DNA of 64,000 nt from a virus, in IMG/VR virus record IMGVR_UViG_3300045988_144418, positions 32,001 through 96,000 of that record. One strand, given 5' to 3'. A program made the position numbers and the translations under genes. The stretch's first letter is position 1. Each line of letters starts with the position of its first letter. This document shows positions 1 to 64,000 of this stretch, piece after piece. The notes beneath the pieces were generated by a model, which saw only the letters and a list, made by a program, of their open reading frames with translations, did no database searches and was not told where the DNA came from.

Positions 1-360
1 ACAGGTGTGCAGCAGAGTATTTCGTTTGGCGAATCCAGTGTTGATAGACAGACAGTGCTTACTGTTGAGCGAGGAATGGTGGTTGACTATATCACTAATG
101 AGAAATATAACTATTTTAATATTGTGAATATAGATGGTCTTAAGGATGCACTTGAAAAAGCCTTGTCCTCTGGTGTAGCTAACACGGAGTTTAACACTAC
201 TCTTACTCGTGAGGGTGATGTGTTTAACTTTTTCTTAAGACGTAGACAGTTCGTGAAAAATGTATGGAACGCTTCCATATCAACTGGAGCGTTGTTTGAA
301 GGAGAGGGGAATCTGGCTGCATTTTCATCAGATAAGATTGTGAGTCGTAAGGAGATTTAG
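1..360 (+). CDS. structural-module protein, C-terminal fragment (5' end outside window)
   Basis: Frame open from window edge to TAG 358-360; next gene starts 1 nt later; heads a baseplate gene string. Confidence 0.5.
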   Translation, partial: TGVQQSISFGESSVDRQTVLTVERGMVVDYITNEKYNYFNIVNIDGLKDALEKALSSGVANTEFNTTLTREGDVFNFFLRRRQFVKNVWNASISTGALFEGEGNLAAFSSDKIVSRKEI

Positions 361-361
361 T

Positions 362-1510
362 ATGATGTTTGATCAGAAGATATATGTTGACCTTTCGGGT
401 TATAAGGAGGGTGTTACACCTGTTACGGCTGATTTGGGTGGTCAGAGTGTGGGGCTTGCTCGTGTGATTGTTCCATCGGGTGTTGATAGGGATCAGTATG
501 TTGCAGACTGTTATCGTACAGGTCGTATTGATCTTTATGATGAAAGTCAGGGGACATATTTGAAGCAGTGTTATGCCACCAATGAGGTTCTTGCCAATCT
601 AAGATTTCCAAGAGGTGTCGGTGATATTGGTGATCCTGTTGTGTGGGTGGCACAGCCTATCATATTTAATAGGCCTATGGTTGTCGGTACGTTTCCGAGC
701 GGTGATAGGATGCGTCTTGGCACTGATCAGACAATTGAGATTCACAAAGAATGGGATAAGGGGTATGTTGATGTTACGGCTGATGCCAAGGACGGTTCTT
801 TGAATGTGGTGGTTCACGGTCAGGAAAAGAGTGGTGGAACGGTGCGTGTGTCAGTGCTTGGTGATGAGAAGTCCATCCTTGAGGTGAAGTCTGACGGTCT
901 TGTGTCCGTTGAATCTGGAAAGGAGCTTCGAGTGCGCTCCTATGAGAAGATAGATATACAGTTGGAGAACCCTGATAATCTGGATCAGACAGGTGTTGTT
1001 GTCACAAAGGATAGTGTTGATATTGCGGCTAATTATTCCGTGGATGAGGAGAATGCTGAAAAGGTGAACTACACTAAGGCTCATATCACTAAGAATGGTG
1101 TGTCCTGTGAGGAGTACTTTTGTGAGAATGATGATGTAACGAAGTATAATGTTGACATCAACAAGGAGGGGTTTATCGCAAAATCGGCGATTAAGGATGA
1201 TAAAGTGCAGTTTACTCACACAATCACTGATGAAGAGTGCAAAATCGAATTTAAGGACATTATTTTCACCCTAAAGGAAAAGCTTGCGGTTCTTCAACAG
1301 GGTGAAGACACCAAGGTAGAGCTAAAGGAGGGTAAAGTGGCGATAATTAATTCCGGTACTGGAATGAATGATATTCTTTCCTTGCTTGTTGATACGATAG
1401 AAAAGTTGACGGTGGCGACCTCTATGGGTCCGAGTGGCACACCACTTCCTCCTACTATTCAAGCTACTACGCAGTTGAAGCAGAAATTGAATCAATTTTT
1501 TAACGAATAG
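362..1510 (+). CDS. putative baseplate hub / central spike protein
   Basis: 382-aa ORF tightly packed upstream of gp25-like and Baseplate-J-like genes; beta-rich; function assigned by position only. Confidence 0.35.
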   Translation: MMFDQKIYVDLSGYKEGVTPVTADLGGQSVGLARVIVPSGVDRDQYVADCYRTGRIDLYDESQGTYLKQCYATNEVLANLRFPRGVGDIGDPVVWVAQPIIFNRPMVVGTFPSGDRMRLGTDQTIEIHKEWDKGYVDVTADAKDGSLNVVVHGQEKSGGTVRVSVLGDEKSILEVKSDGLVSVESGKELRVRSYEKIDIQLENPDNLDQTGVVVTKDSVDIAANYSVDEENAEKVNYTKAHITKNGVSCEEYFCENDDVTKYNVDINKEGFIAKSAIKDDKVQFTHTITDEECKIEFKDIIFTLKEKLAVLQQGEDTKVELKEGKVAIINSGTGMNDILSLLVDTIEKLTVATSMGPSGTPLPPTIQATTQLKQKLNQFFNE

Positions 1511-1514
1511 AATT

Positions 1515-1736
1515 ATGGCACTTGTACCACAGAATCTGGCCACGCAGTTGTATGGGTTCTTTCAGGAGATGCGTAACGTCACTGAAGCTGACGATATGGC
1601 TATGGCTCAGAAGTTTGCTAATATCATAGACGGATACATTAAGACAGCACAGGTGGCTCCTGGAATTCCAGTGGCTACAGCCGGAACAGCAGCAGCTCAA
1701 ACGGGGGCGACCACTGCACCTGGAACTTTGATATAA
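1515..1736 (+). CDS. hypothetical small protein (baseplate module)
   Basis: 73-aa ORF, 4 nt after upstream stop, co-directional; Ala/Thr/Gly-rich C-terminus. Confidence 0.55.
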   Translation: MALVPQNLATQLYGFFQEMRNVTEADDMAMAQKFANIIDGYIKTAQVAPGIPVATAGTAAAQTGATTAPGTLI

Positions 1737-1769
1737 TTTTGTATCTTTGCGTAAAAGAATGGGTGAATT

Positions 1770-2612
1770 ATGTCAGATGTGACGGAATACTTGCAGAATC
1801 GTGGAAACACCGTGATAAATGAGGCGATGCGGCTTGCCAAGAACATTGGTCTTCAGGCTATTGCGACAATGATGCCACACGAGTTTGAGTGGTATATGGT
1901 TGCCTTGGAGCTGGCCACGGCTGACAATAAGACGATAGACTATCTTACTTTTCCTATAATGCCTAATTCATTGTCCAAGGTGGAGCAAAATCGTACGTCC
2001 ATTAAGAAGTCCTTGAGTGGTGTGACTGTCTTGCAAAATTCAGCACTTCCACTCGGAGAGATTGTTCTCCAAGGTAATTTTGGGCGTGGGTTTAAGAATC
2101 TTGTAGGTATCAGTAATGATGTCTTTGGTGGTGCTCAGGCTTATAGTATGAAAGCAGGGAAGTACGATCTTTATTCCCTTCAGGAAGGAAGTGGTAGAAA
2201 GATTCCAAAGGTTAGGACATTTAATGCGGCTGTAAAGACAGGTTATGGTGTCGTAAAGATGCTTCAGGCTATGTTGAGCAAGAGCGTTGGGCACGATAAT
2301 CAGGGGAGACCGTTTCGCCTATTTTTCTATAATATGGCATTTGGAGAGTGTTATCAGGTTGTGGTTCCTTCCAACGGAATGCGATTCTATCAGGATCTTT
2401 CTAACAATATGATATGGAACTACGACTTGCGATTGACTGTTGTGGCTCCGCTTGATGCAGTTGTTAAGGATTCCAGGAAGTGGAAGCAGCTTGCGGCTTC
2501 AGCCATTAAGGGGAGTGTGGATATTGTCAGCACTGAAGTTAGGGACGTTGTTGGTGATCTCGGTGAAAAGGCAAGTATGAAAATTGATGACTGGACTAAT
2601 ATAGGGAACTGA
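1770..2612 (+). CDS. hypothetical baseplate-module protein
   Basis: 280-aa ORF; possible -7 box TATCTTTG at 1742-1749 upstream; stop overlaps next start (TGATG). Confidence 0.6.
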   Translation: MSDVTEYLQNRGNTVINEAMRLAKNIGLQAIATMMPHEFEWYMVALELATADNKTIDYLTFPIMPNSLSKVEQNRTSIKKSLSGVTVLQNSALPLGEIVLQGNFGRGFKNLVGISNDVFGGAQAYSMKAGKYDLYSLQEGSGRKIPKVRTFNAAVKTGYGVVKMLQAMLSKSVGHDNQGRPFRLFFYNMAFGECYQVVVPSNGMRFYQDLSNNMIWNYDLRLTVVAPLDAVVKDSRKWKQLAASAIKGSVDIVSTEVRDVVGDLGEKASMKIDDWTNIGN

Positions 2613-3526
2613 TGAACACGAGGGTTTTTGAAAGATTTCAGACTATTACAGGATATGATATTAAGTCATATCTTGAGAACTTTGTATTGTTCTGTCGGAA
2701 TTCCTTTCCTACGATTGTTCAGTATTATAACGGTAAGACTGTTGATACTAAAAAAGTGTTTAGTGAACTGGACTATCTTATACTCCAGTCTGAGACAATT
2801 GAATCTCTTTTTAGCTTGAAGGCTAATCAGATGGACACTATAGACTACTGGGAATTGCTGGATGTGTTTACAAATAGTCAGACAAAACTCTGGACTATAA
2901 ACAATTCTTCCAAGTGGTTTAGAAGTGCAATTATAGGGCGGTATGGGGGCAATACTGTGGTTCAGCGTACATTGAAGTCCAGGGAGACGTTTGAAAATGT
3001 TACGGAGTCACTTGGTATTTCTGAATCAGATGATTCGTGGGTTGATATAGCGAGACCGAACCAGATTGAGGAGGAAGACTACACACCTGATGACGGCTCC
3101 CCTATGTTTAAGATTAATATTAAGACAGGCGGTGTGTCACCGATTGATAACATTGTTGATTCATTGAGTGATAAGAGCATACTTGGCAAGGATGTTGACA
3201 AGAAGTTTGCGTTTGGCGGAAATGACTTGGTGACGGTTGAATATGATAATGCAGTTCGACAGGCACTTGATACAATTCTTAACAGCATACAGGGTTCAAT
3301 TCCGGAGTTTCCGGAATACGGCTTTGCTGACAGGGCGATAGGTGTGTCAATGAAAGCCCTTTCCTATCCTACCATTATAAAGAATATGATGGATATGTTT
3401 AGCAGAGATGGTCGGTGGGATGAGGTGAATATTCTTGATCTTTATGTTAAGGATGATAATGTGTTCTGCAAGATTAGCGCACGAACTGTTGTAAATAATT
3501 ATATTGTAACTAATGTTCAGATATGA
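2612..3526 (+). CDS. baseplate wedge protein with gp25/GPW-like C-terminal domain
   Basis: Coupled to neighbours by overlapping stop/start; C-terminal segment GSIPEFPEYGF...WDEVNILDL resembles gp25/GPW family signature (by eye). Confidence 0.5.
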   Translation: MNTRVFERFQTITGYDIKSYLENFVLFCRNSFPTIVQYYNGKTVDTKKVFSELDYLILQSETIESLFSLKANQMDTIDYWELLDVFTNSQTKLWTINNSSKWFRSAIIGRYGGNTVVQRTLKSRETFENVTESLGISESDDSWVDIARPNQIEEEDYTPDDGSPMFKINIKTGGVSPIDNIVDSLSDKSILGKDVDKKFAFGGNDLVTVEYDNAVRQALDTILNSIQGSIPEFPEYGFADRAIGVSMKALSYPTIIKNMMDMFSRDGRWDEVNILDLYVKDDNVFCKISARTVVNNYIVTNVQI

Positions 3527-4725
3527 TAACGAAGACAGATAATACAATTAATAATCTGAAGAACCTGTTTTTGGAGGTGCTTTTGAACAAGACGGATAAG
3601 GTGTCTGACATTACGGATAATTCCGTCTTGAATGGTGTTGCCTATGGTGCAGCTAAGATTGCTCAAAAGGCGATTAAGGATGTAGCTATTGTGGAGACGC
3701 AGATATTTCCAGAGACAGCATCAGGTGAGTGGCTGGATCGTTCGGCCTTGTTGTTCGGTGTTACTCCGAGGAAATCCACACACGGTTCTTCCACCTATGT
3801 CTGTGTGTTTGCCAATCCTGGAACAGTGTATGACAAGGATGTTCAGATATTTACGAATACTAATGGGGTTCGTTTTCAACCTGAGGAGACAGTTGTTGTC
3901 GGTGATTACGGTTATGCCTACATAAAGGTTCGAAGTGTTGGTGAGGGTGCTTATACCAATGTGGCGGCAAACAGTATTCTTCGTGTTGCGCCTGTTCCTA
4001 CGGGACATATAGCCTGTACGAATGAATATTATGCGCAGGGCGGTCGTGATGAGGAGGACGATGACACTTTTAGGCGTAGGATTCTTAATCATCAGAATCT
4101 GTTTGCGACGGCTACTTTGGAAAAAATTACGCAGGTGTTTCAGAACTTTGATGATAGGATTCTTAAGATTCTGTGGGTTGGGGTTATGGAGGACGGTTTT
4201 CTTCATATTGAGGTTGCCACTCAGAACGGTCAGGATTTGTCGGAGAATGAACGATATACTTTGTTGGAACAGGCACGTCCATATTTTGGCTTGAGCGACT
4301 TGATTGTCAGCGGTCGGCTGATGGGCATTAAACTTGACAATGTTCAATGGTATGAGGTTGGAGGGAAAGCAGGGCTTGATTTCAGGTGTGAGCTGGAGGC
4401 AGGTTATGAGGTTGCTGACGTGCGCAGAAGAATTCAAATTGGTATCACTAAATATCTTGACTGGAGATACTGGACGGCAGGGTCAAAGGTGGAGTGGGAT
4501 AATATACTGGAGATAGTTAAGGCCACAGAGGGTGTGAAGTATGTGGCTTCAGAGTGGTTCTATCCAAACGAGGACGAGTATGTGTCCGAGTTTATGCTTC
4601 CTCGTGTGAAGAGGTTTATAATGAGGAATTTGGACGGTACTGTGATGGTGGATTCATCTACTTCCATTGCGATTGAACAACGATATAACGAGCTGTTCCC
4701 GTCGTATTATGCAGCGAATAACTAA
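3523..4725 (+). CDS. Baseplate J-like (gpJ/gp6 family) wedge protein
   Basis: 400 aa; N-terminal region NGVAYGAAKIAQKA...ETASGEWLDRSALLFGVTPRKSTHGSS typical of Baseplate_J family; directly follows gp25-like gene as in contractile-tail baseplates. Confidence 0.65.
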   Translation: MITKTDNTINNLKNLFLEVLLNKTDKVSDITDNSVLNGVAYGAAKIAQKAIKDVAIVETQIFPETASGEWLDRSALLFGVTPRKSTHGSSTYVCVFANPGTVYDKDVQIFTNTNGVRFQPEETVVVGDYGYAYIKVRSVGEGAYTNVAANSILRVAPVPTGHIACTNEYYAQGGRDEEDDDTFRRRILNHQNLFATATLEKITQVFQNFDDRILKILWVGVMEDGFLHIEVATQNGQDLSENERYTLLEQARPYFGLSDLIVSGRLMGIKLDNVQWYEVGGKAGLDFRCELEAGYEVADVRRRIQIGITKYLDWRYWTAGSKVEWDNILEIVKATEGVKYVASEWFYPNEDEYVSEFMLPRVKRFIMRNLDGTVMVDSSTSIAIEQRYNELFPSYYAANN

Positions 4726-4735
4726 TTTTGTGTAT

Positions 4736-4751
4736 AAAATATTTTGTTATG
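4736..4751 (+). promoter_or_regulatory. start-codon-abutting motif AAAWGATTTYGTTATG (variant AAAATATTTTGTTATG)
   Basis: Recurrent motif ending in the ATG. Confidence 0.35.
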
Positions 4752-5048
4752 GGACAGAATTATAATTTAGGCAATTATGCCCAGACAACAGGCACTAAAT
4801 TGAAGTCTGAGGACGGTTTGCGTGATCTTACTGTGCAGATAGGTGAACTCTGGGATATTTCTGGTGACTTTATGTCGACAGAGCCGTTTGCCATCAAGAA
4901 TATATCTGAGGACAATGTTACCTTGAGTGTGCGCCTTTATGGTATGATGGAGTTCATCGAGACAGTGTTTTATCCAGGATGGAACATTGAACTTGTGTGT
5001 GAGGTTAAGGCAGTTCCAGCTGGGATTATACAGGGAGGTCGTTTGTAA
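4749..5048 (+). CDS. hypothetical protein (baseplate/tail module)
   Basis: ATG at 4749 preceded by AAAATATTTTGTTATG motif; the longer track ORF (4728) begins at a non-ATG codon. Confidence 0.55.
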   Translation: MGQNYNLGNYAQTTGTKLKSEDGLRDLTVQIGELWDISGDFMSTEPFAIKNISEDNVTLSVRLYGMMEFIETVFYPGWNIELVCEVKAVPAGIIQGGRL

Positions 5049-5260
5049 TGAATATCATCGGAAACATACACATTATCGGTAAGAAAGCCCTGAAGATTAT
5101 TCTTCGGTTTTTCTTCAGGAAGAGTGTTGTGTGGATTGATGATAATACACTGGAAGGAGATCAGGAGGTGATTTCCAACACTGATTGGAAACTTTATAAA
5201 GAAGGAGAACTTACTAATGATGAAGACACTGGAGTTGATTCTTTTGAGAACGAAGTTTAA
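5048..5260 (+). CDS. hypothetical small protein
   Basis: 70-aa ORF, TAATG overlap with upstream gene; overlaps next gene by 44 nt so real extent uncertain. Confidence 0.35.
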   Translation: MNIIGNIHIIGKKALKIILRFFFRKSVVWIDDNTLEGDQEVISNTDWKLYKEGELTNDEDTGVDSFENEV

Positions 5261-5687
5261 TGACAAGAGAACTATTGGGGAACTATTTGTCGATGGCGTA
5301 AAACTGGCGGACACGCTTGAGGACACGTTGCGTGAACTTCCTGAGAAGTGTCCATACACCCCTAAATTTAAGCCTTGTGCCTGTCCTGAAAAGGTTTATG
5401 GTCAGACCTGTATTCCAGCGGGACGATATAGGGTGAGATATCTTTATTCCAATCGGTTTAAGCGGAAGTATCCATGTGTTCAGGATGTTCCTCATTTTTT
5501 GGGTATTCTCATTCACGCAGGTTCTAATGAGGAACATTCAAAGGGGTGCATTCTTGTAGGCACTTTGGCTCAGGATGGACAGCATCTTGTGAACACATTT
5601 AAGGCTCGTGATAAGGTTTGTAACATTGTGGAAGACGCTGAGAAGAGTGGCGTGCAAGTGTGGATAACTATTAAAAATGAAAAGTGA
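5217..5687 (+). CDS. DUF5675-like protein with YkuD-type catalytic motif; candidate cell-wall enzyme (endolysin?)
   Basis: 156 aa; motif IHAGSNEEHSKGCILVG resembles the H..S.GC catalytic signature of L,D-transpeptidase (YkuD) fold; followed by a membrane-anchored protein. Confidence 0.45.
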   Translation: MMKTLELILLRTKFNDKRTIGELFVDGVKLADTLEDTLRELPEKCPYTPKFKPCACPEKVYGQTCIPAGRYRVRYLYSNRFKRKYPCVQDVPHFLGILIHAGSNEEHSKGCILVGTLAQDGQHLVNTFKARDKVCNIVEDAEKSGVQVWITIKNEK

Positions 5688-5689
5688 TT

Positions 5690-6328
5690 ATGTGGAAAGT
5701 TGTCTGGAGATTTGTCTGTAGAAATTGGAAGTGGGTCATGATGGGGTTGCTTGTTGTGGCTTTGCTTGCTTCTATGACTTATTCCAGAAACATGCGGTTG
5801 CGGTGGCTTCGTGAAAAGGGTAATACGGAGGCACTTACCATGAAATATCGGTTGTCCGAGACAAAGCGGGGTGAAGCAGTGACCACCATTCAGGAGTTGC
5901 AATATACGGTTGATGAGTTTAAGAAGCGTCAAGCAGATGATGCTGCAACCATAAAAGAACTAAAGATTCGTGCAAGTGAGGTGCGTGAGGTGGTGAAGAC
6001 GGTCGTTGAGACGAAGATTATGTATAAAGATACAGTGATTTTGATGCGACCTGATTCTATTCTACACTGGAATCGTGATACAAAGTGGTGGTCAGTGCAA
6101 CAGACGATAGATTTGGCAAAAAATCCGCCTATTACGGAATTTAATCTACATACTCGGGATAGTTTGACACATTACCTGTATTGTGTCCCTAAATGTCGGT
6201 TTTTAGGTTTGCATTTTGGTGCTAAAAGGTATGAGATAAAGGTTGTGAATCACAACCCTAATTCTACGATAAGCTATGCGAGGTGGATTTCTGTGTCAAA
6301 GGATAAACAAAAAAGGTATAGAGAATAG
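5690..6328 (+). CDS. membrane-anchored protein; lysis-accessory (holin/spanin-like) candidate
   Basis: N-terminal hydrophobic helix WVMMGLLVVALLASM then coiled-coil-like charged region; overlaps stop of the putative wall enzyme gene. Confidence 0.35.
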   Translation: MWKVVWRFVCRNWKWVMMGLLVVALLASMTYSRNMRLRWLREKGNTEALTMKYRLSETKRGEAVTTIQELQYTVDEFKKRQADDAATIKELKIRASEVREVVKTVVETKIMYKDTVILMRPDSILHWNRDTKWWSVQQTIDLAKNPPITEFNLHTRDSLTHYLYCVPKCRFLGLHFGAKRYEIKVVNHNPNSTISYARWISVSKDKQKRYRE

Positions 6329-8866
6329 ATGGCTTCATTTGTATTGGCGGAGTTTCCGCAGGTCGGGACAGGATTCACGGTAAAGACACAGTCAATTCCA
6401 TTGGCTGGACTTGTCTGTGTTATGCGTATGGCGAGAGCTAACTCCGGAAGCCTATTTAGATATTCGCTTGATGGTGGGCTGACATACACTGAATGGTTCA
6501 CTGTCAATGATGAATCTCTAAAGGCGTGTCTTGATATGAAGGATACGTTTGAGGTGGTGCTTGACTATGTAACCAAGGTTAAGGGTTCAGATCCTTCAGG
6601 AAGGATAGTTTTTAATAAGGACATTTTGAATATGCCGTCCAGCGGTGCTCCAGTACAGAATGGCATATCTTCCAGTGATGAGTGGGAGATAACCATTGGT
6701 GCTGAAAGTGAATCTACCGAGCCTATTGAAGATGGAATGCAGCCTGTTGATTCAGTGGTGTATGACAGAACAGGCTTTAAAAGTTTCTTTGATGTAAATG
6801 ATCTGGATGTTGTTGGGTGGGCTTGGAACGTTCTCGAAAAGATGTATATACATGGAGTTGTTCCCATCTATATTTCCAGAATTAATGCTGATGACTTTAA
6901 TTCCTTCTTTTTGGCCATTACCCATTTATTTGCGATAATAGTGGTCTATGGACGAAAGTATCGCAGAATAGAGGACAGTGAGGTTTTGATGAAGACGTTT
7001 CTGGAGCAGTGGGGTATTGTATATGAGACAATATTCACTCAAGAGGAACGAACCAATATTTTCAATGATTGGATAGGGGTCTTCAGCGAGAGGGGCACTT
7101 CGCAGATTGCTGACGAGGGTGTGCCCAATAGAGAGCTTCGCAGATTGCTTGGATATGGTAGGCCAAGTGAGTTTCTATTTGCCGTTCTGGAACCTTGTAA
7201 TGTTGGGTGGTGTGTCGGTTATTCCTCTCCTATGTGGTACGGCACGGAATCAGTGAATGCCGTTTCAAAAGGGTGGGACTATGGTTTGGATTGGCTTCGT
7301 GGTAGTGAGATGAGAGGTGTTGGTTCTATGCAGCACTATCCTGTTGTTGGCAGTATTTCCAGAATCAACACGACTGATGGGTATGTTTTTCAGACAGGTT
7401 CCGGACGATGCGGTCTATATTCCACTAACAAGTCCAAGGCTATTGAGGTTTATTCCGGAATGGACTATGAAGTGACTGTTTGGGTTAAGGCTTTATCAAG
7501 TGGTGCGCAGAATATTGACTTTGGTGTCAACTGTTTTGATGCCAATGGTGGAGTTTTGAAACAGGTCGGCCTTACCGATCTCCGAATCTCGGATAGCTTT
7601 TTTGATAGGGATGCTGATCATAGCCCTTGCCTTGTTCCTAACGTGTGGTATAGGTTACGGGGTGTTATTTATAACGTGCTTGCTGACAGGGATTTAAATT
7701 TAGCATTGAATTTTAAGGGTGGGAGACCTTTGAAGTTTGCCAACGGTACGGCATATCTGGCTCCATACATTATTCAAGATGGTCAGTCCAGTGTCACGAT
7801 GCAGATTGGCGGTGTGACGGTGAAGCCGTTGTATCTTTTTCCAAGACACCAGACATACAATGTATCTATTGGTGATTCAGTTCCTATGCTGATGGATGGA
7901 TATCCAGTGCAGGAACATTCGTGGAAGAACGGTGCTGGAAATGATATGGTTACGACCATATCTCCAGTGGGGCAGGGTTTTTTGGGGTCAAAGGATGTTG
8001 TAGCCATTTATTCGCAGATTAATTCCGCCAGAACCAAGAAGGATGTAGAGTTATTTATTAGGAATTATCTTCTCTCCTATAAGGAGGTCTTCTGGGGTGC
8101 ATGGCTTGATTATATTCGTCGTTCATCCTATTATCTTACATTTGCCGTGACAAAGGCAATTAATGGGGTTCCTCTTGAGGGTGTTGTTGTTACATTAAGT
8201 AATGGTTTGTCGGGAACAACGGATGAGGAGGGTTATATTCGATTTGAGGTTGAGACAGGCGTCACAGTGAACTGGGATGCTGTGATGAAGGGTGTTCGTG
8301 AGGTTGGCACAGTACAGATGACTGATGATAGGCTGGTGGAGGTGGCCTTGAATTTGCCTGTGAATGTGAATGTTTCCATTTATCAGGACGGTTGGGGTAC
8401 GGTTAAGGTTGGAGGTTCTCTTATTCCTGGATCCATTATGACGTTGACAGCTGTTGGTAAGAAAGGGTTCACGTTTAAGTCCTGGGAGGTGAACTATGAA
8501 GGGTTTACGGTTAATCCATTGAATTATCCTATTACAGGTTATGTGGATCCTATTGATGTGCTTGCCATTTTTGAGCGAAGTGGTGAGTTTGTGTTTGTTC
8601 CTCATAGGGTTGAGATTCCTTATGATGGGGGAACTGCTATTGTTCAGGCCTTATCATCCAAGAAGTGGGCTTTGGATGCTATTGATGCAGATTGGGTGTC
8701 TGTAAGTCCGAAGTCAGGAGGGGCAGGGGCGACTGAGATAAGAATTAATGTAAGTGACACTACCTATGACAAGTTCACTGTAAAGTCTGAGGGTTCTGAT
8801 GGCTATGAAGCCTTTACCTGTGAGACCGGAGGAAGTATTGCTGATGAATTGTTTGTAAAAAAATAA
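6329..8866 (+). CDS. tail fibre / receptor-binding protein, multi-domain, C-terminal BACON-like domain
   Basis: 845 aa in the tail module; CarboxypepD_reg-like segment (LTFAVTKAINGVPLEGVVVTLSNGLSGTTDEEGYIRF), InlB-B-repeat-like segment (VNVSIYQDGWGTVKVGG...GFTFKSWEV), C-terminal BACON-like segment (ADWVSVSPKSGGAGATEIRINV). Confidence 0.6.
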   Translation: MASFVLAEFPQVGTGFTVKTQSIPLAGLVCVMRMARANSGSLFRYSLDGGLTYTEWFTVNDESLKACLDMKDTFEVVLDYVTKVKGSDPSGRIVFNKDILNMPSSGAPVQNGISSSDEWEITIGAESESTEPIEDGMQPVDSVVYDRTGFKSFFDVNDLDVVGWAWNVLEKMYIHGVVPIYISRINADDFNSFFLAITHLFAIIVVYGRKYRRIEDSEVLMKTFLEQWGIVYETIFTQEERTNIFNDWIGVFSERGTSQIADEGVPNRELRRLLGYGRPSEFLFAVLEPCNVGWCVGYSSPMWYGTESVNAVSKGWDYGLDWLRGSEMRGVGSMQHYPVVGSISRINTTDGYVFQTGSGRCGLYSTNKSKAIEVYSGMDYEVTVWVKALSSGAQNIDFGVNCFDANGGVLKQVGLTDLRISDSFFDRDADHSPCLVPNVWYRLRGVIYNVLADRDLNLALNFKGGRPLKFANGTAYLAPYIIQDGQSSVTMQIGGVTVKPLYLFPRHQTYNVSIGDSVPMLMDGYPVQEHSWKNGAGNDMVTTISPVGQGFLGSKDVVAIYSQINSARTKKDVELFIRNYLLSYKEVFWGAWLDYIRRSSYYLTFAVTKAINGVPLEGVVVTLSNGLSGTTDEEGYIRFEVETGVTVNWDAVMKGVREVGTVQMTDDRLVEVALNLPVNVNVSIYQDGWGTVKVGGSLIPGSIMTLTAVGKKGFTFKSWEVNYEGFTVNPLNYPITGYVDPIDVLAIFERSGEFVFVPHRVEIPYDGGTAIVQALSSKKWALDAIDADWVSVSPKSGGAGATEIRINVSDTTYDKFTVKSEGSDGYEAFTCETGGSIADELFVKK

Positions 8867-8878
8867 ATAGATTGCGAT

Positions 8879-9763
8879 ATGAGCAGAATTAATATTCACA
8901 GAGGAACATTCTTGGAGAAAGAGGAGCTTGTGCGAATGTTGTCATTCCTGGAGGACAGAGATGATATATCAGCGGTTCTTTCCTCCTCTTTGACATACGG
9001 CATTGTTTCTCCAGGAGCAAAGGCAGGAACGGCATTTTCTATCTCTATTTCGGCGAAGGGTAATGCGGTCGACGTTGTAGGAGGATACATTATTACATCA
9101 GCTAATAAGGCCTTTAGATTACCTGATACGACAGAGTTTGCTATTCCAGAGGACAATCAGTTCTATTGGCTGAAGATTAGTCCAAGGGAACGGAACTATG
9201 AGGATGGAACTGTTCAAGTGGATGTGTCTGGAAATGTTTCCGGAAGTGTATCCTTTAATGGTGTTGTTCGTAGTCAGTCATCGGGTGTTCCTACGTGTAT
9301 TAAGTTTGTGAAGGATAATGGTTTCACACCGAAGAACAGTCAGGTTTATCAGGTTGTGGATATTGTGGATGATAATAATATCATTCTATCTGGCGGTCAG
9401 GCGTTTGTGAAGGAATCTGATCTCAAGGTTGTGGTGCTTGGTTCCATTCCGATGGGTAGGAGGTTTACTGATGAACAGTTGGAGGGTCTTTATACCTTTA
9501 CTGATGTAGAGATTAGTCTTGTTGAGGAAGTGGTTACTGGGGAAGCTCCACAGAAAGACAATGATGAATACTATATTGCCAGAATAAAGAACAACGGTGG
9601 AAATATTGTGTGGAGTGATGAACGTTCTGAATTTTGGAGTCTTGGAGGTGGTGGGGGTGTTCCAGTACCACAAGGATATGAAAGTTTTCAGGTTCTTACC
9701 GAAACTGGCTTGTATGAGAACTTTGAGGTTATTGACGGGATTTTGCAGGTGGTTGAACAGTAA
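8879..9763 (+). CDS. hypothetical structural protein (tail-fibre module)
   Basis: 294-aa ORF immediately after the fibre gene. Confidence 0.5.
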   Translation: MSRINIHRGTFLEKEELVRMLSFLEDRDDISAVLSSSLTYGIVSPGAKAGTAFSISISAKGNAVDVVGGYIITSANKAFRLPDTTEFAIPEDNQFYWLKISPRERNYEDGTVQVDVSGNVSGSVSFNGVVRSQSSGVPTCIKFVKDNGFTPKNSQVYQVVDIVDDNNIILSGGQAFVKESDLKVVVLGSIPMGRRFTDEQLEGLYTFTDVEISLVEEVVTGEAPQKDNDEYYIARIKNNGGNIVWSDERSEFWSLGGGGGVPVPQGYESFQVLTETGLYENFEVIDGILQVVEQ

Positions 9764-9775
9764 AGGAAGTGAATT

Positions 9776-10351
9776 ATGCAACTCTACTATACAACGACAA
9801 CAGGCTATAATGCTATTCAGACAAATCCAAGCAGGTCACTTGGAGGATTTAAGTCATCAACGCTTGTTATTAATGATGATTTTTCTAATCTTTTTGATGA
9901 CGTGTCCATTATGACGGTGCGTAATGCACGTCCGGAATATAGGGCTATCATTCTGAGGAATGAATTTATGAGTCAGGTTCGCAAGGTGAAAGTGTCGGTG
10001 AAGAATGCGGCAGATTCTATATGCCGATATAAGATGGCTGTGGAATATCTTGTTACGACTGACAAGTATGGTACAAAGAAAATGAGTAACGTTCAGTCGG
10101 CTCAGAGTAGGCCGTTTGCCGCACAGTTTGTGGATATGTCAGAGGGTGTGGTGCTTGATCTTGCAGAAACGCTTAATTCGGGTCAGGAAGTTGGTATCTG
10201 GATATGTCGTGAAATTGACAAAGTAAAGGCTAAAGAGCAATATGACAATGTCTGCAAGCCTGATCCGACAGATCCTACTGGAAGACGCTATGTGGCGGTG
10301 GAACGACTAACCGAGGAAGCCGTTGATATAGTGGTTGACTGGAAAGGTTAG
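9776..10351 (+). CDS. hypothetical protein
   Basis: 191-aa ORF, co-directional, short intergenic gaps. Confidence 0.55.
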   Translation: MQLYYTTTTGYNAIQTNPSRSLGGFKSSTLVINDDFSNLFDDVSIMTVRNARPEYRAIILRNEFMSQVRKVKVSVKNAADSICRYKMAVEYLVTTDKYGTKKMSNVQSAQSRPFAAQFVDMSEGVVLDLAETLNSGQEVGIWICREIDKVKAKEQYDNVCKPDPTDPTGRRYVAVERLTEEAVDIVVDWKG

Positions 10352-10367
10352 TCAGTCTGATTAAGTT

Positions 10368-10385
10368 AGAAATGATTTCGTTATG
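10368..10385 (+). promoter_or_regulatory. start-codon-abutting motif (AGAAATGATTTCGTTATG)
   Basis: Recurrent motif ending in the ATG. Confidence 0.35.
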
Positions 10386-10910
10386 TTGTATGACACAGAC
10401 ATTTATCAGAACATTGTTCTGACTCTATATGATTATCTTCAACGAAGTGTGAAGAAGATGCCACGTTCCATAAAGTGGGAAAAACCGTCTCATCGAAAGA
10501 CGGTTATTTCTTTTATAGAAAGTCTTCCTGATACAGCAGGGGTACAGTTTATTTGGGATTTTCTGGTTTTCCAGTTTTACATCTATAATTTTCAGGATCA
10601 AAAGTTGCGACCTCTTCCCGCTTGGTTTATGGGTAAGGAAGCGTGGGATCGGTGGAAATCTTATGATAGTGGTGCAAGGTATCACGCTTTTGAATGGGCA
10701 GGTGAACATCATATAGAAAATCCATTGAGAAATGTAAATTATAAAAATGTTGCACAGAGTGTGTTGGAAGCGGAAAGGCTGAGAATGTCTCGTATATCTG
10801 GGCCGAATTATTGTGGTTTGAAGTATGATAACCCCTATGATGGATCCAGTAGAATGTGCATGTCATGTCCATTTGTATGGGACTGTGATACTCTTTATGG
10901 AGGGAAATGA
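10383..10910 (+). CDS. hypothetical protein (Cys-rich C-terminus)
   Basis: 175-aa ORF; ATG abutted by AGAAATGATTTCGTTATG motif. Confidence 0.55.
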   Translation: MLYDTDIYQNIVLTLYDYLQRSVKKMPRSIKWEKPSHRKTVISFIESLPDTAGVQFIWDFLVFQFYIYNFQDQKLRPLPAWFMGKEAWDRWKSYDSGARYHAFEWAGEHHIENPLRNVNYKNVAQSVLEAERLRMSRISGPNYCGLKYDNPYDGSSRMCMSCPFVWDCDTLYGGK

Positions 10911-10911
10911 T

Positions 10912-11307
10912 ATGGGTGTAAAGGGAGTTTGTCGTAAGTGTGGACGTGAGACAGTGATAGTTAATAAGACGCACTGTTTGTGTAGTGGCTGTAATTATAG
11001 GCGACTGCATAATGGTCTGTCACGGTTTGAATATAAGTTTATGACGATGAAGTTTCCGGAGCGAGCACGGAAAAAGCGTACTGGGGAGGCGGAGCTTTTT
11101 AGGGAGATATGGGCGGAGCGACCACACATTTGTTCACATTGTGGCCGACAGCTTCCTCCTCCTATGCGAGCAGGTTATTTCAGCCATATTCATTCCAAGG
11201 GGGCAAGACCTGACTTGCGGCTTTGCAAGGATAATATAGAATTGTTATGTCTGGAGTGTCATTCACGGCACGAATTTGGATTTAATTATGAAAGAGATTC
11301 TCATTAA
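10912..11307 (+). CDS. HNH endonuclease
   Basis: Two CxxC pairs (CRKCG, CSGC) plus HSKGARPDLRLCKDNIELLCLECH (H-N-H core); ATG at 10912 directly after upstream TGA; track ORF 10825 is an overlapping N-terminal extension. Confidence 0.75.
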   Translation: MGVKGVCRKCGRETVIVNKTHCLCSGCNYRRLHNGLSRFEYKFMTMKFPERARKKRTGEAELFREIWAERPHICSHCGRQLPPPMRAGYFSHIHSKGARPDLRLCKDNIELLCLECHSRHEFGFNYERDSH

Positions 11308-11677
11308 GTTAAAGTTACTGGCTGACTCCTTAGGAATAGGTGCTGTGTCAGCGGAGGTTGAAAAGATTATGCTTCAGGAACAGCAGGTGTCAACGGAAAC
11401 GGTTCTTCGTCTGCTTGGCGAGTTGCTGTCAATGCTGTCCACTATGGGCAGAAGGATGATGCACTTTAGGGACAGGACAGGCCAGATTCTTTCCAAGGGC
11501 TTTATCATTATGTTCCGTAAGAGTGAGACAGTTGAGGGTGAGCCTACTATTGTTATCAATGACTTTGGTGCAGGACTAAAGGCGGAGAACAACCCTGTTA
11601 TAGAACTGGAGCTTGTTTATGACGATGTTGACGTGCGTGATGAGGACTTTGACACGTTATTATTAATGAAAAACTAA
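11288..11677 (+). CDS. hypothetical protein
   Basis: ATG at 11288 inside track ORF 11276..11677; overlaps the HNH stop by 20 nt. Confidence 0.5.
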   Translation: MKEILIKLKLLADSLGIGAVSAEVEKIMLQEQQVSTETVLRLLGELLSMLSTMGRRMMHFRDRTGQILSKGFIIMFRKSETVEGEPTIVINDFGAGLKAENNPVIELELVYDDVDVRDEDFDTLLLMKN

Positions 11678-11693
11678 AAATGATTTTGTTATG
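11676..11693 (+). promoter_or_regulatory. start-codon-abutting motif (AAAAATGATTTTGTTATG)
   Basis: Recurrent motif ending in the ATG. Confidence 0.35.
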
Positions 11694-12350
11694 AATTCCA
11701 CGATTAGGTACATAATTGTTGGTGACAGTGAGACTGGAGGGCTTCCTAATAAGGGCAAACAGGCTTTCTATGACATTGCACTGTGTGAATTTGCCTTTGT
11801 CGTTATAGATATTCAGGAAATGAAAGTGGTGGAGGAATGGAGTACACTCTTTAGACCCTATAAGGACAATCTTGAGTATAACCCCCAGGCACTTGAGGTC
11901 AATGGTCTTACGGTTGAACAGTTGCAGAAAAGCGGTGATGACCTGAAGAACATCTATAAGGAAATGATCATGTTGTTTAAGAAGTATAAGAATCCTCGTA
12001 TAGGAGCGGTACTTGCAGGACATAATTTTCAGCCGTTTGATATGCCTTTTCTCACTAATATGTTTGAGTTTTGCGGTGATAGCATCTGGAATTATGTCAC
12101 GTTCGTGGAGGACACCATGAAGCTGGCTTGGTATCGTGCCAAGGAGCAGGAAAATTACAAGCTCGGAACGTGCTGTCGTATGGAGGGTGTTGATTTGGTT
12201 AACGCTCATCGTGCGCTTGCTGACACAAAGGCGAACGCCCTGTTGCTTTTGAAATACATTTCCTATATGCGTGGCTCTGGAGAGGGTTCGAGCGTTGCGA
12301 TTCCAAGAATGAAGCCGTCTTCCTTTAGAGAGACCTTTCAACTTGTGTAG
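11691..12350 (+). CDS. DnaQ-like DEDDh 3'-5' exonuclease (proofreading subunit candidate)
   Basis: ExoI VGDSETGG, ExoII AGHNFQPFDMPFL, ExoIII NAHRALADTKA. Confidence 0.85.
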   Translation: MNSTIRYIIVGDSETGGLPNKGKQAFYDIALCEFAFVVIDIQEMKVVEEWSTLFRPYKDNLEYNPQALEVNGLTVEQLQKSGDDLKNIYKEMIMLFKKYKNPRIGAVLAGHNFQPFDMPFLTNMFEFCGDSIWNYVTFVEDTMKLAWYRAKEQENYKLGTCCRMEGVDLVNAHRALADTKANALLLLKYISYMRGSGEGSSVAIPRMKPSSFRETFQLV

Positions 12351-12352
12351 TG

Positions 12353-14452
12353 ATGATTGAGTTTAATGAGAATAACAGTCTTTCTTTTCGGCAGCTGGAT
12401 AGTATTATAGACACCACAACGAGAATAGTGCAGAATCTCCCTGTAAAAGCCATAAATCAGCTTATGGAGGGGTATAGGGGGGATCAGGATGCTATGTTGT
12501 CAGAGATGTTTCGTCAGACAGAGAATGTTCTGAAGTTGAACACTACATTGGAAACTGAACGTCTTTCCTATGTCGATCAGCTTATTGAGAGCATGGATGA
12601 GTCCTTGAAGATAATGTCATACAATTACTTCAAGACTACAATGCTTCCTAATTTTAGACAGGGGTGGAGAAATCTTGAGTGGGGTAATATGATTCAGCTG
12701 TACCCGAATAGTGCTTATCTTGCGGCTCGTTCTCATGGGAAGTGCTTTTTGGCTGGAACTCACATCTTGATGGCTGATTGGACAGTGAAGAATGTGGAGG
12801 ACATCTATCCTGGGATGGAGGTGATGGGTATGGACTTTACCCCAAGAAAGGTTTTCACACGGCATATTGGTCGGTCACAGATGTTTACGGTGCACCAGGA
12901 GAATGGCATTTCCTATACCGTGAATAGATTCCACATTCTCTGCCTATGGGATACAAAGAGGAAACACTATGTTGAGGTTCCGATGGGAAATTTTCTGAAA
13001 TATCCTCAAGAAAAACAGAATAGGTTTAGAGGGTACAGAGTGTTTTCGAGCGACAACCCTATACTGGAATATTCTCCTATAGCGGTTGAACCGTATGGTG
13101 ATGGATCCTACTATGGTTTTGCCTGTGACGGTGATCATAAGTTTCTTCTGGAGGACAATACTGTTGTTCATAATTCGTATGAATTTTGTATGGGGCTTCC
13201 TCTGTGGAGGATGTACTCCTATCGTAGACCAAATTTTATGAAGCCTGATATTCCGGACAATAGGAATAGAAAGGAAACTTGCATTATAACCAACACGGAG
13301 ACACTCGGTAAGGAGCATCTGGATAAGATTAAGGAGGAGATTCATACCAATGAAGCACTTTCAGCGGTGCTTAATCCGAACGGCAAGGCTTCGCTTGGAG
13401 CTACTGGCTTTGAGTGTGAGAATGGATCCAAACTGCATCTTAGAGGGAAGGACGGATTCATTCGAGGTCTTCACGTGGGTGCGGCTGTGTCTGATGACCT
13501 CCCTGATGATAGCTCCATCTATAGTCTGGAGCAGAGAGAGAAGTTGAGAGACCTGTTTAAGGGTGCTATCACCCCTATTGTAGAGCCGTATGGATATAAT
13601 ATCGTGGATGGCACACCGTATCAGGCACAGGATCTTTATTATGAGTTGAAGCAGGATCCGAAATTTATGGTGTTTGAGTATCCAGCCATATTTCCTGACG
13701 GCAGACTTTTGGCACCTGATCGTTTTACGTTTGACAAGTTGATGGAGGAAAAGAAGTCCGTGGGTACGCTTGTGTTTAGCCGTGAGTATCTTGTTGTTCC
13801 TATTTCTGACGATTCCACCATTTTTCCTATGGAGATATTAATGCGAAGCACGATAGGAATGGAGAATGTGCGACTTGTAGATAATATTGAATCGTTTCCA
13901 TTCAAGTTGTCCAGAGTGGTTGTAGGGTGTGATTTTGCCGTGTCAGGAAATGTGGGTGCTGACTACACTTGTTATACGGTATGGGGGAAGGATTTGAATG
14001 GTTCCTATTATCTTCTGTACATCTATCGGGAAAAAGGTTTGTCACATAATGAGCAGATAAACAAGATAGAGTACTTGAACACGGTGTTTAAGCCGAATGA
14101 GATTGTGGTGGAGAATAACGGTTTTCAGTCCATTCTTGCTGATATGTGTGTACAGAGAGGAATCAAAAATATATATCCGTTTACCACTACTTCAGGAAAC
14201 AAGAAGGACTTGCGAACAGGGTGGGCGTCGCTTGCAGCTCTATTTGAGAGAGGTGATATACGATGTCCGTATCATCCTGACACACGACAGAGGATAGACA
14301 CTATGTTTGGGGAGTTTACATCTATTGCGTTTCGTTCTGATAAAGGTACACTGGAATCCATTAGCGGTCACGATGACACAGTATCATCCTCGTTTATGGC
14401 AATAAATAGATTACGTGAATCAGCTGTTCAGATAAAGGTTGATGCAGTATAA
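12353..14452 (+). CDS. terL: terminase large subunit, interrupted by an in-frame mini-intein
   Basis: Exteins reconstruct Walker A AARSHGK|S; downstream AAVSDD (Walker B-like), DGTPY, nuclease-domain motifs VVGCDFA, VENNGFQ, GHDDTV. Confidence 0.9.
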   Translation: MIEFNENNSLSFRQLDSIIDTTTRIVQNLPVKAINQLMEGYRGDQDAMLSEMFRQTENVLKLNTTLETERLSYVDQLIESMDESLKIMSYNYFKTTMLPNFRQGWRNLEWGNMIQLYPNSAYLAARSHGKCFLAGTHILMADWTVKNVEDIYPGMEVMGMDFTPRKVFTRHIGRSQMFTVHQENGISYTVNRFHILCLWDTKRKHYVEVPMGNFLKYPQEKQNRFRGYRVFSSDNPILEYSPIAVEPYGDGSYYGFACDGDHKFLLEDNTVVHNSYEFCMGLPLWRMYSYRRPNFMKPDIPDNRNRKETCIITNTETLGKEHLDKIKEEIHTNEALSAVLNPNGKASLGATGFECENGSKLHLRGKDGFIRGLHVGAAVSDDLPDDSSIYSLEQREKLRDLFKGAITPIVEPYGYNIVDGTPYQAQDLYYELKQDPKFMVFEYPAIFPDGRLLAPDRFTFDKLMEEKKSVGTLVFSREYLVVPISDDSTIFPMEILMRSTIGMENVRLVDNIESFPFKLSRVVVGCDFAVSGNVGADYTCYTVWGKDLNGSYYLLYIYREKGLSHNEQINKIEYLNTVFKPNEIVVENNGFQSILADMCVQRGIKNIYPFTTTSGNKKDLRTGWASLAALFERGDIRCPYHPDTRQRIDTMFGEFTSIAFRSDKGTLESISGHDDTVSSSFMAINRLRESAVQIKVDAV
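12743..13174 (+). mobile_element. mini-intein (144 aa, no homing-endonuclease domain) in the terminase P-loop
   Basis: Begins with Cys (CFLAGTHILMADW, block A) directly after GK of Walker A; ends YYGFACDGDHKFLLEDNTVVHN followed by Ser (+1 nucleophile); splicing restores GKS. Confidence 0.85.
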
Positions 14453-14458
14453 TAAAAT

Positions 14459-14475
14459 AGAAATGATTTTGTATG
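14459..14475 (+). promoter_or_regulatory. start-codon-abutting motif (AGAAATGATTTTGTATG)
   Basis: Recurrent motif ending in the ATG. Confidence 0.35.
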
Positions 14476-16011
14476 CAGACAAAGAAATTTGATGCGGTCT
14501 TGAGTCCGACATTTGTTGAAGAAATGCTTCGGCTCGCATATTCCAACAAGACATTCGCAGGGCTTGTGGTTGAGAATGTTAATGTAAGCAATTTTCCTCG
14601 TGAGCTTGGTGCGTGTAAGGCAATGCTCAAGGTACTGGCTGATAACTATCGTAATGGAGTATTTGCCACCTTGGGAATGGTTGAGATGGCCTTTCCGAAG
14701 AGTGATGAAGTAGCCAAGAAGATTTCTGAAATTAAGAATATGCCTGTTCCTCCCTATGATGGGATGGTTAAGCAGTTGGAAACATTCATTCGTCGGCAGA
14801 CATTTGTGGCTGTGCAGCATGAAGTGAGTGATATGTATAATGAGGGTAAGCCTGACGAAGCGATGGACTTGTTGGGGCGCAGGATGTCTGAAATACTGTC
14901 CTTTTCTTTGAAGCAGGGTGCAAAGGGGAAATTTTCCAGAATATATAGGGACTTTGTGCGTAACATAGCGATTGCACAGCAGAAGCAGGATGATGAGGTT
15001 AAGCGTCCAAAGATTCCTCTTGGCATCACGTCTTTGGATGATTTAACTGACGGTGGTGTTCCTCGGCAGGATACTGTTCTTTGGATTATGCGTTCCGGAG
15101 TGGGAAAATCCACGGCCTTGAAATATCATGCTTGGTACAATACGTCAATATCACATAATCACTGTCTTCACATCCAGCTGGAGGGTGGTGAGCAGGAGGC
15201 AGTGGTGAAGTTTGATCAGATGCTTGCACAGACAACCTATGCAAAGGTTTTGCGAGGTGATATTACGTCTGACACTCAGAAGCGTGTGCAGTCACTTATC
15301 AGAAGGGCTGTTACGGTGAATTCTGATATAGACGTGTATGCTTCCGAGGAGATGATGGAAATGACGATAGCTGACATTGTCAAGGTGGTGGAGGATTATT
15401 ATCTGGAGTATGGCTATTATCCTGATCTGATAACAGTTGATTCCATTGATCTTTTGCTTACAGGGCAGAACAGCAAGATAGACTATGATCCTAACTTTAT
15501 TAAGTATAGACTACAGAAGTGTGCACAGCGGTTAAAGGATCTTGCCACGAAGTATGATTGTGTCGTGATGACAGCCACTCAGACCTGTGATGTTCCTATG
15601 GAACTATGGAACGATCCATCTCGTGTCATAACACGTCAGCACACAGAGGGTGATAGAACACTGGTCAAGCCGTTTTCCTTTGTGTTTACAGGTAATGTAA
15701 CCATTGAGGAGGGTGCTCAGAACGTTATGCGTATATTCTGTGATAAGTTTCGAAATTATCGAAATAACGGAATAATTGTGAAGATACCGACCAACTATGA
15801 GAACGGCTTCTTTTACGACCTAAAACGTTCCGTAAAGGAGGAACAGGTACTTGATATGAACGCTATGCTGAAGATGGATGGCGCTCCTACACGCAGAAGA
15901 CGCACAAGTGATGGCAGACAGACGGAGACAAAGACGGTTGAGGTGTCAAGCGGTGTGTTCGTGACTCAGAATGTTGAGAAGAAGAAAGTGCCGCAGAAAA
16001 GGGGTGTCTGA
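14473..16011 (+). CDS. DnaB-like replicative DNA helicase
   Basis: 512 aa; GITSLDDLTDGGVPRQDTVLWIMRSGVGKST (DnaB C-terminal Walker A context), later LITVDSID (Walker B-like). Confidence 0.7.
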   Translation: MQTKKFDAVLSPTFVEEMLRLAYSNKTFAGLVVENVNVSNFPRELGACKAMLKVLADNYRNGVFATLGMVEMAFPKSDEVAKKISEIKNMPVPPYDGMVKQLETFIRRQTFVAVQHEVSDMYNEGKPDEAMDLLGRRMSEILSFSLKQGAKGKFSRIYRDFVRNIAIAQQKQDDEVKRPKIPLGITSLDDLTDGGVPRQDTVLWIMRSGVGKSTALKYHAWYNTSISHNHCLHIQLEGGEQEAVVKFDQMLAQTTYAKVLRGDITSDTQKRVQSLIRRAVTVNSDIDVYASEEMMEMTIADIVKVVEDYYLEYGYYPDLITVDSIDLLLTGQNSKIDYDPNFIKYRLQKCAQRLKDLATKYDCVVMTATQTCDVPMELWNDPSRVITRQHTEGDRTLVKPFSFVFTGNVTIEEGAQNVMRIFCDKFRNYRNNGIIVKIPTNYENGFFYDLKRSVKEEQVLDMNAMLKMDGAPTRRRRTSDGRQTETKTVEVSSGVFVTQNVEKKKVPQKRGV

Positions 16012-17045
16012 TGAAGTACGATAAGGAGAATATTATTGACGAGCTTGGGCTTGTTCCGTTCGGTTCTCAGGGGTGGTTATCGAACAAGGAGATGGTCTGT
16101 CCGTTTTGTGGTAAGTCCGGAAAATGGGGTGTTATATTTAATGATACTGGAGGGGCGACATTTCATTGCTGGAAGTGTCCACGTAAGACTTCTTTGTATG
16201 AATTTCTTAAAAAGATAGGTAGAACGGATCTTGCAAGGGTTACATACACGGCCAAGCCTGATGAGGTGTGCCCAAGGATAGGTGAGGAGCAGACGGAGGA
16301 ATCACAGTGGATGACCTCCATGGAGTTGCAGCCTTTGGAGTTGCAGCCTGTTGCGCTTCCATTGCGACTGAAACCACTTGTGGGGGATGAGTATCTTGAA
16401 AGCAGGGGGTTCAATGACTATCACTATAGACTATTTGAACCATCCTACACAAATACACCACTGGAGCCGAAGTTGAAAAACTATATTGTGTTTAAGATGA
16501 AGATGAACGGTGTGTGTGTGGCTTGGTGGGCGAGAAGTCGTTATTCAAAGGAATGGCATAAGGAGAATCTGGAACTTTATAAGCAGCATAAGGCTGAGCT
16601 TGTGCTTCGGTATAGGAACTCAGAAAGCAATTTTCAGGACTTGCTTGGTGGTTATGATCAACTTGTTGAGGGTGTTACACAGACAGTGATTCTGGTGGAA
16701 GGCATTTTTGATATGATTAATATCACGAACATTCTTGGACTTGCTGATGTGAATGATGTTAAGTGCTGTTTTACATTCGGTAATAGCATAGGAAAGGGAC
16801 AGATAGAGTCATTGTTGAGGAAAAAAGTTAGGAATATAGTACTTTTGTATGATGATGGGACAATAGACGAAAGTCGTGAAGCGGCCTTGCGGATGAGGGA
16901 ACTGTTTGATACTGTGATGGTGGCGGCTATACGACGCAGAGGTGTTGATCCTGGAAACATAGACATAGACTATCTGATGGAGGTGTTGGAGTCAGCGTGT
17001 GATTCTCTAACATTCTCTTACAATAGGCTTGAAATGAAGATTTGA
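16011..17045 (+). CDS. DNA primase (zinc finger + TOPRIM)
   Basis: CPFCGKSGKW...HCWKCP zinc ribbon; TOPRIM-like ILVEGIFDMINI and LLYDDGTIDE; ATGA overlap with the helicase gene. Confidence 0.7.
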   Translation: MKYDKENIIDELGLVPFGSQGWLSNKEMVCPFCGKSGKWGVIFNDTGGATFHCWKCPRKTSLYEFLKKIGRTDLARVTYTAKPDEVCPRIGEEQTEESQWMTSMELQPLELQPVALPLRLKPLVGDEYLESRGFNDYHYRLFEPSYTNTPLEPKLKNYIVFKMKMNGVCVAWWARSRYSKEWHKENLELYKQHKAELVLRYRNSESNFQDLLGGYDQLVEGVTQTVILVEGIFDMINITNILGLADVNDVKCCFTFGNSIGKGQIESLLRKKVRNIVLLYDDGTIDESREAALRMRELFDTVMVAAIRRRGVDPGNIDIDYLMEVLESACDSLTFSYNRLEMKI

Positions 17046-17048
17046 GGT

Positions 17049-17507
17049 ATGAGCAAGGAAATGATTAGGTCTCAGAAGGAATTTATTCACAAGTTGGAAA
17101 TGGAGTATCTTACACACAAGTTGAGATCACTTGTGTATCGTAAGATGAAGTACATAAAGCTCTCCAGAGATATGGCTGTGAAGAAGAAGGAAAAGATTCA
17201 GGCACTCGGCATGAAGTTTGGCATTTCTACAATGTTTGATACAGGTGTAGAGAAGTTCGTGAATGAGCATTTCTGGAATAAGTGTGGGCTTCCAAATTTT
17301 TCCTATAAGGATAGTGAGCAGAAGCGTGTGCAGGGTAATTATGACGCTTGGTATCTTCTCTATCGTGGGGTTGTGATAATGTATAATGGTGAGCCTTATA
17401 CTGTTGTAAGCAACAACCCTTCGACAAGGACAGTTCAGGTGCTTGATGGTTGTTTTGCAATGAGTTATGATGAGATATCTCTTGTGAACGATTATGACTG
17501 GGAATAA
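17049..17507 (+). CDS. hypothetical protein
   Basis: 152-aa ORF 3 nt after the primase stop. Confidence 0.6.
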   Translation: MSKEMIRSQKEFIHKLEMEYLTHKLRSLVYRKMKYIKLSRDMAVKKKEKIQALGMKFGISTMFDTGVEKFVNEHFWNKCGLPNFSYKDSEQKRVQGNYDAWYLLYRGVVIMYNGEPYTVVSNNPSTRTVQVLDGCFAMSYDEISLVNDYDWE

Positions 17508-17534
17508 CGTTTTACTAAAAAGACAAAATAAAAG

Positions 17535-17990
17535 ATGATTAAGGTAAGGATTTTTAATGAAAGTAAGTTTCTGGGGTCGGAGTATTTTCCAGAATATAAG
17601 AGTTTGGGTGCGTCAGGCGTGGATCTTAGGGCTGACATCGGTGAGGATATTGTGCTTCATCCAATGCAGCGAATGTTGATTTCAACAGGTCTGCGAATAG
17701 CTATTCCTCAGAATTATGAGGCACAGGTTCGCTCTCGTTCAGGGCTTACAGTGAAGAACGGTGTTATTGTTCTTTCTCCAGGTACCATAGATAGTGATTA
17801 TAGAGGGGTTATTGGTGTTCCTTTGGCCAATCTGGGTGATGAGGATTTTGTAATTCATAGAGGGGATTGTATTGCACAGCTTGTTTTTCAGAAAGTGGAA
17901 AGAGTTTGGTTTGAGGGTGTCAGCTCTATTGAAGCACTTGGTCTAACTGATCGCGGTGAAGGAGGCTTTGGTCATACAGGCGTGAAATAG
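17535..17990 (+). CDS. dut: dUTP diphosphatase
   Basis: All trimeric dUTPase motifs: ASGVDLRA, RSRSGL, GTIDSDYRGVIGV, RGEGGFGHTG. Confidence 0.95.
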   Translation: MIKVRIFNESKFLGSEYFPEYKSLGASGVDLRADIGEDIVLHPMQRMLISTGLRIAIPQNYEAQVRSRSGLTVKNGVIVLSPGTIDSDYRGVIGVPLANLGDEDFVIHRGDCIAQLVFQKVERVWFEGVSSIEALGLTDRGEGGFGHTGVK

Positions 17991-18007
17991 AAATTTTCAA
18001 GAATATT

Positions 18008-18039
18008 CTTTGGATATCTAAGATAAGTGACTATATTTG
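18008..18039 (+). promoter_or_regulatory. early promoter cassette P1
   Basis: ctTTGGATATCTAAG ... TATATTTG; -33 TTG to -7 box spacing matches the other copies. Confidence 0.6.
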
Positions 18040-18075
18040 CACTGTGAAATTTTAACAATTAAATCAAAAACGTTT

Positions 18076-18669
18076 ATGGAACAGAAAGAATTGTCCGTAA
18101 GGATGAAAATTCGTAAGTTTAAGAATGACGCTGCCAAGCTGTCAGAAATCATTGAGTCAGAGGCTTCCACCGAACTGGAAAAGAAAGTGGCTTCGGAGTA
18201 TCTTGCCAAGTTGCAGGAACTCCCGCAGTCTGAACAGCCAGAAGCACCGCAAGCTCCGGAGGAGACGACACTTTTTCCTGAGGAAGAGGAGAAGTCAGCC
18301 CCTAAGAAGGAAGAGTCTATCAGTTCCGAGCTTACTCCTGAGGAAGTCGCTCGTCTTGATGCAGCGGAGAAGAAGTTCGATGAGCGTCAGGCCAGTCGTA
18401 AGACACCATCAAAGGGTGACAAGAATATGCGTGAGGAGCGTAAGAAGAAAAGTTCAACGGCTAATCTGCATGAGGGCAAACGTGAGAATCTTGAAGAATC
18501 CACGGAGGTTCCTGGTCTGAAGGTTGGTTCTACTGTAAAGGTGGGTAATGAGGAAGGCTCTGTCATTCGTGTCTATCGTAGCACCGACGGCAAGGAGAAG
18601 TGTATGGTCAAGATCGGAGACGGCAAGCCTGTCAAGAAGCGTGTTACTTCCGTGGAACTTGTAAAATAG
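18076..18669 (+). CDS. hypothetical acidic/lysine-rich protein with C-terminal SH3/KOW-like segment
   Basis: ATG 18076 lies 37 nt after the -7 box of promoter cassette P1; the track ORF start (18037) falls inside the promoter. Confidence 0.55.
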   Translation: MEQKELSVRMKIRKFKNDAAKLSEIIESEASTELEKKVASEYLAKLQELPQSEQPEAPQAPEETTLFPEEEEKSAPKKEESISSELTPEEVARLDAAEKKFDERQASRKTPSKGDKNMREERKKKSSTANLHEGKRENLEESTEVPGLKVGSTVKVGNEEGSVIRVYRSTDGKEKCMVKIGDGKPVKKRVTSVELVK

Positions 18670-18678
18670 TCGGGATTT

Positions 18679-19413
18679 ATGGTTACGGATTCAGGAACCA
18701 TAATTCTTATCAAGGGGGTCAGTGGAAGCGGTAAATCCACAAGGGTTTATTGCTTCCTTGATTTCCTGGAAAGCATTGGAATGAAACTGAAGCCATATCA
18801 GTTTGTGAATATACTTGGACAGACACAGGAGATAGGCTTGTATTCAGAGGAGTTGAATATGCTTTTTCTGGGAAAGTTCTATGACGACAATGGTGTTCGT
18901 AGGTGGCAGGGGTTGGATGCTGTTACAGGGCGATTGCACACGGCTGAGGGTCTTTCCTATTTCCTGAAGTGGGCTGGTCAGCGGAAGTTGAATGTTGTGC
19001 TGGAGGGGGCTGGAACGTCCGTGACGTGGCGATTGCGTCCGATGGAGATATGTGCCGAGTATGAGTATCTAAATATTCTCTATTTGGTCTATACGTTCAA
19101 ACTGGAGCAGTATGATGACTATATCAGGAGAATAGAGTATCGCTCGGGCAAGGCTCCGAAAAGCGACGCTATGTGGCGGAAGCGCAAGGGGTTTGAATCA
19201 GACTATACTCAGACTGTTGCGGAAGCGAAGGACTTGAATGCAGCAGGAGCGGACATTGTCATCAAGTACAATCTTTTCGATGTTGAAGCATGGGATCTCG
19301 GTGTAAGCATTATGCAGTATTTCGGTCTTGACGAGTTGTGCGATGAGTTCAAGCTGTTTGTGGAGGGTGGTGGTTATATTGGGCAGAATTCCTATGAAAA
19401 CATTGGTAGATGA
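18679..19413 (+). CDS. P-loop kinase; candidate 5-hydroxymethyl-dU DNA kinase
   Basis: Walker A GVSGSGKST near the N-terminus; ATGA-coupled to the aGPT-Pplase-like gene. The kinase family is clear; the substrate is inferred from context. Confidence 0.4.
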   Translation: MVTDSGTIILIKGVSGSGKSTRVYCFLDFLESIGMKLKPYQFVNILGQTQEIGLYSEELNMLFLGKFYDDNGVRRWQGLDAVTGRLHTAEGLSYFLKWAGQRKLNVVLEGAGTSVTWRLRPMEICAEYEYLNILYLVYTFKLEQYDDYIRRIEYRSGKAPKSDAMWRKRKGFESDYTQTVAEAKDLNAAGADIVIKYNLFDVEAWDLGVSIMQYFGLDELCDEFKLFVEGGGYIGQNSYENIGR

Positions 19414-20423
19414 GTAAAATAGTTCCAAATGACAATTTGACGTACCTCTTCTATTGGTGCTGTGAACGAATGAACATATTCTGGAAGCGGTATAATGGAG
19501 AGCAGTATCCATGGACTGATGATGAGATATTACAGCAGTATAAGTTCACAAATGTGTATCGGGTGCTGGATAGGTCAAGTCAGTATATGCTTCGTAACGT
19601 TATCTATAATGGTAAGCAGTATTCTCCGGAGGATATGTTTTTTCGTATTTTACTTTATAAGCATTTTAATCTTCCTGACACGTGGGGTGCCCTGATTAAG
19701 GAGTTTGGTGATATTACATACGACACCGGATGGGAGAACATTGCACGTTTTCTGGATGATAGAGGTAGACAGGACATCACCATCTATTCTAATGCCTTTA
19801 TGTTGACAGGGTGGTTTTATTCTCTTCCGGAGTATGCTAATATTCGTGGGACTTCAAAACATCGTGGATATTTTGAGGTGTTTAAGCGTCGAATTTTTGA
19901 TAATGGTAAGATTGATGCTTTTCTCAGTGCTGCAAGTTTTGAAGAGCTTTTTGGTATGTTTAAGGAGCTTGAACCATTTAGCGACTTCATGTCACAGCAG
20001 TATTGTCTTGACATGAATTATTCCCCTTTATACAACTTTACTGAGAATGACTTTGTGGTTGTCGGCCCTGGAAGTAAAAGGGGGATTCAATTTGCATTTA
20101 AGGGGGATCATAGAGATGACGGTGAAGTTGTTATCAGGTGGATGCAGGAGCACTTTGAGGAACTGATGACAAAGTTCTGTCAGGATTCAGGTATGATTTG
20201 GAATCCATTGCCGTGGGAGCCAGTGCCTACACTGACGAACATTCAAAATTGTTTTTGTGAGCTATCAAAGTATGCTAAATGTATGGGTGTGCAGTTTAAG
20301 AAGAATACTAAAGGTAGGATGAAAAATCTTTATACTACACCAAAATCAGAAATTTCTTATATGTTTCCACGGAAATGGAATGTTAAGATGCCGTTAAAAG
20401 GGCAGATAGAAACTTATAAATAA
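19410..20423 (+). CDS. alpha-glutamyl/putrescinyl-thymine pyrophosphorylase (aGPT-Pplase)-like DNA base hypermodification protein
   Basis: N-terminal ERMNIFWKRYNGEQYPWTDDEILQQYKFTNVYRVLDRSSQY matches my memory of the conserved aGPT-Pplase N-terminal signature (W.D..L..Y+F.NVYR..D+.T/S); not verified by search. Confidence 0.5.
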   Translation: MSKIVPNDNLTYLFYWCCERMNIFWKRYNGEQYPWTDDEILQQYKFTNVYRVLDRSSQYMLRNVIYNGKQYSPEDMFFRILLYKHFNLPDTWGALIKEFGDITYDTGWENIARFLDDRGRQDITIYSNAFMLTGWFYSLPEYANIRGTSKHRGYFEVFKRRIFDNGKIDAFLSAASFEELFGMFKELEPFSDFMSQQYCLDMNYSPLYNFTENDFVVVGPGSKRGIQFAFKGDHRDDGEVVIRWMQEHFEELMTKFCQDSGMIWNPLPWEPVPTLTNIQNCFCELSKYAKCMGVQFKKNTKGRMKNLYTTPKSEISYMFPRKWNVKMPLKGQIETYK

Positions 20424-20432
20424 AAAACGATT

Positions 20433-21560
20433 ATGGATTTTGTATTTGATAATCTTAGTCAGGCTTTTGTTGGGCTTTTAAGGGATCTTAAGGCTTTTGG
20501 TACTTGGACACAGAGGGGAACCAATTCAGCAGGAAATATGTGCTTGGAATTTCCAGAGCCAGTGCTTATAAAGATATATAATCCACTGAATAGATATGTT
20601 TTTGTTCCGGAGCGCAAGTGGAACAAGACGTTGGGGTGGATTGAATCACTCTGGATTGCCAGAGGTGACAACTCGCTTGAAATGCCGTCAGCCTATGTCA
20701 AGAACCTGTTGACGTTCTCCGATGACGGTGAGACAATGCGTGCAGGATACGGCCCGAGGATTCGTGCCTTTGGTGGTCATCTGTGGAAGAAAGGTGTTCG
20801 ATTTGAAGAGGGTTCACCGCTATACTGGATGAAGCAGCAGTATGATTCCAGATATGGGAATGGTACGGTTGCCGTTGTGGATCAGTTGAAATTTGTGATT
20901 GACAAATTTAAGCAGGATCCAACCACGAGGGAGGCTGTCATTACGATTCATGACCCTATGGCTGATGACTTCAGTGGCAAGGAGATTCTTAGAACGAAGG
21001 ACACCCCTTGCACACGCTCCATTCACTTTATGATCGTAGATGGCAAGATGAACTGTTACGTGGATATGAGATCTAATGATCTGTTCTGGGGCTTCAGTGC
21101 TGTCAATGTCTTCAATTTCACTTTGATGCAGGAGTATGTCGCCGCGATGGTGGGTGTGCCTGTGGGGGTATATTATCACAAAGTTGATAATTTGCACATG
21201 TACGAAGGATCTTTGCCTATGGCTAGGAATATTACTTCTATTTATGGAACAATGGCAGCAGTTGAAAAATGGTCTGACTTATATAGTTTTGATGAGGAAT
21301 TAGATTGGCACGGTTATAAACATACATTTACCACATTGGAGGTCTTTGACAATCTAATAGCGTTGCTATCTGAGTTTGAGCGTGGGATGCGTGGTGTCGA
21401 TGATTTGCCGTACAGCAAGGATGAAGCTCTGGAAACAATGAACATGATGTTTGGGGGTGAGCCGATGTTTATGGACTGGGCAAAGGTTATCTATCGTAAG
21501 TGGTCAAAGGACACGACCGTGACATTTGACAATCCGTATCTGACAAAGTTATTTGTCTGA
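20433..21560 (+). CDS. thymidylate synthase (ThyA) homologue; candidate dUMP hydroxymethylase
   Basis: ThyA-fold motifs VDQLKFVIDKFKQDPTTREAVITIHDP, catalytic-Cys context DTPCTRSIHF, MRSNDLFWGFSAVNVFNF; about 110-aa C-terminal extension relative to typical ThyA. Confidence 0.7.
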   Translation: MDFVFDNLSQAFVGLLRDLKAFGTWTQRGTNSAGNMCLEFPEPVLIKIYNPLNRYVFVPERKWNKTLGWIESLWIARGDNSLEMPSAYVKNLLTFSDDGETMRAGYGPRIRAFGGHLWKKGVRFEEGSPLYWMKQQYDSRYGNGTVAVVDQLKFVIDKFKQDPTTREAVITIHDPMADDFSGKEILRTKDTPCTRSIHFMIVDGKMNCYVDMRSNDLFWGFSAVNVFNFTLMQEYVAAMVGVPVGVYYHKVDNLHMYEGSLPMARNITSIYGTMAAVEKWSDLYSFDEELDWHGYKHTFTTLEVFDNLIALLSEFERGMRGVDDLPYSKDEALETMNMMFGGEPMFMDWAKVIYRKWSKDTTVTFDNPYLTKLFV

Positions 21561-21665
21561 AGTTACTTTGTAGAAACCATAAGAACAGCCGTGCAACCTC
21601 TGGTCGGGAAGCCTGTGATAGGTAAGGAGGAAGTTCGAGACTTCTCACGGCTGCAAGAACTAAAT

Positions 21666-21683
21666 AAAAATGATTTCGTTATG
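21666..21683 (+). promoter_or_regulatory. start-codon-abutting motif (AAAAATGATTTCGTTATG)
   Basis: Recurrent motif ending in the ATG. Confidence 0.35.
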
Positions 21684-22220
21684 AACTACAAAAAGATTGA
21701 CTATCTACTTCAGATGAAGCAGATACAGAGACTTCCAAATGTCCCCCATCATAGAAGTTATAATATTCTTGAGCACAGCTTTGTAGTCGGTATGCTTTTC
21801 AGGTGGTTTGCTTCCGCCTGTGATGTCTCCTACGATATAAATGTGTGGGATAAGGTGCTTATGCACGACTATCTTGAAGCATTTACAGGGGATTTGAACT
21901 TTGTTGTTAAGAATTTGACAGAGAAGACATCAAGTGCGTGGGCGACGATAGAGAAGGAGGTCTGTGATCATGACACTGTTTTGAATCATTATTCTGATGA
22001 AGCCATAAAGTCCGCCATGACGGAGGAGCAGCGCATTCTCTTTAAGGTGTGTGACTATCTTGATTTGTGGATTTTCTGCAAGCAGGAGGAGGCACTTGGT
22101 AATACCACGATTGGAAACAAGACCGTTATAGATAACTGTAAGAAGCTCATCTATGGTCTCTGTGGGCAGGATAGAAAGTGGTTTCCTATCTTTGATTTTA
22201 TGTGCAAATATACAGCGTAG
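21681..22220 (+). CDS. HD-domain phosphohydrolase (YfbR-like 5'-deoxynucleotidase candidate)
   Basis: H...HD...E..GD pattern: NILEHSFVVG ... LMHDYLEAFTGD; ATG 21681 abutted by AAAAATGATTTCGTTATG motif. Confidence 0.65.
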   Translation: MNYKKIDYLLQMKQIQRLPNVPHHRSYNILEHSFVVGMLFRWFASACDVSYDINVWDKVLMHDYLEAFTGDLNFVVKNLTEKTSSAWATIEKEVCDHDTVLNHYSDEAIKSAMTEEQRILFKVCDYLDLWIFCKQEEALGNTTIGNKTVIDNCKKLIYGLCGQDRKWFPIFDFMCKYTA

Positions 22221-22222
22221 CT

Positions 22223-22885
22223 ATGGATGAAAGAACCCCAGTTGAGATATATGCCTTTGTCGGGGTGATTGGCTCCGGCAAGAGCTATCGGCTTGAGCAG
22301 ATGAAGAGAGAATACAATGGTGTCGGTCAGGTTGTCATTACCGCTGACTTTTCAGATGGTATTCGAGATCTAACACGTCAGCTTTTGGGGTATGGTGCTA
22401 ACTTCGGTGATGTGAATTCACAGGAATATCGTGACTGGAAGGAGAACGTGGCCTGTGTGACAGTTCACAATGGAGCGGTGGTGAATTCTTTCACTGGACG
22501 TGATGTGTTGCGTAATGTGGGAGAGTCCACGAAGTGTATTGCAGGTCAGAACGTGTGGGCGAGATATACGACACAGTCCTTATATTCACGCATAGCGTAT
22601 CAGGCATTTCGCTCTGATTTATGTGTGAGTGGTGTTCGGGTGCTTATAGGGTCAGTGCGATTCAAGTGCGAGGCTCGGAGCATATTTGAGCTCTTTAGCG
22701 ATGTAGCAGCCAATATGGATAGCTTTATGAATCCGTCCTTGCACTTTATATTCTGCGACTATCACTCGTCGAGCTATGATGCGGCAAGTGGTCACGTCAG
22801 TGAGGCACTTGCACAGATCGTGTTGAATACAGGCAAGTACAAGGATGGTGATGATATCACCGAACTGATAGACACAATGGTATGA
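22223..22885 (+). CDS. P-loop NTPase; deoxynucleoside-monophosphate kinase candidate
   Basis: Walker A GVIGSGKSY 15 aa from the ATG at 22223; lies between the HD hydrolase and the polymerase. Confidence 0.4.
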   Translation: MDERTPVEIYAFVGVIGSGKSYRLEQMKREYNGVGQVVITADFSDGIRDLTRQLLGYGANFGDVNSQEYRDWKENVACVTVHNGAVVNSFTGRDVLRNVGESTKCIAGQNVWARYTTQSLYSRIAYQAFRSDLCVSGVRVLIGSVRFKCEARSIFELFSDVAANMDSFMNPSLHFIFCDYHSSSYDAASGHVSEALAQIVLNTGKYKDGDDITELIDTMV

Positions 22886-25800
22886 GACAGGAATTTGAAC
22901 AGTATCTACAGAGGAACCTGATGTCATATACGGAGGTCAGTCCTTATGTGTATGAAATAGATGGTAGGACATTCGAACTCTATAAGCCTGACAATGATGG
23001 CGCATTGTTTGACGATGACTTCAGGTTTACAGGCATTCCGGCCAATTTAGCGAGATACACCTCCACTGAGAAAACGGTGGACACACAGTGTGACTTTTAT
23101 GCCTATAAGTTTGGAGGAGTGTGGTATATGCTTCCAAGGGATGATAGAGACAAGGTTAAGTTGAAGCGCCTGAAATATCTTGGGGAAGCGGTGCAGGAGA
23201 TTCCAACACCTGTCTTTATGGGTGTTCATGGTCAGTATGAGATTATGTCGGGCTCCGGAACGTATGCTGATTGGTGTGCAAAGGCGAAGTTCTACGGTGT
23301 TACGACACTTGGTATCTGTGAGAAGAACACTTTGTCGGGTGTCTTGAAATTTCAGGTGGAATGTCAGAAGAACGGCCTGAAGCCTGTTATCGGGATGGAA
23401 TGCACTGTATATGATATTGTCAAGGACTTTAGGTTCACGGCCAAGGTGTTTGTCAGAAATGAGGTGGGTTGGCAGAGCATCCTCACTATGTCGGAAGCCA
23501 TTAACTGTGATAATCCTGGGTATATTCTCATTGACCAGTTTAGAGAGGAAATAAGCCGAAATGCGGAAGGATTGGTGGTGGTTGCAGACCCCAAGACGAC
23601 TGACTATGACAAGTTCGCTGAAATCGGTCTAAAAATAGATTACTATCAACTTGACCCTGTTAGATATGCGGAAGAATCTCGTGATGAAGTGTATTTGAAG
23701 AACCTGAGAAAATTTTATCATAGTGGTATGCTTGCTCTTCCTATGGCTGATGCTTGGTATCTGGACGAGGAGTATAGCTGTATCAGATCGAGACTTGCAA
23801 GCATAGGTGGATCTAACTTTTATGACAGTGATGATCAGTGGTTTAAGCCGAATGATGTATTGTTCTGTCAGCTTGCTGACATGTTTCCAAGCACGGATGA
23901 TGGTCTGGGGCTTGCGTACCAGGACTTTTTAGATGGGCTTGAAAGGTTGATGGATCTTGCTGATAGCATTGGCTTTATCGTGGACACAACCAAACGCCAT
24001 CTTCTACGCTACATTATGACAGAGGATGAAGCCGCTAAGTATGTCACCAATGAGGATATGTTCTGGGGGCTTATTGACGAGGGACTTCAGCGGCATCCTG
24101 AGCTGATTGAACAGTACGGTGAGGATGTGGTGATGGAACGCATTGATAGAGAAGTTGGTGTAATTAAGTTGGGGGATACAATCGATTACTTCCTAATTAC
24201 GAGGGATATTGTGAATTGGTGTCATCATAATGATATTATGACAGGTATATCCAGAGGTTCGGCAGGAGGGTGTCTTATCTCGTATCTTCTTGGGATCACA
24301 AAGTTGGATCCAATAGGCTATAATCTACTTTTTGAGAGGTTTTTGAACGAGGGTCGTGTAAAGAAAAGTCTTCCTGATATAGATACGGATTTCCCTGGAG
24401 AAGACCGAGGAAAAGTCAAGCAGTATATGGAACAACGATTTGGGGAGGTTAATGTCTGTTCTGTGGGTACTTATTCCGCCTTGCAGCTGAGAGCGGCTAT
24501 CAAGGACATGTCTCGTGTGTATGGGCTGGAGTTTCAAGAGGTGAATGATATGATGAAACTCTTTGCCGTGGATGATCGTAAGCCTGAAGACCTGTTTAGG
24601 ATAGCGTGTGCACAGCCACGTGTGAAGAAGTTTGTTAGAGAGCATTCTGACTTGGTGAATGAGGTGATGCTGATTATGCCAGCCCCCAAGGCACGTTCCG
24701 TTCACGCCTGTGCCACTATGATATTTCCGAAGGAGCACGATATGTTTCACTGGACACCTATTCGCAAACAGAACGGAGAGTATGTGACTGAGTGGGAGGG
24801 TGGTGAAATGGACGGTGCAGGATTTCTGAAGAATGATATCTTGGGTATTAAGCAGCTTGATAAATTTCAGAATATGGTGCGTCTTGTCAAGGAGAACGAG
24901 GGTGTTGATGTGGATATTTTCAATGTGCCGCTTGACGATTCAGAGGTGTATCGTTACTTTCAGAACGGCTGGACGGAGGATAATTTTCACTTCGGCTCTC
25001 GTGGTTTGACAGGCTACTGTAAGGAGATGAAGCCTGAAAACATAGAGGACTTGATTGTGGCCATCGCCCTGTATCGTCCTGGAGCAATGGAGAACGGCTT
25101 CCATACGGAGTATGTTAAGCGTAAGGAGGGTGCGCCTGTAAGTTACTTTGTAGGTTCCGAGGAAATTCTTTCCAATACTTATGGGATTTTCTGTTTTCAG
25201 GAACAGATCATGGAGTTGTGTAAGCATCTTGGGGGGCTTTCACTTGTGGAAGCTGATGACGTGCGAAAGGCGATGGTGAAGAAGAAGTACGAAGCACTTC
25301 ATCAGTATCATCCAAGATTTGTTGACAACTATGTGACACAGTTCGGTGTCACGAATGAATATGCTGAAAGTGTGTGGGATGCTATTGACAAGGCTTCCAC
25401 TTACCTGTTTAACCGTTCTCATGCTGTCGCCTATGCTCTTACTGGCTATATCTCGCAGTGGATGAAAGTACACTACCCAATAGAATACTGGAGTGTTGCG
25501 TTCAAGGAAGCGATGACGGAGGATTACCCTCGCTATATTGCTGAGATTAACAAGACAGGTGTCTGCACGGTGAGGTCTGTGGATATCAATCTGTCGGGAA
25601 CAGGCGTGTATATTGACTTTGCGGCCAGAACGCTCTATTGGTCTGTCACAGGCGTTAAGCAGGTGGCTGAAAAGGCGGCTACACAGATACTCAAGGAACG
25701 TGATGAGAATGGTAGGTATTGGTCTTTGGATGACTTTGTGACACGACATAAGTGGAAAGGGTCAGCGGTGAACACGAGGGTTGTGCAGAATCTTATTCTC

Positions 25801-26364
25801 GCAGGGGCATTTGATGACGTGGAGAACATCACTGATGCCTCTCAGAGGGTGGAACTATTGATATCCTATCTTGCTTCCACAAAAAACAAGTTGAATGAGA
25901 CTGATCCTATTATAGCAGGGTTTGACATTCACAGGAATGATGCTTGGTGGTGGCAGCTTATGCAGAAGAAACTTTCAGGGCTTGCATTCTTTGACTATGC
26001 AGGTCTTTATGACAAGGTGAAGCAGTTTTTCCCTGTTGACTATGAGTATTATACCTTTGAGGAATGTAGTGACGTGGAATATCGTCCTAACAGGGGATAT
26101 GTCATTGTTGGTGGGTATGTGTCAGCGATAGACCTGAAAAAAACCAAGAAAGGAGACATTCTATGCCGTATAACACTGGAGAACAACTATGAGTTTCTGG
26201 ACTTGGTTGTATTCCAGACGGAATATGAGCGGCTTCAGGAGGAGATTGCTGCAAGCAAGGATAATATCGTGCTTTTGAATGCAACACTTTACTATGACGC
26301 ACGGAATGATAAAAACGCCTTGCGTGCTGATATGGAGACATCCATTGTGACATTTAAGTTATAA
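22882..26364 (+). CDS. dnaE: DNA polymerase III alpha subunit (DnaE family, C-family polymerase)
   Basis: 1160 aa; N-terminal PHP region (FMGVHGQYEIMSGSG), palm/fingers signature GISRGSAGGCLISYLLGITKLDPI...LFERFLNEGRVKKSLPDIDTDF, ALYRPG, FNRSHAVAYA. Confidence 0.9.
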   Translation: MRQEFEQYLQRNLMSYTEVSPYVYEIDGRTFELYKPDNDGALFDDDFRFTGIPANLARYTSTEKTVDTQCDFYAYKFGGVWYMLPRDDRDKVKLKRLKYLGEAVQEIPTPVFMGVHGQYEIMSGSGTYADWCAKAKFYGVTTLGICEKNTLSGVLKFQVECQKNGLKPVIGMECTVYDIVKDFRFTAKVFVRNEVGWQSILTMSEAINCDNPGYILIDQFREEISRNAEGLVVVADPKTTDYDKFAEIGLKIDYYQLDPVRYAEESRDEVYLKNLRKFYHSGMLALPMADAWYLDEEYSCIRSRLASIGGSNFYDSDDQWFKPNDVLFCQLADMFPSTDDGLGLAYQDFLDGLERLMDLADSIGFIVDTTKRHLLRYIMTEDEAAKYVTNEDMFWGLIDEGLQRHPELIEQYGEDVVMERIDREVGVIKLGDTIDYFLITRDIVNWCHHNDIMTGISRGSAGGCLISYLLGITKLDPIGYNLLFERFLNEGRVKKSLPDIDTDFPGEDRGKVKQYMEQRFGEVNVCSVGTYSALQLRAAIKDMSRVYGLEFQEVNDMMKLFAVDDRKPEDLFRIACAQPRVKKFVREHSDLVNEVMLIMPAPKARSVHACATMIFPKEHDMFHWTPIRKQNGEYVTEWEGGEMDGAGFLKNDILGIKQLDKFQNMVRLVKENEGVDVDIFNVPLDDSEVYRYFQNGWTEDNFHFGSRGLTGYCKEMKPENIEDLIVAIALYRPGAMENGFHTEYVKRKEGAPVSYFVGSEEILSNTYGIFCFQEQIMELCKHLGGLSLVEADDVRKAMVKKKYEALHQYHPRFVDNYVTQFGVTNEYAESVWDAIDKASTYLFNRSHAVAYALTGYISQWMKVHYPIEYWSVAFKEAMTEDYPRYIAEINKTGVCTVRSVDINLSGTGVYIDFAARTLYWSVTGVKQVAEKAATQILKERDENGRYWSLDDFVTRHKWKGSAVNTRVVQNLILAGAFDDVENITDASQRVELLISYLASTKNKLNETDPIIAGFDIHRNDAWWWQLMQKKLSGLAFFDYAGLYDKVKQFFPVDYEYYTFEECSDVEYRPNRGYVIVGGYVSAIDLKKTKKGDILCRITLENNYEFLDLVVFQTEYERLQEEIAASKDNIVLLNATLYYDARNDKNALRADMETSIVTFKL

Positions 26365-26380
26365 CTAATACACACGAATT

Positions 26381-26911
26381 ATGATAATTACAACACACTT
26401 TGCGAATGTTCCGGTGGAACTGGAGACAAACGGCTTTGACGGTCGAATAGACATAGACCGCCTGACAAGTATTGACTATCAGAATCTGTTCGGAGAGGCC
26501 GTCACCGTAAGTGCCCTCCTTAACAAGGTGGGTCTCCTGAGAGCGGAAGCCGAAAAGGCTGTGGCTGAGAAGAAACTGGAGAAGGACATCTATGAAGCCG
26601 ACAGGAAGAAATTCTATCGTAGACAGGCGCAGAAGAACGGTGGTAAGTTCTTCTTTGACAATGACGAGATAAAGATGTCAGAAAAGGCTCTTGAGGAGGT
26701 TATTCTCCTTGATGAGGACTATCAGCAGCTGTCCTGTGAACTTATAGAAGCCCAGAAGAACTTCGCCATTCTGGACACGTTACAGTGGTCAGTGCAGGAC
26801 AAGAGCCGCAAGCTGAACAATCTCCTGAAGCCTGTCACTCCAGCGGAGTTTCTGCAGGAGCTTGTGGAGGGTGAAGTGAACTCCTTCCTAATACGTAAGA
26901 AAGGATTTTGA
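26381..26911 (+). CDS. hypothetical coiled-coil protein
   Basis: 176-aa ORF downstream of dnaE. Confidence 0.6.
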   Translation: MIITTHFANVPVELETNGFDGRIDIDRLTSIDYQNLFGEAVTVSALLNKVGLLRAEAEKAVAEKKLEKDIYEADRKKFYRRQAQKNGGKFFFDNDEIKMSEKALEEVILLDEDYQQLSCELIEAQKNFAILDTLQWSVQDKSRKLNNLLKPVTPAEFLQELVEGEVNSFLIRKKGF

Positions 26912-26929
26912 AGAATTCCTGATAAACTT

Positions 26930-26960
26930 CTTGGATATTCAAGAAAATTGACTACCTTTG
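26930..26960 (+). promoter_or_regulatory. early promoter cassette P2
   Basis: CTTGGATATTCAAGAAA ... TACCTTTG, then the conserved leader GTAATCATTAAATCA. Confidence 0.65.
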
Positions 26961-26985
26961 CAGTGTAATCATTAAATCACACGTT

Positions 26986-27249
26986 ATGAAAACACTTACA
27001 AGCAAAGAAATTGCACAGTTGATTCAGGAAAAGGTTCAGGATCGCAAGATTGAGTTAGGTGTTAACTTTACATATTACGATAAGATTCTTAAAAAGGATC
27101 GTTCAGATGTTCTTTGTGCAGTAGATTATTTATATAGAGGTAATTGCTGTCATGTCGGTGTTCAATTATTGAATGAAGGGTGGGTTAATTATAGGGACTT
27201 CAACTATTCAGATAGAAGACAGCTTGAACTGTTCATTAGGAATGCTTAA
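26986..27249 (+). CDS. hypothetical small early protein
   Basis: 87-aa ORF 26 nt after the -7 box of promoter cassette P2. Confidence 0.6.
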   Translation: MKTLTSKEIAQLIQEKVQDRKIELGVNFTYYDKILKKDRSDVLCAVDYLYRGNCCHVGVQLLNEGWVNYRDFNYSDRRQLELFIRNA

Positions 27250-27291
27250 TGAGAAATCGTTTATTTATTAACAAATTCATAACAACGAATT

Positions 27292-28707
27292 ATGGCAAGT
27301 TTTAACAGAGACAGATTTAGGGCTACTCCCCTGTCAACGGTGAATTCAACTGTCACCGAGACGAAGCAGTACGACACCTTTTACGGTGGAAACAGTGATT
27401 ATGCACCGTTCTTTAAGAATGTGGAGGGCGTGACCGTCAAGAGGGTGCTTCCAGCGCACGAGCCTGGAGACAGCCCGTATGTTCCTATGATGACCTCAAT
27501 GCTTGAGTGTGAGGTTGAGGACAAGAAGGACGGTGTGGTTATTGGCAAGAAGATTGCCAAGAAGAAGATCTTCATCGCCACGCTTCATGCAGGGTCAAAG
27601 TATGACATCATTGATGAGTACATCAAGAGGGTCTATGCCCTTGCAGAGCAGTATCAGGACAAGGACGAGCGTAGCCGCTTCCTTAACCCCATAACTGGGT
27701 ATCGTATGGGCAAGCAGTGGGTGTCAGGAATTCGTCCACAGCTGGAGTACGTTTACTATGCGCTTATCAACGGTCAGATCTATAGGGACAGCCTGAAGCC
27801 GAAGCAGATGGAAGCCCTCAACAAGGAATCCGCTGAGATGTGTGCTCAGGATGACACAGCCGCAATCGACATCTTCAGTGACCCTACGACTGGATATCCT
27901 ATTCAGTGGTCACGTGAAAAGGATGAGAACGGCAAGACGGTTGAGGTGCTCAAGGCATTGCCGCTCCCTCGTACAATGTCCTGGGATCAGTACTTTGAGA
28001 AGTATGCCGTTCCTGACAGGGTGCTGGAGGATCTTCTCAAGCTTCCTTCCCTGAAAAGCCTGTATGTCGGCTCCTATCGCAAGAAGGACTTTGAGTATGC
28101 ACTGGATGGTCTGAAGAGGTTTGATCAGAACAATAACTACAACATCTTCGCTGATGAGGACTATCTGGACTACATCGAGCGAGCGGAAGCCGAGCTTTCC
28201 AAGAAGTGGGGGTCAGAGGGTGATGATTCAGCCTCACAGCCACAGGCAACATCTCAGGTGGAAACTTCAGTGAAGCCGAAGCCTCTTGCAAAGAAGCCGA
28301 CGGCTAAAAAGGCCGCTCCGGAGGAGACGAAGGAGCCGACGCTGGAGGAGAAGTTGAAAGTAATCAACGAGGAGTTCGTTAGGCAGTACGGCAACGAGTA
28401 TGAGGACATCACCGCTGATGTCCTTGGTGATGACCTTGATTCCACCTATGCTCTTGCAGTCAAGAAGGAGGATCTCGGTTACGACCTTGACCATGTTCCT
28501 GGATGGGACGCAAAGCCTGAAGTTCCTGCAAAGCCGAAGCCAAAGGCAGCACCAAAGGTGGAGGAACCGAAGTCGGAACCTGAAGCAGCCCCAGAACCAC
28601 AGCCGCAGACAGCAGCCGCTCCACAGCCATCAGGCAACGCAACGGCACAGTCCGCTCTTGAACGAATCAAGGCTATGCGTGAGAGAGCCAAGCAGAACAA
28701 GCAGTAA
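27292..28707 (+). CDS. hypothetical protein with Pro/Glu/Lys/Ala low-complexity C-terminal third (ssDNA-binding role possible but unsupported)
   Basis: 471-aa ORF between polymerase and recombination genes; the low-complexity tail creates multiple shadow ORFs; followed by a strong terminator. Confidence 0.6.
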   Translation: MASFNRDRFRATPLSTVNSTVTETKQYDTFYGGNSDYAPFFKNVEGVTVKRVLPAHEPGDSPYVPMMTSMLECEVEDKKDGVVIGKKIAKKKIFIATLHAGSKYDIIDEYIKRVYALAEQYQDKDERSRFLNPITGYRMGKQWVSGIRPQLEYVYYALINGQIYRDSLKPKQMEALNKESAEMCAQDDTAAIDIFSDPTTGYPIQWSREKDENGKTVEVLKALPLPRTMSWDQYFEKYAVPDRVLEDLLKLPSLKSLYVGSYRKKDFEYALDGLKRFDQNNNYNIFADEDYLDYIERAEAELSKKWGSEGDDSASQPQATSQVETSVKPKPLAKKPTAKKAAPEETKEPTLEEKLKVINEEFVRQYGNEYEDITADVLGDDLDSTYALAVKKEDLGYDLDHVPGWDAKPEVPAKPKPKAAPKVEEPKSEPEAAPEPQPQTAAAPQPSGNATAQSALERIKAMRERAKQNKQ

Positions 28708-28726
28708 CAAAGTGATGGTATGATTG

Positions 28727-28755
28727 AGGGGTGGCTGAAACCACCCCTTTATTTC
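28727..28755 (+). terminator. rho-independent terminator
   Basis: aggggtgg-ctgaaa-ccacccct followed by ttatttc. Confidence 0.75.
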
Positions 28756-28762
28756 AATTCTT

Positions 28763-29788
28763 ATGAAACAACCTTTAGCGATAATCAGCACCGATTGGCA
28801 TCTCAAGACTGACAACAAGGAATCTATTTTGAGCATTGCGAAGCAGGAGATTCAGTCGGCTCAGGATCGTGGTGTGGACACGGTTATATGGCTTGGTGAT
28901 ATGTTTGACAGCAGAACAAGCCAGAGTCAGGAACTTCTTACCTTTATGGATAGCATTCTGAATATGTACTATCTTGCAGGGTTGACCGTACACTGCATTC
29001 CTGGAAACCACGATAAGACAGACTATGGGGATGACAGAAGTTTTTTGACAGTGTTCAAGTATCATCCTGACTTTCATCTTCATGAAACGCCTGATATGGT
29101 GGATTTTGGTGGCGTGAAGTTCTGGTTTATGCCGTTTTATCGGCAGGATGTGTATCTGGATAGATTTCAGATGTGTATGCCGTTGGGTCGATGTGTTCTG
29201 TTTAGTCATACGGCTATCTCAGGTTCAATTAACAATGACGGCAGTAAGGTGGAATCACCTATCAATGCTTCACTGTTTAAGGGGTTTGAAAAGGTCTTTC
29301 TTGGGCACTATCATAATAGACAGCAGCCAGCGAAGAATATCTTTCATCTACCGAGTGTTCAGCAGAACAATTTTGGGGAGGATGAGGATAAGGGTTTTAC
29401 CGTGCTATATGATGACTTATCCTTTGAACTTGTAAGGTCGGTTTTTAAGCCTTACAAAGAGATTGTGGTTGATGCACGGACAGTCACCTCGGAGGAACTT
29501 GTGGAACTCTCTAAATCGTCCGTTGATGGGGTGAACTTGCGTCTTACATTCACGGGAGATCAACAGGCGGTGAAGAAGATTGATCGTAAGAAGTTTACAG
29601 CCGTCGGCATAAGTGTGCAGGTCAAGTATGATGATGTTGATGTGGATGAAGTGGATAGACAGCAGGACATTGTTGCTATGACTGGAACAAATATTGCAGA
29701 GAAATTTGAGGAATTCTGTAAGGAAAAAGGTTATGATTATGTAAGGGGCTATGAATTATTAAAGGAGGTAATGAAATGGCAGGAATAG
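28763..29788 (+). CDS. sbcD: SbcD/Mre11-like nuclease
   Basis: Calcineurin-like phosphoesterase motifs STDWHL, LGDMFD, PGNHD, LGHYH. Confidence 0.75.
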   Translation: MKQPLAIISTDWHLKTDNKESILSIAKQEIQSAQDRGVDTVIWLGDMFDSRTSQSQELLTFMDSILNMYYLAGLTVHCIPGNHDKTDYGDDRSFLTVFKYHPDFHLHETPDMVDFGGVKFWFMPFYRQDVYLDRFQMCMPLGRCVLFSHTAISGSINNDGSKVESPINASLFKGFEKVFLGHYHNRQQPAKNIFHLPSVQQNNFGEDEDKGFTVLYDDLSFELVRSVFKPYKEIVVDARTVTSEELVELSKSSVDGVNLRLTFTGDQQAVKKIDRKKFTAVGISVQVKYDDVDVDEVDRQQDIVAMTGTNIAEKFEEFCKEKGYDYVRGYELLKEVMKWQE

Positions 29789-30738
29789 AAGAACTTGTAT
29801 CAACATTGCAGAAGAAGTTCGGCAAGGAGATTGTGGCTGGAAACACTTCACAGGAGGTAACTTTCATATCATCAGGCAGTATGGGTCTTGACTTGGCTCT
29901 GGGTGGTGGATACCCTCTCGGCAGAATAGTGGAACTCAGAGGGTATGAATCCAGTGGCAAGACAACGCTTGCTCTGACAGCTTGTGCAAGCATACAGAAA
30001 CAGACAGGCAAGGCGATTGTCTATGTGGACAGAGAGAACGCCATTGATATGGACTATGTTAAGGCACTGGGTGTGGATATTTCACCACAGATGTTCATTC
30101 TTACACAGGCCGGAACGGCTGAGGAGTGTCTGGAGATTATACGTGAATCAGCGAAGTCTGATGCAGTGGGTGGCATCGTTATGGATTCAGTGGCCGCTAT
30201 GTTTCCACGATGCTATCTGGAAGCGGAGGTGGGGGATGCCAAGATGGGTGTTCTGGCACGTCTGATGTCAGCGTGGCTTCCAGGGATTGTGGGTGACTTG
30301 AAAAGAAACAACATTATCGCTTTATTTATCAATCAGTATCGTGAAAAGATAGGTGTGATGTATGGTTCGCCTAAGACAACCCCAGGAGGAAAGAGTTTGG
30401 GTTTTTACGCAAGTCAGATTCTGGATATTGCCAAGTCAGGTGTTATTGGTGACAAGGGTGAGGAATCAGCCATTCACGTTAAGGTGCGTGTGGAAAAGAA
30501 CAAGGTTGCTCCACCGTTGCGTAAGGCGGAGTTTGATATTCGCTTCGGTGAGGGTGTGGACAGAGCGTCCGAGGTGCTTGACCTTGCCGTTGAATATGGT
30601 GTTGTGGACAAGAAAGGATCGTTCTTCCGTTATAACGGTGACTTAATCGGTCAGGGTTCGGAAAAGGCAAGGACTTTTCTTGCTGACAATCTTGAACTGA
30701 TGCAGGAGATAGAAGCAAAGGTGACTGAAAAGATTTAG
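29776..30738 (+). CDS. recA: RecA recombinase
   Basis: SSGSMGLDLALGGGYPLGRIVELRGYESSGKTTLAL (Walker A), IVMDSVAAM (Walker B), FINQYREKIGVMYGSPKTTPGGKSLGFYAS. Confidence 0.9.
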   Translation: MAGIEELVSTLQKKFGKEIVAGNTSQEVTFISSGSMGLDLALGGGYPLGRIVELRGYESSGKTTLALTACASIQKQTGKAIVYVDRENAIDMDYVKALGVDISPQMFILTQAGTAEECLEIIRESAKSDAVGGIVMDSVAAMFPRCYLEAEVGDAKMGVLARLMSAWLPGIVGDLKRNNIIALFINQYREKIGVMYGSPKTTPGGKSLGFYASQILDIAKSGVIGDKGEESAIHVKVRVEKNKVAPPLRKAEFDIRFGEGVDRASEVLDLAVEYGVVDKKGSFFRYNGDLIGQGSEKARTFLADNLELMQEIEAKVTEKI

Positions 30739-30742
30739 GCTT

Positions 30743-32737
30743 ATGAGGCTGGAAACGTTAAGATTAAAGAATTTTCTCTCTTTTAAGGAATTGAACCATA
30801 CATTTCGTAATGGGGCAATCCTTATACAGGGGCGCAACCTTACGGAGGACAGTAAGGAGACAAACGGTGCAGGAAAGTCAACGATGGAAGCAGGAATCTC
30901 CTATGCGTTGATGGCCACACCACTTCGTAAGCAGACACTTGATAGAGATTTGATAAGGTGGGGTGAGGATGAAGCGGAGATTGAACTGACGGTGTTCTGT
31001 CCAGTGCGTAGTCAGCGACTACGTATATTTAGGAGGATACGTGTTAAGGGGTCAGCGACACTGGAACTGTACCTGAATGAACAGTCTGTGCAGTTTGCTT
31101 CCGTGCTGGAGGGTAATAGGTATATTCTGGACTGGATAGCGATAACACCTGAGGACTTGAAGTCCTTTTACATCCTGAACAAGGAGAACTACAAGTCATT
31201 TTTGAGCGCATCCAACACGGACAAGCTCGCTTTGATCAATCGTTTTATGAAAGCGGAGCGACTGGAGGCGGCTGATGATGTCATAAAGGAGCAAAGTGCT
31301 CCTTATGTTGAGAAGCGTGATGCGGCTCAGAGAAAGGTCTTTTCCATTGAAGGCGAATTAAACGCCTATAAGGGTCAGTTGGTCTATGAGCAGTCCCGTA
31401 ACCTTGATGAGGAGCTGGAGCAGCAGGTGGCGACGATTAACGAGCAAATAGAGCAGTATGGGCGGAAGATTCAGGCATGTGATGATGATAGTAGGCGAGT
31501 GGAGAAATCCAGGGGTGAAGTTGAAGCCGATATCACGCAGAGGAGGGAAAGCCTGGACACGGTGAAGCGGTCACTCGAAGCGATGGTCGCCGACAACAGC
31601 CTTGAACGGCAGAAGGAATCCATTAGGCAGGAGCGTCAAGGGTTGGACAATGCCGCCTTTGAAGCCAGAAACTTTCGCAGTGAGGAACATAGACAACTTG
31701 ATGAAACGAACAGAAAGTTGGCTGAACTAAACAAAATGCTTGCAGGTGTGGTCACGTGTCCACACTGTCATCACAGATTCCTACTTAATGATACGGAACG
31801 TTCTGTTGCTGAACTGGAGAATGAGAAAGTTGCTGTAACATACGATGTGGACGCTCACAGTAGTGCAATAGAGGAGGTTAATGCGGTGCTTGATGAACTT
31901 GCGGCTGATCTTTCCACTTATGACTGCAAGGAAAAGGAGCTTGCTGAAGCGATGAACAGGCGTGATGCTGAGATGTCAACATTGCGTAGGCAGGTGGCTG
32001 ACGCCGAGCGTGTTATCTATGCCAAGGAGGCCGTATTGGGTCAGTGCAGTGAAACTGTTAGGCGTAATAACTCCACCATTGAAAGTCTGCGGAAGGACAT
32101 TCAGCAGGAACAGCAAAGGATTGCTGTGCTTATGGAGGATGGTATTCAGACCAAGGTCGAGGATTATAAGGGACTGATAACCCTGACAGAGAAGAAGCTG
32201 GATCGTGCTCAGAAGGAACTTGAAAAGGCGGAGGGTGAGCTTGGAGAACTTCAGCAGTGGGGTCAGCGGTTTAAGGACTTCAGAATGTCACTTGCCTGTG
32301 GACAGTTAAAGGTTATTCAGGATGTGGCCAATCTGTCCCTGGAAAGGCAGAAGTCTGAGCTTCGTGTGTCCATTGACGGCTTTAAGGTGAACGCCAAGGG
32401 TCAGATCAAGAGTGAGATTACGGTGCTTGTTATTAACGGTGAGGGTGAGTATAAGAGTTTCTGGTCGTACAGTGGCGGTGAGCGTGCCAGAGTGGAGATG
32501 GCTATGATTCAGGCCTTTCAGGAAATGCTGAATGCTACCAATCCTTATGGTGGGCTGGATTTTTTGATGATTGATGAAGTGCTGGAGGGGACTGACCCTC
32601 TTGGCTTGAACCTACTTATTGAATCGTTGAAGGATGTTGAAAATCCAGTTTATATCATTAGTCACGTGATGAACATTAAGGCTGGAGTGCCGACCTTGAC
32701 TATCACGAAGGAAAACGGTATAAGCAGAATAGAATGA
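30743..32737 (+). CDS. sbcC: SbcC/Rad50-like ATPase
   Basis: Walker A NGAGKST, long coiled coil with central CPHC zinc hook, ABC signature YSGGERARV, Walker B FLMIDEV. Confidence 0.8.
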   Translation: MRLETLRLKNFLSFKELNHTFRNGAILIQGRNLTEDSKETNGAGKSTMEAGISYALMATPLRKQTLDRDLIRWGEDEAEIELTVFCPVRSQRLRIFRRIRVKGSATLELYLNEQSVQFASVLEGNRYILDWIAITPEDLKSFYILNKENYKSFLSASNTDKLALINRFMKAERLEAADDVIKEQSAPYVEKRDAAQRKVFSIEGELNAYKGQLVYEQSRNLDEELEQQVATINEQIEQYGRKIQACDDDSRRVEKSRGEVEADITQRRESLDTVKRSLEAMVADNSLERQKESIRQERQGLDNAAFEARNFRSEEHRQLDETNRKLAELNKMLAGVVTCPHCHHRFLLNDTERSVAELENEKVAVTYDVDAHSSAIEEVNAVLDELAADLSTYDCKEKELAEAMNRRDAEMSTLRRQVADAERVIYAKEAVLGQCSETVRRNNSTIESLRKDIQQEQQRIAVLMEDGIQTKVEDYKGLITLTEKKLDRAQKELEKAEGELGELQQWGQRFKDFRMSLACGQLKVIQDVANLSLERQKSELRVSIDGFKVNAKGQIKSEITVLVINGEGEYKSFWSYSGGERARVEMAMIQAFQEMLNATNPYGGLDFLMIDEVLEGTDPLGLNLLIESLKDVENPVYIISHVMNIKAGVPTLTITKENGISRIE

Positions 32738-33237
32738 GTGGTGTTAAAACTATAATAGGGGTGGATCCTGGAAAGGAGGGGTATATTACATTGATGATAG
32801 GTGCTTGCTTTAGACACTATCCTATTCCTATGATAGGAAACAAGGAACTGGATATGGTGGCACTTTCATCATTGATTGTTGAGATAGCGAGCCTATGTGA
32901 TCCAAGCAAAACACAGGTTGTCATAGAGGACGTTCACGCAATATATGGAAGTTCCGCTGGAGCGACCTTTACATTCGGTGGAATAGCGTATGCGTTGCGA
33001 ATGGGATTCCTTATGGTGGGGCTTCCTGTTGTGCTTGTGTCACCGAAGAAGTGGCAGAAGGAGATGTTTGAGGGGATAAAACCTGATCCAGACAAGAAAG
33101 TGATGTCCATTGCAGCAGCAAAGCGTCTGTGTCCGACAGCGGACTTGCGACGCACGCCACGATGCACCAAGCCTGATAACAACCTCACGGATTCACTCCT
33201 CATAGCGATATACGGATCAAGACACTATGTACTATGA
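32734..33237 (+). CDS. RuvC-like Holliday junction resolvase
   Basis: IIGVDPGKEGY (first catalytic Asp), VVIEDVHAIYG (acidic pair), LTDSLLIA (C-terminal Asp); ATGA-coupled to sbcC. Confidence 0.55.
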   Translation: MSGVKTIIGVDPGKEGYITLMIGACFRHYPIPMIGNKELDMVALSSLIVEIASLCDPSKTQVVIEDVHAIYGSSAGATFTFGGIAYALRMGFLMVGLPVVLVSPKKWQKEMFEGIKPDPDKKVMSIAAAKRLCPTADLRRTPRCTKPDNNLTDSLLIAIYGSRHYVL

Positions 33238-33587
33238 AATGGGTTTTGAAGTGTTCAAATAGAGCGAATTGTAAATTTGCTCAGGATGACAGGTGGCTGG
33301 AATCAGGTCACTATGTGCTGAAGTATGACAGGAAGCGTAAGCGAATGTTTCCAGCCTCAGATGAGGAAGTGAGGTGTCCAGTGTGCGGTGAGCCGCTTCG
33401 ATGGGAGGAACAGACGGTTCCTATATCGGACTTTGGTGTCAGCACGTTTAACGGCCTTTCAGATGAAGCGAAGAAAAAGGTGTTACGGGAGCGCTTTGAT
33501 GCTGACAATAGACGCACTGGGGATGACATTAAGGCAAACAACCATCGTAGAGCGGTGGAAAAGATGATAGGTTATGACAAGCAATGA
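33234..33587 (+). CDS. hypothetical zinc-ribbon protein
   Basis: 117 aa; KCSNRANC ... CPVCGE Cys pairs. Confidence 0.55.
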   Translation: MKWVLKCSNRANCKFAQDDRWLESGHYVLKYDRKRKRMFPASDEEVRCPVCGEPLRWEEQTVPISDFGVSTFNGLSDEAKKKVLRERFDADNRRTGDDIKANNHRRAVEKMIGYDKQ

Positions 33588-33891
33588 AATGTTTTTGGAT
33601 GCCTGTCAGGGCATCGTGATGAACTGCAACAGGCAGATTCTTGTGATTAGGATTATGGATGAGTGGCGTGCAGTGCTCACGCAGTATGTTCGTCTTCCTA
33701 ACAGGGAGGTTCGCTATTCAGAGGTGTCAGGTCAGGACATAACTCGAATTGTGAAGAATGTTCAGAGTAATTTCCAGAGCATGACGGAACAGCGTCTGGA
33801 TGAGTTGGTGCAGTCAATATGTGTTCAGACATTTAAGTTTGAAACGAAGGATTATATCTGGCTGACCAAGGTGGATTTGAATCGAGGCTGA
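33574..33891 (+). CDS. hypothetical protein
   Basis: 105-aa ORF overlapping the upstream stop. Confidence 0.5.
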   Translation: MTSNEMFLDACQGIVMNCNRQILVIRIMDEWRAVLTQYVRLPNREVRYSEVSGQDITRIVKNVQSNFQSMTEQRLDELVQSICVQTFKFETKDYIWLTKVDLNRG

Positions 33892-33938
33892 TATAATCGA
33901 TGTGAAATGATTAAATTTGGGTCGTATATTAATGCTTT

Positions 33939-34562
33939 ATGATGATGAATACGACACAGATTGTAAGTTCGGCGATTGATACAGGCAAGGCGATTGGCGA
34001 CGTTGGTATGATGGCCGTTACGGCTGGATTTTTTCTTGTTCTTTCCGGGATTTTGATGGTGGTGTGCTTTAAGTGGTTCATTCGCCTGATTAATAGCATG
34101 CTTCAGGATCAGAAACGAACGATGGAAGAACTCTTGAAGGAGACACGAGATCAAAATTCAAAACTTGCGGAACTATCAGAATGTCTTGCTCCTGGAAATC
34201 AGTTAAAGACAAAAGTGATTTCAAATGCTTTCTTTGATTTAGGTGTCGAAAAGGTTTGCCGTGTTATCAAAAAGGTTAGGGCAGAAAATCACATTGTTGA
34301 CAGGGAAACAACAACGGCAAAGGTTCATAAATTGCTGAAGAATTTGCATGATGACAGGAATAGTAAACTGGATTCATTTACTTATTTAGGCCGACCTCTT
34401 TCAAGTTACACTGATGAAAAATGGGTTGTTAAGGTTGCGGAAGTCGTTCTTAGCGAAATTTATAATGAAAATGGAGCTAATGATGAAAGAGCCTGTACAA
34501 ATGTTACAGCCGTGTATGATCAAATAAAGTTGGATTTTTATAGTAATATGATGCAGAGATAG
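33939..34562 (+). CDS. hypothetical membrane-anchored protein
   Basis: 207 aa; N-terminal hydrophobic helix MMAVTAGFFLVLSGILMVVCF. Confidence 0.55.
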   Translation: MMMNTTQIVSSAIDTGKAIGDVGMMAVTAGFFLVLSGILMVVCFKWFIRLINSMLQDQKRTMEELLKETRDQNSKLAELSECLAPGNQLKTKVISNAFFDLGVEKVCRVIKKVRAENHIVDRETTTAKVHKLLKNLHDDRNSKLDSFTYLGRPLSSYTDEKWVVKVAEVVLSEIYNENGANDERACTNVTAVYDQIKLDFYSNMMQR

Positions 34563-34564
34563 TT

Positions 34565-34672
34565 ATGGGTCTTTTTGAATTTATAGCTAAATCACGTTCT
34601 GGAGTTTATAAGAATACTTCAGAAAATCGTAGACTCCATCGTGTGGGGCAAAGATATGGTGAGCAGAGGCAA
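34565..34672 (+). repeat. shared N-terminal leader, copy 1 (MGLFEFIAKSRSGVYKNTSENRRLHRVGQRYGEQRQ)
   Basis: About 26 of 36 residues identical to copy 2, with many synonymous nucleotide differences. Confidence 0.8.
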
Positions 34673-35698
34673 CTGGCGGATGAGGGTGAACTGATTCCAG
34701 GAATGCCTAATTTCACCAAGGTGAATCTGAAGAAGTATTTGTCTGACAAGATAAAGAAACAGGTGGATGACTATATTGTTAATGTCTCAACCACTCCAGG
34801 ATGGAATAATCCTGAGCAGGTCTCCCTTATGGTAAAAGTTGTGCAGAAGCACTTCAATGAAGCTTTTGATGATATGACCAAGGCGCAGAGAGCCTACTGG
34901 GTGGAATTGGCAAAGCGGCTTTTGGGGCGAATGGAATCTCTTAATGCAGGTGGCGACAAGGAGGAATCCGTTAAGCCTGAAGAGACACCAAAGCCTACAT
35001 TGAAGGAACGTGTTGACAATTTTGAACAGAAGGAAAAAGCGAAGAATATCTTTGAACAGGCAGCACAGAAGTACGGAATTGAACATGGTAAGCCGATGTC
35101 CATTGATAGAGCTGATCGTAAGCACGCCAACCCGAAATTTCTGACGCTTGTAGATGGAAGTTTTCGTCCATACACTTCAAACTGTCAGACCTGTGTGGTT
35201 GCCTATGAACTTCGTAAGAGGGGTTATGACGTTGAAGCAAAGGGTGTTGGTGTTAAGCCGAAGTCCTATGTAAATAATTTTCAAAGAGAAATGGCCTATG
35301 ATAGTACCTTTGCTTTTGCTGATAAGGATATAGATCTTATTAGGCCGAACTTTACAGGTGAGATTAAGTTCAATACGGATAAGGGTCGTAGGCAGTTTCG
35401 AATGAAAATTTTTGACGCCATAAAAGAGCAGGGAACTTATTTCTTATCTTTTAAGAACAAGGGGCGTCAGAGTGGTCATATTGTGGTGCTTGAACACACG
35501 ACTAATAATTTTTTGTTGATAGATCCACAGTCCAATAGAAGAATTGATCTTAAATCTGACGAATTCATGCAGTATCTTGCTGGAGTGGATGTTACACATA
35601 AAAATAATAGACTATTTAGGGTGAATGACTTGACATTCAAACCTGAGGTATTTTCTGTGATGGAAAAGGCAAATACAGAACCAGATATATATGATTAA
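34565..35698 (+). CDS. leader-bearing payload protein 1: C-terminal papain-like (Cys/His) polymorphic-toxin-like domain
   Basis: N-terminal 36 aa are paralogous to the 35985 gene; C-terminal YTSNCQTCVVAYELRKRGYDV ... RQSGHIVVLEH suggests a Cys-His catalytic pair (inference). Confidence 0.45.
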   Translation: MGLFEFIAKSRSGVYKNTSENRRLHRVGQRYGEQRQLADEGELIPGMPNFTKVNLKKYLSDKIKKQVDDYIVNVSTTPGWNNPEQVSLMVKVVQKHFNEAFDDMTKAQRAYWVELAKRLLGRMESLNAGGDKEESVKPEETPKPTLKERVDNFEQKEKAKNIFEQAAQKYGIEHGKPMSIDRADRKHANPKFLTLVDGSFRPYTSNCQTCVVAYELRKRGYDVEAKGVGVKPKSYVNNFQREMAYDSTFAFADKDIDLIRPNFTGEIKFNTDKGRRQFRMKIFDAIKEQGTYFLSFKNKGRQSGHIVVLEHTTNNFLLIDPQSNRRIDLKSDEFMQYLAGVDVTHKNNRLFRVNDLTFKPEVFSVMEKANTEPDIYD

Positions 35699-35927
35699 TG
35701 AAAAGGATATTTTGAAAATCTGCGAAGCGGCAGGTTGGAAAGGCGGCGAACTGATTTACGGTGGGTTTGCTGACGGCAAGTATTATGTCTCCTATGGAGC
35801 TGAGAGTGACGGTGCAGAACTTGCGTGTGTGGGCGCTCCTATAATTCTTGTCGTGGAGAACGGCAGATGTAGGACAGCTACTGACAAGGAATGGGTTTAT
35901 TTTTATGAAAATTTTGTGAAAGATTAA
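35691..35927 (+). CDS. small ORF coupled to payload 1 (immunity/antidote-like by position)
   Basis: 78 aa; its ATG overlaps the last codons of the upstream gene. Confidence 0.45.
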   Translation: MINEKDILKICEAAGWKGGELIYGGFADGKYYVSYGAESDGAELACVGAPIILVVENGRCRTATDKEWVYFYENFVKD

Positions 35928-35936
35928 GGATTAATC

Positions 35937-35967
35937 CTTGGATATTTCAGAATAATGATTATATTTG
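35937..35967 (+). promoter_or_regulatory. early promoter cassette P3
   Basis: CTTGGATATTTCAGAA ... TATATTTG; preceded by the palindrome GGATTAATCC. Confidence 0.65.
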
Positions 35968-35984
35968 CGTAGTAAAATTCAATT

Positions 35985-36092
35985 ATGGGTTTATTTGAAT
36001 ACATAGTTAAGTCCAGATCAGGTGTCTATAAGGATAATTCTGAAAATAGGCGGCTTCACAGGGCTGGACTGCAATATGGTCAGAAAAAGCAG
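35985..36092 (+). repeat. shared N-terminal leader, copy 2 (MGLFEYIVKSRSGVYKDNSENRRLHRAGLQYGQKKQ)
   Basis: Paralogous to 34565-34672 at the protein level. Confidence 0.8.
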
Positions 36093-36713
36093 CAGGAAAG
36101 CGTTCCTGATGTAAACAAGAAGGATCTTGAACTTGCGGAAGCAAAGGTTAAGAAAATGCTTGTCGTGAAGCAGAACTTTGATGATGTTTCACAGGCGGTG
36201 TGTCAGGAGGTTGGCTGTATTGTTTCTCCTACTAATATTAAAAAGCCCGTAAGAATTGCTCAGAAAATGGCTTCTGATGGTTCTACTATTGATGAGATTA
36301 AGGATGTTATGCGTAACACCTTTGTTGTTAATAGTGACGATGATGTTGGCAAGGTTATAGAAGCCATATCCAAGCATTATAAAGTTGTTAGGGTAAAGTA
36401 TCAAACGCCCGACAGGTTCGCTGGATATAGCGGCAATATTGTCAATGTGGAGCTTCCTAATGATGAAATTGGTGAAATGCAGGTGAATACGCCACAAATG
36501 ATATTTGGCAAGGAAGTTGAACGTGATGCCAGAATGATTTTGGGTGATGGCCTATGGGAACGATTGAAAGCCAATGCAGGAAATCTTATTCCAGGACTTG
36601 GTCATAGGATGTATGAGGTGCTTCGGGATGATTCCATTGACGATGAAAGGCTTGATATTGTCGAACGCAATAGTAGAATTTATTATGATAGAATTAGAAA
36701 GATTTCGCTATGA
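35985..36713 (+). CDS. leader-bearing payload protein 2: RelA/SpoT-homologue nucleotidyl/pyrophosphotransferase (small alarmone synthetase or toxSAS-like)
   Basis: Synthetase-fold pattern by eye: IKKPVRIAQKM, IKDVMRNTFVV, AGYSGNIVNVEL, IGEMQVNTPQM (compare GY.s.H and E.Q.RT..Q); driven by promoter cassette P3. Confidence 0.55.
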   Translation: MGLFEYIVKSRSGVYKDNSENRRLHRAGLQYGQKKQQESVPDVNKKDLELAEAKVKKMLVVKQNFDDVSQAVCQEVGCIVSPTNIKKPVRIAQKMASDGSTIDEIKDVMRNTFVVNSDDDVGKVIEAISKHYKVVRVKYQTPDRFAGYSGNIVNVELPNDEIGEMQVNTPQMIFGKEVERDARMILGDGLWERLKANAGNLIPGLGHRMYEVLRDDSIDDERLDIVERNSRIYYDRIRKISL

Positions 36714-36958
36714 GAACTGTAACTAACAAGGAACTGGGGGAGTTGCTCCGCTCCAATGAAATGGTCTATCTTCTGGACGACACTGATGAAATCGCATGGG
36801 GATTTCTCGGTGATGGAAAGAACCGTAGAAGAGTGGTGAGCAAGGCAAAGGGCAGGGAACCTGTTGAGCACAATCCCAAGCAGCAGAACTCCAATAGTAT
36901 GATTCGTGCCTATCTGAATAAGGATGTGATGACCAAGGAGGAGTTTGAAAACTATTAG
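36710..36958 (+). CDS. small ORF coupled to the RelA/SpoT-like gene (antitoxin/immunity-like by position)
   Basis: 82 aa; ATGA stop/start overlap. Confidence 0.45.
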   Translation: MRTVTNKELGELLRSNEMVYLLDDTDEIAWGFLGDGKNRRRVVSKAKGREPVEHNPKQQNSNSMIRAYLNKDVMTKEEFENY

Positions 36959-36965
36959 AATTTTC

Positions 36966-36996
36966 CTTGGAAATTCAAGAACAATGACTATATTTG
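36966..36996 (+). promoter_or_regulatory. early promoter cassette P4
   Basis: CTTGGAAATTCAAGAA ... TATATTTG. Confidence 0.65.
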
Positions 36997-37009
36997 CACT
37001 GTGAAAATT

Positions 37010-37027
37010 AAAAATGATTTTGTTATG
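37010..37027 (+). promoter_or_regulatory. start-codon-abutting motif (AAAAATGATTTTGTTATG)
   Basis: Recurrent motif ending in the ATG; here it lies downstream of cassette P4. Confidence 0.35.
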
Positions 37028-37477
37028 ATTAAGATTGTCACTAAATCTCAGGACAGATTTCGTCAGGCCGTTGAAATAGCTGTCCAGGCACATCAGGGTC
37101 AGGTTGACCGAAATGGTGTTCCGTATATCTGTCATTCTATTGCCGTTGCTCAAAAGTGCTCATTCTATACAGCCAAGTGTGTGGCTATGCTTCACGATGT
37201 GCTGGAGGACACGGAGGTTACGGCACAGGATCTATTTAAGATGGGTGTTGAGGAATATATCATTGAATGTGTGGAAAAATTGACGCACGATCCAAAGGTT
37301 CCATATCTGGATTATATTCAAAGCATAATTGACACCAGAGATGCTAATATCATATCGGTTAAGTACGCTGATCTATGTGATAATCTCGATCCTACGAGGG
37401 GTGGAATGAATGAAAAGAAAGTGCCTCTGTATCGCAAGGCCAGAAGAATGATGGAGGAAGCATTATGTTTCATATAG
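37025..37477 (+). CDS. small alarmone hydrolase (SpoT/RelA-type HD domain)
   Basis: AVEIAVQAHQGQVDRNGVPYICHSIAVAQ ... AMLHDVLEDTEVT is the (p)ppGpp-hydrolase HD signature; has its own promoter cassette P4. Confidence 0.75.
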   Translation: MIKIVTKSQDRFRQAVEIAVQAHQGQVDRNGVPYICHSIAVAQKCSFYTAKCVAMLHDVLEDTEVTAQDLFKMGVEEYIIECVEKLTHDPKVPYLDYIQSIIDTRDANIISVKYADLCDNLDPTRGGMNEKKVPLYRKARRMMEEALCFI

Positions 37478-39399
37478 AACTAAGAAATGAAATCCTCCGT
37501 TTGAATTCTCTGTATAGGCAGGGCAAGCCGGAGGTCAGTGATGTTGAGTACGATTCACTTGTGGAGCAACTGAGGGCTATATCTCCTGATGATGATTTCT
37601 TCAAGTCTGGTGTTGCTGAAAAGGCAACGGATAGAATGCAGAAACTCCCTCTTCCTATGTTTTCTCTGGAGAAAATAAAGACGTTTAAGGAGTTTTTGAC
37701 GTGGGTTGATAGGATGGTTATGGCTGGGTGTAAAAATCTCGTAATAACGCCTAAATATGACGGAATAAGTCTTCTTATCAGTGAACTGTCACAGGCTGCC
37801 TGGACAAGGGGTGACGGTGTGCAGGGTCAGCGGAGTGACGCACACTTTTCACGAATGAAGAATGGTGAGGTTGAACAGCCTGTGTTTGAATACATATGGG
37901 GTGAAGCTATCTGTTCCAAAAAGGATTTTGAATCCGTTAAGGGTGAGTACAAGAATGCTCGCAATATGGTTGCAGGTTTGTTCAATTCTCCTATGGGGGC
38001 TAATACAGAACAGATAGGGGCTGTCACCTTTGTAAGGTATGGCATTGATTCTGATGAAAATAAATCCGTTCAACTGGATTATCTTAATGGTCGTTACCAA
38101 TATACTACAACATACAGACTGATACAGATTGAAAACATTCTTATGTATAATGAGAATGATGTGCTGGATATGTTGGATAGGTTTTATAGAGAATGGAAGC
38201 TGGAGTATCAAATAGACGGTCTGGTGATTGAAGCTAATGAAAACAGTGTTCGAAAGAAGCTGGGTCGTAAGCCGAATGGAAATCCTGACTATGCTATTGC
38301 ATTTAAGAGGGAGGAGTGGTTGCAGTTCTATACAACGACCGTGGAAAAGGTTGAATGGAATGTTAGCAAGGATGGCTGTCTGTGTCCTGTGGTATGCGTA
38401 AAGCCTGTTGAAATGGAGAGTGCTACTGTTTCCAAGGTGACAGGGTATAATGCTAAATATATTCTTGACAATCATATTGCAGGTGGTTCTACAATAGACA
38501 TCATTCGTAGTGGCGACGTCATTCCAAAGCACATTAGAACACTTGGTTATTCTCCAGAAATATGTTCGAAGGAATTTCCTACTGTCTGTCCATGCTGTGG
38601 TAAGCCTGTTCAATGGGATGCTACGCATACTGAGCTTGTATGTGTGAATGAGAACTGTAAACAGCAGGTCATTTCTCGTATGGTGTATTTCTTCAGGACG
38701 ATGGGCTGCGAGGGTTTTGATGAACCTATTGTACGTCGCCTGTATGACGCTGGAATGGATAGTGTTCAGCTTGTTGTGGCAAGTAGGTCAATGGCATTTA
38801 TGCACATACTTGGGGAGAACAAGGGGCTGGCTGTGTATAATGAGATTCAGAATAGGGTGCTTAATACAAAGAACCCTGTCGCAAGACTTATGACTGCATA
38901 TAATGTTTTTGGAGGCGTTCTTGCCGAAAAGACGGCTCAAAGCATTATAGATGGCAGTGAAGCAGTTCAATATCTGTTGGATATCCATGAACCTATCAGG
39001 GATAATGATATTCTGGCAGATATTCTGGCAGTTCTTCGTGCGGAGCTTTGTTCTATTCCTGGTGTGGGTGCTGTCACGGCTGATACATTCATCACAGGTA
39101 TGAATAAGTTTTTGGATATGAGATGCCTGTATCTTTATTACATTTGCACTCCTAAGAAAATTTTGGCTGACAACTGTATGTATGTCTGCATGACAGGTTT
39201 TAGGGATAAGGAACTGGAGAATGAGCTTATAAAACAGGGACATGAGGTTCTGAATGGCGTTACGGCCAAGTGTACAGTTCTTGTGGTGGCTGATTTGAAT
39301 TCAACAAGCAGTAAGATGCAAAAGGCTCAGAAGATGGGAATTCGTATTGTGGACAGAAAGACATTTGAAAATGAAATATACGGCAAAGAAAATAAGTAA
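37465..39399 (+). CDS. ligA: NAD-dependent DNA ligase
   Basis: Adenylation KxDG (TPKYDGISL), DGLVIEA, Cys4 zinc finger CPCCGK...CVNENC, C-terminal BRCT-like MTGFRDKELE...VLVVAD. Confidence 0.9.
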   Translation: MFHIELRNEILRLNSLYRQGKPEVSDVEYDSLVEQLRAISPDDDFFKSGVAEKATDRMQKLPLPMFSLEKIKTFKEFLTWVDRMVMAGCKNLVITPKYDGISLLISELSQAAWTRGDGVQGQRSDAHFSRMKNGEVEQPVFEYIWGEAICSKKDFESVKGEYKNARNMVAGLFNSPMGANTEQIGAVTFVRYGIDSDENKSVQLDYLNGRYQYTTTYRLIQIENILMYNENDVLDMLDRFYREWKLEYQIDGLVIEANENSVRKKLGRKPNGNPDYAIAFKREEWLQFYTTTVEKVEWNVSKDGCLCPVVCVKPVEMESATVSKVTGYNAKYILDNHIAGGSTIDIIRSGDVIPKHIRTLGYSPEICSKEFPTVCPCCGKPVQWDATHTELVCVNENCKQQVISRMVYFFRTMGCEGFDEPIVRRLYDAGMDSVQLVVASRSMAFMHILGENKGLAVYNEIQNRVLNTKNPVARLMTAYNVFGGVLAEKTAQSIIDGSEAVQYLLDIHEPIRDNDILADILAVLRAELCSIPGVGAVTADTFITGMNKFLDMRCLYLYYICTPKKILADNCMYVCMTGFRDKELENELIKQGHEVLNGVTAKCTVLVVADLNSTSSKMQKAQKMGIRIVDRKTFENEIYGKENK

Positions 39400-39589
39400 A
39401 GGGCATTATTTGTATCGTGGTTATCGTATCAATTGTGTTGGTTATTATGCCCCTGATAAACATAAATGTTGGGAAGCAGTTGATAAGGACGGTACTGGAT
39501 TCGCTCATTCTTATTCTTTGCGTATGACCAAGGCACTTGTGGATGACGAGGTGGCCAGAAAGGAACGTGGTGAGGAGGACGGATGGTGA
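39371..39589 (+). CDS. hypothetical small protein
   Basis: 72 aa from ATG 39371; overlaps the ligA stop and the SNF2 start. Confidence 0.4.
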   Translation: MKYTAKKISKGHYLYRGYRINCVGYYAPDKHKCWEAVDKDGTGFAHSYSLRMTKALVDDEVARKERGEEDGW

Positions 39590-41253
39590 TGCGGTATTTC
39601 TATCGTGACAGTGCTTGGTGGCACATCGGGTTTAGTTATGATCCAGAGTTGGTAAAGGAAGTCAAGTCCTTTGCCAATTCCGGATTTAACCCTGAATTGC
39701 GTGAATGGTATGTTCCTGTTCATATAACTACATCGGCAGCGGTGCAGAAGTGGCTTGCAGACCACAATTTTCGGGAAGAAAGGGTATATACACCATCCAA
39801 GAGAGTTGTGGAGTATCAGGAACCACCTGAAGTGATTACGGCTGACGATGTGCTTGCGGCATGTAAGGAAGTTAGCCTGAAGCGCACACCACGACACTAT
39901 CAGGCGGAGGGCATTGCCTATATGATTAATCACGGTAACTGCATCAATGGAGATGGCTGTGGGCTTGGTAAAACCGGACAATCTATTGTTACTGTAGAGC
40001 TTATGGATGTCTTTCCTACGCTTGTCATCTGTCCAGCGTCCGTTAAATACAACTGGAAAAAGGAGTGGCAGAAGTGGAATCCAGCCAGAACGGTGGGTAT
40101 AGTGGAATCGGGAAAGAAGTATGATGAATCCGTATGGAACAGTGACGTGGTGGTTATAAACTTTGATATTCTCGGTGAGCGAAGTACGGATAAGCCAAAG
40201 GTGAAATACAAGGAGCTTCTGAAAAAATACTGGGGTTCGTGTATAATTGATGAGATCCACTTTTTAAAGTCAGAAAAGGCGATACGCACCCGAATGACTA
40301 AGAAGATAACGAAGCATATTGCTCACGTGTGGGGGTTGACTGGAACGCTGACGCAGAACCGTCCTTTGGAACTCATTCAGCCTTACCAGATACTTCGTAG
40401 GTTCAGCGAAATCTTTGGTGACACTCTTGCATTCAAGTTCAGGTACTGTGATGCAAAGAAGACGATGTTTGGTTTTGATGCGAGTGGATTCAGCAACTTG
40501 GAGGAGCTTCACGAATTGTTGCGAATGGCTGGATATATTCGACGGGATAAGAGGGATGTGCTTACGGAACTTCCACCTGTCATAGAGCAGATTGTGGATG
40601 CTCCTATAAGCAATGCGAGAGAATATCATCATGCGAAGGATGATCTATTGAATTATCTGGAAACAATAGACGTGGAAAAGACAAGTTCAGCGGCCAATGC
40701 TCCTCATCTTGTTATGTTGAATACACTTCGTACGTTGAGCATTGTCGGGAAGATGGCCTTTATTAAGTCCTATATTCAGGAATGGCTGGAATCCAACGAG
40801 GAGAAGCAGCTTGCTGTCTTTGGTGTGCATCGTGAGCTGCTTCAGGAGCTTGCTGATCATTTTAAGGCTCCAGTCATACAGGGTGGTGTGTCCATAGAGA
40901 ACAAGCAGAGAATCGTGGATGCCTTTGCGGCACGGAAGCATCGTCTTCTGTTTGCCAATATTCAGTCGGCTGGAACTGGAACGGACGGTCTTCAGACACA
41001 CTGTTCGGACATGATATACATAGAGCTTCCGGATAGAAGCACTGATGTTGAGCAGACAAACGCTCGACTGGAGCGTATGGGGCAGAAGAATACCATAACA
41101 GTCACCTATCTGCTGTCACCTGAAACAATTGATGTTGAGATGAAGGAAACACTGGACGGCAAGAAGATGCTTACTGACATTGTAAATGCAGGACACAGTG
41201 AGAATGAACTTATTGCTATGAAATTCTTTAGAAATCGCAGGAGGAATTCTTGA
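39583..41253 (+). CDS. SNF2-family helicase/ATPase
   Basis: Motif I GLGKTGQ, motif II DEIHFLK, motif III LTGTLTQNR, C-terminal helicase motifs (QSAGTGTDGLQ). Confidence 0.85.
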   Translation: MVMRYFYRDSAWWHIGFSYDPELVKEVKSFANSGFNPELREWYVPVHITTSAAVQKWLADHNFREERVYTPSKRVVEYQEPPEVITADDVLAACKEVSLKRTPRHYQAEGIAYMINHGNCINGDGCGLGKTGQSIVTVELMDVFPTLVICPASVKYNWKKEWQKWNPARTVGIVESGKKYDESVWNSDVVVINFDILGERSTDKPKVKYKELLKKYWGSCIIDEIHFLKSEKAIRTRMTKKITKHIAHVWGLTGTLTQNRPLELIQPYQILRRFSEIFGDTLAFKFRYCDAKKTMFGFDASGFSNLEELHELLRMAGYIRRDKRDVLTELPPVIEQIVDAPISNAREYHHAKDDLLNYLETIDVEKTSSAANAPHLVMLNTLRTLSIVGKMAFIKSYIQEWLESNEEKQLAVFGVHRELLQELADHFKAPVIQGGVSIENKQRIVDAFAARKHRLLFANIQSAGTGTDGLQTHCSDMIYIELPDRSTDVEQTNARLERMGQKNTITVTYLLSPETIDVEMKETLDGKKMLTDIVNAGHSENELIAMKFFRNRRRNS

Positions 41254-41288
41254 TATTTTCGTTATATGTGTAATAAATAATTTTGTGG

Positions 41289-41465
41289 ATGGAAACACTA
41301 AAAAGATTCAAGTGTCGGTTCTTTGGCAGCAAGGAACGTAAGGGTCAGATCACACGGCAGACTGTTTTTGTCACGACCTATGATCGTGCTATGGTTGAGG
41401 AAGTTCTCAACAATCAGGGGTGGATTAAGATTAACGGTCTGAAGATAAGGGAATGCGAAGAATAG
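41289..41465 (+). CDS. hypothetical small protein
   Basis: 58 aa from ATG 41289. Confidence 0.3.
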   Translation: METLKRFKCRFFGSKERKGQITRQTVFVTTYDRAMVEEVLNNQGWIKINGLKIRECEE

Positions 41466-41929
41466 ACATATACACTGACGGCAGCTGTAACGCACGAATT
41501 AGAGTAGGTGGCTACGGTGTGTATGTTAAGGAGGAAGGACGTGAAACGGTTATTCATCAGGGCTATACTCACACCACGACGGCACGGATGGAAATGAGGG
41601 CTGTGCTTCATGCGATACGCTTGGTATCCAACGAATCCATGGACGTTTATATTCATTCTGATTCTCAATTTGTGGTAAATGCGTTTAAGGAAGGATGGCT
41701 GTCCAGATGGCGGCTATCTAATTTTGTTGGGGTGAAGAACACTCCTATCTGGAAGGCTATTGCGCTTGAATTGGCAAAAAGACCACAGGTTCATTTTCAC
41801 ATTAGATGGCTTCACGGACACCAGAAGGATATTCTGGACGAGACCGTGTTCGGGAACACGGTGGCGGATGCACTTGCCGACTACAAGAATCAGGAATCAT
41901 ACATTAAAGACACTGATGACAATATATGA
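41453..41929 (+). CDS. rnhA: ribonuclease HI
   Basis: IYTDGSC, TTARMEMRA, IHSDSQFV, WLHGH...NTVADALA (DEDD catalytic set). Confidence 0.85.
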   Translation: MRRIDIYTDGSCNARIRVGGYGVYVKEEGRETVIHQGYTHTTTARMEMRAVLHAIRLVSNESMDVYIHSDSQFVVNAFKEGWLSRWRLSNFVGVKNTPIWKAIALELAKRPQVHFHIRWLHGHQKDILDETVFGNTVADALADYKNQESYIKDTDDNI

Positions 41930-43380
41930 CACCAGACAAGTATCAACAGGCGGTGATTGATGAATATAGGCGCACCAATCACAATATCTTTATAAGCGCG
42001 ACGGCAGGAAGTGGCAAGACCACCTGTCTTTTGGAACTTGCCAAGAGAACTCCTCCTATTAAGTCTTCCATCTTTCTTGCATTTAACAAGTCTATTGCCG
42101 AGGAACTTGGCAGGAAGCTTCCTCCTACGGTTAAGGCTATGACGCTTCACGGATGTGCACTGGCGGCTCTTTGTAAGGCGTTTTCTCTGAAGTTTACAAT
42201 CAAGGAAAACAAGTATTTTAGTATAGCGAGTGAGATTCTGGAATCACATAAGGTGCATTTCAAGCGGATTCCTGGACTTGCCGTGCGTATGTGCAGACTG
42301 CACGATCTTATGCGATACAATCTTGTCAGTGGTGGTGTGGATGAGATCTGTGTCCTTGCTGAGAGATACGGTGAGGACTGTGATGAGAAAATGGCTGGAT
42401 ACGCCTATGAGCTGTATTCAGCGGCAAGGCGAGCGGCTGACACGTTCTTTTCAGGTGGCGGTCAGGGAACCATCTCCATGGACTTCACGGATATGCTTGT
42501 GTGGGCGGTGAAATATGTACCTCAAGCGGAGTTCAAGCAGTATAGTGTGGTGATGTGTGATGAGTGTCAGGACATTAGTGCATTACAATATGAGTTGATA
42601 AAGAGATTGAAGACTCCAAAGGGGCGTCTTGTGGCTGTGGGTGATCCAAGACAGTCCATCTATTCATTTCAGGGTTCTAATCTGGATTCGCTCCATGCCA
42701 TACAGAATTCGCTTAATACAGTGACGCTACCTTTGTCCATCACCTATCGTTGTGCCAAGGCCATTGTCAAGGAGGCTCAAAGGGTGTTTCCGGAGGGCAT
42801 AGAAGCGGCTCCGACAGCTGTTGAGGGTACGGTCACGAGGGGGCGACTTAATGAGGCCGTTGAGGGTGACTTCATCCTATGTCGTAATAATGCACCATTG
42901 ATAGATGCTTGGTTGAAGCTTGTTAAGATGGGTCGTAGGTGCGTGATACTCGGCAAGGATTTCGGTGATGCTCTTATGGAGCTTCTGGACAATGCGGAGT
43001 GTGTGGATGACCTGGAGAAGCCGCTTGTGGATCTTCTGGAGCGACTGCATCGTAAGGGCATTGAAAGACCTGAGAGAACAGAGGCATACGCCAATCTGGA
43101 TGAAAAGGTGAATATTCTGCTGAACCTGTTTGACTTCTTTGGTAGCCTTGAGGCAGTGAGAGAAAGAATTTTTGATATTTTTGTGGAAAACGCTGATGAG
43201 AAGCACGTTATTTTATCAACAATTCACAAATCCAAGGGGCTTGAAGCTGATAGAGTGTTCTTCCTTGAACCAGAGTTGATTCCAAGCAGGTTTGCGACAA
43301 CGGAATTGTCTATGTATGCCGAGAAGTGCCTTATGTTTGTGGCTATTACACGAGCGAAGAAAGAATTGATTTACATATAG
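41926..43380 (+). CDS. UvrD/PcrA-like superfamily 1 helicase (paralogue 1)
   Basis: ATAGSGKTT (Ia), DECQD (II), VGDPRQSIY (III), TIHKSKGLEADRVF (V/VI). Confidence 0.8.
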   Translation: MTPDKYQQAVIDEYRRTNHNIFISATAGSGKTTCLLELAKRTPPIKSSIFLAFNKSIAEELGRKLPPTVKAMTLHGCALAALCKAFSLKFTIKENKYFSIASEILESHKVHFKRIPGLAVRMCRLHDLMRYNLVSGGVDEICVLAERYGEDCDEKMAGYAYELYSAARRAADTFFSGGGQGTISMDFTDMLVWAVKYVPQAEFKQYSVVMCDECQDISALQYELIKRLKTPKGRLVAVGDPRQSIYSFQGSNLDSLHAIQNSLNTVTLPLSITYRCAKAIVKEAQRVFPEGIEAAPTAVEGTVTRGRLNEAVEGDFILCRNNAPLIDAWLKLVKMGRRCVILGKDFGDALMELLDNAECVDDLEKPLVDLLERLHRKGIERPERTEAYANLDEKVNILLNLFDFFGSLEAVRERIFDIFVENADEKHVILSTIHKSKGLEADRVFFLEPELIPSRFATTELSMYAEKCLMFVAITRAKKELIYI

Positions 43381-43382
43381 TT

Positions 43383-43802
43383 ATGGAAAAAAAAAAGGAA
43401 TTTAAGATTTACATTATTGTACCAAGGGGTAAGAATCGTGTATTGCTTAACTGTAATAACATGAAGTCTATGCAGGGCTTAACACCGACAGCTGAGATTC
43501 TTGCCACACATTTTCAAGCGGAGCGGGTGCGTGTGGAAATCTGGAAAAGAGACCACCCCGAATGGTGTAGATTATCAGTTAATCAAAAAAGGGCTTCAGC
43601 GGAACAGTCTTACAGGCCACAGCCTCTCTACATCGAAACGGAGCCTGACAGGTTCCAGGACATTGTGGACGAGGTTAAGAATAAGGTTACTGGATGTAAT
43701 GACTTATCACATATTGCTCTGACAATGGGTTCCGTCTATATACCTTGCTGTATCATAAGTGCGTTCCATCCTGAGGAATACGAAAAACAATCCATTAAAT
43801 AA
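43383..43802 (+). CDS. hypothetical protein
   Basis: 139 aa from ATG 43383; A10 run at 43387-43396 in codons 2-5. Confidence 0.5.
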   Translation: MEKKKEFKIYIIVPRGKNRVLLNCNNMKSMQGLTPTAEILATHFQAERVRVEIWKRDHPEWCRLSVNQKRASAEQSYRPQPLYIETEPDRFQDIVDEVKNKVTGCNDLSHIALTMGSVYIPCCIISAFHPEEYEKQSIK

Positions 43803-43814
43803 AAGAAGATTACG

Positions 43815-45431
43815 ATGAACACAAGAATTCTTTTTGGAAAGGACGCAAGAGCAGCTCTGCTCGCTGGAGCGGAGGAGCTCTATTCAGCGGTGGCGTCCAC
43901 ACTCGGACCGAGAGGTCACACGGTTGCGATTGATAAGGGGTACGGCATACCTCATATCACCAAGGATGGTGTGACGGTGGCTCGTGCCTATGACATTGAT
44001 GATCCGATGAAGCGAATGGGCGCAACACTCGTTAAGATGGTGGCTGCAAAGACCTGTGATCAAGCAGGTGACGGAACCACCACGGCCACGATATTGTCCT
44101 ACGCTATGATGAAGCGTGGTGTGTGTGGCTCGGTGAACATACAGAATCCGCATGAGTATCGCAGAGGTATGGAAGACGCACTGGATGAGGCTGTCAGCTA
44201 TATTAAGTCCAGTGCTGTAAAGATAGAGCCTGACGAGATTGACAAAATCAGACAGGTGGCCAAGGTGTCAGCCAACGGTGATGATATGGTGGCTGATCTT
44301 ATTACATCGGCGATAGAGAGTGTCGGCAATGACGGCATCATTACCGTTGAGGAGAGCACCAAGGGAGATGAATCCACGGTGGAGGTTACAACTGGCTTTC
44401 AGTGGAGTAAGGGGATTATAAATCCATATTTTGTTACTGACAGTGAGCGAATGGAGTGTGTTCTGGATAAGCCGTATGTTCTTATCTGGGGTCAAAACAT
44501 CAATTATGTTCAGGAGATTCTTGCTGTGGTGCAGACTGTATATACAGCCAAGAGATCCCTTTTGATTGTAGCTCCAAACGCTTCCAATGACGTGATAAAG
44601 TTTCTTGTCACAAACGTTCAGCAGAATAACGGTCTAAAGGCATGTTTTGTAAAGGCTCCAGGATTCGGTCAGATGCAGAAAGACTTGATGCAGGATTTGG
44701 CTGTAAAGGTGGGCGGCAAAATTGTTGGTGAGGAATACGGTAATGCCATGGAGTCATTTGGAACTGACTGGCTTGGTGAGGTGGACAAGGCCACAATCTC
44801 AGCCAATAGAACCGTTCTCGTGGGCGGTGCTGGAAAGTCTGTGGATATAGATGCTCGAATAGAATTCATCAGGAATGAAATGGCTGAAAACTCCAACACC
44901 TATGATAGAGAAAAGTATAGAGAGCGCATCAGTCGTCTTACAGGCGGTGCGGCTGTCATCTATGTAGGTGCGGACAGTGAAGTGGAGATGAATGAGCGCA
45001 AGGATAGAGTGGATGACGCCATTGCGGCCACCAGAGCCGCTCTTGATGAGGGTTATGTTCCGGGAGGGGGGACAATTCAGTATAAGATAGCCAAGATTCT
45101 GGAAAGGTCACTGGATGACAACCCAAAATGGAGCACCGATTATTTGGAGGGCTACCGTACTGTGATTGATGCCCTGAAGAAACACTTTCACATTCTATGT
45201 GAGAATGCAGGAGTGGAGCCTATTCGGATTGAGGTTATGATGGACTTGAAGTCCACGGCATTACAGCAGGGCTACAATCCATTTACTAACAGTATAGAGG
45301 ATATGTATAAGGCTGGCGTGATAGATCCAGCCAAGGTCACACGAACATCACTGGAGAATGCTGTGTCGGTGGCCGTTCAGTTCCTCGGTATGTCGTGCGC
45401 TATGTCAGGTGAGGAGGCTAAGAAAGTATGA
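43815..45431 (+). CDS. groEL: GroEL-type chaperonin (Cpn60)
   Basis: AVASTLGPRGHTVAIDKGYG.PHITKDGVTVA, DQAGDGTTTATIL, VGADSEVEMNERKDRVDDA, GGG motif; 538 aa. Confidence 0.9.
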   Translation: MNTRILFGKDARAALLAGAEELYSAVASTLGPRGHTVAIDKGYGIPHITKDGVTVARAYDIDDPMKRMGATLVKMVAAKTCDQAGDGTTTATILSYAMMKRGVCGSVNIQNPHEYRRGMEDALDEAVSYIKSSAVKIEPDEIDKIRQVAKVSANGDDMVADLITSAIESVGNDGIITVEESTKGDESTVEVTTGFQWSKGIINPYFVTDSERMECVLDKPYVLIWGQNINYVQEILAVVQTVYTAKRSLLIVAPNASNDVIKFLVTNVQQNNGLKACFVKAPGFGQMQKDLMQDLAVKVGGKIVGEEYGNAMESFGTDWLGEVDKATISANRTVLVGGAGKSVDIDARIEFIRNEMAENSNTYDREKYRERISRLTGGAAVIYVGADSEVEMNERKDRVDDAIAATRAALDEGYVPGGGTIQYKIAKILERSLDDNPKWSTDYLEGYRTVIDALKKHFHILCENAGVEPIRIEVMMDLKSTALQQGYNPFTNSIEDMYKAGVIDPAKVTRTSLENAVSVAVQFLGMSCAMSGEEAKKV

Positions 45432-45652
45432 GCAGAAAGATCATTGGTAAGGGCGACATTGTTCGCATACGCCACAATACGTCAGATCATTTCTTCAAGG
45501 AGAACGAGCTTGTGGTTGTCAAGGAGACGTACCCTCTATATGAGGATGATCCTGAATATCTAAAGTGTGCCAACAGAGAGACACACTGGATGGTTAATAT
45601 GGAGGACGTCACTCTGTTTGAGCGCAACCCACACCCTGACGACGATGAATAA
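45428..45652 (+). CDS. hypothetical small protein
   Basis: 74 aa, ATGA-coupled to groEL; does not look like GroES. Confidence 0.5.
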   Translation: MSRKIIGKGDIVRIRHNTSDHFFKENELVVVKETYPLYEDDPEYLKCANRETHWMVNMEDVTLFERNPHPDDDE

Positions 45653-45675
45653 AGATCAAGTTTAATCAATTAAAT

Positions 45676-45688
45676 AAAAATGATTATG
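45676..45688 (+). promoter_or_regulatory. start-codon-abutting motif, short variant (AAAAATGATTATG)
   Basis: Partial match to the recurrent motif. Confidence 0.25.
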
Positions 45689-46144
45689 TATTACGAAGTA
45701 AGAGTTAAGAGAACGTGCATCACTGACGGCAACGCCTATGGCACGCTGAAGGAGTCCTATCTGGTCAATGCGGTGAGCTACACTGACGCTGAGGCAAGTG
45801 TGGCTCGCTATATGGAGACTGTTTATCCAGGAGCCGAGTACAGCGTTCAGCGCATTTCCAAGAGCAGGGTTGAGGACTATGTTCAGAAGGAATCGGCCGA
45901 TGGTCAGAAAAAGCCTGAAGCTTATTACAAGGTGCGTTGTGCCTATGTGGAGGACATTGACGGTCACGCCAAGAAGCGTAAAGTGATGGTACTCGTGAAC
46001 GCTTTTGACGTGGAAGAGGCCGCTTTAACGGCATTGTCCATCTATGACCCTGATGGAGATCTGAAGCATGAAGAAGTCGTGAAAGTGGAGAAGACATCCA
46101 TTGTTGACGTTATAGACATAAGTGGTGAAGAACTTAGGTCATAG
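45680..46144 (+). CDS. hypothetical protein (DUF4494-like, two internal repeats)
   Basis: YEVRVKR...ESYLVNAVSYTDAEA and YYKVRCAY...VLVNAFDVEEAA resemble the Bacteroidota DUF4494 pattern (from memory); start is either 45680 or 45686. Confidence 0.45.
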   Translation: MIMYYEVRVKRTCITDGNAYGTLKESYLVNAVSYTDAEASVARYMETVYPGAEYSVQRISKSRVEDYVQKESADGQKKPEAYYKVRCAYVEDIDGHAKKRKVMVLVNAFDVEEAALTALSIYDPDGDLKHEEVVKVEKTSIVDVIDISGEELRS

Positions 46145-46160
46145 TTTAGTGTGTGAATCA

Positions 46161-46205
46161 CCCCTGTCGTGGAGGAAGTCTTCGGCAGGGGTTAATTTCT
46201 TTTAC
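46161..46205 (+). terminator. rho-independent terminator
   Basis: cccctgtcg ... cggcagggg (one mismatch) followed by ttaatttctttt. Confidence 0.6.
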
Positions 46206-46207
46206 CT

Positions 46208-47653
46208 ATGTCGAATGGAAAATCAGTACCGAAGCGAGTGATAACTGAGCAGGACGTGGAACGCATTATGCGAACAGCTCCTGACTGGATTATGGATGCG
46301 GCTGACGAGATACATGATTTATATGTGGCGGCTGAATGGGCAAAGGAGGAGCGTGACCTGTCTCCAAAACGATATTTTGATATTACCCTGAATGCAGGCA
46401 CGGCCAAGGAGAAGGAACTTCACATTGACTTCCAGCAAACGGTGAATCCGTCATCAGTTATCAAGTCATCAGGCGGCACACTGGAGGATATGCAGAGAGC
46501 CAATGGAGCACGTCTCGGCTATCTGGCTCTTGACCGTGCCTACAACAATGCTGTTCTCGCCCTGAATACGGCCTTGGGCATACGAAGTCGCAAGCCAAGG
46601 AACATCGTGGACTATACAGGCACGATAATGGAGCTGTTCGGCAAGTTCTACACTGTGGCTGACGTGCACAACGTGTTAAGCAAGGAGTATCGTATAAAGG
46701 TTCCTGAGGACGAGCTTCGTAAGTTCTATGTGGAGCATCGTGATCTGATAACCAAGCGTAGAGCCGAGTATGTACTGAATAGCAAGGAGTTCAGAATAGC
46801 CACTGAAACAGGTCGTCTGGAGGTGTTGAACAAGCTTCTTGTGGAGTTCGAGGTGAAGAACAAGGCGGCAGGAGGAAGCAATCTGGAGATATCCAGCATG
46901 ATTTTGCGCATCATTGAACAGGCACGCAAGGAGGTCAAGGGGAACGAGCTGAAGATGACCGTGGACGGACGAATAGACGTGTCAGCCACGGTTCACGCAG
47001 AATCCAACGTGATGGATGTGATGAAGCATCTGTCCATTAACGCTCTTGTCATCGGTCTGACAGCGGCCAAGGCAGGACTGAATCCAGCCGTGTTGATAGG
47101 ACAGCTCGCGAACAGTTGGTATAGTCAGTTTAACGGATTCAACGGCAACATTATGGAGGGTAAGGAAGTGCGTCTTCCTTCCGCACTGATACGTTCCTAT
47201 GACTGGGATGTGATAGCCAAGGAGAGCAAGGCGTTTATCGGGGAATTTAAGCCCATTACGGATGTTGTTGATGAGCAGGACACCATTGCTCGGGAACAGG
47301 GTGAAAGTCGTCGTGAGGAGCTTGTAAATCGTCTTAGAAACATAAAGAATGCGAAGAACAGAGAACAGGAAAGAGCCAACCCTTACACCACGGACGGACT
47401 GCCAGAGGAGGCCTCCGGAGGTCTGGTGGCAGCCCCTGTCACGGCAGGAGAAGGAGCAGCGGAGCCAAAGCATGAATTTGAAGTGGATTACGCCTTAAAT
47501 AACAATCAGAAGCAGAAACATAACATTCGCATTCGGGGGAAGATACGTGAATCCATTGACCGTCATGCGGCTCAGAGGGGGGTTACGGCTGAGAAAAGGC
47601 GCAAGGCCAGAGTCGTGCGTAGGAAGGACGCCAATAAGGGCAAGAATGAATAG
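46208..47653 (+). CDS. hypothetical protein with basic C-terminal tail
   Basis: 481-aa ORF after a terminator hairpin. Confidence 0.6.
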   Translation: MSNGKSVPKRVITEQDVERIMRTAPDWIMDAADEIHDLYVAAEWAKEERDLSPKRYFDITLNAGTAKEKELHIDFQQTVNPSSVIKSSGGTLEDMQRANGARLGYLALDRAYNNAVLALNTALGIRSRKPRNIVDYTGTIMELFGKFYTVADVHNVLSKEYRIKVPEDELRKFYVEHRDLITKRRAEYVLNSKEFRIATETGRLEVLNKLLVEFEVKNKAAGGSNLEISSMILRIIEQARKEVKGNELKMTVDGRIDVSATVHAESNVMDVMKHLSINALVIGLTAAKAGLNPAVLIGQLANSWYSQFNGFNGNIMEGKEVRLPSALIRSYDWDVIAKESKAFIGEFKPITDVVDEQDTIAREQGESRREELVNRLRNIKNAKNREQERANPYTTDGLPEEASGGLVAAPVTAGEGAAEPKHEFEVDYALNNNQKQKHNIRIRGKIRESIDRHAAQRGVTAEKRRKARVVRRKDANKGKNE

Positions 47654-47674
47654 AATTGCTATATTTGCAGCGTT

Positions 47675-48061
47675 ATGAAGATAGTGTATAACAAAATAAT
47701 TCCCTTTAAGGGGTATCTCTGCATTAATCTGTTCGAGGTGCTCTTTGTGCGTGGTACGAGGGTGAAAAAGGAACATCGAATCACCGCCAAGGTGGTGAAT
47801 CATGAGGGGATTCACACGGCACAGATGAGGGAGATGGGTTACATTTTCTTTTATCTGTGGTACTTCGTGGAATACTGTATCATCAGGCTCTTTCATCAGA
47901 AGCAGGGTTGTGCCTATCGGGACGTTTCCTTTGAGGAGGAAGCCCATCGTCACGAGAATGACTATCAATATCTGCAGAACAGACGTCACTATGCTTGGTT
48001 CAAGTACCTCAGGGCGAGAAGCAACCATTTGCATACTGGACACGGCTACTGTCAGAGGTGA
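47675..48061 (+). CDS. small HExxHxxQ zinc-metallopeptidase-like protein
   Basis: NHEGIHTAQ motif; -7 box TATATTTG at 47660-47667 ends only 8 nt before the ATG. Confidence 0.45.
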   Translation: MKIVYNKIIPFKGYLCINLFEVLFVRGTRVKKEHRITAKVVNHEGIHTAQMREMGYIFFYLWYFVEYCIIRLFHQKQGCAYRDVSFEEEAHRHENDYQYLQNRRHYAWFKYLRARSNHLHTGHGYCQR

Positions 48062-48079
48062 TATATGTATGTAAATCAG

Positions 48080-48101
48080 GGACGCCCAGACGTGGGCGTC
48101 C
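48080..48101 (+). terminator. GC-rich hairpin (terminator candidate, weak U-tract)
   Basis: ggacgccca-gacg-tgggcgtcc. Confidence 0.45.
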
Positions 48102-48137
48102 TCCAAAATGTTTAATAATTATTAAATCTAATTCATT

Positions 48138-49052
48138 ATGGCAAAACCAGATTGGATAACATTAAGCAAGACGTCAGGTACAGGCAATGATACTGTTACC
48201 GTGACGGCTGCGAAGAACACGGGCACCTCTGCAAGGAGCGGCTCAATCACTGTCAAGTCAGGATCTCTATCAAAGGTGGTGACGATAAGTCAAGAGGCGC
48301 AGACCCAGAATTCTCTCGTGTGGCCTACAAGTGGGCTGGCGTTTCCTCCGATTCAGAATTATAGTTCTAACAATTCTACTCACCTGGATGTGGATCTTAA
48401 ATACTTTGACGGTTCACTCACCACACTGGACGCTACAATCTTTATGGTGAATGGTGAGGAAGAATCCTCCAGCCGAGTTCTATCTGACTTCGGTCTATCC
48501 TTGACAGGGTCTATCATAAAGACAAACGGTGACACCACGACAGTCAGGTTCCAGGTGACAGTCACTGATTCCACCAAGCTGGAGGCCGAGCTGGACACTT
48601 CCCATTATGGAGAGGGAACCGAGACGGAGCCATATTATGGAGACATGAGTTTTTACATCACTGGATTGAAAGGTGAGGACGGTGTGGGTGTTGCAAGCGA
48701 AACGTATGCGCTTACAATCTACAAGGTAGTGCCACAAAGCCCTGTTGGTAAAATTACATTATCGCCTGAAACTGTGGAGATTGATCTTGAGGGTAATGCT
48801 TCCGTTACCGTAACTTATTCCAACATCGTTCCTTCCTCCATCCAAATAGACACAAGTGAAGTCCCTGACAGCATTACAATTGCCCCTCAGAACCTGCCTG
48901 TCGGACAGGAAATAAGTAGTGGAACACTTGATCTCTTTATTACCGTTAGTTCAGAAGCGACAACGGATTTCAACCACGAATTTAACGTTTCAGGTCGTGA
49001 TTCTGAAGGTCAGACAATCACGGCAACAGGTACAATCTATATTAGACCGTAG
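48138..49052 (+). CDS. BACON-domain surface/adhesion protein, currently expressed variant (constant N-terminus + C-terminal cassette A)
   Basis: N-terminal PDWITLSKTSGTGNDTVTVTAAKNTGTSARSGSITV is BACON-like; the 55-bp IR-L occupies codons 35-53; a terminator hairpin follows the stop. Confidence 0.7.
   Translation: MAKPDWITLSKTSGTGNDTVTVTAAKNTGTSARSGSITVKSGSLSKVVTISQEAQTQNSLVWPTSGLAFPPIQNYSSNNSTHLDVDLKYFDGSLTTLDATIFMVNGEEESSSRVLSDFGLSLTGSIIKTNGDTTTVRFQVTVTDSTKLEAELDTSHYGEGTETEPYYGDMSFYITGLKGEDGVGVASETYALTIYKVVPQSPVGKITLSPETVEIDLEGNASVTVTYSNIVPSSIQIDTSEVPDSITIAPQNLPVGQEISSGTLDLFITVSSEATTDFNHEFNVSGRDSEGQTITATGTIYIRP
48241..48295. repeat. inverted repeat left arm (IR-L, 55 bp)
   Basis: gctcaatcactgtcaagtcaggatctctatcaaaggtggtgacgataagtcaaga is the exact reverse complement of 50107-50161. 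Confidence 0.95.
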
Positions 49053-49079
49053 GTTTTGTGAATTTAATTGCAAATTCAA

Positions 49080-49112
49080 GGGAACGTCCTATTGGGCGTT
49101 CCCTAATTATTT
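49080..49112 (+). terminator. terminator hairpin after cassette A
   Basis: gggaacg(t)cc-tatt-gg(g)cgttccc followed by taattattt. Confidence 0.6.
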
Positions 49113-49151
49113 AGAAGATTGTAGGATACATATAAATTCTGACAATCTTCT
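49113..49151 (-). terminator. hairpin immediately after the cassette B stop codon
   Basis: agaagattgt ... acaatcttct (10-bp stem, 19-nt loop); no clear U-tract on the minus strand. Confidence 0.35.
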
Positions 49152-50126
49152 TTATGATATATCAAGGAACTCATCATCACAATATAAGGTGATAATTATA
49201 TCGTCCTTAATAGATACATAACCATTTAAATCTAACAAAGATGGATTTTGCATCTCAAGCACGACAGACGAATCAAATCCAGGAACTTCTGTTCCGAAAT
49301 AAGTCTCTGACAAATCAAAGGTAGGCAAATTTAATAAACTTAAATTACCTGTTTTGATCTCTGAAATTGACACAACACCGATTTGGGTAGCTTCTATGGC
49401 AGCAAAATCAGTAACAAAGGCTAGATTATTTAGTTTGAAAACTGAGAACGGCATTGGAATGCACCTATATACATCCATCCTAAGTTCTGGTACTGATCCA
49501 CCTGCATCTACACCTGTTACGTAAGGAAATATAGGTAAGTAACTTGTATTGTTATCCCTGTTTATTAACCAAACAAGACCGAACTTCTCACTGGTAAATT
49601 GTGATGGCATTCTGGAGAGGAAAATCGAATCTGATCTAATGACTGCGTGGTATCTGGTTTGATATTCTTCAACAATACAATCAGATTCAAGTATAATTGA
49701 AGAATCATGAGAAGTAACGACATTCTCAACTTTGGTAAAGAGATCTGCTTGAACTTTTGCAATTTCACATAACAAGAAGTTCTCATTGTTATAAAAGTCT
49801 GTATGTGCAGACGTTTCATTATTATAAACAGTATCAGGATTAGTGGATCCGTTTAATATATGAACATATAAGAACTGATTATATTTCCAGTCAACCTGCA
49901 ACTTGTTGTATAATTCGGTAACATTAGACTTTGGAATATCAATGTATATGTATTGTGAATCCATTGATACGATTGTTCCCAAAGATAAACCATCCGTTAC
50001 AGTCAAGCCATTGGTATTAATATATACTTCTGTATCATGATTCGTTACATCTAAATTTTGATCAGCATTTGATATTGCAATCTTCATTGCAACAACGGTA
50101 GAAGCATCTTGACTTATCGTCACCAC
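49152..50126 (-). CDS. silent alternative C-terminal cassette B for the BACON-domain protein (no start codon or promoter of its own)
   Basis: The only long minus-strand ORF not shadowing a + gene. The frame stays open through IR-R up to a TAA at 50175-50177 with no upstream ATG. The IR-encoded residues SITVKSGSLSKVVTISQ are in frame. The region looks AT-richer than its flanks. Confidence 0.6.
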   Translation of the reverse strand: MVTISQDASTVVAMKIAISNADQNLDVTNHDTEVYINTNGLTVTDGLSLGTIVSMDSQYIYIDIPKSNVTELYNKLQVDWKYNQFLYVHILNGSTNPDTVYNNETSAHTDFYNNENFLLCEIAKVQADLFTKVENVVTSHDSSIILESDCIVEEYQTRYHAVIRSDSIFLSRMPSQFTSEKFGLVWLINRDNNTSYLPIFPYVTGVDAGGSVPELRMDVYRCIPMPFSVFKLNNLAFVTDFAAIEATQIGVVSISEIKTGNLSLLNLPTFDLSETYFGTEVPGFDSSVVLEMQNPSLLDLNGYVSIKDDIIITLYCDDEFLDIS

Positions 50127-50161
50127 CTTTGATAGAGATCCTGACTTGACAGTGATTGAGC
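50107..50161. repeat. inverted repeat right arm (IR-R, 55 bp)
   Basis: Exact reverse complement of 48241-48295 (checked base by base). Confidence 0.95.
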
Positions 50162-50196
50162 ATTTGACGGAACGTTATTTGTAAACATATATTAAA

Positions 50197-50655
50197 ATGA
50201 CAGTTATGACAGAGGAAAACATTATCATTAGACGGTTGAATGAGTTATTAGGCTCACACTTCACCGTGATGACCTACGCTTGGGGCTGTCACTGGAACGT
50301 GACAGGAATGGGATTTAAGGCGGCTCATGACTTTTTGAAGGATCTTTATGAGGCCGAGCAGGAGCGTGTGGACGCCACGGCTGAAAGAATTCGTGCTCTG
50401 GGCGGCATGGCTTCAGCATCCATAGAGGAGATGGAGCGTAGAACGCTTATATCCGCCGACGGTGATACCGTGAACAGTCATGACATGGCTTCCGTGTGGA
50501 GCAGCCTTGCTCGTCTATGGGGCAGTCTCATCAACATTATAGCTGATGTTCATGGGGTCACGGCTGAGGCTGACATCGCGACACGGTCATTTCTGGAGAA
50601 TATGACAGAGGAGATGCAGAAGGAACTATGGATGATCACGGCAAATCTTAAATAG
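50197..50655 (+). CDS. dps: Dps-family ferritin-like DNA-protection protein
   Basis: CHWNVTGMGFKAAHDFLKDLYEAEQERVDATAERIRALGG matches the Dps ferroxidase-site helices. Confidence 0.8.
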   Translation: MTVMTEENIIIRRLNELLGSHFTVMTYAWGCHWNVTGMGFKAAHDFLKDLYEAEQERVDATAERIRALGGMASASIEEMERRTLISADGDTVNSHDMASVWSSLARLWGSLINIIADVHGVTAEADIATRSFLENMTEEMQKELWMITANLK

Positions 50656-50658
50656 GTT

Positions 50659-51090
50659 ATGAAATACAGTATCTGGAAGAGAATAATGATGGTATTCAGT
50701 CCAAGGCGGCTGGAACAGGCCATCGATGAGGAAGTGCAGAGGGTGAACTTGGGGTGGCATAAGGTGTTGAACTCCATCTACACTGACAGACCTCTTGATC
50801 CCGACGTTACACCATTCGTGTCACGTCACGTGACCAAGGCTGGAATCTGGTGTAACGGCAAAAAATGGCGCAGAAGTGATGTCATGTTCCAGCAGAGATC
50901 CGGAGGGCAAGCAATGGACTTTAGTCCGGCTGTTATGCAGGAGTTCTGGGGTGAGGTTACAAAGGCGCTCGGTGCGTACATCCTGGAGCACGGCTATGGT
51001 CAGGTAGTGCTGTCCACCGATCCTATGGACAGTAGGGTGAAGATTGCCAATGTACGGTTGAACGCCTATAATCCAGAGATAGATAGGTAA
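50659..51090 (+). CDS. hypothetical protein
   Basis: 143-aa ORF followed by a strong terminator. Confidence 0.6.
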   Translation: MKYSIWKRIMMVFSPRRLEQAIDEEVQRVNLGWHKVLNSIYTDRPLDPDVTPFVSRHVTKAGIWCNGKKWRRSDVMFQQRSGGQAMDFSPAVMQEFWGEVTKALGAYILEHGYGQVVLSTDPMDSRVKIANVRLNAYNPEIDR

Positions 51091-51126
51091 CTTTCCGCAA
51101 GTCCATTATCAAGTTTTATCAGTTGG

Positions 51127-51160
51127 AAATGGTCAGAATGTATTTTCTGACCATTTTTAT
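51127..51160 (+). terminator. rho-independent terminator
   Basis: aaatggtcagaa-tgtatt-ttctgaccattt followed by ttat. Confidence 0.8.
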
Positions 51161-51178
51161 GAATTATCTGGAGTAATT

Positions 51179-51210
51179 CTTGGATATTCCAGGACGATTA
51201 TGCAACTTTG
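51179..51210 (+). promoter_or_regulatory. early promoter cassette P5
   Basis: CTTGGATATTCCAGGA ... CAACTTTG. Confidence 0.6.
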
Positions 51211-51237
51211 CATTCGTAATTAAAAACACACTGAACA

Positions 51238-51552
51238 ATGAAGTCACTAAAGAAATTATTGATGAATCTTTTGACTAAACCTGTGTCGGATCACGTCTAC
51301 ATGAACGGCAAGTCAGTCAAGGAAAAGCTGGAACTGATAGCCAGAGCGCACACAATCTACTTCAGTAGGGTTAATCTCATAAACTATGAGGCCACCGTGC
51401 GTGGGTGGTTTGAAGCCGCTGGGTTTGTGGTGCGGCAGAGCTATTCTAATATCACACCGTTCACGGCCAGAATCACCGTTAACCTCTTCTATCCGAACGG
51501 TGATGGCAGCGTGATGTCACATATTGTGGAGCTGTTTACCAGAACTGCATAG
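51238..51552 (+). CDS. hypothetical early protein
   Basis: 104-aa ORF behind promoter cassette P5. Confidence 0.6.
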   Translation: MKSLKKLLMNLLTKPVSDHVYMNGKSVKEKLELIARAHTIYFSRVNLINYEATVRGWFEAAGFVVRQSYSNITPFTARITVNLFYPNGDGSVMSHIVELFTRTA

Positions 51553-51554
51553 AT

Positions 51555-52154
51555 ATGGCATACGTTATGAAGAGAACAAGGAGGGAAGCGGACTTCTTTC
51601 TTGTGCAGAGGGCAATCTGCGGTGATCAGTCCGCCTACACCAAGATATATGAGGACTATCAGAAGTCCGTTCGATATGTTGTGACCAAAATTTTATATAG
51701 AAGACCGATGGAAGTGGAGGATGTGTGCATGGAGACGTTCGAGAGGGCGTTCTCCCTACTGCACAGATTTCAGCCTGACTATCAGCTATCGGCTTGGCTT
51801 GTGAGGATAGCGTCCAACAGAGCGCTGGACTGTCTACGGAGGGGCAATAGACTGGACGTCACGGCTGATGATGACAGCCCTGTTCTGGAGTTGCAACTGA
51901 TGGATGACGCACCTCTTCCCATGGAGCAGGTGGAACGTACACAGGACATCTCCTATCTGAACAGTCTTATGGAGGAGCTTCCAGACAATGAGCGTGACGC
52001 ACTTCGCATGAGATGTCTGGACGGCCTTTCAAGCGACGAGTGCGCAGAGCAGATGGGAACCACCAGACGCACGGTGCGTCACTCCGTGCGTGACGGCATA
52101 CACCACCTGAAGAGTATGGTGGACAAGACTGATGTTGAACTTAGAAGCAAATAG
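51555..52154 (+). CDS. ECF-type sigma-70 family RNA polymerase sigma factor
   Basis: Region 2 (YQKSVRYVV...EDVCMETFERAF...LSAWLVRIASNRALDCLRR) and region 4 HTH (ERDALRMRCLDGLSSDECAEQMGTTRRTVRHSVRDGIHHLK). Confidence 0.8.
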   Translation: MAYVMKRTRREADFFLVQRAICGDQSAYTKIYEDYQKSVRYVVTKILYRRPMEVEDVCMETFERAFSLLHRFQPDYQLSAWLVRIASNRALDCLRRGNRLDVTADDDSPVLELQLMDDAPLPMEQVERTQDISYLNSLMEELPDNERDALRMRCLDGLSSDECAEQMGTTRRTVRHSVRDGIHHLKSMVDKTDVELRSK

Positions 52155-52160
52155 TGTGTT

Positions 52161-52463
52161 ATGGCAACAAATGGAATGGACTCTCTTGTGCGCAGAATAA
52201 GGCAGGGGGCAGGTGTCGTGGTGGATCGCGGCACATTAAGGTGTGACTGGATTGAGGGTGGCAGCAACGGAGTGCAGACGTTCTTCATGACGGCTGAGGA
52301 GCTGGAGGCCTTTAACGAGAGGCAGATGAAGAAATTTGGGCGTATAAATCTACGAACGCTGCAAACAGAGCACTGGGTGAAGGATCACTGGGAGGTGGAT
52401 GAGGATGGGGAGCCGACCGCCAATGATATGGAGGACACTGACTATGATGAGGAAAATGAATAG
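52161..52463 (+). CDS. hypothetical acidic protein downstream of the sigma factor
   Basis: 100-aa ORF 6 nt after the sigma gene; strongly acidic C-terminus. Confidence 0.5.
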   Translation: MATNGMDSLVRRIRQGAGVVVDRGTLRCDWIEGGSNGVQTFFMTAEELEAFNERQMKKFGRINLRTLQTEHWVKDHWEVDEDGEPTANDMEDTDYDEENE

Positions 52464-52929
52464 TATGGATCCACGTGTGGAAGCCGTTCGGCAGTCCATA
52501 GACAAGAGCTCCATTCCTGAGGAGATGGCTTCCTGCATGGTTATGGCCACAGCCATGGAGACAGTGATGAATGACGTCATGGAACGCATCAGGATGAAAT
52601 ACAAGGCCGTGGGTCTGGATGTTAGGCGCAATGACGTGCTCAAGGGGCTGAAAGGCTACTGTCAGGCCGTGAAGACGGCTGGATACTGGTTTGATAGAGA
52701 GGTTGAGCCGAGAAACGTTGAGTGTACCTTTGGAACATACGGAACGGCCTCCTCCTATGACGGCTTTCGCGCAAGATGCGGTGAGGTGGCAGAGCTGATG
52801 TCCATGATTGTGCAGGCAAGCAAGGATCCCTCCGCAATGGAGAAAATTAGAGATGCAGCGAGAGAGGCCGCTCGTGACCGAGGAGTTACCCTTGAGGACT
52901 GGACAAGACTGCATCTAAGGACGGATTAA
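52456..52929 (+). CDS. hypothetical protein
   Basis: ATG 52456 (or 52465) within track ORF 52399..52929; overlaps the upstream stop. Confidence 0.5.
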   Translation: MNSMDPRVEAVRQSIDKSSIPEEMASCMVMATAMETVMNDVMERIRMKYKAVGLDVRRNDVLKGLKGYCQAVKTAGYWFDREVEPRNVECTFGTYGTASSYDGFRARCGEVAELMSMIVQASKDPSAMEKIRDAAREAARDRGVTLEDWTRLHLRTD

Positions 52930-53501
52930 TGACTAACATTATAAAAAGGAGAATTATGAACTTTTACGAGGCAGCGATAAGGACGGTCTGCACGGCCTAT
53001 GACATAACACCGGAGGTGTTGAGGGGGGATCGCAGAGATGAGCGAATAGTTGAGGCACGAAAGTGGTACTGCCTACTCACGACGCCACGACCCCTGGAGA
53101 GGTCAGGCAGATACATCAATCGTGATCACGCCACCGTTCTGCACCACAGAAGAGAGATGCGTGAGGCCATAGGCATCTATCCTCTCCATGAGGAAAGATG
53201 GCGTGTGATGAAGCGCCTATTCAACAGCATTCTTGTGGAGGAACGAATGAATGGGTGTCACGTGGGTGTGAAGGAATACAGGGCTGAATGGAGAAACTAT
53301 CAGGATCTACTGTCAGCCGCTGAGAATGCGAGACATAGACTGGAGGAGCTGTCCACGGCCGTCACGGGGGAGCCGTGCGTGGTGTGTGAGAACGGTGACG
53401 GTGGATTCCATGTGGTGAAAGTGAGGGACAGGATTGGCAGACCGCTGCCGTTGGTCTATATGCTGAACGTCATAAGGAGGAGAGATGGACAACCAATATA
53501 A
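52929..53501 (+). CDS. DnaA C-terminal-domain-like helix-turn-helix DNA-binding protein
   Basis: RRDERIVEARKWYCLLTTPRPLERSGRYINRDHATVLHHRREM resembles the DnaA domain IV pattern (R......AR...myL......S...IG..f.RDHtTV.h). Confidence 0.5.
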   Translation: MTNIIKRRIMNFYEAAIRTVCTAYDITPEVLRGDRRDERIVEARKWYCLLTTPRPLERSGRYINRDHATVLHHRREMREAIGIYPLHEERWRVMKRLFNSILVEERMNGCHVGVKEYRAEWRNYQDLLSAAENARHRLEELSTAVTGEPCVVCENGDGGFHVVKVRDRIGRPLPLVYMLNVIRRRDGQPI

Positions 53502-53513
53502 AGAAAAGAAGCC

Positions 53514-53900
53514 ATGAATATTGATGAATGTATTAAGATTCTGGATGCCGTAAGGCAGCAGAAGCCTGTTGAGTATCGCTTTAGGGGTGATGATGTCTGG
53601 AAGGACTTGCTGATGGAGGATTCTCGGATGGATAACGTGACCCTGAACTTCCACAAGAAGGAATACAGGTTGAAGAAGCCCATCAGGTATAGATCCTACA
53701 CCGGAGTGGACGAGTTTGTGAATGAGGCCTGTAATCATGAGTGTATGCTTATGAGAAGGAGAGATACAGGGGTAGTTCTTGTTCCATCCACAATCACCAA
53801 TGACGGTGTTCAGTGCGGTGATTATTACATCAATTATTCCGAGCTTCTGGATAGGGTGGTGTGGTATGACGATGGAACGCCTGTGGGGATGAAGATATAG
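53514..53900 (+). CDS. hypothetical protein
   Basis: 128-aa ORF; last gene before the long non-coding region. Confidence 0.55.
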   Translation: MNIDECIKILDAVRQQKPVEYRFRGDDVWKDLLMEDSRMDNVTLNFHKKEYRLKKPIRYRSYTGVDEFVNEACNHECMLMRRRDTGVVLVPSTITNDGVQCGDYYINYSELLDRVVWYDDGTPVGMKI

Positions 53901-53970
53901 AGTAGAGACAGGTGCATAATTAAATCTTATCACCCTCGATAAGCAGAACTTATAGTTGATCATAATTGAT

Positions 53971-54069
53971 AGACACACAGAGAATCCGGAGATTGGTCTT
54001 GACCCTGTGTGTCTTTTCGTGTGAACTCCGTAGGATGTTCACACATGGAACGTTCGAACAGAACGTTCC
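53971..54069 (+). terminator. three tandem hairpins (terminator cluster or structured element)
   Basis: agacacacag/ctgtgtgtct (53971-54014, then TTTT); gtgtgaac/gttcacac (54019-54044); ggaacgttc-gaaca-gaacgttcc (54047-54069). Confidence 0.55.
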
Positions 54070-54170
54070 CCAACTCCCTGATATTCAGAACACTTCACTA
54101 TTTCTATGATAAGCATTTCTTATAATGGGTGATAATCCTTCCTTATATGGAGCACTTGAATACAGGCATT

Positions 54171-54339
54171 GAGGGTGTGGAGGTGAATGACATCAAGGGA
54201 GAGGGTTCAGTCAGGAGACTCGGTTTAGGAGGGTATGGAATGGGTTTAGGAGGAGAGGGTCGGTTGGGGTGTATTGATTCAGGTTCAGTATGGGGTATCT
54301 TGAGGTCGGTTTGGATTGAGAGGTTCTGGGTATTTAGAG
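54171..54339 (+). repeat. C-depleted G/T-rich tract with degenerate repeats
   Basis: By my count 12 C in 169 nt; ggtttaggagg at 54222 and 54243; tcggtt(t/g)gg at about 54220, 54260 and 54306; many GGG/GGGG runs. Confidence 0.7.
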
Positions 54340-54463
54340 CCGTGCGGAACCATCCGCTCCCAAATCCCTTTCGCTCACGTCGTGGCTGTTTTCGGGCGAA
54401 ATTAGCCGATGACAGGGTGCTTCCGACATGGATGCACCACCTATGAGCGGCCAGTTCCCTAAA

Positions 54464-54669
54464 CTCCGGGATTTTCGGTACTTAACGGAAGCTCATCGGG
54501 ATAGGCGGATGCCGAGATTTTGTGAAAAACTGGGTGTGAAAATGCCGTGAAAAATATAATTCGCTGATAATGAGTGACTGATTTCAAATGTTAAGTGGTT
54601 GATACCAAAATCCCGGAGAGTATTAAAACGAAATTAAGCAAAAATCCCGAAATTACGTAAAATGTTAAG
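54464..54669. repeat. iteron-like short repeats
   Basis: ctccgggatttt (54464-54475) is inverted relative to aaaatcccggag (54607-54618); aaaatcccga (54641-54650); GTGAAAA x3 at 54522, 54536, 54547; aaatgttaag x2 at 54586 and 54660. Confidence 0.6.
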
Positions 54670-54760
54670 CAGTTTTTGAAGTCCGTTCCTATAACTCCAC
54701 TCAGGTATCCCGAGTTATGATGATTAAAATTGTAAGTAATAGAATTTTCGTGAAAACTTC

Positions 54761-54791
54761 ATTGGATATTCAAGAAAATACACCAACTTTG
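54761..54791 (+). promoter_or_regulatory. early promoter cassette P6
   Basis: ATTGGATATTCAAGAAA ... CAACTTTG, then the leader GTAATCGTTAAAATCA. Confidence 0.65.
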
Positions 54792-54819
54792 CACCGTAAT
54801 CGTTAAAATCATTAAAATT

Positions 54820-55083
54820 ATGGATGCACAGAAACAACTTCAGGAGCGTATCAGATGTTCCGAAGCTTTGATTAAGGGGCTGGATTTGCAGATTAGTCAA
54901 AAAATCAACGAACTTCATAATCTGCAGAGCCGTATGGTAAGGAATAGGGATAGGCTTGCTGCCATCAGGGACGCAAGGGGCGGCATCTACGATAAGTGGT
55001 ATCGGCATCATAGGGAGGACAATTTTGCATACGACACACAGTGGGAAATAGAGAAAGGGCTTATGTTGTTAGAGGGGGTATGA
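54820..55083 (+). CDS. hypothetical early protein (coiled coil)
   Basis: 87-aa ORF behind promoter cassette P6. Confidence 0.6.
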   Translation: MDAQKQLQERIRCSEALIKGLDLQISQKINELHNLQSRMVRNRDRLAAIRDARGGIYDKWYRHHREDNFAYDTQWEIEKGLMLLEGV

Positions 55084-55136
55084 GGGTGAATTCAAGGTTG
55101 TGGAGGGGTAATAACTTTTGCTTATAATTAAAACTT

Positions 55137-55319
55137 ATGGATATGACACAGAAGGAACGAAACGCACACATCGTACGAAATGCGGTGGCCACGTCGGACA
55201 CCGTCACAATACGTCTCGGGGATGGAACCGAGCTCTGCTTCTATCGCAGCCAAGCCTTGGCTGCACGGCAGTTCAGGGAGGAACTCGGCAGAATAGTGGA
55301 ACAGTATCTATTGGCATGA
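55137..55319 (+). CDS. hypothetical small protein
   Basis: 60-aa ATG ORF; the overlapping 55118 ORF in another frame is less likely. Confidence 0.4.
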   Translation: MDMTQKERNAHIVRNAVATSDTVTIRLGDGTELCFYRSQALAARQFREELGRIVEQYLLA

Positions 55320-55341
55320 CAAACCTATAATCAGAATCTAT

Positions 55342-55506
55342 ATGAACACACCTACATGGAGAATCTCCTGGTTGGAGAAAGGGTCAGAGGTCGTTCACAC
55401 GACACGCCTCACAAGACAGTGCAGTCGTATTGAAGCGGAGCGGTACATAAAGAGAATAAGGCCGGACATTGTGTGGTGTGAGGTCGTTCTCGAGGGTATA
55501 AGGTAG
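55342..55506 (+). CDS. hypothetical small protein (54 aa, below the ORF-track cutoff)
   Basis: Translated by hand: MNTPTWRISWLEKGSEVVHTTRLTRQCSRIEAERYIKRIRPDIVWCEVVLEGIR; fills a gap in the co-directional gene string. Confidence 0.3.
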   Translation: MNTPTWRISWLEKGSEVVHTTRLTRQCSRIEAERYIKRIRPDIVWCEVVLEGIR

Positions 55507-55560
55507 AACTGATGAGTGGAGAGCCTTGCTTCTCCATTTATCATATATGATAAATGAAAA

Positions 55561-55794
55561 ATGAACGATAGGAAATATTGCTGTGCAAGTTGCAGACACT
55601 GGGAGCCAGGAGATTCGTGGAGAACCACTCCCATAGGTATGGAACGCAGGGTTCCAACGGCTATTATGGCACAGGGCACGTGTCATGTCACGGATAGACC
55701 CTATGGACGAATGAACTATATGAAGCCCTGTAAGAGATTCGAATGCAGACTATATGAAAATCTAGGATTAATTTCACGAAATTTTCAGAAATAG
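55561..55794 (+). CDS. hypothetical Cys-rich small protein
   Basis: 77 aa with CCASC and scattered Cys/His. Confidence 0.45.
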   Translation: MNDRKYCCASCRHWEPGDSWRTTPIGMERRVPTAIMAQGTCHVTDRPYGRMNYMKPCKRFECRLYENLGLISRNFQK

Positions 55795-55795
55795 T

Positions 55796-55827
55796 CTTGG
55801 AAGATTCAAGAAATAGCCCCAACTTTG
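55796..55827 (+). promoter_or_regulatory. early promoter cassette P7
   Basis: CTTGGAAGATTCAAGAAA ... CAACTTTG. Confidence 0.6.
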
Positions 55828-55875
55828 TATCGTTGGTTCAGTTGAGCGCTGCCAACAAGGGTTAAAGTTTAATAT

Positions 55876-55893
55876 CTAAATCATTTCGTTATG
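55876..55893 (+). promoter_or_regulatory. start-codon-abutting motif (CTAAATCATTTCGTTATG)
   Basis: Recurrent motif ending in the ATG. Confidence 0.3.
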
Positions 55894-56397
55894 AACGCTA
55901 CAATCATTCTTCCGGACGTCGATCAGTCATTCAGGTCACACATTCTCGCCAAGGACAAGACGGCTATGAAATATGTTACCACGGCACAGATTCAGAGAGA
56001 GCTTCACCTTTTATATGAGGCAGTTCGCAAAGCTGGGGCAAACATTATCATACCACGCAGAGAGGTGAAGTCCAAGACTGATCTTATGGACATATACGGC
56101 TGTTTCTATAGGGAATGCGAGAAGTATAATGCGGAGGTTCTGGCTGAGCGTCAGGCCAAGGTGGAGCAGGAATCAGCGGAAAGGGCACTGAAGTCATCCA
56201 ATAGGCACGAGCGTAAGGCCGCACGTCTGAGTGACGCTGAGGAAAGGTTCACACGTTACAGCGAAGAGCTTGCCAAGCGTGAGGCAGGAGACATGATGGG
56301 GCTGGACGCAAAGGGGCAGAAGCATCGCATAGCCAGTCTGAAGCGTAAGATTGCTCGTGCTGAAGCGAGCCTGAAGAAACTTCAGGAGAATTCATAG
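55891..56397 (+). CDS. hypothetical early protein (paralogous C-terminus with the 56466 gene)
   Basis: Behind promoter cassette P7 and an AAATCATTTCGTTATG motif; C-terminal LKRKIARAEASLKKLQ. Confidence 0.6.
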   Translation: MNATIILPDVDQSFRSHILAKDKTAMKYVTTAQIQRELHLLYEAVRKAGANIIIPRREVKSKTDLMDIYGCFYRECEKYNAEVLAERQAKVEQESAERALKSSNRHERKAARLSDAEERFTRYSEELAKREAGDMMGLDAKGQKHRIASLKRKIARAEASLKKLQENS

Positions 56398-56404
56398 GGT
56401 GGTT

Positions 56405-56436
56405 CTTGGATATTCCAGAAATTCACCCCAACTTTG
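56405..56436 (+). promoter_or_regulatory. early promoter cassette P8
   Basis: CTTGGATATTCCAGAAA ... CAACTTTG, then the leader GTAATCGTTAAATCA. Confidence 0.65.
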
Positions 56437-56465
56437 TGGGCGTAATCGTTAAATCATTATTAACT

Positions 56466-57035
56466 ATGGCAGCAGCATCAAAGTCAATCGCTATTCAGCA
56501 GTCGTTTCTTGATCTCGGTCTTACGGCAAGCGAGATTCAGTTCATAAAGGATGTTATCCTTAACGGCTATTGGGGTGACGCCTCCATTGAAATCAACGGT
56601 GCCGTCGTACTGTCTAATGGGTACATCATCAATAATAATCAAGTCTATGGGACTTATAAGGGCAAGCAGGTAAGTGGTTATGCAAGCAGCGTGTCCAGAA
56701 AATTGGACGCTCATCAATGTTCGTTTATGAAGCACTGCCCTGACTACTGGGGAGACGGTGGCGGAGATGTCTTCTTCTTTTCAGAAGCCTTTGCCTCCTA
56801 TGACGAACTGATGAAGTGGGCAAAGTCATCCACCAAAGCCGAAAGGCTTGAGCGTAAGCACAATGAGCGCATCAAGGCCGTTGAGGATAGGCGTGACAGC
56901 TATATGGCCGAGTTCTATAAGTGTCAGGACAGGAAGCGCAACGCATCCCTGTTGCGCAAGATAGCCAGAGCGGAAGCCAGACTGGAGGTGCTCCGCTCCA
57001 TTGACGGCCTGTTTAGGAAACCTGAAGAAAAGTAG
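56466..57035 (+). CDS. hypothetical early protein (paralogous C-terminus with the 55891 gene)
   Basis: ATG 56466 lies 30 nt after the -7 box of P8; C-terminal LLRKIARAEARLEVLR. Confidence 0.6.
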   Translation: MAAASKSIAIQQSFLDLGLTASEIQFIKDVILNGYWGDASIEINGAVVLSNGYIINNNQVYGTYKGKQVSGYASSVSRKLDAHQCSFMKHCPDYWGDGGGDVFFFSEAFASYDELMKWAKSSTKAERLERKHNERIKAVEDRRDSYMAEFYKCQDRKRNASLLRKIARAEARLEVLRSIDGLFRKPEEK

Positions 57036-57042
57036 AGAAGTT

Positions 57043-57072
57043 CCTGGGAAATCCAGGACTCCCTTATATTTG
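57043..57072 (+). promoter_or_regulatory. early promoter cassette P9 (variant dyad)
   Basis: CCTGGGAAATCCAGGA ... TATATTTG, then the leader GTAATCATTAATTCA; both arms are changed yet still complementary (CCTGG/CCAGG). Confidence 0.6.
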
Positions 57073-57099
57073 CATCGTAATCATTAATTCATACACGTT

Positions 57100-57999
57100 A
57101 TGTCACATTTCAACAGCATCACATCGTTTCAGAATCTCAAGGATCAGTACAGAATCCTTGCTATGGCCAACCACCCTGACAGGGGCGGTGACACAGCCAC
57201 TATGCAGGAGATCAATGCCGAATACAGCCGCCTGTACGCCATCTGGGTGAACAGGATAGAGGACGCAAACGTTCGCCCCACGATGACGGCCGAGCAGTCC
57301 ATCCACCACTTCTACACGCAGAACGGATGGGAGGGTTCCAACTATGACTCCAGTCTCAGCACCAAGGACATCGCCGCTCTGGTTCGTGAATACTGCAAGC
57401 AGAACTGGAATCAGTGGAAGTTCTCTATCAGATGCCACTTTGCCTCCATGTGCAGCGAAATTAGGGTATATCTTCAGGGTGGCCCGATAGCTTCAGGTCT
57501 GGTCGGGGAGCAGGGTGAATGCTGTCAGGAGTTCGGCTACCAGACGAGATACCAATACAGAAGTGAGCGTGACGACAGGGTGGCACCTGAGGCGGAGATT
57601 GTGATGCAGGACGTCATCGCCTACCTTAAATCCTTCAACTATTACGACAGTGACAGTATGATCGACTACTTCGACACGAACTTCTATCTGTCTGAATACA
57701 TCGCTGGCAGCAAGGAATGGAAGCACGTCCAGAGACAGGCTCGCATCACAGCCCCACAACCTACACCGAGTGAGGAACAGGCCTCAGCCCCAGGCCTTGG
57801 CGAGGGTGTGGACATCATCACCTATTCTGACAGGGCTCTGGCCGTGGTGGGGGATACCAAGCCGCTGAGAGCACGCCTGAAGGAGCTCAAGGGTCGCTTC
57901 AATCCAGGCCTGACGGTGGATGGTGTTAGGAGGGCTGGATGGGTGTTCAGCGCAAAGACCTACACGGTTGACACCCTGAGACAGGCGATATTCGCCTGA
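57100..57999 (+). CDS. J-domain (DnaJ-like) protein
   Basis: N-terminal LKDQYRILAMANHPDRGGDTATMQEINAEYSRLY carries the HPD tripeptide; behind promoter cassette P9. Confidence 0.8.
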   Translation: MSHFNSITSFQNLKDQYRILAMANHPDRGGDTATMQEINAEYSRLYAIWVNRIEDANVRPTMTAEQSIHHFYTQNGWEGSNYDSSLSTKDIAALVREYCKQNWNQWKFSIRCHFASMCSEIRVYLQGGPIASGLVGEQGECCQEFGYQTRYQYRSERDDRVAPEAEIVMQDVIAYLKSFNYYDSDSMIDYFDTNFYLSEYIAGSKEWKHVQRQARITAPQPTPSEEQASAPGLGEGVDIITYSDRALAVVGDTKPLRARLKELKGRFNPGLTVDGVRRAGWVFSAKTYTVDTLRQAIFA

Positions 58000-58092
58000 A
58001 TTTGCGTTAAAATCACGAAAATTAGGAGGTGTTGCTCCCCATCTGATACATCCGGCAGGACACACCTCCACAATCGTAAATAATGACACAAT

Positions 58093-58434
58093 ATGACGTT
58101 TTTACAAATCAACATAGGCACGAGAAAGGTGGCGTCACTGGAATGCGGCAAGGCCGTGTCTGATTCAGTCAAGGGCTTCTTCCGCATTCCAGTGACGGAA
58201 TTAAGGGCGTGCGTTCTGGACGAGCGCAGCGGCTTCCTATCTCTGAGGATGCGACATGAGACGCTTAACCTCCACTCCACGGGCTGGAAATGGGAAGATC
58301 TTCTGGACGCATTCGTCGCGACCACTGAAGCCCTGATGAGCCACTATGCCGACAGACCTGACATGGAGAGCATGATAACCATAACCGAGACAGGAAACAT
58401 CACAACACTTGTAAATCTATATTACGATGAATAG
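58093..58434 (+). CDS. hypothetical protein
   Basis: 113-aa ORF overlapping the start of the methylase gene. Confidence 0.5.
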   Translation: MTFLQINIGTRKVASLECGKAVSDSVKGFFRIPVTELRACVLDERSGFLSLRMRHETLNLHSTGWKWEDLLDAFVATTEALMSHYADRPDMESMITITETGNITTLVNLYYDE

Positions 58435-59338
58435 TAGAAAAGAAACACAGGCCGAGCCGTTCTTGAAGTGGGTCGGTGGAAAGGCTCGCAGGGTGAATGA
58501 GATACTTGACCTTATGCCTGAACAGATTGATTACTACATGGAGCCGTTCCTGGGAGGTGGTGCGGTGGCACTGGAGGTTCTCCGGAGAAATCCTGATTGC
58601 AAGGCTCTGCTCTCGGATCTAAATCCACACCTCATCGACTGTTGGCGACAGGTCAAGGAGAACCCACAGGATGTCATACGTTCCGTCCACGCACTGGATG
58701 ACCGCTATCTGCGTCTAAAGTTCGCCTCTGAGCAGAAGTCGTTCTATATGGCCGTGCGTGAAAGGTGGAACATATATATGGCCGTGCTTGAGCGGTGTAA
58801 CGAGAGTATGGGTGATGATGACAGCGGTGGCGAGGCTGGCAGAGCCGGAATGTTCCTGTGGCTGAATCGCAACTGTTTTCAGGGGATGTGGCGTGTGAAC
58901 TCCAGGGGTGAGTTCAACGTTCCTTCAAGACAGTCCCGCACAAGGGAGAGTCGTGTGAACTATGAGGCGATAGAACAGGCGTCCGCTCTGCTGAGAAACG
59001 CTGATATCCAGCAGGGAGGCTTTGATGAATTCGTTATGGCTCCAGGAACGGTCGTCTTCGTGGATCCACCCTATATACGTGAAAATAACGGTCGTGGATT
59101 CACGGCATACACCAAGGACGGCTTCACCGATGCGGATCATCTTGCACTGGCCGAGAAGCTGAGGCTAAGCGGAGCCACCTATGTGCTGACGATAGGCGGT
59201 GATGAGGACATCGTGCGTGAGATATACGGACAGCCTGACAGCGTGTCAGAGATTCCCTGTACGTTTGCAGCCACCAACGCAGGAAGACGGACGAGAAATG
59301 AGTTTATAATTACAAACAATCTACGTAAATTAAAATAA
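58427..59338 (+). CDS. dam: DNA adenine methyltransferase (Dam-like, D12 class)
   Basis: FLKWVGGKARR (motif X/I region), FLGGGAV (SAM binding), VFVDPPY (motif IV). Confidence 0.85.
   Translation: MNSRKETQAEPFLKWVGGKARRVNEILDLMPEQIDYYMEPFLGGGAVALEVLRRNPDCKALLSDLNPHLIDCWRQVKENPQDVIRSVHALDDRYLRLKFASEQKSFYMAVRERWNIYMAVLERCNESMGDDDSGGEAGRAGMFLWLNRNCFQGMWRVNSRGEFNVPSRQSRTRESRVNYEAIEQASALLRNADIQQGGFDEFVMAPGTVVFVDPPYIRENNGRGFTAYTKDGFTDADHLALAEKLRLSGATYVLTIGGDEDIVREIYGQPDSVSEIPCTFAATNAGRRTRNEFIITNNLRKLK
58745..58804 (+). repeat. imperfect 30-bp in-frame tandem duplication inside dam
   Basis: tatatggccgtgcgtgaaaggtggaacata / tatatggccgtgcttgagcggtgtaacgag encode YMAVRERWNI / YMAVLERCNE. Confidence 0.8.
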
Positions 59339-59350
59339 CGGAGAAGAATT

Positions 59351-59734
59351 ATGAACGATAAACTAAAAGAACTAATTCAGCCTTACTGGGTTGAGGAGCA
59401 ACAGGGGGTATATATTCCATTGATTGATAAAGTGTTGCTTAAAGACAATGTTCCTGCGATGCCATATCACGATTTTATGGAATATGCAAAATCCAATGGA
59501 GTTCAAATTGCTACAAAAGACGAACTCCTACAAATATATCTTCAGAGAGATCAAATCAATAAGATACTTAAAAAGCATAATGGAGACATTCTTGCATTTA
59601 CTTGGTTTGGTTCTTCATCGAAGTCTGATTCAGATATGGAGTTGGTCGTTCATCTTGGCTCAGGCGTTAGCAACTACACATATATGGATTATTATTATGC
59701 CAGTAAGGCGGTCGTAGATTTGAAATCAAAATAA
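59351..59734 (+). CDS. hypothetical protein (DUF1566-like pattern)
   Basis: 127 aa; MEYAKSNGVQIATKDELLQIY ... FTWFGSSS resembles the Lcl C-terminal/DUF1566 layout (weak, from memory). Confidence 0.4.
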   Translation: MNDKLKELIQPYWVEEQQGVYIPLIDKVLLKDNVPAMPYHDFMEYAKSNGVQIATKDELLQIYLQRDQINKILKKHNGDILAFTWFGSSSKSDSDMELVVHLGSGVSNYTYMDYYYASKAVVDLKSK

Positions 59735-59740
59735 GTAAAT

Positions 59741-60193
59741 ATGGAACAGTTTAATTTAGCAAAATATCTTGAAAATCCCAATCGAAAGATTGTCACAAGA
59801 GATGGTGAAAGTGTAAGAATTATCTGTACCGATAGAAAAAGTGAAAATCGCCCAATTGTAGCACTTATTCAAGACAATCCTTACAATGAGGAGTATGTAT
59901 ATTATTATACAATAGATGGTAAGTTGGCTTTTAATAGAATGAAATCGATGGACTTATTTTTCGCTACAGAAAAACAAGAGTGCCCCTTTAAAAAGGGTGA
60001 CAGGGTACTGGTTCGTGATTATGATAACGAAAGCTGGCGTCCTCGCATCTTCAGCAGTTACGACAGTTACGACAAAGAATGTAAGTATAAGTATGAGTGC
60101 GAGGGTGATGATGATAAATATATACAGTGTATCCCTTATAACGAACACACATGGAAATTATTAGACACGACTGATGAATACAAGGAGGAATAA
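59741..60193 (+). CDS. hypothetical protein
   Basis: 150-aa ORF in a stretch that looks AT-rich. Confidence 0.5.
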   Translation: MEQFNLAKYLENPNRKIVTRDGESVRIICTDRKSENRPIVALIQDNPYNEEYVYYYTIDGKLAFNRMKSMDLFFATEKQECPFKKGDRVLVRDYDNESWRPRIFSSYDSYDKECKYKYECEGDDDKYIQCIPYNEHTWKLLDTTDEYKEE

Positions 60194-60355
60194 TATGAAG
60201 CAGCATTCCAAAAAGAGAATTTGTATTATTGGCAGAAGCAAATTGTTGTGGAATTTGTAGGGTGTAGGGGAGATGGGAAGTACATATTTAACACCAAGAT
60301 CAAGTGCAAACTCAAATATCTGAAGACCAATAGAATTGAAATAATCATAATCATT

Positions 60356-60574
60356 ATGGCAACAATAATAGATAAGGCGAGAGAATATTCTCCTGACAAT
60401 AATGAAAGTAAGGATGCGTTCCTGAACGGTGCTCTGTGGATGCTTGAAAAAGCAATAGACTGGTTGCAGGGGCATGTAAACGACTACCTCTTTGATGATG
60501 GCACTCCTGAAAGACCGTGGTTAAAGTGTAAATCAGAGATGTTCGTTGATTTCAAGAAAGCAATGGAGAAATAA
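60356..60574 (+). CDS. hypothetical small protein
   Basis: 72 aa from ATG 60356 inside track ORF 60221..60574. Confidence 0.4.
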   Translation: MATIIDKAREYSPDNNESKDAFLNGALWMLEKAIDWLQGHVNDYLFDDGTPERPWLKCKSEMFVDFKKAMEK

Positions 60575-60584
60575 TTATATATTT

Positions 60585-60659
60585 AAGGCAATCGGGTGGG
60601 AGGGGCACTTTACGAGTAGAGAGTATCTAAAATCGGATTTGCACATTCCCGATTGCCTT
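60585..60659 (+). other. long-range hairpin (12-bp stem, 51-nt loop); terminator or small structured RNA
   Basis: aaggcaatcggg (60585-60596) pairs with cccgattgcctt (60648-60659); intergenic. Confidence 0.4.
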
Positions 60660-60694
60660 TCATTAGTGATACAGTTATTATAAATTCTAAATTT

Positions 60695-61081
60695 ATGAGC
60701 AAGCGAACGAATGAAGCTGAGGGTCTGCTGAATAGGCTTATGGAGATGCACGACGGATGGGTAGCCTACGGATGTGAGCCTGGAGACATCATGAAACTGA
60801 CAGCCGCCATGATGGCCGTGCTGACACAAAAGGCATTTCCACGGAATCCTACCCAGAGTGATCTTATGGAGTTCCCAACTCGTCTGCTGAACTGCAATAT
60901 GGTGTGGGAGAAGTTCGTGTCCGGACACAGGGACGCACTCTTCTACACAGCTGACATGTTCCGAAAATGGGTCTGGGGGCTGTATCGTGGCCACACGAAA
61001 ACGAGGGCTGGTCTATGGAAGATACTCGGGTGGGAGACGTTCAACACCGATGATGAGGAGGTGAACAATGAAAAAGAATAA
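60695..61081 (+). CDS. hypothetical protein
   Basis: 128 aa from ATG 60695; the track ORF start 60653 lies inside the hairpin. Confidence 0.5.
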   Translation: MSKRTNEAEGLLNRLMEMHDGWVAYGCEPGDIMKLTAAMMAVLTQKAFPRNPTQSDLMEFPTRLLNCNMVWEKFVSGHRDALFYTADMFRKWVWGLYRGHTKTRAGLWKILGWETFNTDDEEVNNEKE

Positions 61082-61421
61082 GGGACACGTCAACGGTGAC
61101 ATTCGCAAGGTCGTCGATGACGTGCTGATGAAAGGCTCCGAACGCTGCCCCTATGCCGGACTTGCAGGAAGCCTGTTCGGTATGACACCTGACGACTATC
61201 GTCTGGATGGATGGACAGAGTGTGCATCGTTTACGACCAAAGCCACGCTTACGCACATGAAGAGCACCATCGAGGAGAATATGAAGAAATGCAACGTGGA
61301 AGACGTGATAGGCGTGTCCTATGGGTCTGGATATCGTCAGGGTGTGCGGGACGTGCTGGACTTGCTTGATGAGATGATTAAACAACTAAATGAAGAAGAC
61401 AATGCTAAACGGATGGATTAG
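61068..61421 (+). CDS. hypothetical protein
   Basis: 117-aa ORF overlapping its neighbours. Confidence 0.5.
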   Translation: MKKNKGHVNGDIRKVVDDVLMKGSERCPYAGLAGSLFGMTPDDYRLDGWTECASFTTKATLTHMKSTIEENMKKCNVEDVIGVSYGSGYRQGVRDVLDLLDEMIKQLNEEDNAKRMD

Positions 61422-61824
61422 ATGGTTCAGCATTCTGATGGGAGTGATGAATCTGGCGTGCTGCATCTATAATGGGTGCACAGACAAATGGGAGGTGGCG
61501 TGCTGTGAATTCACGACCTCTATGGTGTTCCTTACGCTTGCCCTGCATGACTGGGCGGTGAAGCGAATACTTTCAGTCACACGTCGAAGATGGTTCCGCA
61601 ACGGATGGATACAGTGTCAAAGCACAATGGATGAGAAGCTTTTGAATCGATACAGACTACTTCTACAGTGGAAGCAGTCCACGTCAAATCCACGTGTGAA
61701 CGAGGTGAATCATATTCGATGCCACACAGTTTATAGCCTAAGGGATTCCCTCAGAAATAGAATGATAAATGACAATTTTGAGCACTACGACTATGAAAGC
61801 AAGAATAGCACTGAAGATTGTTAG
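61390..61824 (+). CDS. hypothetical membrane protein
   Basis: 144 aa; two hydrophobic segments near the N-terminus. Confidence 0.45.
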   Translation: MKKTMLNGWIRWFSILMGVMNLACCIYNGCTDKWEVACCEFTTSMVFLTLALHDWAVKRILSVTRRRWFRNGWIQCQSTMDEKLLNRYRLLLQWKQSTSNPRVNEVNHIRCHTVYSLRDSLRNRMINDNFEHYDYESKNSTEDC

Positions 61825-62026
61825 GCGTATTCAAGAGAGACCTGAACTCTTCCGCTCCTATAATAGAAGAACAGTAGAGCGTGCCGTAAACACGGTGTAT
61901 TGTAGAAATCGACTTGCATCATGGATGAAGTCTCACGTGAGACTTCGCCTTGATGACAGAACGGTAGTTATGATGCCGGACGGGACATTCAGTTTTATTC
62001 TAAACGAGCAATTTGACAAATTATGA
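61793..62026 (+). CDS. hypothetical small protein
   Basis: ATG 61793 (or 61769) within the track ORF. Confidence 0.4.
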   Translation: MKARIALKIVRRIQERPELFRSYNRRTVERAVNTVYCRNRLASWMKSHVRLRLDDRTVVMMPDGTFSFILNEQFDKL

Positions 62027-62253
62027 ATGCACGACAGACACGACGAGCCAGACGGCTCATAGCCCGAAAGGGGTACTGGAAAGCACGATGGCTTCAAATG
62101 AGGATGAATCTAAGGGATCTTCAACTGGACTATACCACCTACACGAATGAAATAGACGGTGACGCCAATATGGATCCTGGATTATTTCAGTGGTACAGAG
62201 ACAGATATGTAAGAATATCCAAGAAAATAGCATACTACGAGAGAAAAATGTAA
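62023..62253 (+). CDS. hypothetical small basic protein
   Basis: 76 aa, ATGA-coupled; followed by a terminator. Confidence 0.5.
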   Translation: MNARQTRRARRLIARKGYWKARWLQMRMNLRDLQLDYTTYTNEIDGDANMDPGLFQWYRDRYVRISKKIAYYERKM

Positions 62254-62336
62254 CGAAAAAGCGTTATATATATGAATGAGTTTAGTCATAGCTAAAATGA
62301 CAAATCAATTGTCTTAGGTGAATTAATGATTATCAG

Positions 62337-62370
62337 AAACAGGGTCGCAGGGATGCGCTCCTGTTTTTCT
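62337..62370 (+). terminator. rho-independent terminator
   Basis: aaacagg..cgca-ggga-tgcg..cctgttt followed by ttct. Confidence 0.65.
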
Positions 62371-62426
62371 TTAGCGGAATCACGAATTCTATATTATGAA
62401 ATTTCAGAATAATTCTTAGAATTTAT

Positions 62427-62458
62427 CTTGGATATTTCAAGAATTCACCCCAACTTTG
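62427..62458 (+). promoter_or_regulatory. early promoter cassette P10
   Basis: CTTGGATATTTCAAGAA ... CAACTTTG, then the leader GTAATCATTAAAACA. Confidence 0.65.
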
Positions 62459-62486
62459 CCGTGTAATCATTAAAACATCACGTCTT

Positions 62487-62843
62487 ATGGCAAACAGATC
62501 AAAGCAAAGCCCGAAGGGCATTTTATTCATCAAGTGGCATCACAAAAATTCCACTTGCATCTGTTACGGCACACTCGCAGGTCTTGTCAGTGAGGTGTTC
62601 AACTATACGCTTGAATGCGGTCATTCCTGGGATCCTTCCATTTCTATGGAACCAAAGAGCCTCAAGTCGCTCGTAAGAGCCCTAAACAACTCCTATGACG
62701 TTCTTAACAGGTACTCTACTTATGTGGAGGAAAGCAACTTTCAGGAGTTCCTTCAGGCTTATGGCAGTGACTTTGATAGAGGAATTCTTACCGCAAAGGC
62801 GGCTATTGACCCTATGTTTCACGATAGAATTGAAGTAAGATAA
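62487..62843 (+). CDS. hypothetical early protein
   Basis: 118-aa ORF behind promoter cassette P10. Confidence 0.6.
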   Translation: MANRSKQSPKGILFIKWHHKNSTCICYGTLAGLVSEVFNYTLECGHSWDPSISMEPKSLKSLVRALNNSYDVLNRYSTYVEESNFQEFLQAYGSDFDRGILTAKAAIDPMFHDRIEVR

Positions 62844-62857
62844 GGAGGGGGTACATC

Positions 62858-63217
62858 ATGAACAACACGATAAACATTTTCGAAATCAACATCAGTATCC
62901 CTATATGGACTATTGAACAACAGACAGGCTACAAGCCTGAGACAACGTTCTGGCAGGACTTTTCCATCGCTGAAAAGGTGGGTGGTCTAAAGAGCATCCA
63001 GGAAACGTTTGACAGGGTATTTAAGGAATGGTCAGACAAGTACAGGTATCTCACGGAGCTTGTTCTTGTGCTCAACTGGAAGTGTTGGGATTGGTATGAT
63101 CAGGGCGATGATGATCTGTCAATGCTGTATCAGAATCTCTTTTATCAGGCAAGAGAATACGCACTGGACAACCTTAAGGACGAGGAACTTTCCTATTTCG
63201 TGGAAACTACGGATTAA
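62858..63217 (+). CDS. hypothetical acidic protein
   Basis: 119-aa ORF. Confidence 0.55.
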   Translation: MNNTINIFEINISIPIWTIEQQTGYKPETTFWQDFSIAEKVGGLKSIQETFDRVFKEWSDKYRYLTELVLVLNWKCWDWYDQGDDDLSMLYQNLFYQAREYALDNLKDEELSYFVETTD

Positions 63218-63219
63218 TC

Positions 63220-63250
63220 CTTGGATATTTCAAAAATATGACTACCTTTG
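63220..63250 (+). promoter_or_regulatory. early promoter cassette P11
   Basis: CTTGGATATTTCAAAAA ... TACCTTTG, then the leader GTTAATCATTAAATCA; preceded by GGATTAATCC. Confidence 0.65.
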
Positions 63251-63278
63251 TGGCAGTTAATCATTAAATCATCTACAT

Positions 63279-64000
63279 TATGGGATTCACACCGAGCAAG
63301 TATCAGCAGCGCATCTACGATTTCATCGAAAGGGGATCAGGCAATGCGGTCATCAACGCAGTCGCGGGAAGCGGCAAGACAACGACTCTAATCAGTCTTC
63401 TGGAGCGTGTTCCGTCCACAAGCAGGGTTCTCTTCCTTGCGTTCAACAAGTCCATCGTGGAGGAGCTTAAGATAAAGACCTCACGATTCAGTAACGTGGA
63501 TGTCAAAACTCTGCACTCACTCGGGTGCTCGGCTCTTCGCAAGCAGATATCCACCATCGGTGACATCAACAGCAGCAAGTATCGTCAGTACGTCACGGAG
63601 CAGCTGAAGTCCGGTGCATACGCACCTACAAGGGAGCTGTCACTGGAGGAGAAGTCCGAGTATAAGTCCAACATTATCAACCTCATTGACCTTGCACGTG
63701 TCAATCTGTGTCAGTCCACACAGGACATCATCAGTGTGGCTCACAAGCACGGCATCTTCCTGTACGATAACGAGGTTCAGCTCGTCACGAATGCAATCGT
63801 CTGGGGTCGCAGCGAAAGCGGTCTATCCACCATTGACTTCACGGACATGATTTACCTCCCGTGTTATCTCAAGGACATCAGGTTCTTCAGATACGACCTT
63901 GTCCTTATAGATGAGTGCCAGGACTTGAATGCGGCACAGAGAACCCTGTTCCTGAAGACCATCAAGCGCAACGGACGCTTCGTGGCGGTGGGCGACCCAC
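63279..64000 (+). CDS. UvrD/PcrA-like helicase (paralogue 2), N-terminal part; 3' end outside window
   Basis: Hand translation MGFTPSKYQQRIYDFIERGSGNAVINAVAGSGKTTT...FLAFNKSIVEEL...LIDECQDLNAAQ...VGDP parallels the N-terminus of the 41926 gene; behind promoter cassette P11. Confidence 0.7.

Follow-up and report, generated by a model that had tools for sequence, protein, structure and literature searches.

The locus studied here raises the question of whether a 1.9-kb DNA segment bounded by an inverted repeat acts as a switch for the C-terminal part of a BACON-domain protein and, if so, by which kind of recombination it is turned. The segment lies in a 64-kb stretch of DNA (the window, to which all coordinates refer) for which a first-pass annotation had proposed such a switch. 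The phage concerned is a virulent, myovirus-like gut phage with a genome of about 101.5 kb, and its host probably belongs to the Bacteroidota. No cultured phage was matched by megablast with the locus or by tblastn with the protein in 50,697 phage records, and the closest cultured relatives, the B. thetaiotaomicron phages DAC19 and others (35%) and SPO1-like phages, are visible by the capsid protein only.

Organization of the switch gene and its inverted repeat

The gene at 48138..49052 (+ strand) encodes a protein of 304 aa that consists of a BACON module and a C-terminal part, here termed cassette A. The constant part (48138..48293, + strand) comprises the start codon and 52 codons with one BACON domain and lies at the border of the invertible segment or beyond it. 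It is retained in either orientation and is 92-100% identical in relatives, whatever cassette is fused to it. The Pfam BACON profile (PF13004) matches residues 3-53 with an E value of 2.8e-14 and 53.3 bits against a gathering cut-off of 25. Nucleotides 48241-48295 are the exact reverse complement of 50107-50161, and this perfect 55-nt inverted repeat, already seen in the first-pass annotation, stretches to 58 nt at 98% identity. It is the only perfect inverted repeat of at least 20 nt in the window, the longest over 20 shuffles being 14-16 nt. The left arm, IR-L (48241..48295), occupies codons 35-53 and encodes SITVKSGSLSKVVTISQ; since the Pfam match covers residues 3-53, the repeat spans the last third of the BACON domain. 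The right arm, IR-R (50107..50161), holds the last 17 codons of the BACON module ahead of cassette B at the 5' end of the minus-strand ORF 49152..50126, and is in the same reading frame; neither arm is assigned a strand. Both placements agree with those originally given.

Cassette A (48294..49052, + strand; 252 codons plus stop) is now in the expressed orientation and cassette B (49152..50108, minus strand; 318 codons plus stop, intact) in the silent one. The suggestion that cassette B is the AT-richer of the two was borne out by its GC content of 0.34 versus 0.46 in cassette A and 0.49 in the flanks. A hairpin follows the single ORF of each cassette, and the two hairpins noticed earlier between the convergent cassettes are indeed stable (-43.6 kcal/mol, z -8.1). 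The first (49079..49104, + strand) scores as a terminator and ends the + strand cassette. The second (49113..49151, minus strand), an inverted repeat in the same fold (z -8.1), lies directly past the stop codon of cassette B and would act as terminator for B once this cassette is flipped into the expression site. On their own coding strands, both cassettes have a GC skew of about zero versus an average of +0.22 for the genes of the genome (z -2.8 and -2.4). Judged by composition, this would be compatible with inversion; foreign origin is another explanation that can account for the near-zero skew and for the low GC content of cassette B.

The minus-strand ORF 49152..50126 is closed upstream by a TAA at 50175-50177, and it contains no in-frame ATG, only in-frame GTG codons that are used by gene callers. 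All remaining minus-strand ORFs of at least 200 aa in the window overlap a longer + strand ORF, so that it is, as had been claimed, the only long one that is not a shadow. Cassette B could be an independent gene that starts from the GTG at 50126 and needs no inversion, the repeat being merely a shared motif. Gene callers do annotate a 324-aa GTG-start ORF here, with equivalents in relatives. This reading is nevertheless highly improbable: the ORF is devoid of an ATG; upstream on the minus strand, where the space is taken by the 5' end of the ferritin gene, there is neither a sigma-70-type nor a TAnnTTTG promoter, in agreement with the initial reading; the product would start with a six-residue stump of a BACON strand; and in relatives B is found joined to the complete BACON module, and long BACON proteins carry it as their C-terminal domain.

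The sequences around the segment are fixed. A leader of the switch gene (48062..48137, + strand) with a hairpin at 48080-48106 is kept in relatives, even in L094, which is devoid of the gene. Promoter prediction and a motif scan found no canonical promoter directly upstream of 48138, and the closest Bacteroidota-type -7 motif in the scan, TAnnTTTG at 47660, lies ahead of the preceding gene (47675..48061). A second copy of the sequence upstream of 48138, sought as a repeated promoter motif, was not found; it is single copy. The outer flank on the right (50162..50196, + strand), which lies outside the flip and is conserved beside IR-R in relatives, carries a promoter-like TTGACG-18-TATATT at 50164-50193 for the next gene, Dps/ferritin (50197..50655). 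The switch gene is placed between GroEL/DUF4494 and Dps/sigma genes in the replication region. Neither a tRNA nor an Rfam family was found in the window.

The structural comparison of the two C-termini that had been proposed was informative for one of them. For cassette A, two additional Ig-like domains (beta-sandwiches) are predicted; the AF2 model of its protein has a mean pLDDT of 82, with generic Foldseek matches to Ig-like, BACON and tail-protein structures. The AlphaFold model of BACON+B reached a pLDDT of 32, and for this reason cassette B is left without a fold assignment. Remote homologs of cassette B are the C-terminal parts (about 320 aa) of BACON proteins of 925-1018 aa. PHROGs and PDB sequence searches with cassettes A and B and a third cassette, C, from relatives gave nothing useful and no tail-fiber PHROG match; the sole PDB match (ferritin, E 0.08) was dismissed as noise. 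Beyond BACON, no named family matched the switched protein.

Both orientations occur in related phages

Inversion of the segment had been predicted to join the first 52 aa to cassette B. The resulting fusion of 371 aa is in fact a called full-length gene in related phages (P0001, 91% identity; P0003, 87%; P0004, 86%), with 100% query coverage and BACON Pfam domains in all three. In these genomes, cassette A or cassette C is inverted and promoterless behind an inverted repeat of 42-62 bp. Across the relatives, cassettes A, B and C/C' are each seen both fused ("on") and inverted ("off"): B is on and A off in L003/L098, B on and C off in L004, C on and A' off in L096, A on and C' off in L097 and L138, and C' on and A off in L142, the arms being perfect in every case and 42-62 bp long. 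Cassette A is also off and inverted in L140. In all, the same layout of a 17-codon in-frame repeat, convergent cassettes and two terminators is present with four cassette pairings in at least six strains.

Between the window and L098 there is a clean inversion of the whole segment, with about 93-94% identity in reverse and 94% and 89% identity in the flanks. The flanks of L142 and L097 are 100% identical over 2,230 bp and free of any mismatch over 1,680 bp. Between these flanks lies an exact inversion of the segment, which has its breakpoints within the 51-bp repeat and differs by no more than four internal SNPs. L142 and L097 are essentially one strain, assembled once in each orientation. The ORF is intact in each of the five off cassettes examined, dN/dS ratios are 0.27-0.49 for cassettes on or off (0.43-0.49 for cassette B versus its expressed copies), and the silent cassettes are thus maintained.

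Some sequences that might have added to this picture did not do so. Short contigs bounded by the repeat were considered as a sign of mixed orientation; L136 (2.2 kb) is not such a case and ends inside the silent cassette, and the L143 contig begins within the repeat, yet represents a single-cassette form. P0024 was considered as a flipped version of L096 (106,558 and 106,557 bp) and was rejected as the A' sequences differ.

An assembly artefact, which the first-pass annotation had named as a possible refutation, could in principle produce the repeat or the differences in orientation. The name of the window's contig suggests SPAdes, with a largest k-mer that we take to be 55; the repeat would then probably equal the largest k-mer, so that a contig taken by itself can be ambiguous in orientation, and the printed orientation would rest on read pairs. 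This explanation is hardly credible, given that the layout recurs in independent assemblies (ENA scaffolds, MEGAHIT k141 contigs, JGI/IMG-VR and other ENA sets), that strain-specific SNPs are copied in both arms and that the k141 contigs exceed the repeat length. At least one orientation, that of L004, is taken from such a MEGAHIT k141 contig, in which k is greater than the length of the repeat.

Alternatively, there may be no working switch at all, and the inverted cassette could be a by-product of the exchange of C-terminal domains between co-infecting phages, flips being rare accidents at leftover homology without adaptive alternation. The locus is clearly a hotspot of exchange: the window carries silent B and its very close relative L097 silent C', with left flanks that are 95% identical; the gene is lost in L094, a single cassette is left in L143 and three tandem genes are present in L095. 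The cassettes are also unequal in GC content. Against this stand the recurrence of the layout with its four pairings in at least six strains, the occurrence of one strain in both orientations with identical flanks, the intactness of all silent cassettes with dN/dS values like those of expressed ones, and the fact that the arms are kept perfect. We regard a mere by-product as improbable, and conclude that the locus is very probably a real, natural inversion switch.

Homologous recombination acts on the repeat arms

What turns the segment is a separate question. The length of the arms differs between strains (42, 48, 51, 52, 55 and 62 bp). Seven sites within the arms are polymorphic among seven assemblies, which count as six strains because L097 and L142 are one, and all seven are third-position synonymous. 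Left and right arm agree at every variable site within each genome (7/7 assemblies), and differences exist between genomes only. The inner edge of the arm is shifted into the cassettes, cassette B having the junction DASTV, EAFTV or EGQTL according to which cassette is its partner, and a core of 18-19 nt is almost unchanged between strains. Concordant arms, variable lengths and a moved edge are the marks of gene conversion. Gene conversion proves that homologous recombination acts on the arms; that the flips themselves are made in this way is not thereby proven. The previous suggestion that long and perfect repeats reflect continuing recombination, possibly through the phage RecA, fits this concerted evolution.

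The search for a recombinase covered the entire phage genome. Pfam scans were run on + strand ORFs of at least 90 aa in the first 38 kb of the window and on selected ORFs near the switch, precomputed Pfam assignments were used for 65.8-100.9 kb of the contig, and the remaining ca. 28 kb were read via IMGVR_UViG_3300045988_135457, a relative with 99-100% identity in the proteins that were checked. Pfam revealed no domain of a serine or tyrosine recombinase, neither in the window, where none had been noticed before, nor in the rest of the genome of about 101.5 kb, to which the annotation had advised extending the search; comparison of the locus-adjacent proteins with PHROGs also gave none. About half of the phage ORFs are without a family match, and hence some phage protein could be an unrecognized recombinase. 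The phage does encode RecA (29776..30738, + strand; Pfam RecA, E 1.6e-78, and RecA_C, E 2.4e-20), a candidate catalyst of recombination between the arms. On one side of recA, an SbcD/Mre11-like phosphoesterase is encoded (28763..29788, + strand; Pfam Metallophos, E 1.4e-08), and an SbcC/Rad50-like SMC-type ATPase adjoins it on the other (30743..32737, + strand; Pfam SMC_N, E 1e-06, under the curated cut-off). These SbcCD-like genes are part of a recombination set around recA and may have a role in the switch. Two UvrD-like helicases are encoded in addition.

Recognition sites of known invertases were also considered. The consensus for Bacteroides Mpi is ARACGTWCGT; the similar ACGTTCCGT in the outer flank of IR-R has one extra base, occurs on one side only and lies outside the repeat, and was therefore rejected. 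Systems of the Mu G/P1 C type employ 26-bp gix/cix/hix crossover sites with a 2-bp core, plus an enhancer bound by Fis. Compared by eye only, the arm contains TATCAAA...GATAA, which is similar to hix half-sites with a spacing too short by 4 bp, a likeness judged unconvincing; no gix/cix-like 26-bp site was recognized by eye. The core of the repeat had no match among 185,579 bacterial species genomes and thus provides no clue to a host or prophage.

The same anatomy and purpose could be served by a site-specific recombinase acting in trans, either a host serine or tyrosine invertase of the Bacteroidales type or an unrecognized phage protein, which would use a short core in CTCTATCAAAGGTGGTGAC, while homologous recombination would only homogenize the arms. 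To our knowledge, the established cassette switches of phages (Mu G, P1 C, e14 P and p15B) all use an invertase. So do most gene-altering programmed inversions in bacteria, and the Mpi and Tsr families are invertases that act globally in Bacteroidales (PMC9881135). The near-invariance of the 18-19-nt core between strains and the many phage ORFs without a family match also speak for such an enzyme. On the other hand, the domain searches described above returned no recombinase; conservation of the arm core requires none because the core is within a coding region under amino-acid constraint; a crossover at a fixed site neither needs nor yields variable arm lengths and edges together with concerted synonymous sites; and dependence on a host invertase would be unusual for a strictly lytic phage. 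We consider an invertase acting in trans unlikely, though less so than the explanations dismissed above. Given the signs of gene conversion in the arms, we favor homologous recombination, which we judge slightly more likely than not to be the mechanism of the flip itself.

Comparison with known inversion systems

Tail-fiber switches such as Mu G, P1 C, e14 P and p15B Min are operated by the serine invertases Gin, Cin, Pin and Min. As in these systems, a constant N-terminal coding part is located outside the segment, the inverted repeats lie within the coding sequence, two convergent alternative C-terminal cassettes are present in one invertible segment, and expression is confined to the cassette joined to the constant part. 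The similarity in logic that had been pointed out at the outset therefore holds: repeats in the coding sequence join one N-terminus to alternative C-termini. In contrast to Mu G and P1 C, the phage has no adjacent invertase gene of the gin/cin/pin type (and none was detected genome-wide by Pfam), and there is no downstream chaperone (U/U') gene. Furthermore, the switched gene lies in the replication region and encodes a multi-domain protein of the BACON/Ig-like type, not a fiber of the tail module, and the phage is virulent and, by inference, infects Bacteroidota.

A further parallel is the sap locus for the S-layer protein of Campylobacter fetus, the inversion of which is reportedly largely RecA-dependent (Dworkin/Blaser 1997; Ray et al. 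2000, the latter cited in PMC5634654). There as here, the expressed and the silent cassette have a conserved 5' coding region in common, which encodes the anchoring N-terminus in sap and amounts to 17 codons in arms of 42-62 bp in the seven assemblies; the cassettes are in opposite orientation, and a homology-driven inversion would swap the variable C-terminal part without a dedicated invertase (none being found here by profile searches). The repeats of the phage, with concordant arms, variable lengths and mosaic B junctions, bear the signs of general recombination. Differences are that a promoter-bearing element flips between flanking cassettes in sap, whereas promoter and N-terminus are fixed in the phage and the cassettes flip, that homology extends over hundreds of bp in sap versus 42-62 bp here, and that the element resides in a phage genome with its own recA.

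R64-type shufflons (Rci) are similar in that DNA inversion selects alternative C-termini of one adhesin-like protein. They are built from several segments with 19-bp sfx sites, next to the rci gene for a tyrosine recombinase, whereas the phage has one segment, two arms and no rci; no match of the Phage_integrase type was obtained in the Pfam scans, and a single pair of arms is present in the window. Gene-altering inversions and intragenic invertons of gut Bacteroidales share with the phage locus the repeats within the coding sequence, the C-terminal change of a surface-type protein and the association with gut Bacteroidota genomes. Those inversions were described from the chromosomes of bacteria and from prophages, generally in association with invertases; a switch of a BACON protein in a virulent phage was not found in either source (PMC9881135; bioRxiv 10.1101/2023.03.11.532203). 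Phage BACON proteins, crAssphage gp64 among them, also have an N-terminal BACON module, and single, non-tandem BACON domains are known from replicative or head regions of gut phage genomes, matching the single BACON domain in the replication region here; no mention of inversion or recombination of these proteins was found (PMC6949934).

Proposed mechanism and significance

Taken as a whole, the locus is best explained, as we hold with moderate confidence, as an inversion switch that most likely works without a dedicated invertase and is driven by homologous recombination. The 1.9-kb segment with its two convergent, terminator-separated C-terminal cassettes comes after a start codon and a BACON module of 52 codons, both of which are fixed. 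Because the same 17 BACON codons precede each cassette, the two copies form an inverted repeat. Recombination between the arms would turn the segment: at present, A is read as BACON+A and B is left without start codon or promoter, and the product after a flip would be BACON+B. General homologous recombination on the 42-62-bp arms, carried out by phage RecA/SbcCD-type or host machinery, would accomplish this, and the same process would keep the arms identical via gene conversion. Cassettes are also traded between phage strains.

The switched protein may be a virion-exposed adhesin or fiber, with distal domains that set binding specificity. We tentatively go one step further and consider it possible, though short of probable, that this virulent phage possesses a programmed, invertase-free phase variation, in which an in-frame repeat of about 50 bp is just long enough for its own RecA-type machinery to flip the cassettes often enough to be of use while the phage replicates. 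A BACON-anchored virion adhesin or fiber would then present alternating distal binding domains, its specificity for host or glycan (mucus) would change with them, and new cassettes would be obtained from other phages, for example from the tips of fiber-like BACON proteins of about 1000 aa.

The textbook inversion switches of phage binding proteins belong to temperate phages of enterobacteria, which encode the invertase themselves. In the present case, an uncultured, abundant-type gut phage of Bacteroidota without a detectable invertase follows the same logic, and the sequences of the arms show that the repeats are maintained by general recombination, which probably also turns the segment. Such loci are prone to be mis-annotated as a short "hypothetical" gene on the minus strand, and they may produce assembly breaks and false strain differences in virome studies. 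If our interpretation is correct, homology of about 50 bp together with a phage RecA can suffice for a programmed switch, single BACON-domain proteins from the replication regions of phages are modular carriers for binding domains that can be exchanged, and DNA inversion allows lytic gut phages to hedge as to their binding specificity.

Anatomy of the invertible segment

The segment is bounded by two arms, IR-L (48241-48295) and IR-R (50107-50161), which are perfect reverse complements over 55 nt (58 nt at 98%) and form the only perfect inverted repeat of at least 20 nt in the 64-kb window; shuffled sequence gave a maximum of 14-16 nt. IR-L occupies codons 35-53 of the switch gene 48138..49052 (304 aa), at the end of a BACON domain that Pfam places at residues 3-53 of the product (E 2.8e-14). 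IR-R heads the minus-strand ORF 49152..50126, in frame with IR-L; this reading frame is closed by a TAA at 50175-50177 and lacks an in-frame ATG. The convergent cassettes, A (expressed) and B (silent), are parted by two strong hairpins (z -8.1), the first of which scores as a terminator, and cassette B has a GC content of 0.34 compared with 0.46 for cassette A and 0.49 for the flanks. The repeat, the position and frame of both arms, the ORF without ATG, the hairpins and the AT-richness of cassette B had all been claimed in a first-pass annotation and were confirmed. The 128-aa product of the gene directly upstream (47675-48061) contains an HExxH-like motif (NHEGIH) and matches PHROG 15610 'protease' (E 2e-37). 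The canonical promoter closest to the switch gene stands before this upstream gene, and the two genes may share a transcript.

Evidence for inversion

Inversion had been predicted to fuse the first 52 residues to cassette B. We built this product (52 aa plus cassette B, 370 aa) and searched it against 5.8 billion proteins. The fusion was present at full length in P0001 (371 aa, 91% identity), P0003 (87%, 21 member sequences) and P0004 (86%), all with BACON Pfam domains and on contigs of 57-105 kb. The loci of these fusions have the mirror arrangement: BACON plus B is expressed both in L003, a locus from the same phage as L098, where an inverted cassette A follows a 42-45-nt repeat, and in L004, where a third cassette, C, is inverted behind a perfect 62-nt repeat. 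A wider sample of loci was drawn from IMG/VR and metagenomes. With the cassette joined to the constant part named first and the silent one second, the arrangements are A/B in the window, A/C' in L097 and L138, C'/A in L142, B/A in L098 and L140, B/C in L004 and C/A' in L096, so that every cassette family occupies both positions. Over the whole segment, the window and L098 are related by a clean inversion.

The most telling evidence for inversion comes from L142 (ENA OLHG01000031.1) and L097 (IMGVR_UViG_3300045988_135457), which are one strain. Their flanks are identical (100.000% over 2,230 bp; zero mismatches over 1,680 bp), and the 1.8-kb segment is exactly inverted between 51-bp arms with four internal SNPs. 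That the architecture is an assembly artefact is unlikely, since it recurs across independent assemblies including MEGAHIT k141 contigs, for which k exceeds the repeat length. The four SNPs (L142 3317-3774) all fall in cassette A, with none elsewhere in the 5.6 kb compared, and three are non-synonymous (I/V, D/A, A/T); possible causes of this clustering are selection acting on the binding cassette or an exchange of alleles within it.

Silent cassettes

All five silent cassettes examined are intact, and dN/dS between cassette copies is 0.27-0.49, on or off alike, a pattern that would fit periodic expression. A non-adaptive, rare rearrangement was ranked third among the explanations and is improbable. 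On their own coding strands both cassettes have a GC skew of about 0 (z -2.8 and -2.4) against a gene mean of +0.22 ± 0.08, which fits long-term flipping and a foreign origin as well. Plus-strand GC skew is strongly positive across the window and drops to about 0 at 48001-50000, over the invertible segment. Further genes without skew (57100-57999, 58093-58434 and 62487-62843) may be recent acquisitions.

Recombinase search and marks on the arms

Pfam scans covered plus-strand ORFs of at least 90 aa within the first 38 kb of the window and a selection of ORFs close to the switch. Precomputed Pfam assignments were used for contig positions 65.8-100.9 kb, and about 28 kb beyond the window was read through the relative IMGVR_UViG_3300045988_135457 (checked proteins 99-100% identical). 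Neither in the window nor in the rest of the genome, read in this way, was a serine or tyrosine recombinase found by Pfam, in agreement with the earlier claim that no invertase is linked to the switch. One additional gene had a replication-initiator PHROG as its sole match. An invertase supplied in trans, by the host or as an unrecognised phage protein, was ranked second and is rather unlikely.

Both arms were aligned in seven assemblies (six strains; L097 and L142 are one strain). All seven polymorphic sites within the arms are third-position synonymous (TCA/TCC, GGA/GGC, CTA/CTT, GTG/GTT, ACG/ACA, ATA/ATC and CAA/CAG), and the left and right arm of each genome agree at 7/7 sites. Neither protein selection nor a fixed-site crossover is able to yield such concordance, which is a hallmark of gene conversion between the arms. 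Arm lengths vary across strains (42, 48, 51, 52, 55 and 62 bp), and the inner repeat edge is shifted into the cassettes, with B starting DASTV (window), EAFTV (L098) or EGQTL (L004) and matching the partner cassette. Judged from these sequence marks, homologous recombination demonstrably acts on the inverted arms, and the crossover outcome of such recombination would be inversion. Since the phage also carries RecA (29776-30738) with SbcCD-like genes on either side, we lean towards homology-driven inversion. Singer et al. reportedly found in 1982 that T4 recombination requires roughly 50 bp of homology, and the arm lengths kept here are in that size range.

Comparison with known systems

The switch follows the same logic as the Mu G and P1 C segments. 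However, their adjacent invertase and their tail-fibre/chaperone content are absent here, and their crossover sites were not recognised when compared by eye. The mechanistically closest analogue is the sap inversion of Campylobacter fetus, which is largely RecA-dependent. Work on the sap inversion is cited in PMC5634654. Full-text literature searches found no description of the present system. Gene-altering inversions in bacteria are catalogued in PMC9881135; single BACON domains occur in replicative regions of gut phages according to PMC6949934, the text of which gave no hits to inversion or recombination terms; and PMC13501310 lists 16 putative viral invertons, the sole example described there differing in kind from this switch. 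We rate the switch as a variation on already known inversion systems.

Distribution of the switch and exchange of cassettes

Within the close clade to which the switch is restricted, identity in the neighbouring 481-aa protein is 91-99%. In about 35 more distant relatives, for which that identity is 60-66%, the approximately 6 kb downstream examined contain no repeat of this kind. Other forms also occur within the clade. In L094 (7900-8200), a close relative, the BACON gene is deleted between its start codon and the last ~15 codons of cassette A, and a silent cassette is missing too. L143 (1-1100) carries cassette A alone, with the ferritin gene directly after it; downstream of A it is 100% identical, and its contig begins inside the repeat. 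L095, a more distant relative, has three tandem plus-strand genes with BACON N-termini (7899-9470) and no inverted repeat, an alternative arrangement that would express all copies. The window and L097 have 95% identical left flanks but different silent cassettes, so cassettes move horizontally between phage strains besides being flipped. L137 (7800-8030) and L138 (1-1945) have an additional gene precisely at the outer IR-R edge, an inserted C5 DNA methyltransferase (motif FIDLFCGIGGF) that separates the switch from the ferritin gene.

Phage and genome context

The window lies in ENA contig BRIT16-1 scaffold_130, of 101,564 bp; subtracting 27,683 from a contig position gives the window position. 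Structural and packaging genes include a tail tube initiator, baseplate J and a terminase with an intein, and a portal and an SU10-like capsid protein were found in relatives. Pol III alpha, a DnaB-like helicase, NAD ligase, two UvrD-like helicases, RecA and SbcCD-like proteins serve replication and repair, and a 5-hmdU DNA kinase module (DNA modification), GroEL, Dps/ferritin and an ECF-type sigma factor are also encoded. Judged on the capsid protein, the phage is closest among cultured phages to B. thetaiotaomicron myoviruses (35%) and to SPO1-like phages. No integrase was found, which makes a virulent lifestyle probable.

A promoter-like motif of ~40 nt, TCCTTGGATATT..N..TGACTAynTTTGCA, is repeated before several genes (18007-18040, 26928-26961, 35935-35968, 36964-36997, 57040-57073 and 63218-63251; weaker at 47660) and contains TAnnTTTG, the Bacteroidota -7 element that marks Bacteroides promoters. 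These copies point to a probable Bacteroidota host and a shared promoter class. Motif scans found no promoter for 48138, and no TAnnTTTG-type copy lies directly before the switch gene. The large terminase subunit (12350-14452) has a Hint (intein) domain (Hom_end_hint, E 9e-15) ahead of the nuclease domain. A thymidine hypermodification module (17535-21560) comprises dUTPase, two 5-hmdU DNA kinase genes (HMUD2 and HMUDK_hel, E 4e-74) and a thymidylate-synthase-like gene, and the phage DNA is probably hypermodified. Possible host-takeover or alarmone genes are present at 34565-35698 (glutamine-deamidase toxin-like domain), 35985-36713 (RelA/SpoT-like domain, slightly under the Pfam cut-off) and 37001-37477 (HD domain). 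Downstream of a DnaA_C-like gene (52929-53501), ~2 kb poor in ORFs (53900-55890), with short scattered repeats only and no tRNA or Rfam matches, may be an origin or regulatory region.

The switched protein

The model of cassette A consists of two beta-sandwich domains following the BACON domain (pLDDT 82), and the structures that it matches belong to generic Ig-like proteins, to BACON proteins of phages and to proteins labelled as tail or 'Ig'. Structure prediction gave no confident model for cassette B. In an exhaustive profile search, domains like B made up the last ~320 residues of P0058 and P0059, BACON proteins of 925-1018 aa with the N-terminus MAKPSWITL. Cassette B therefore resembles the outermost part of long fibre-like proteins from other phages; its lower GC content fits such an origin. 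A second BACON protein, in the structural module of the relative IMGVR_UViG_3300045988_135457 (L015 6637-7269; 210 aa, MAKAAWLTLS..., weak sub-threshold match), is a hint that proteins may be anchored in the virion through BACON N-termini. No signal peptide was seen by eye in MAKPDWITLSK…, which lacks a hydrophobic stretch. This N-terminus is common to dozens of homologues with unrelated C-termini, as would be expected if a conserved anchor carried a binding module that can be exchanged. With about even chances, the switch product would be a virion-exposed adhesin, decoration protein or fibre.
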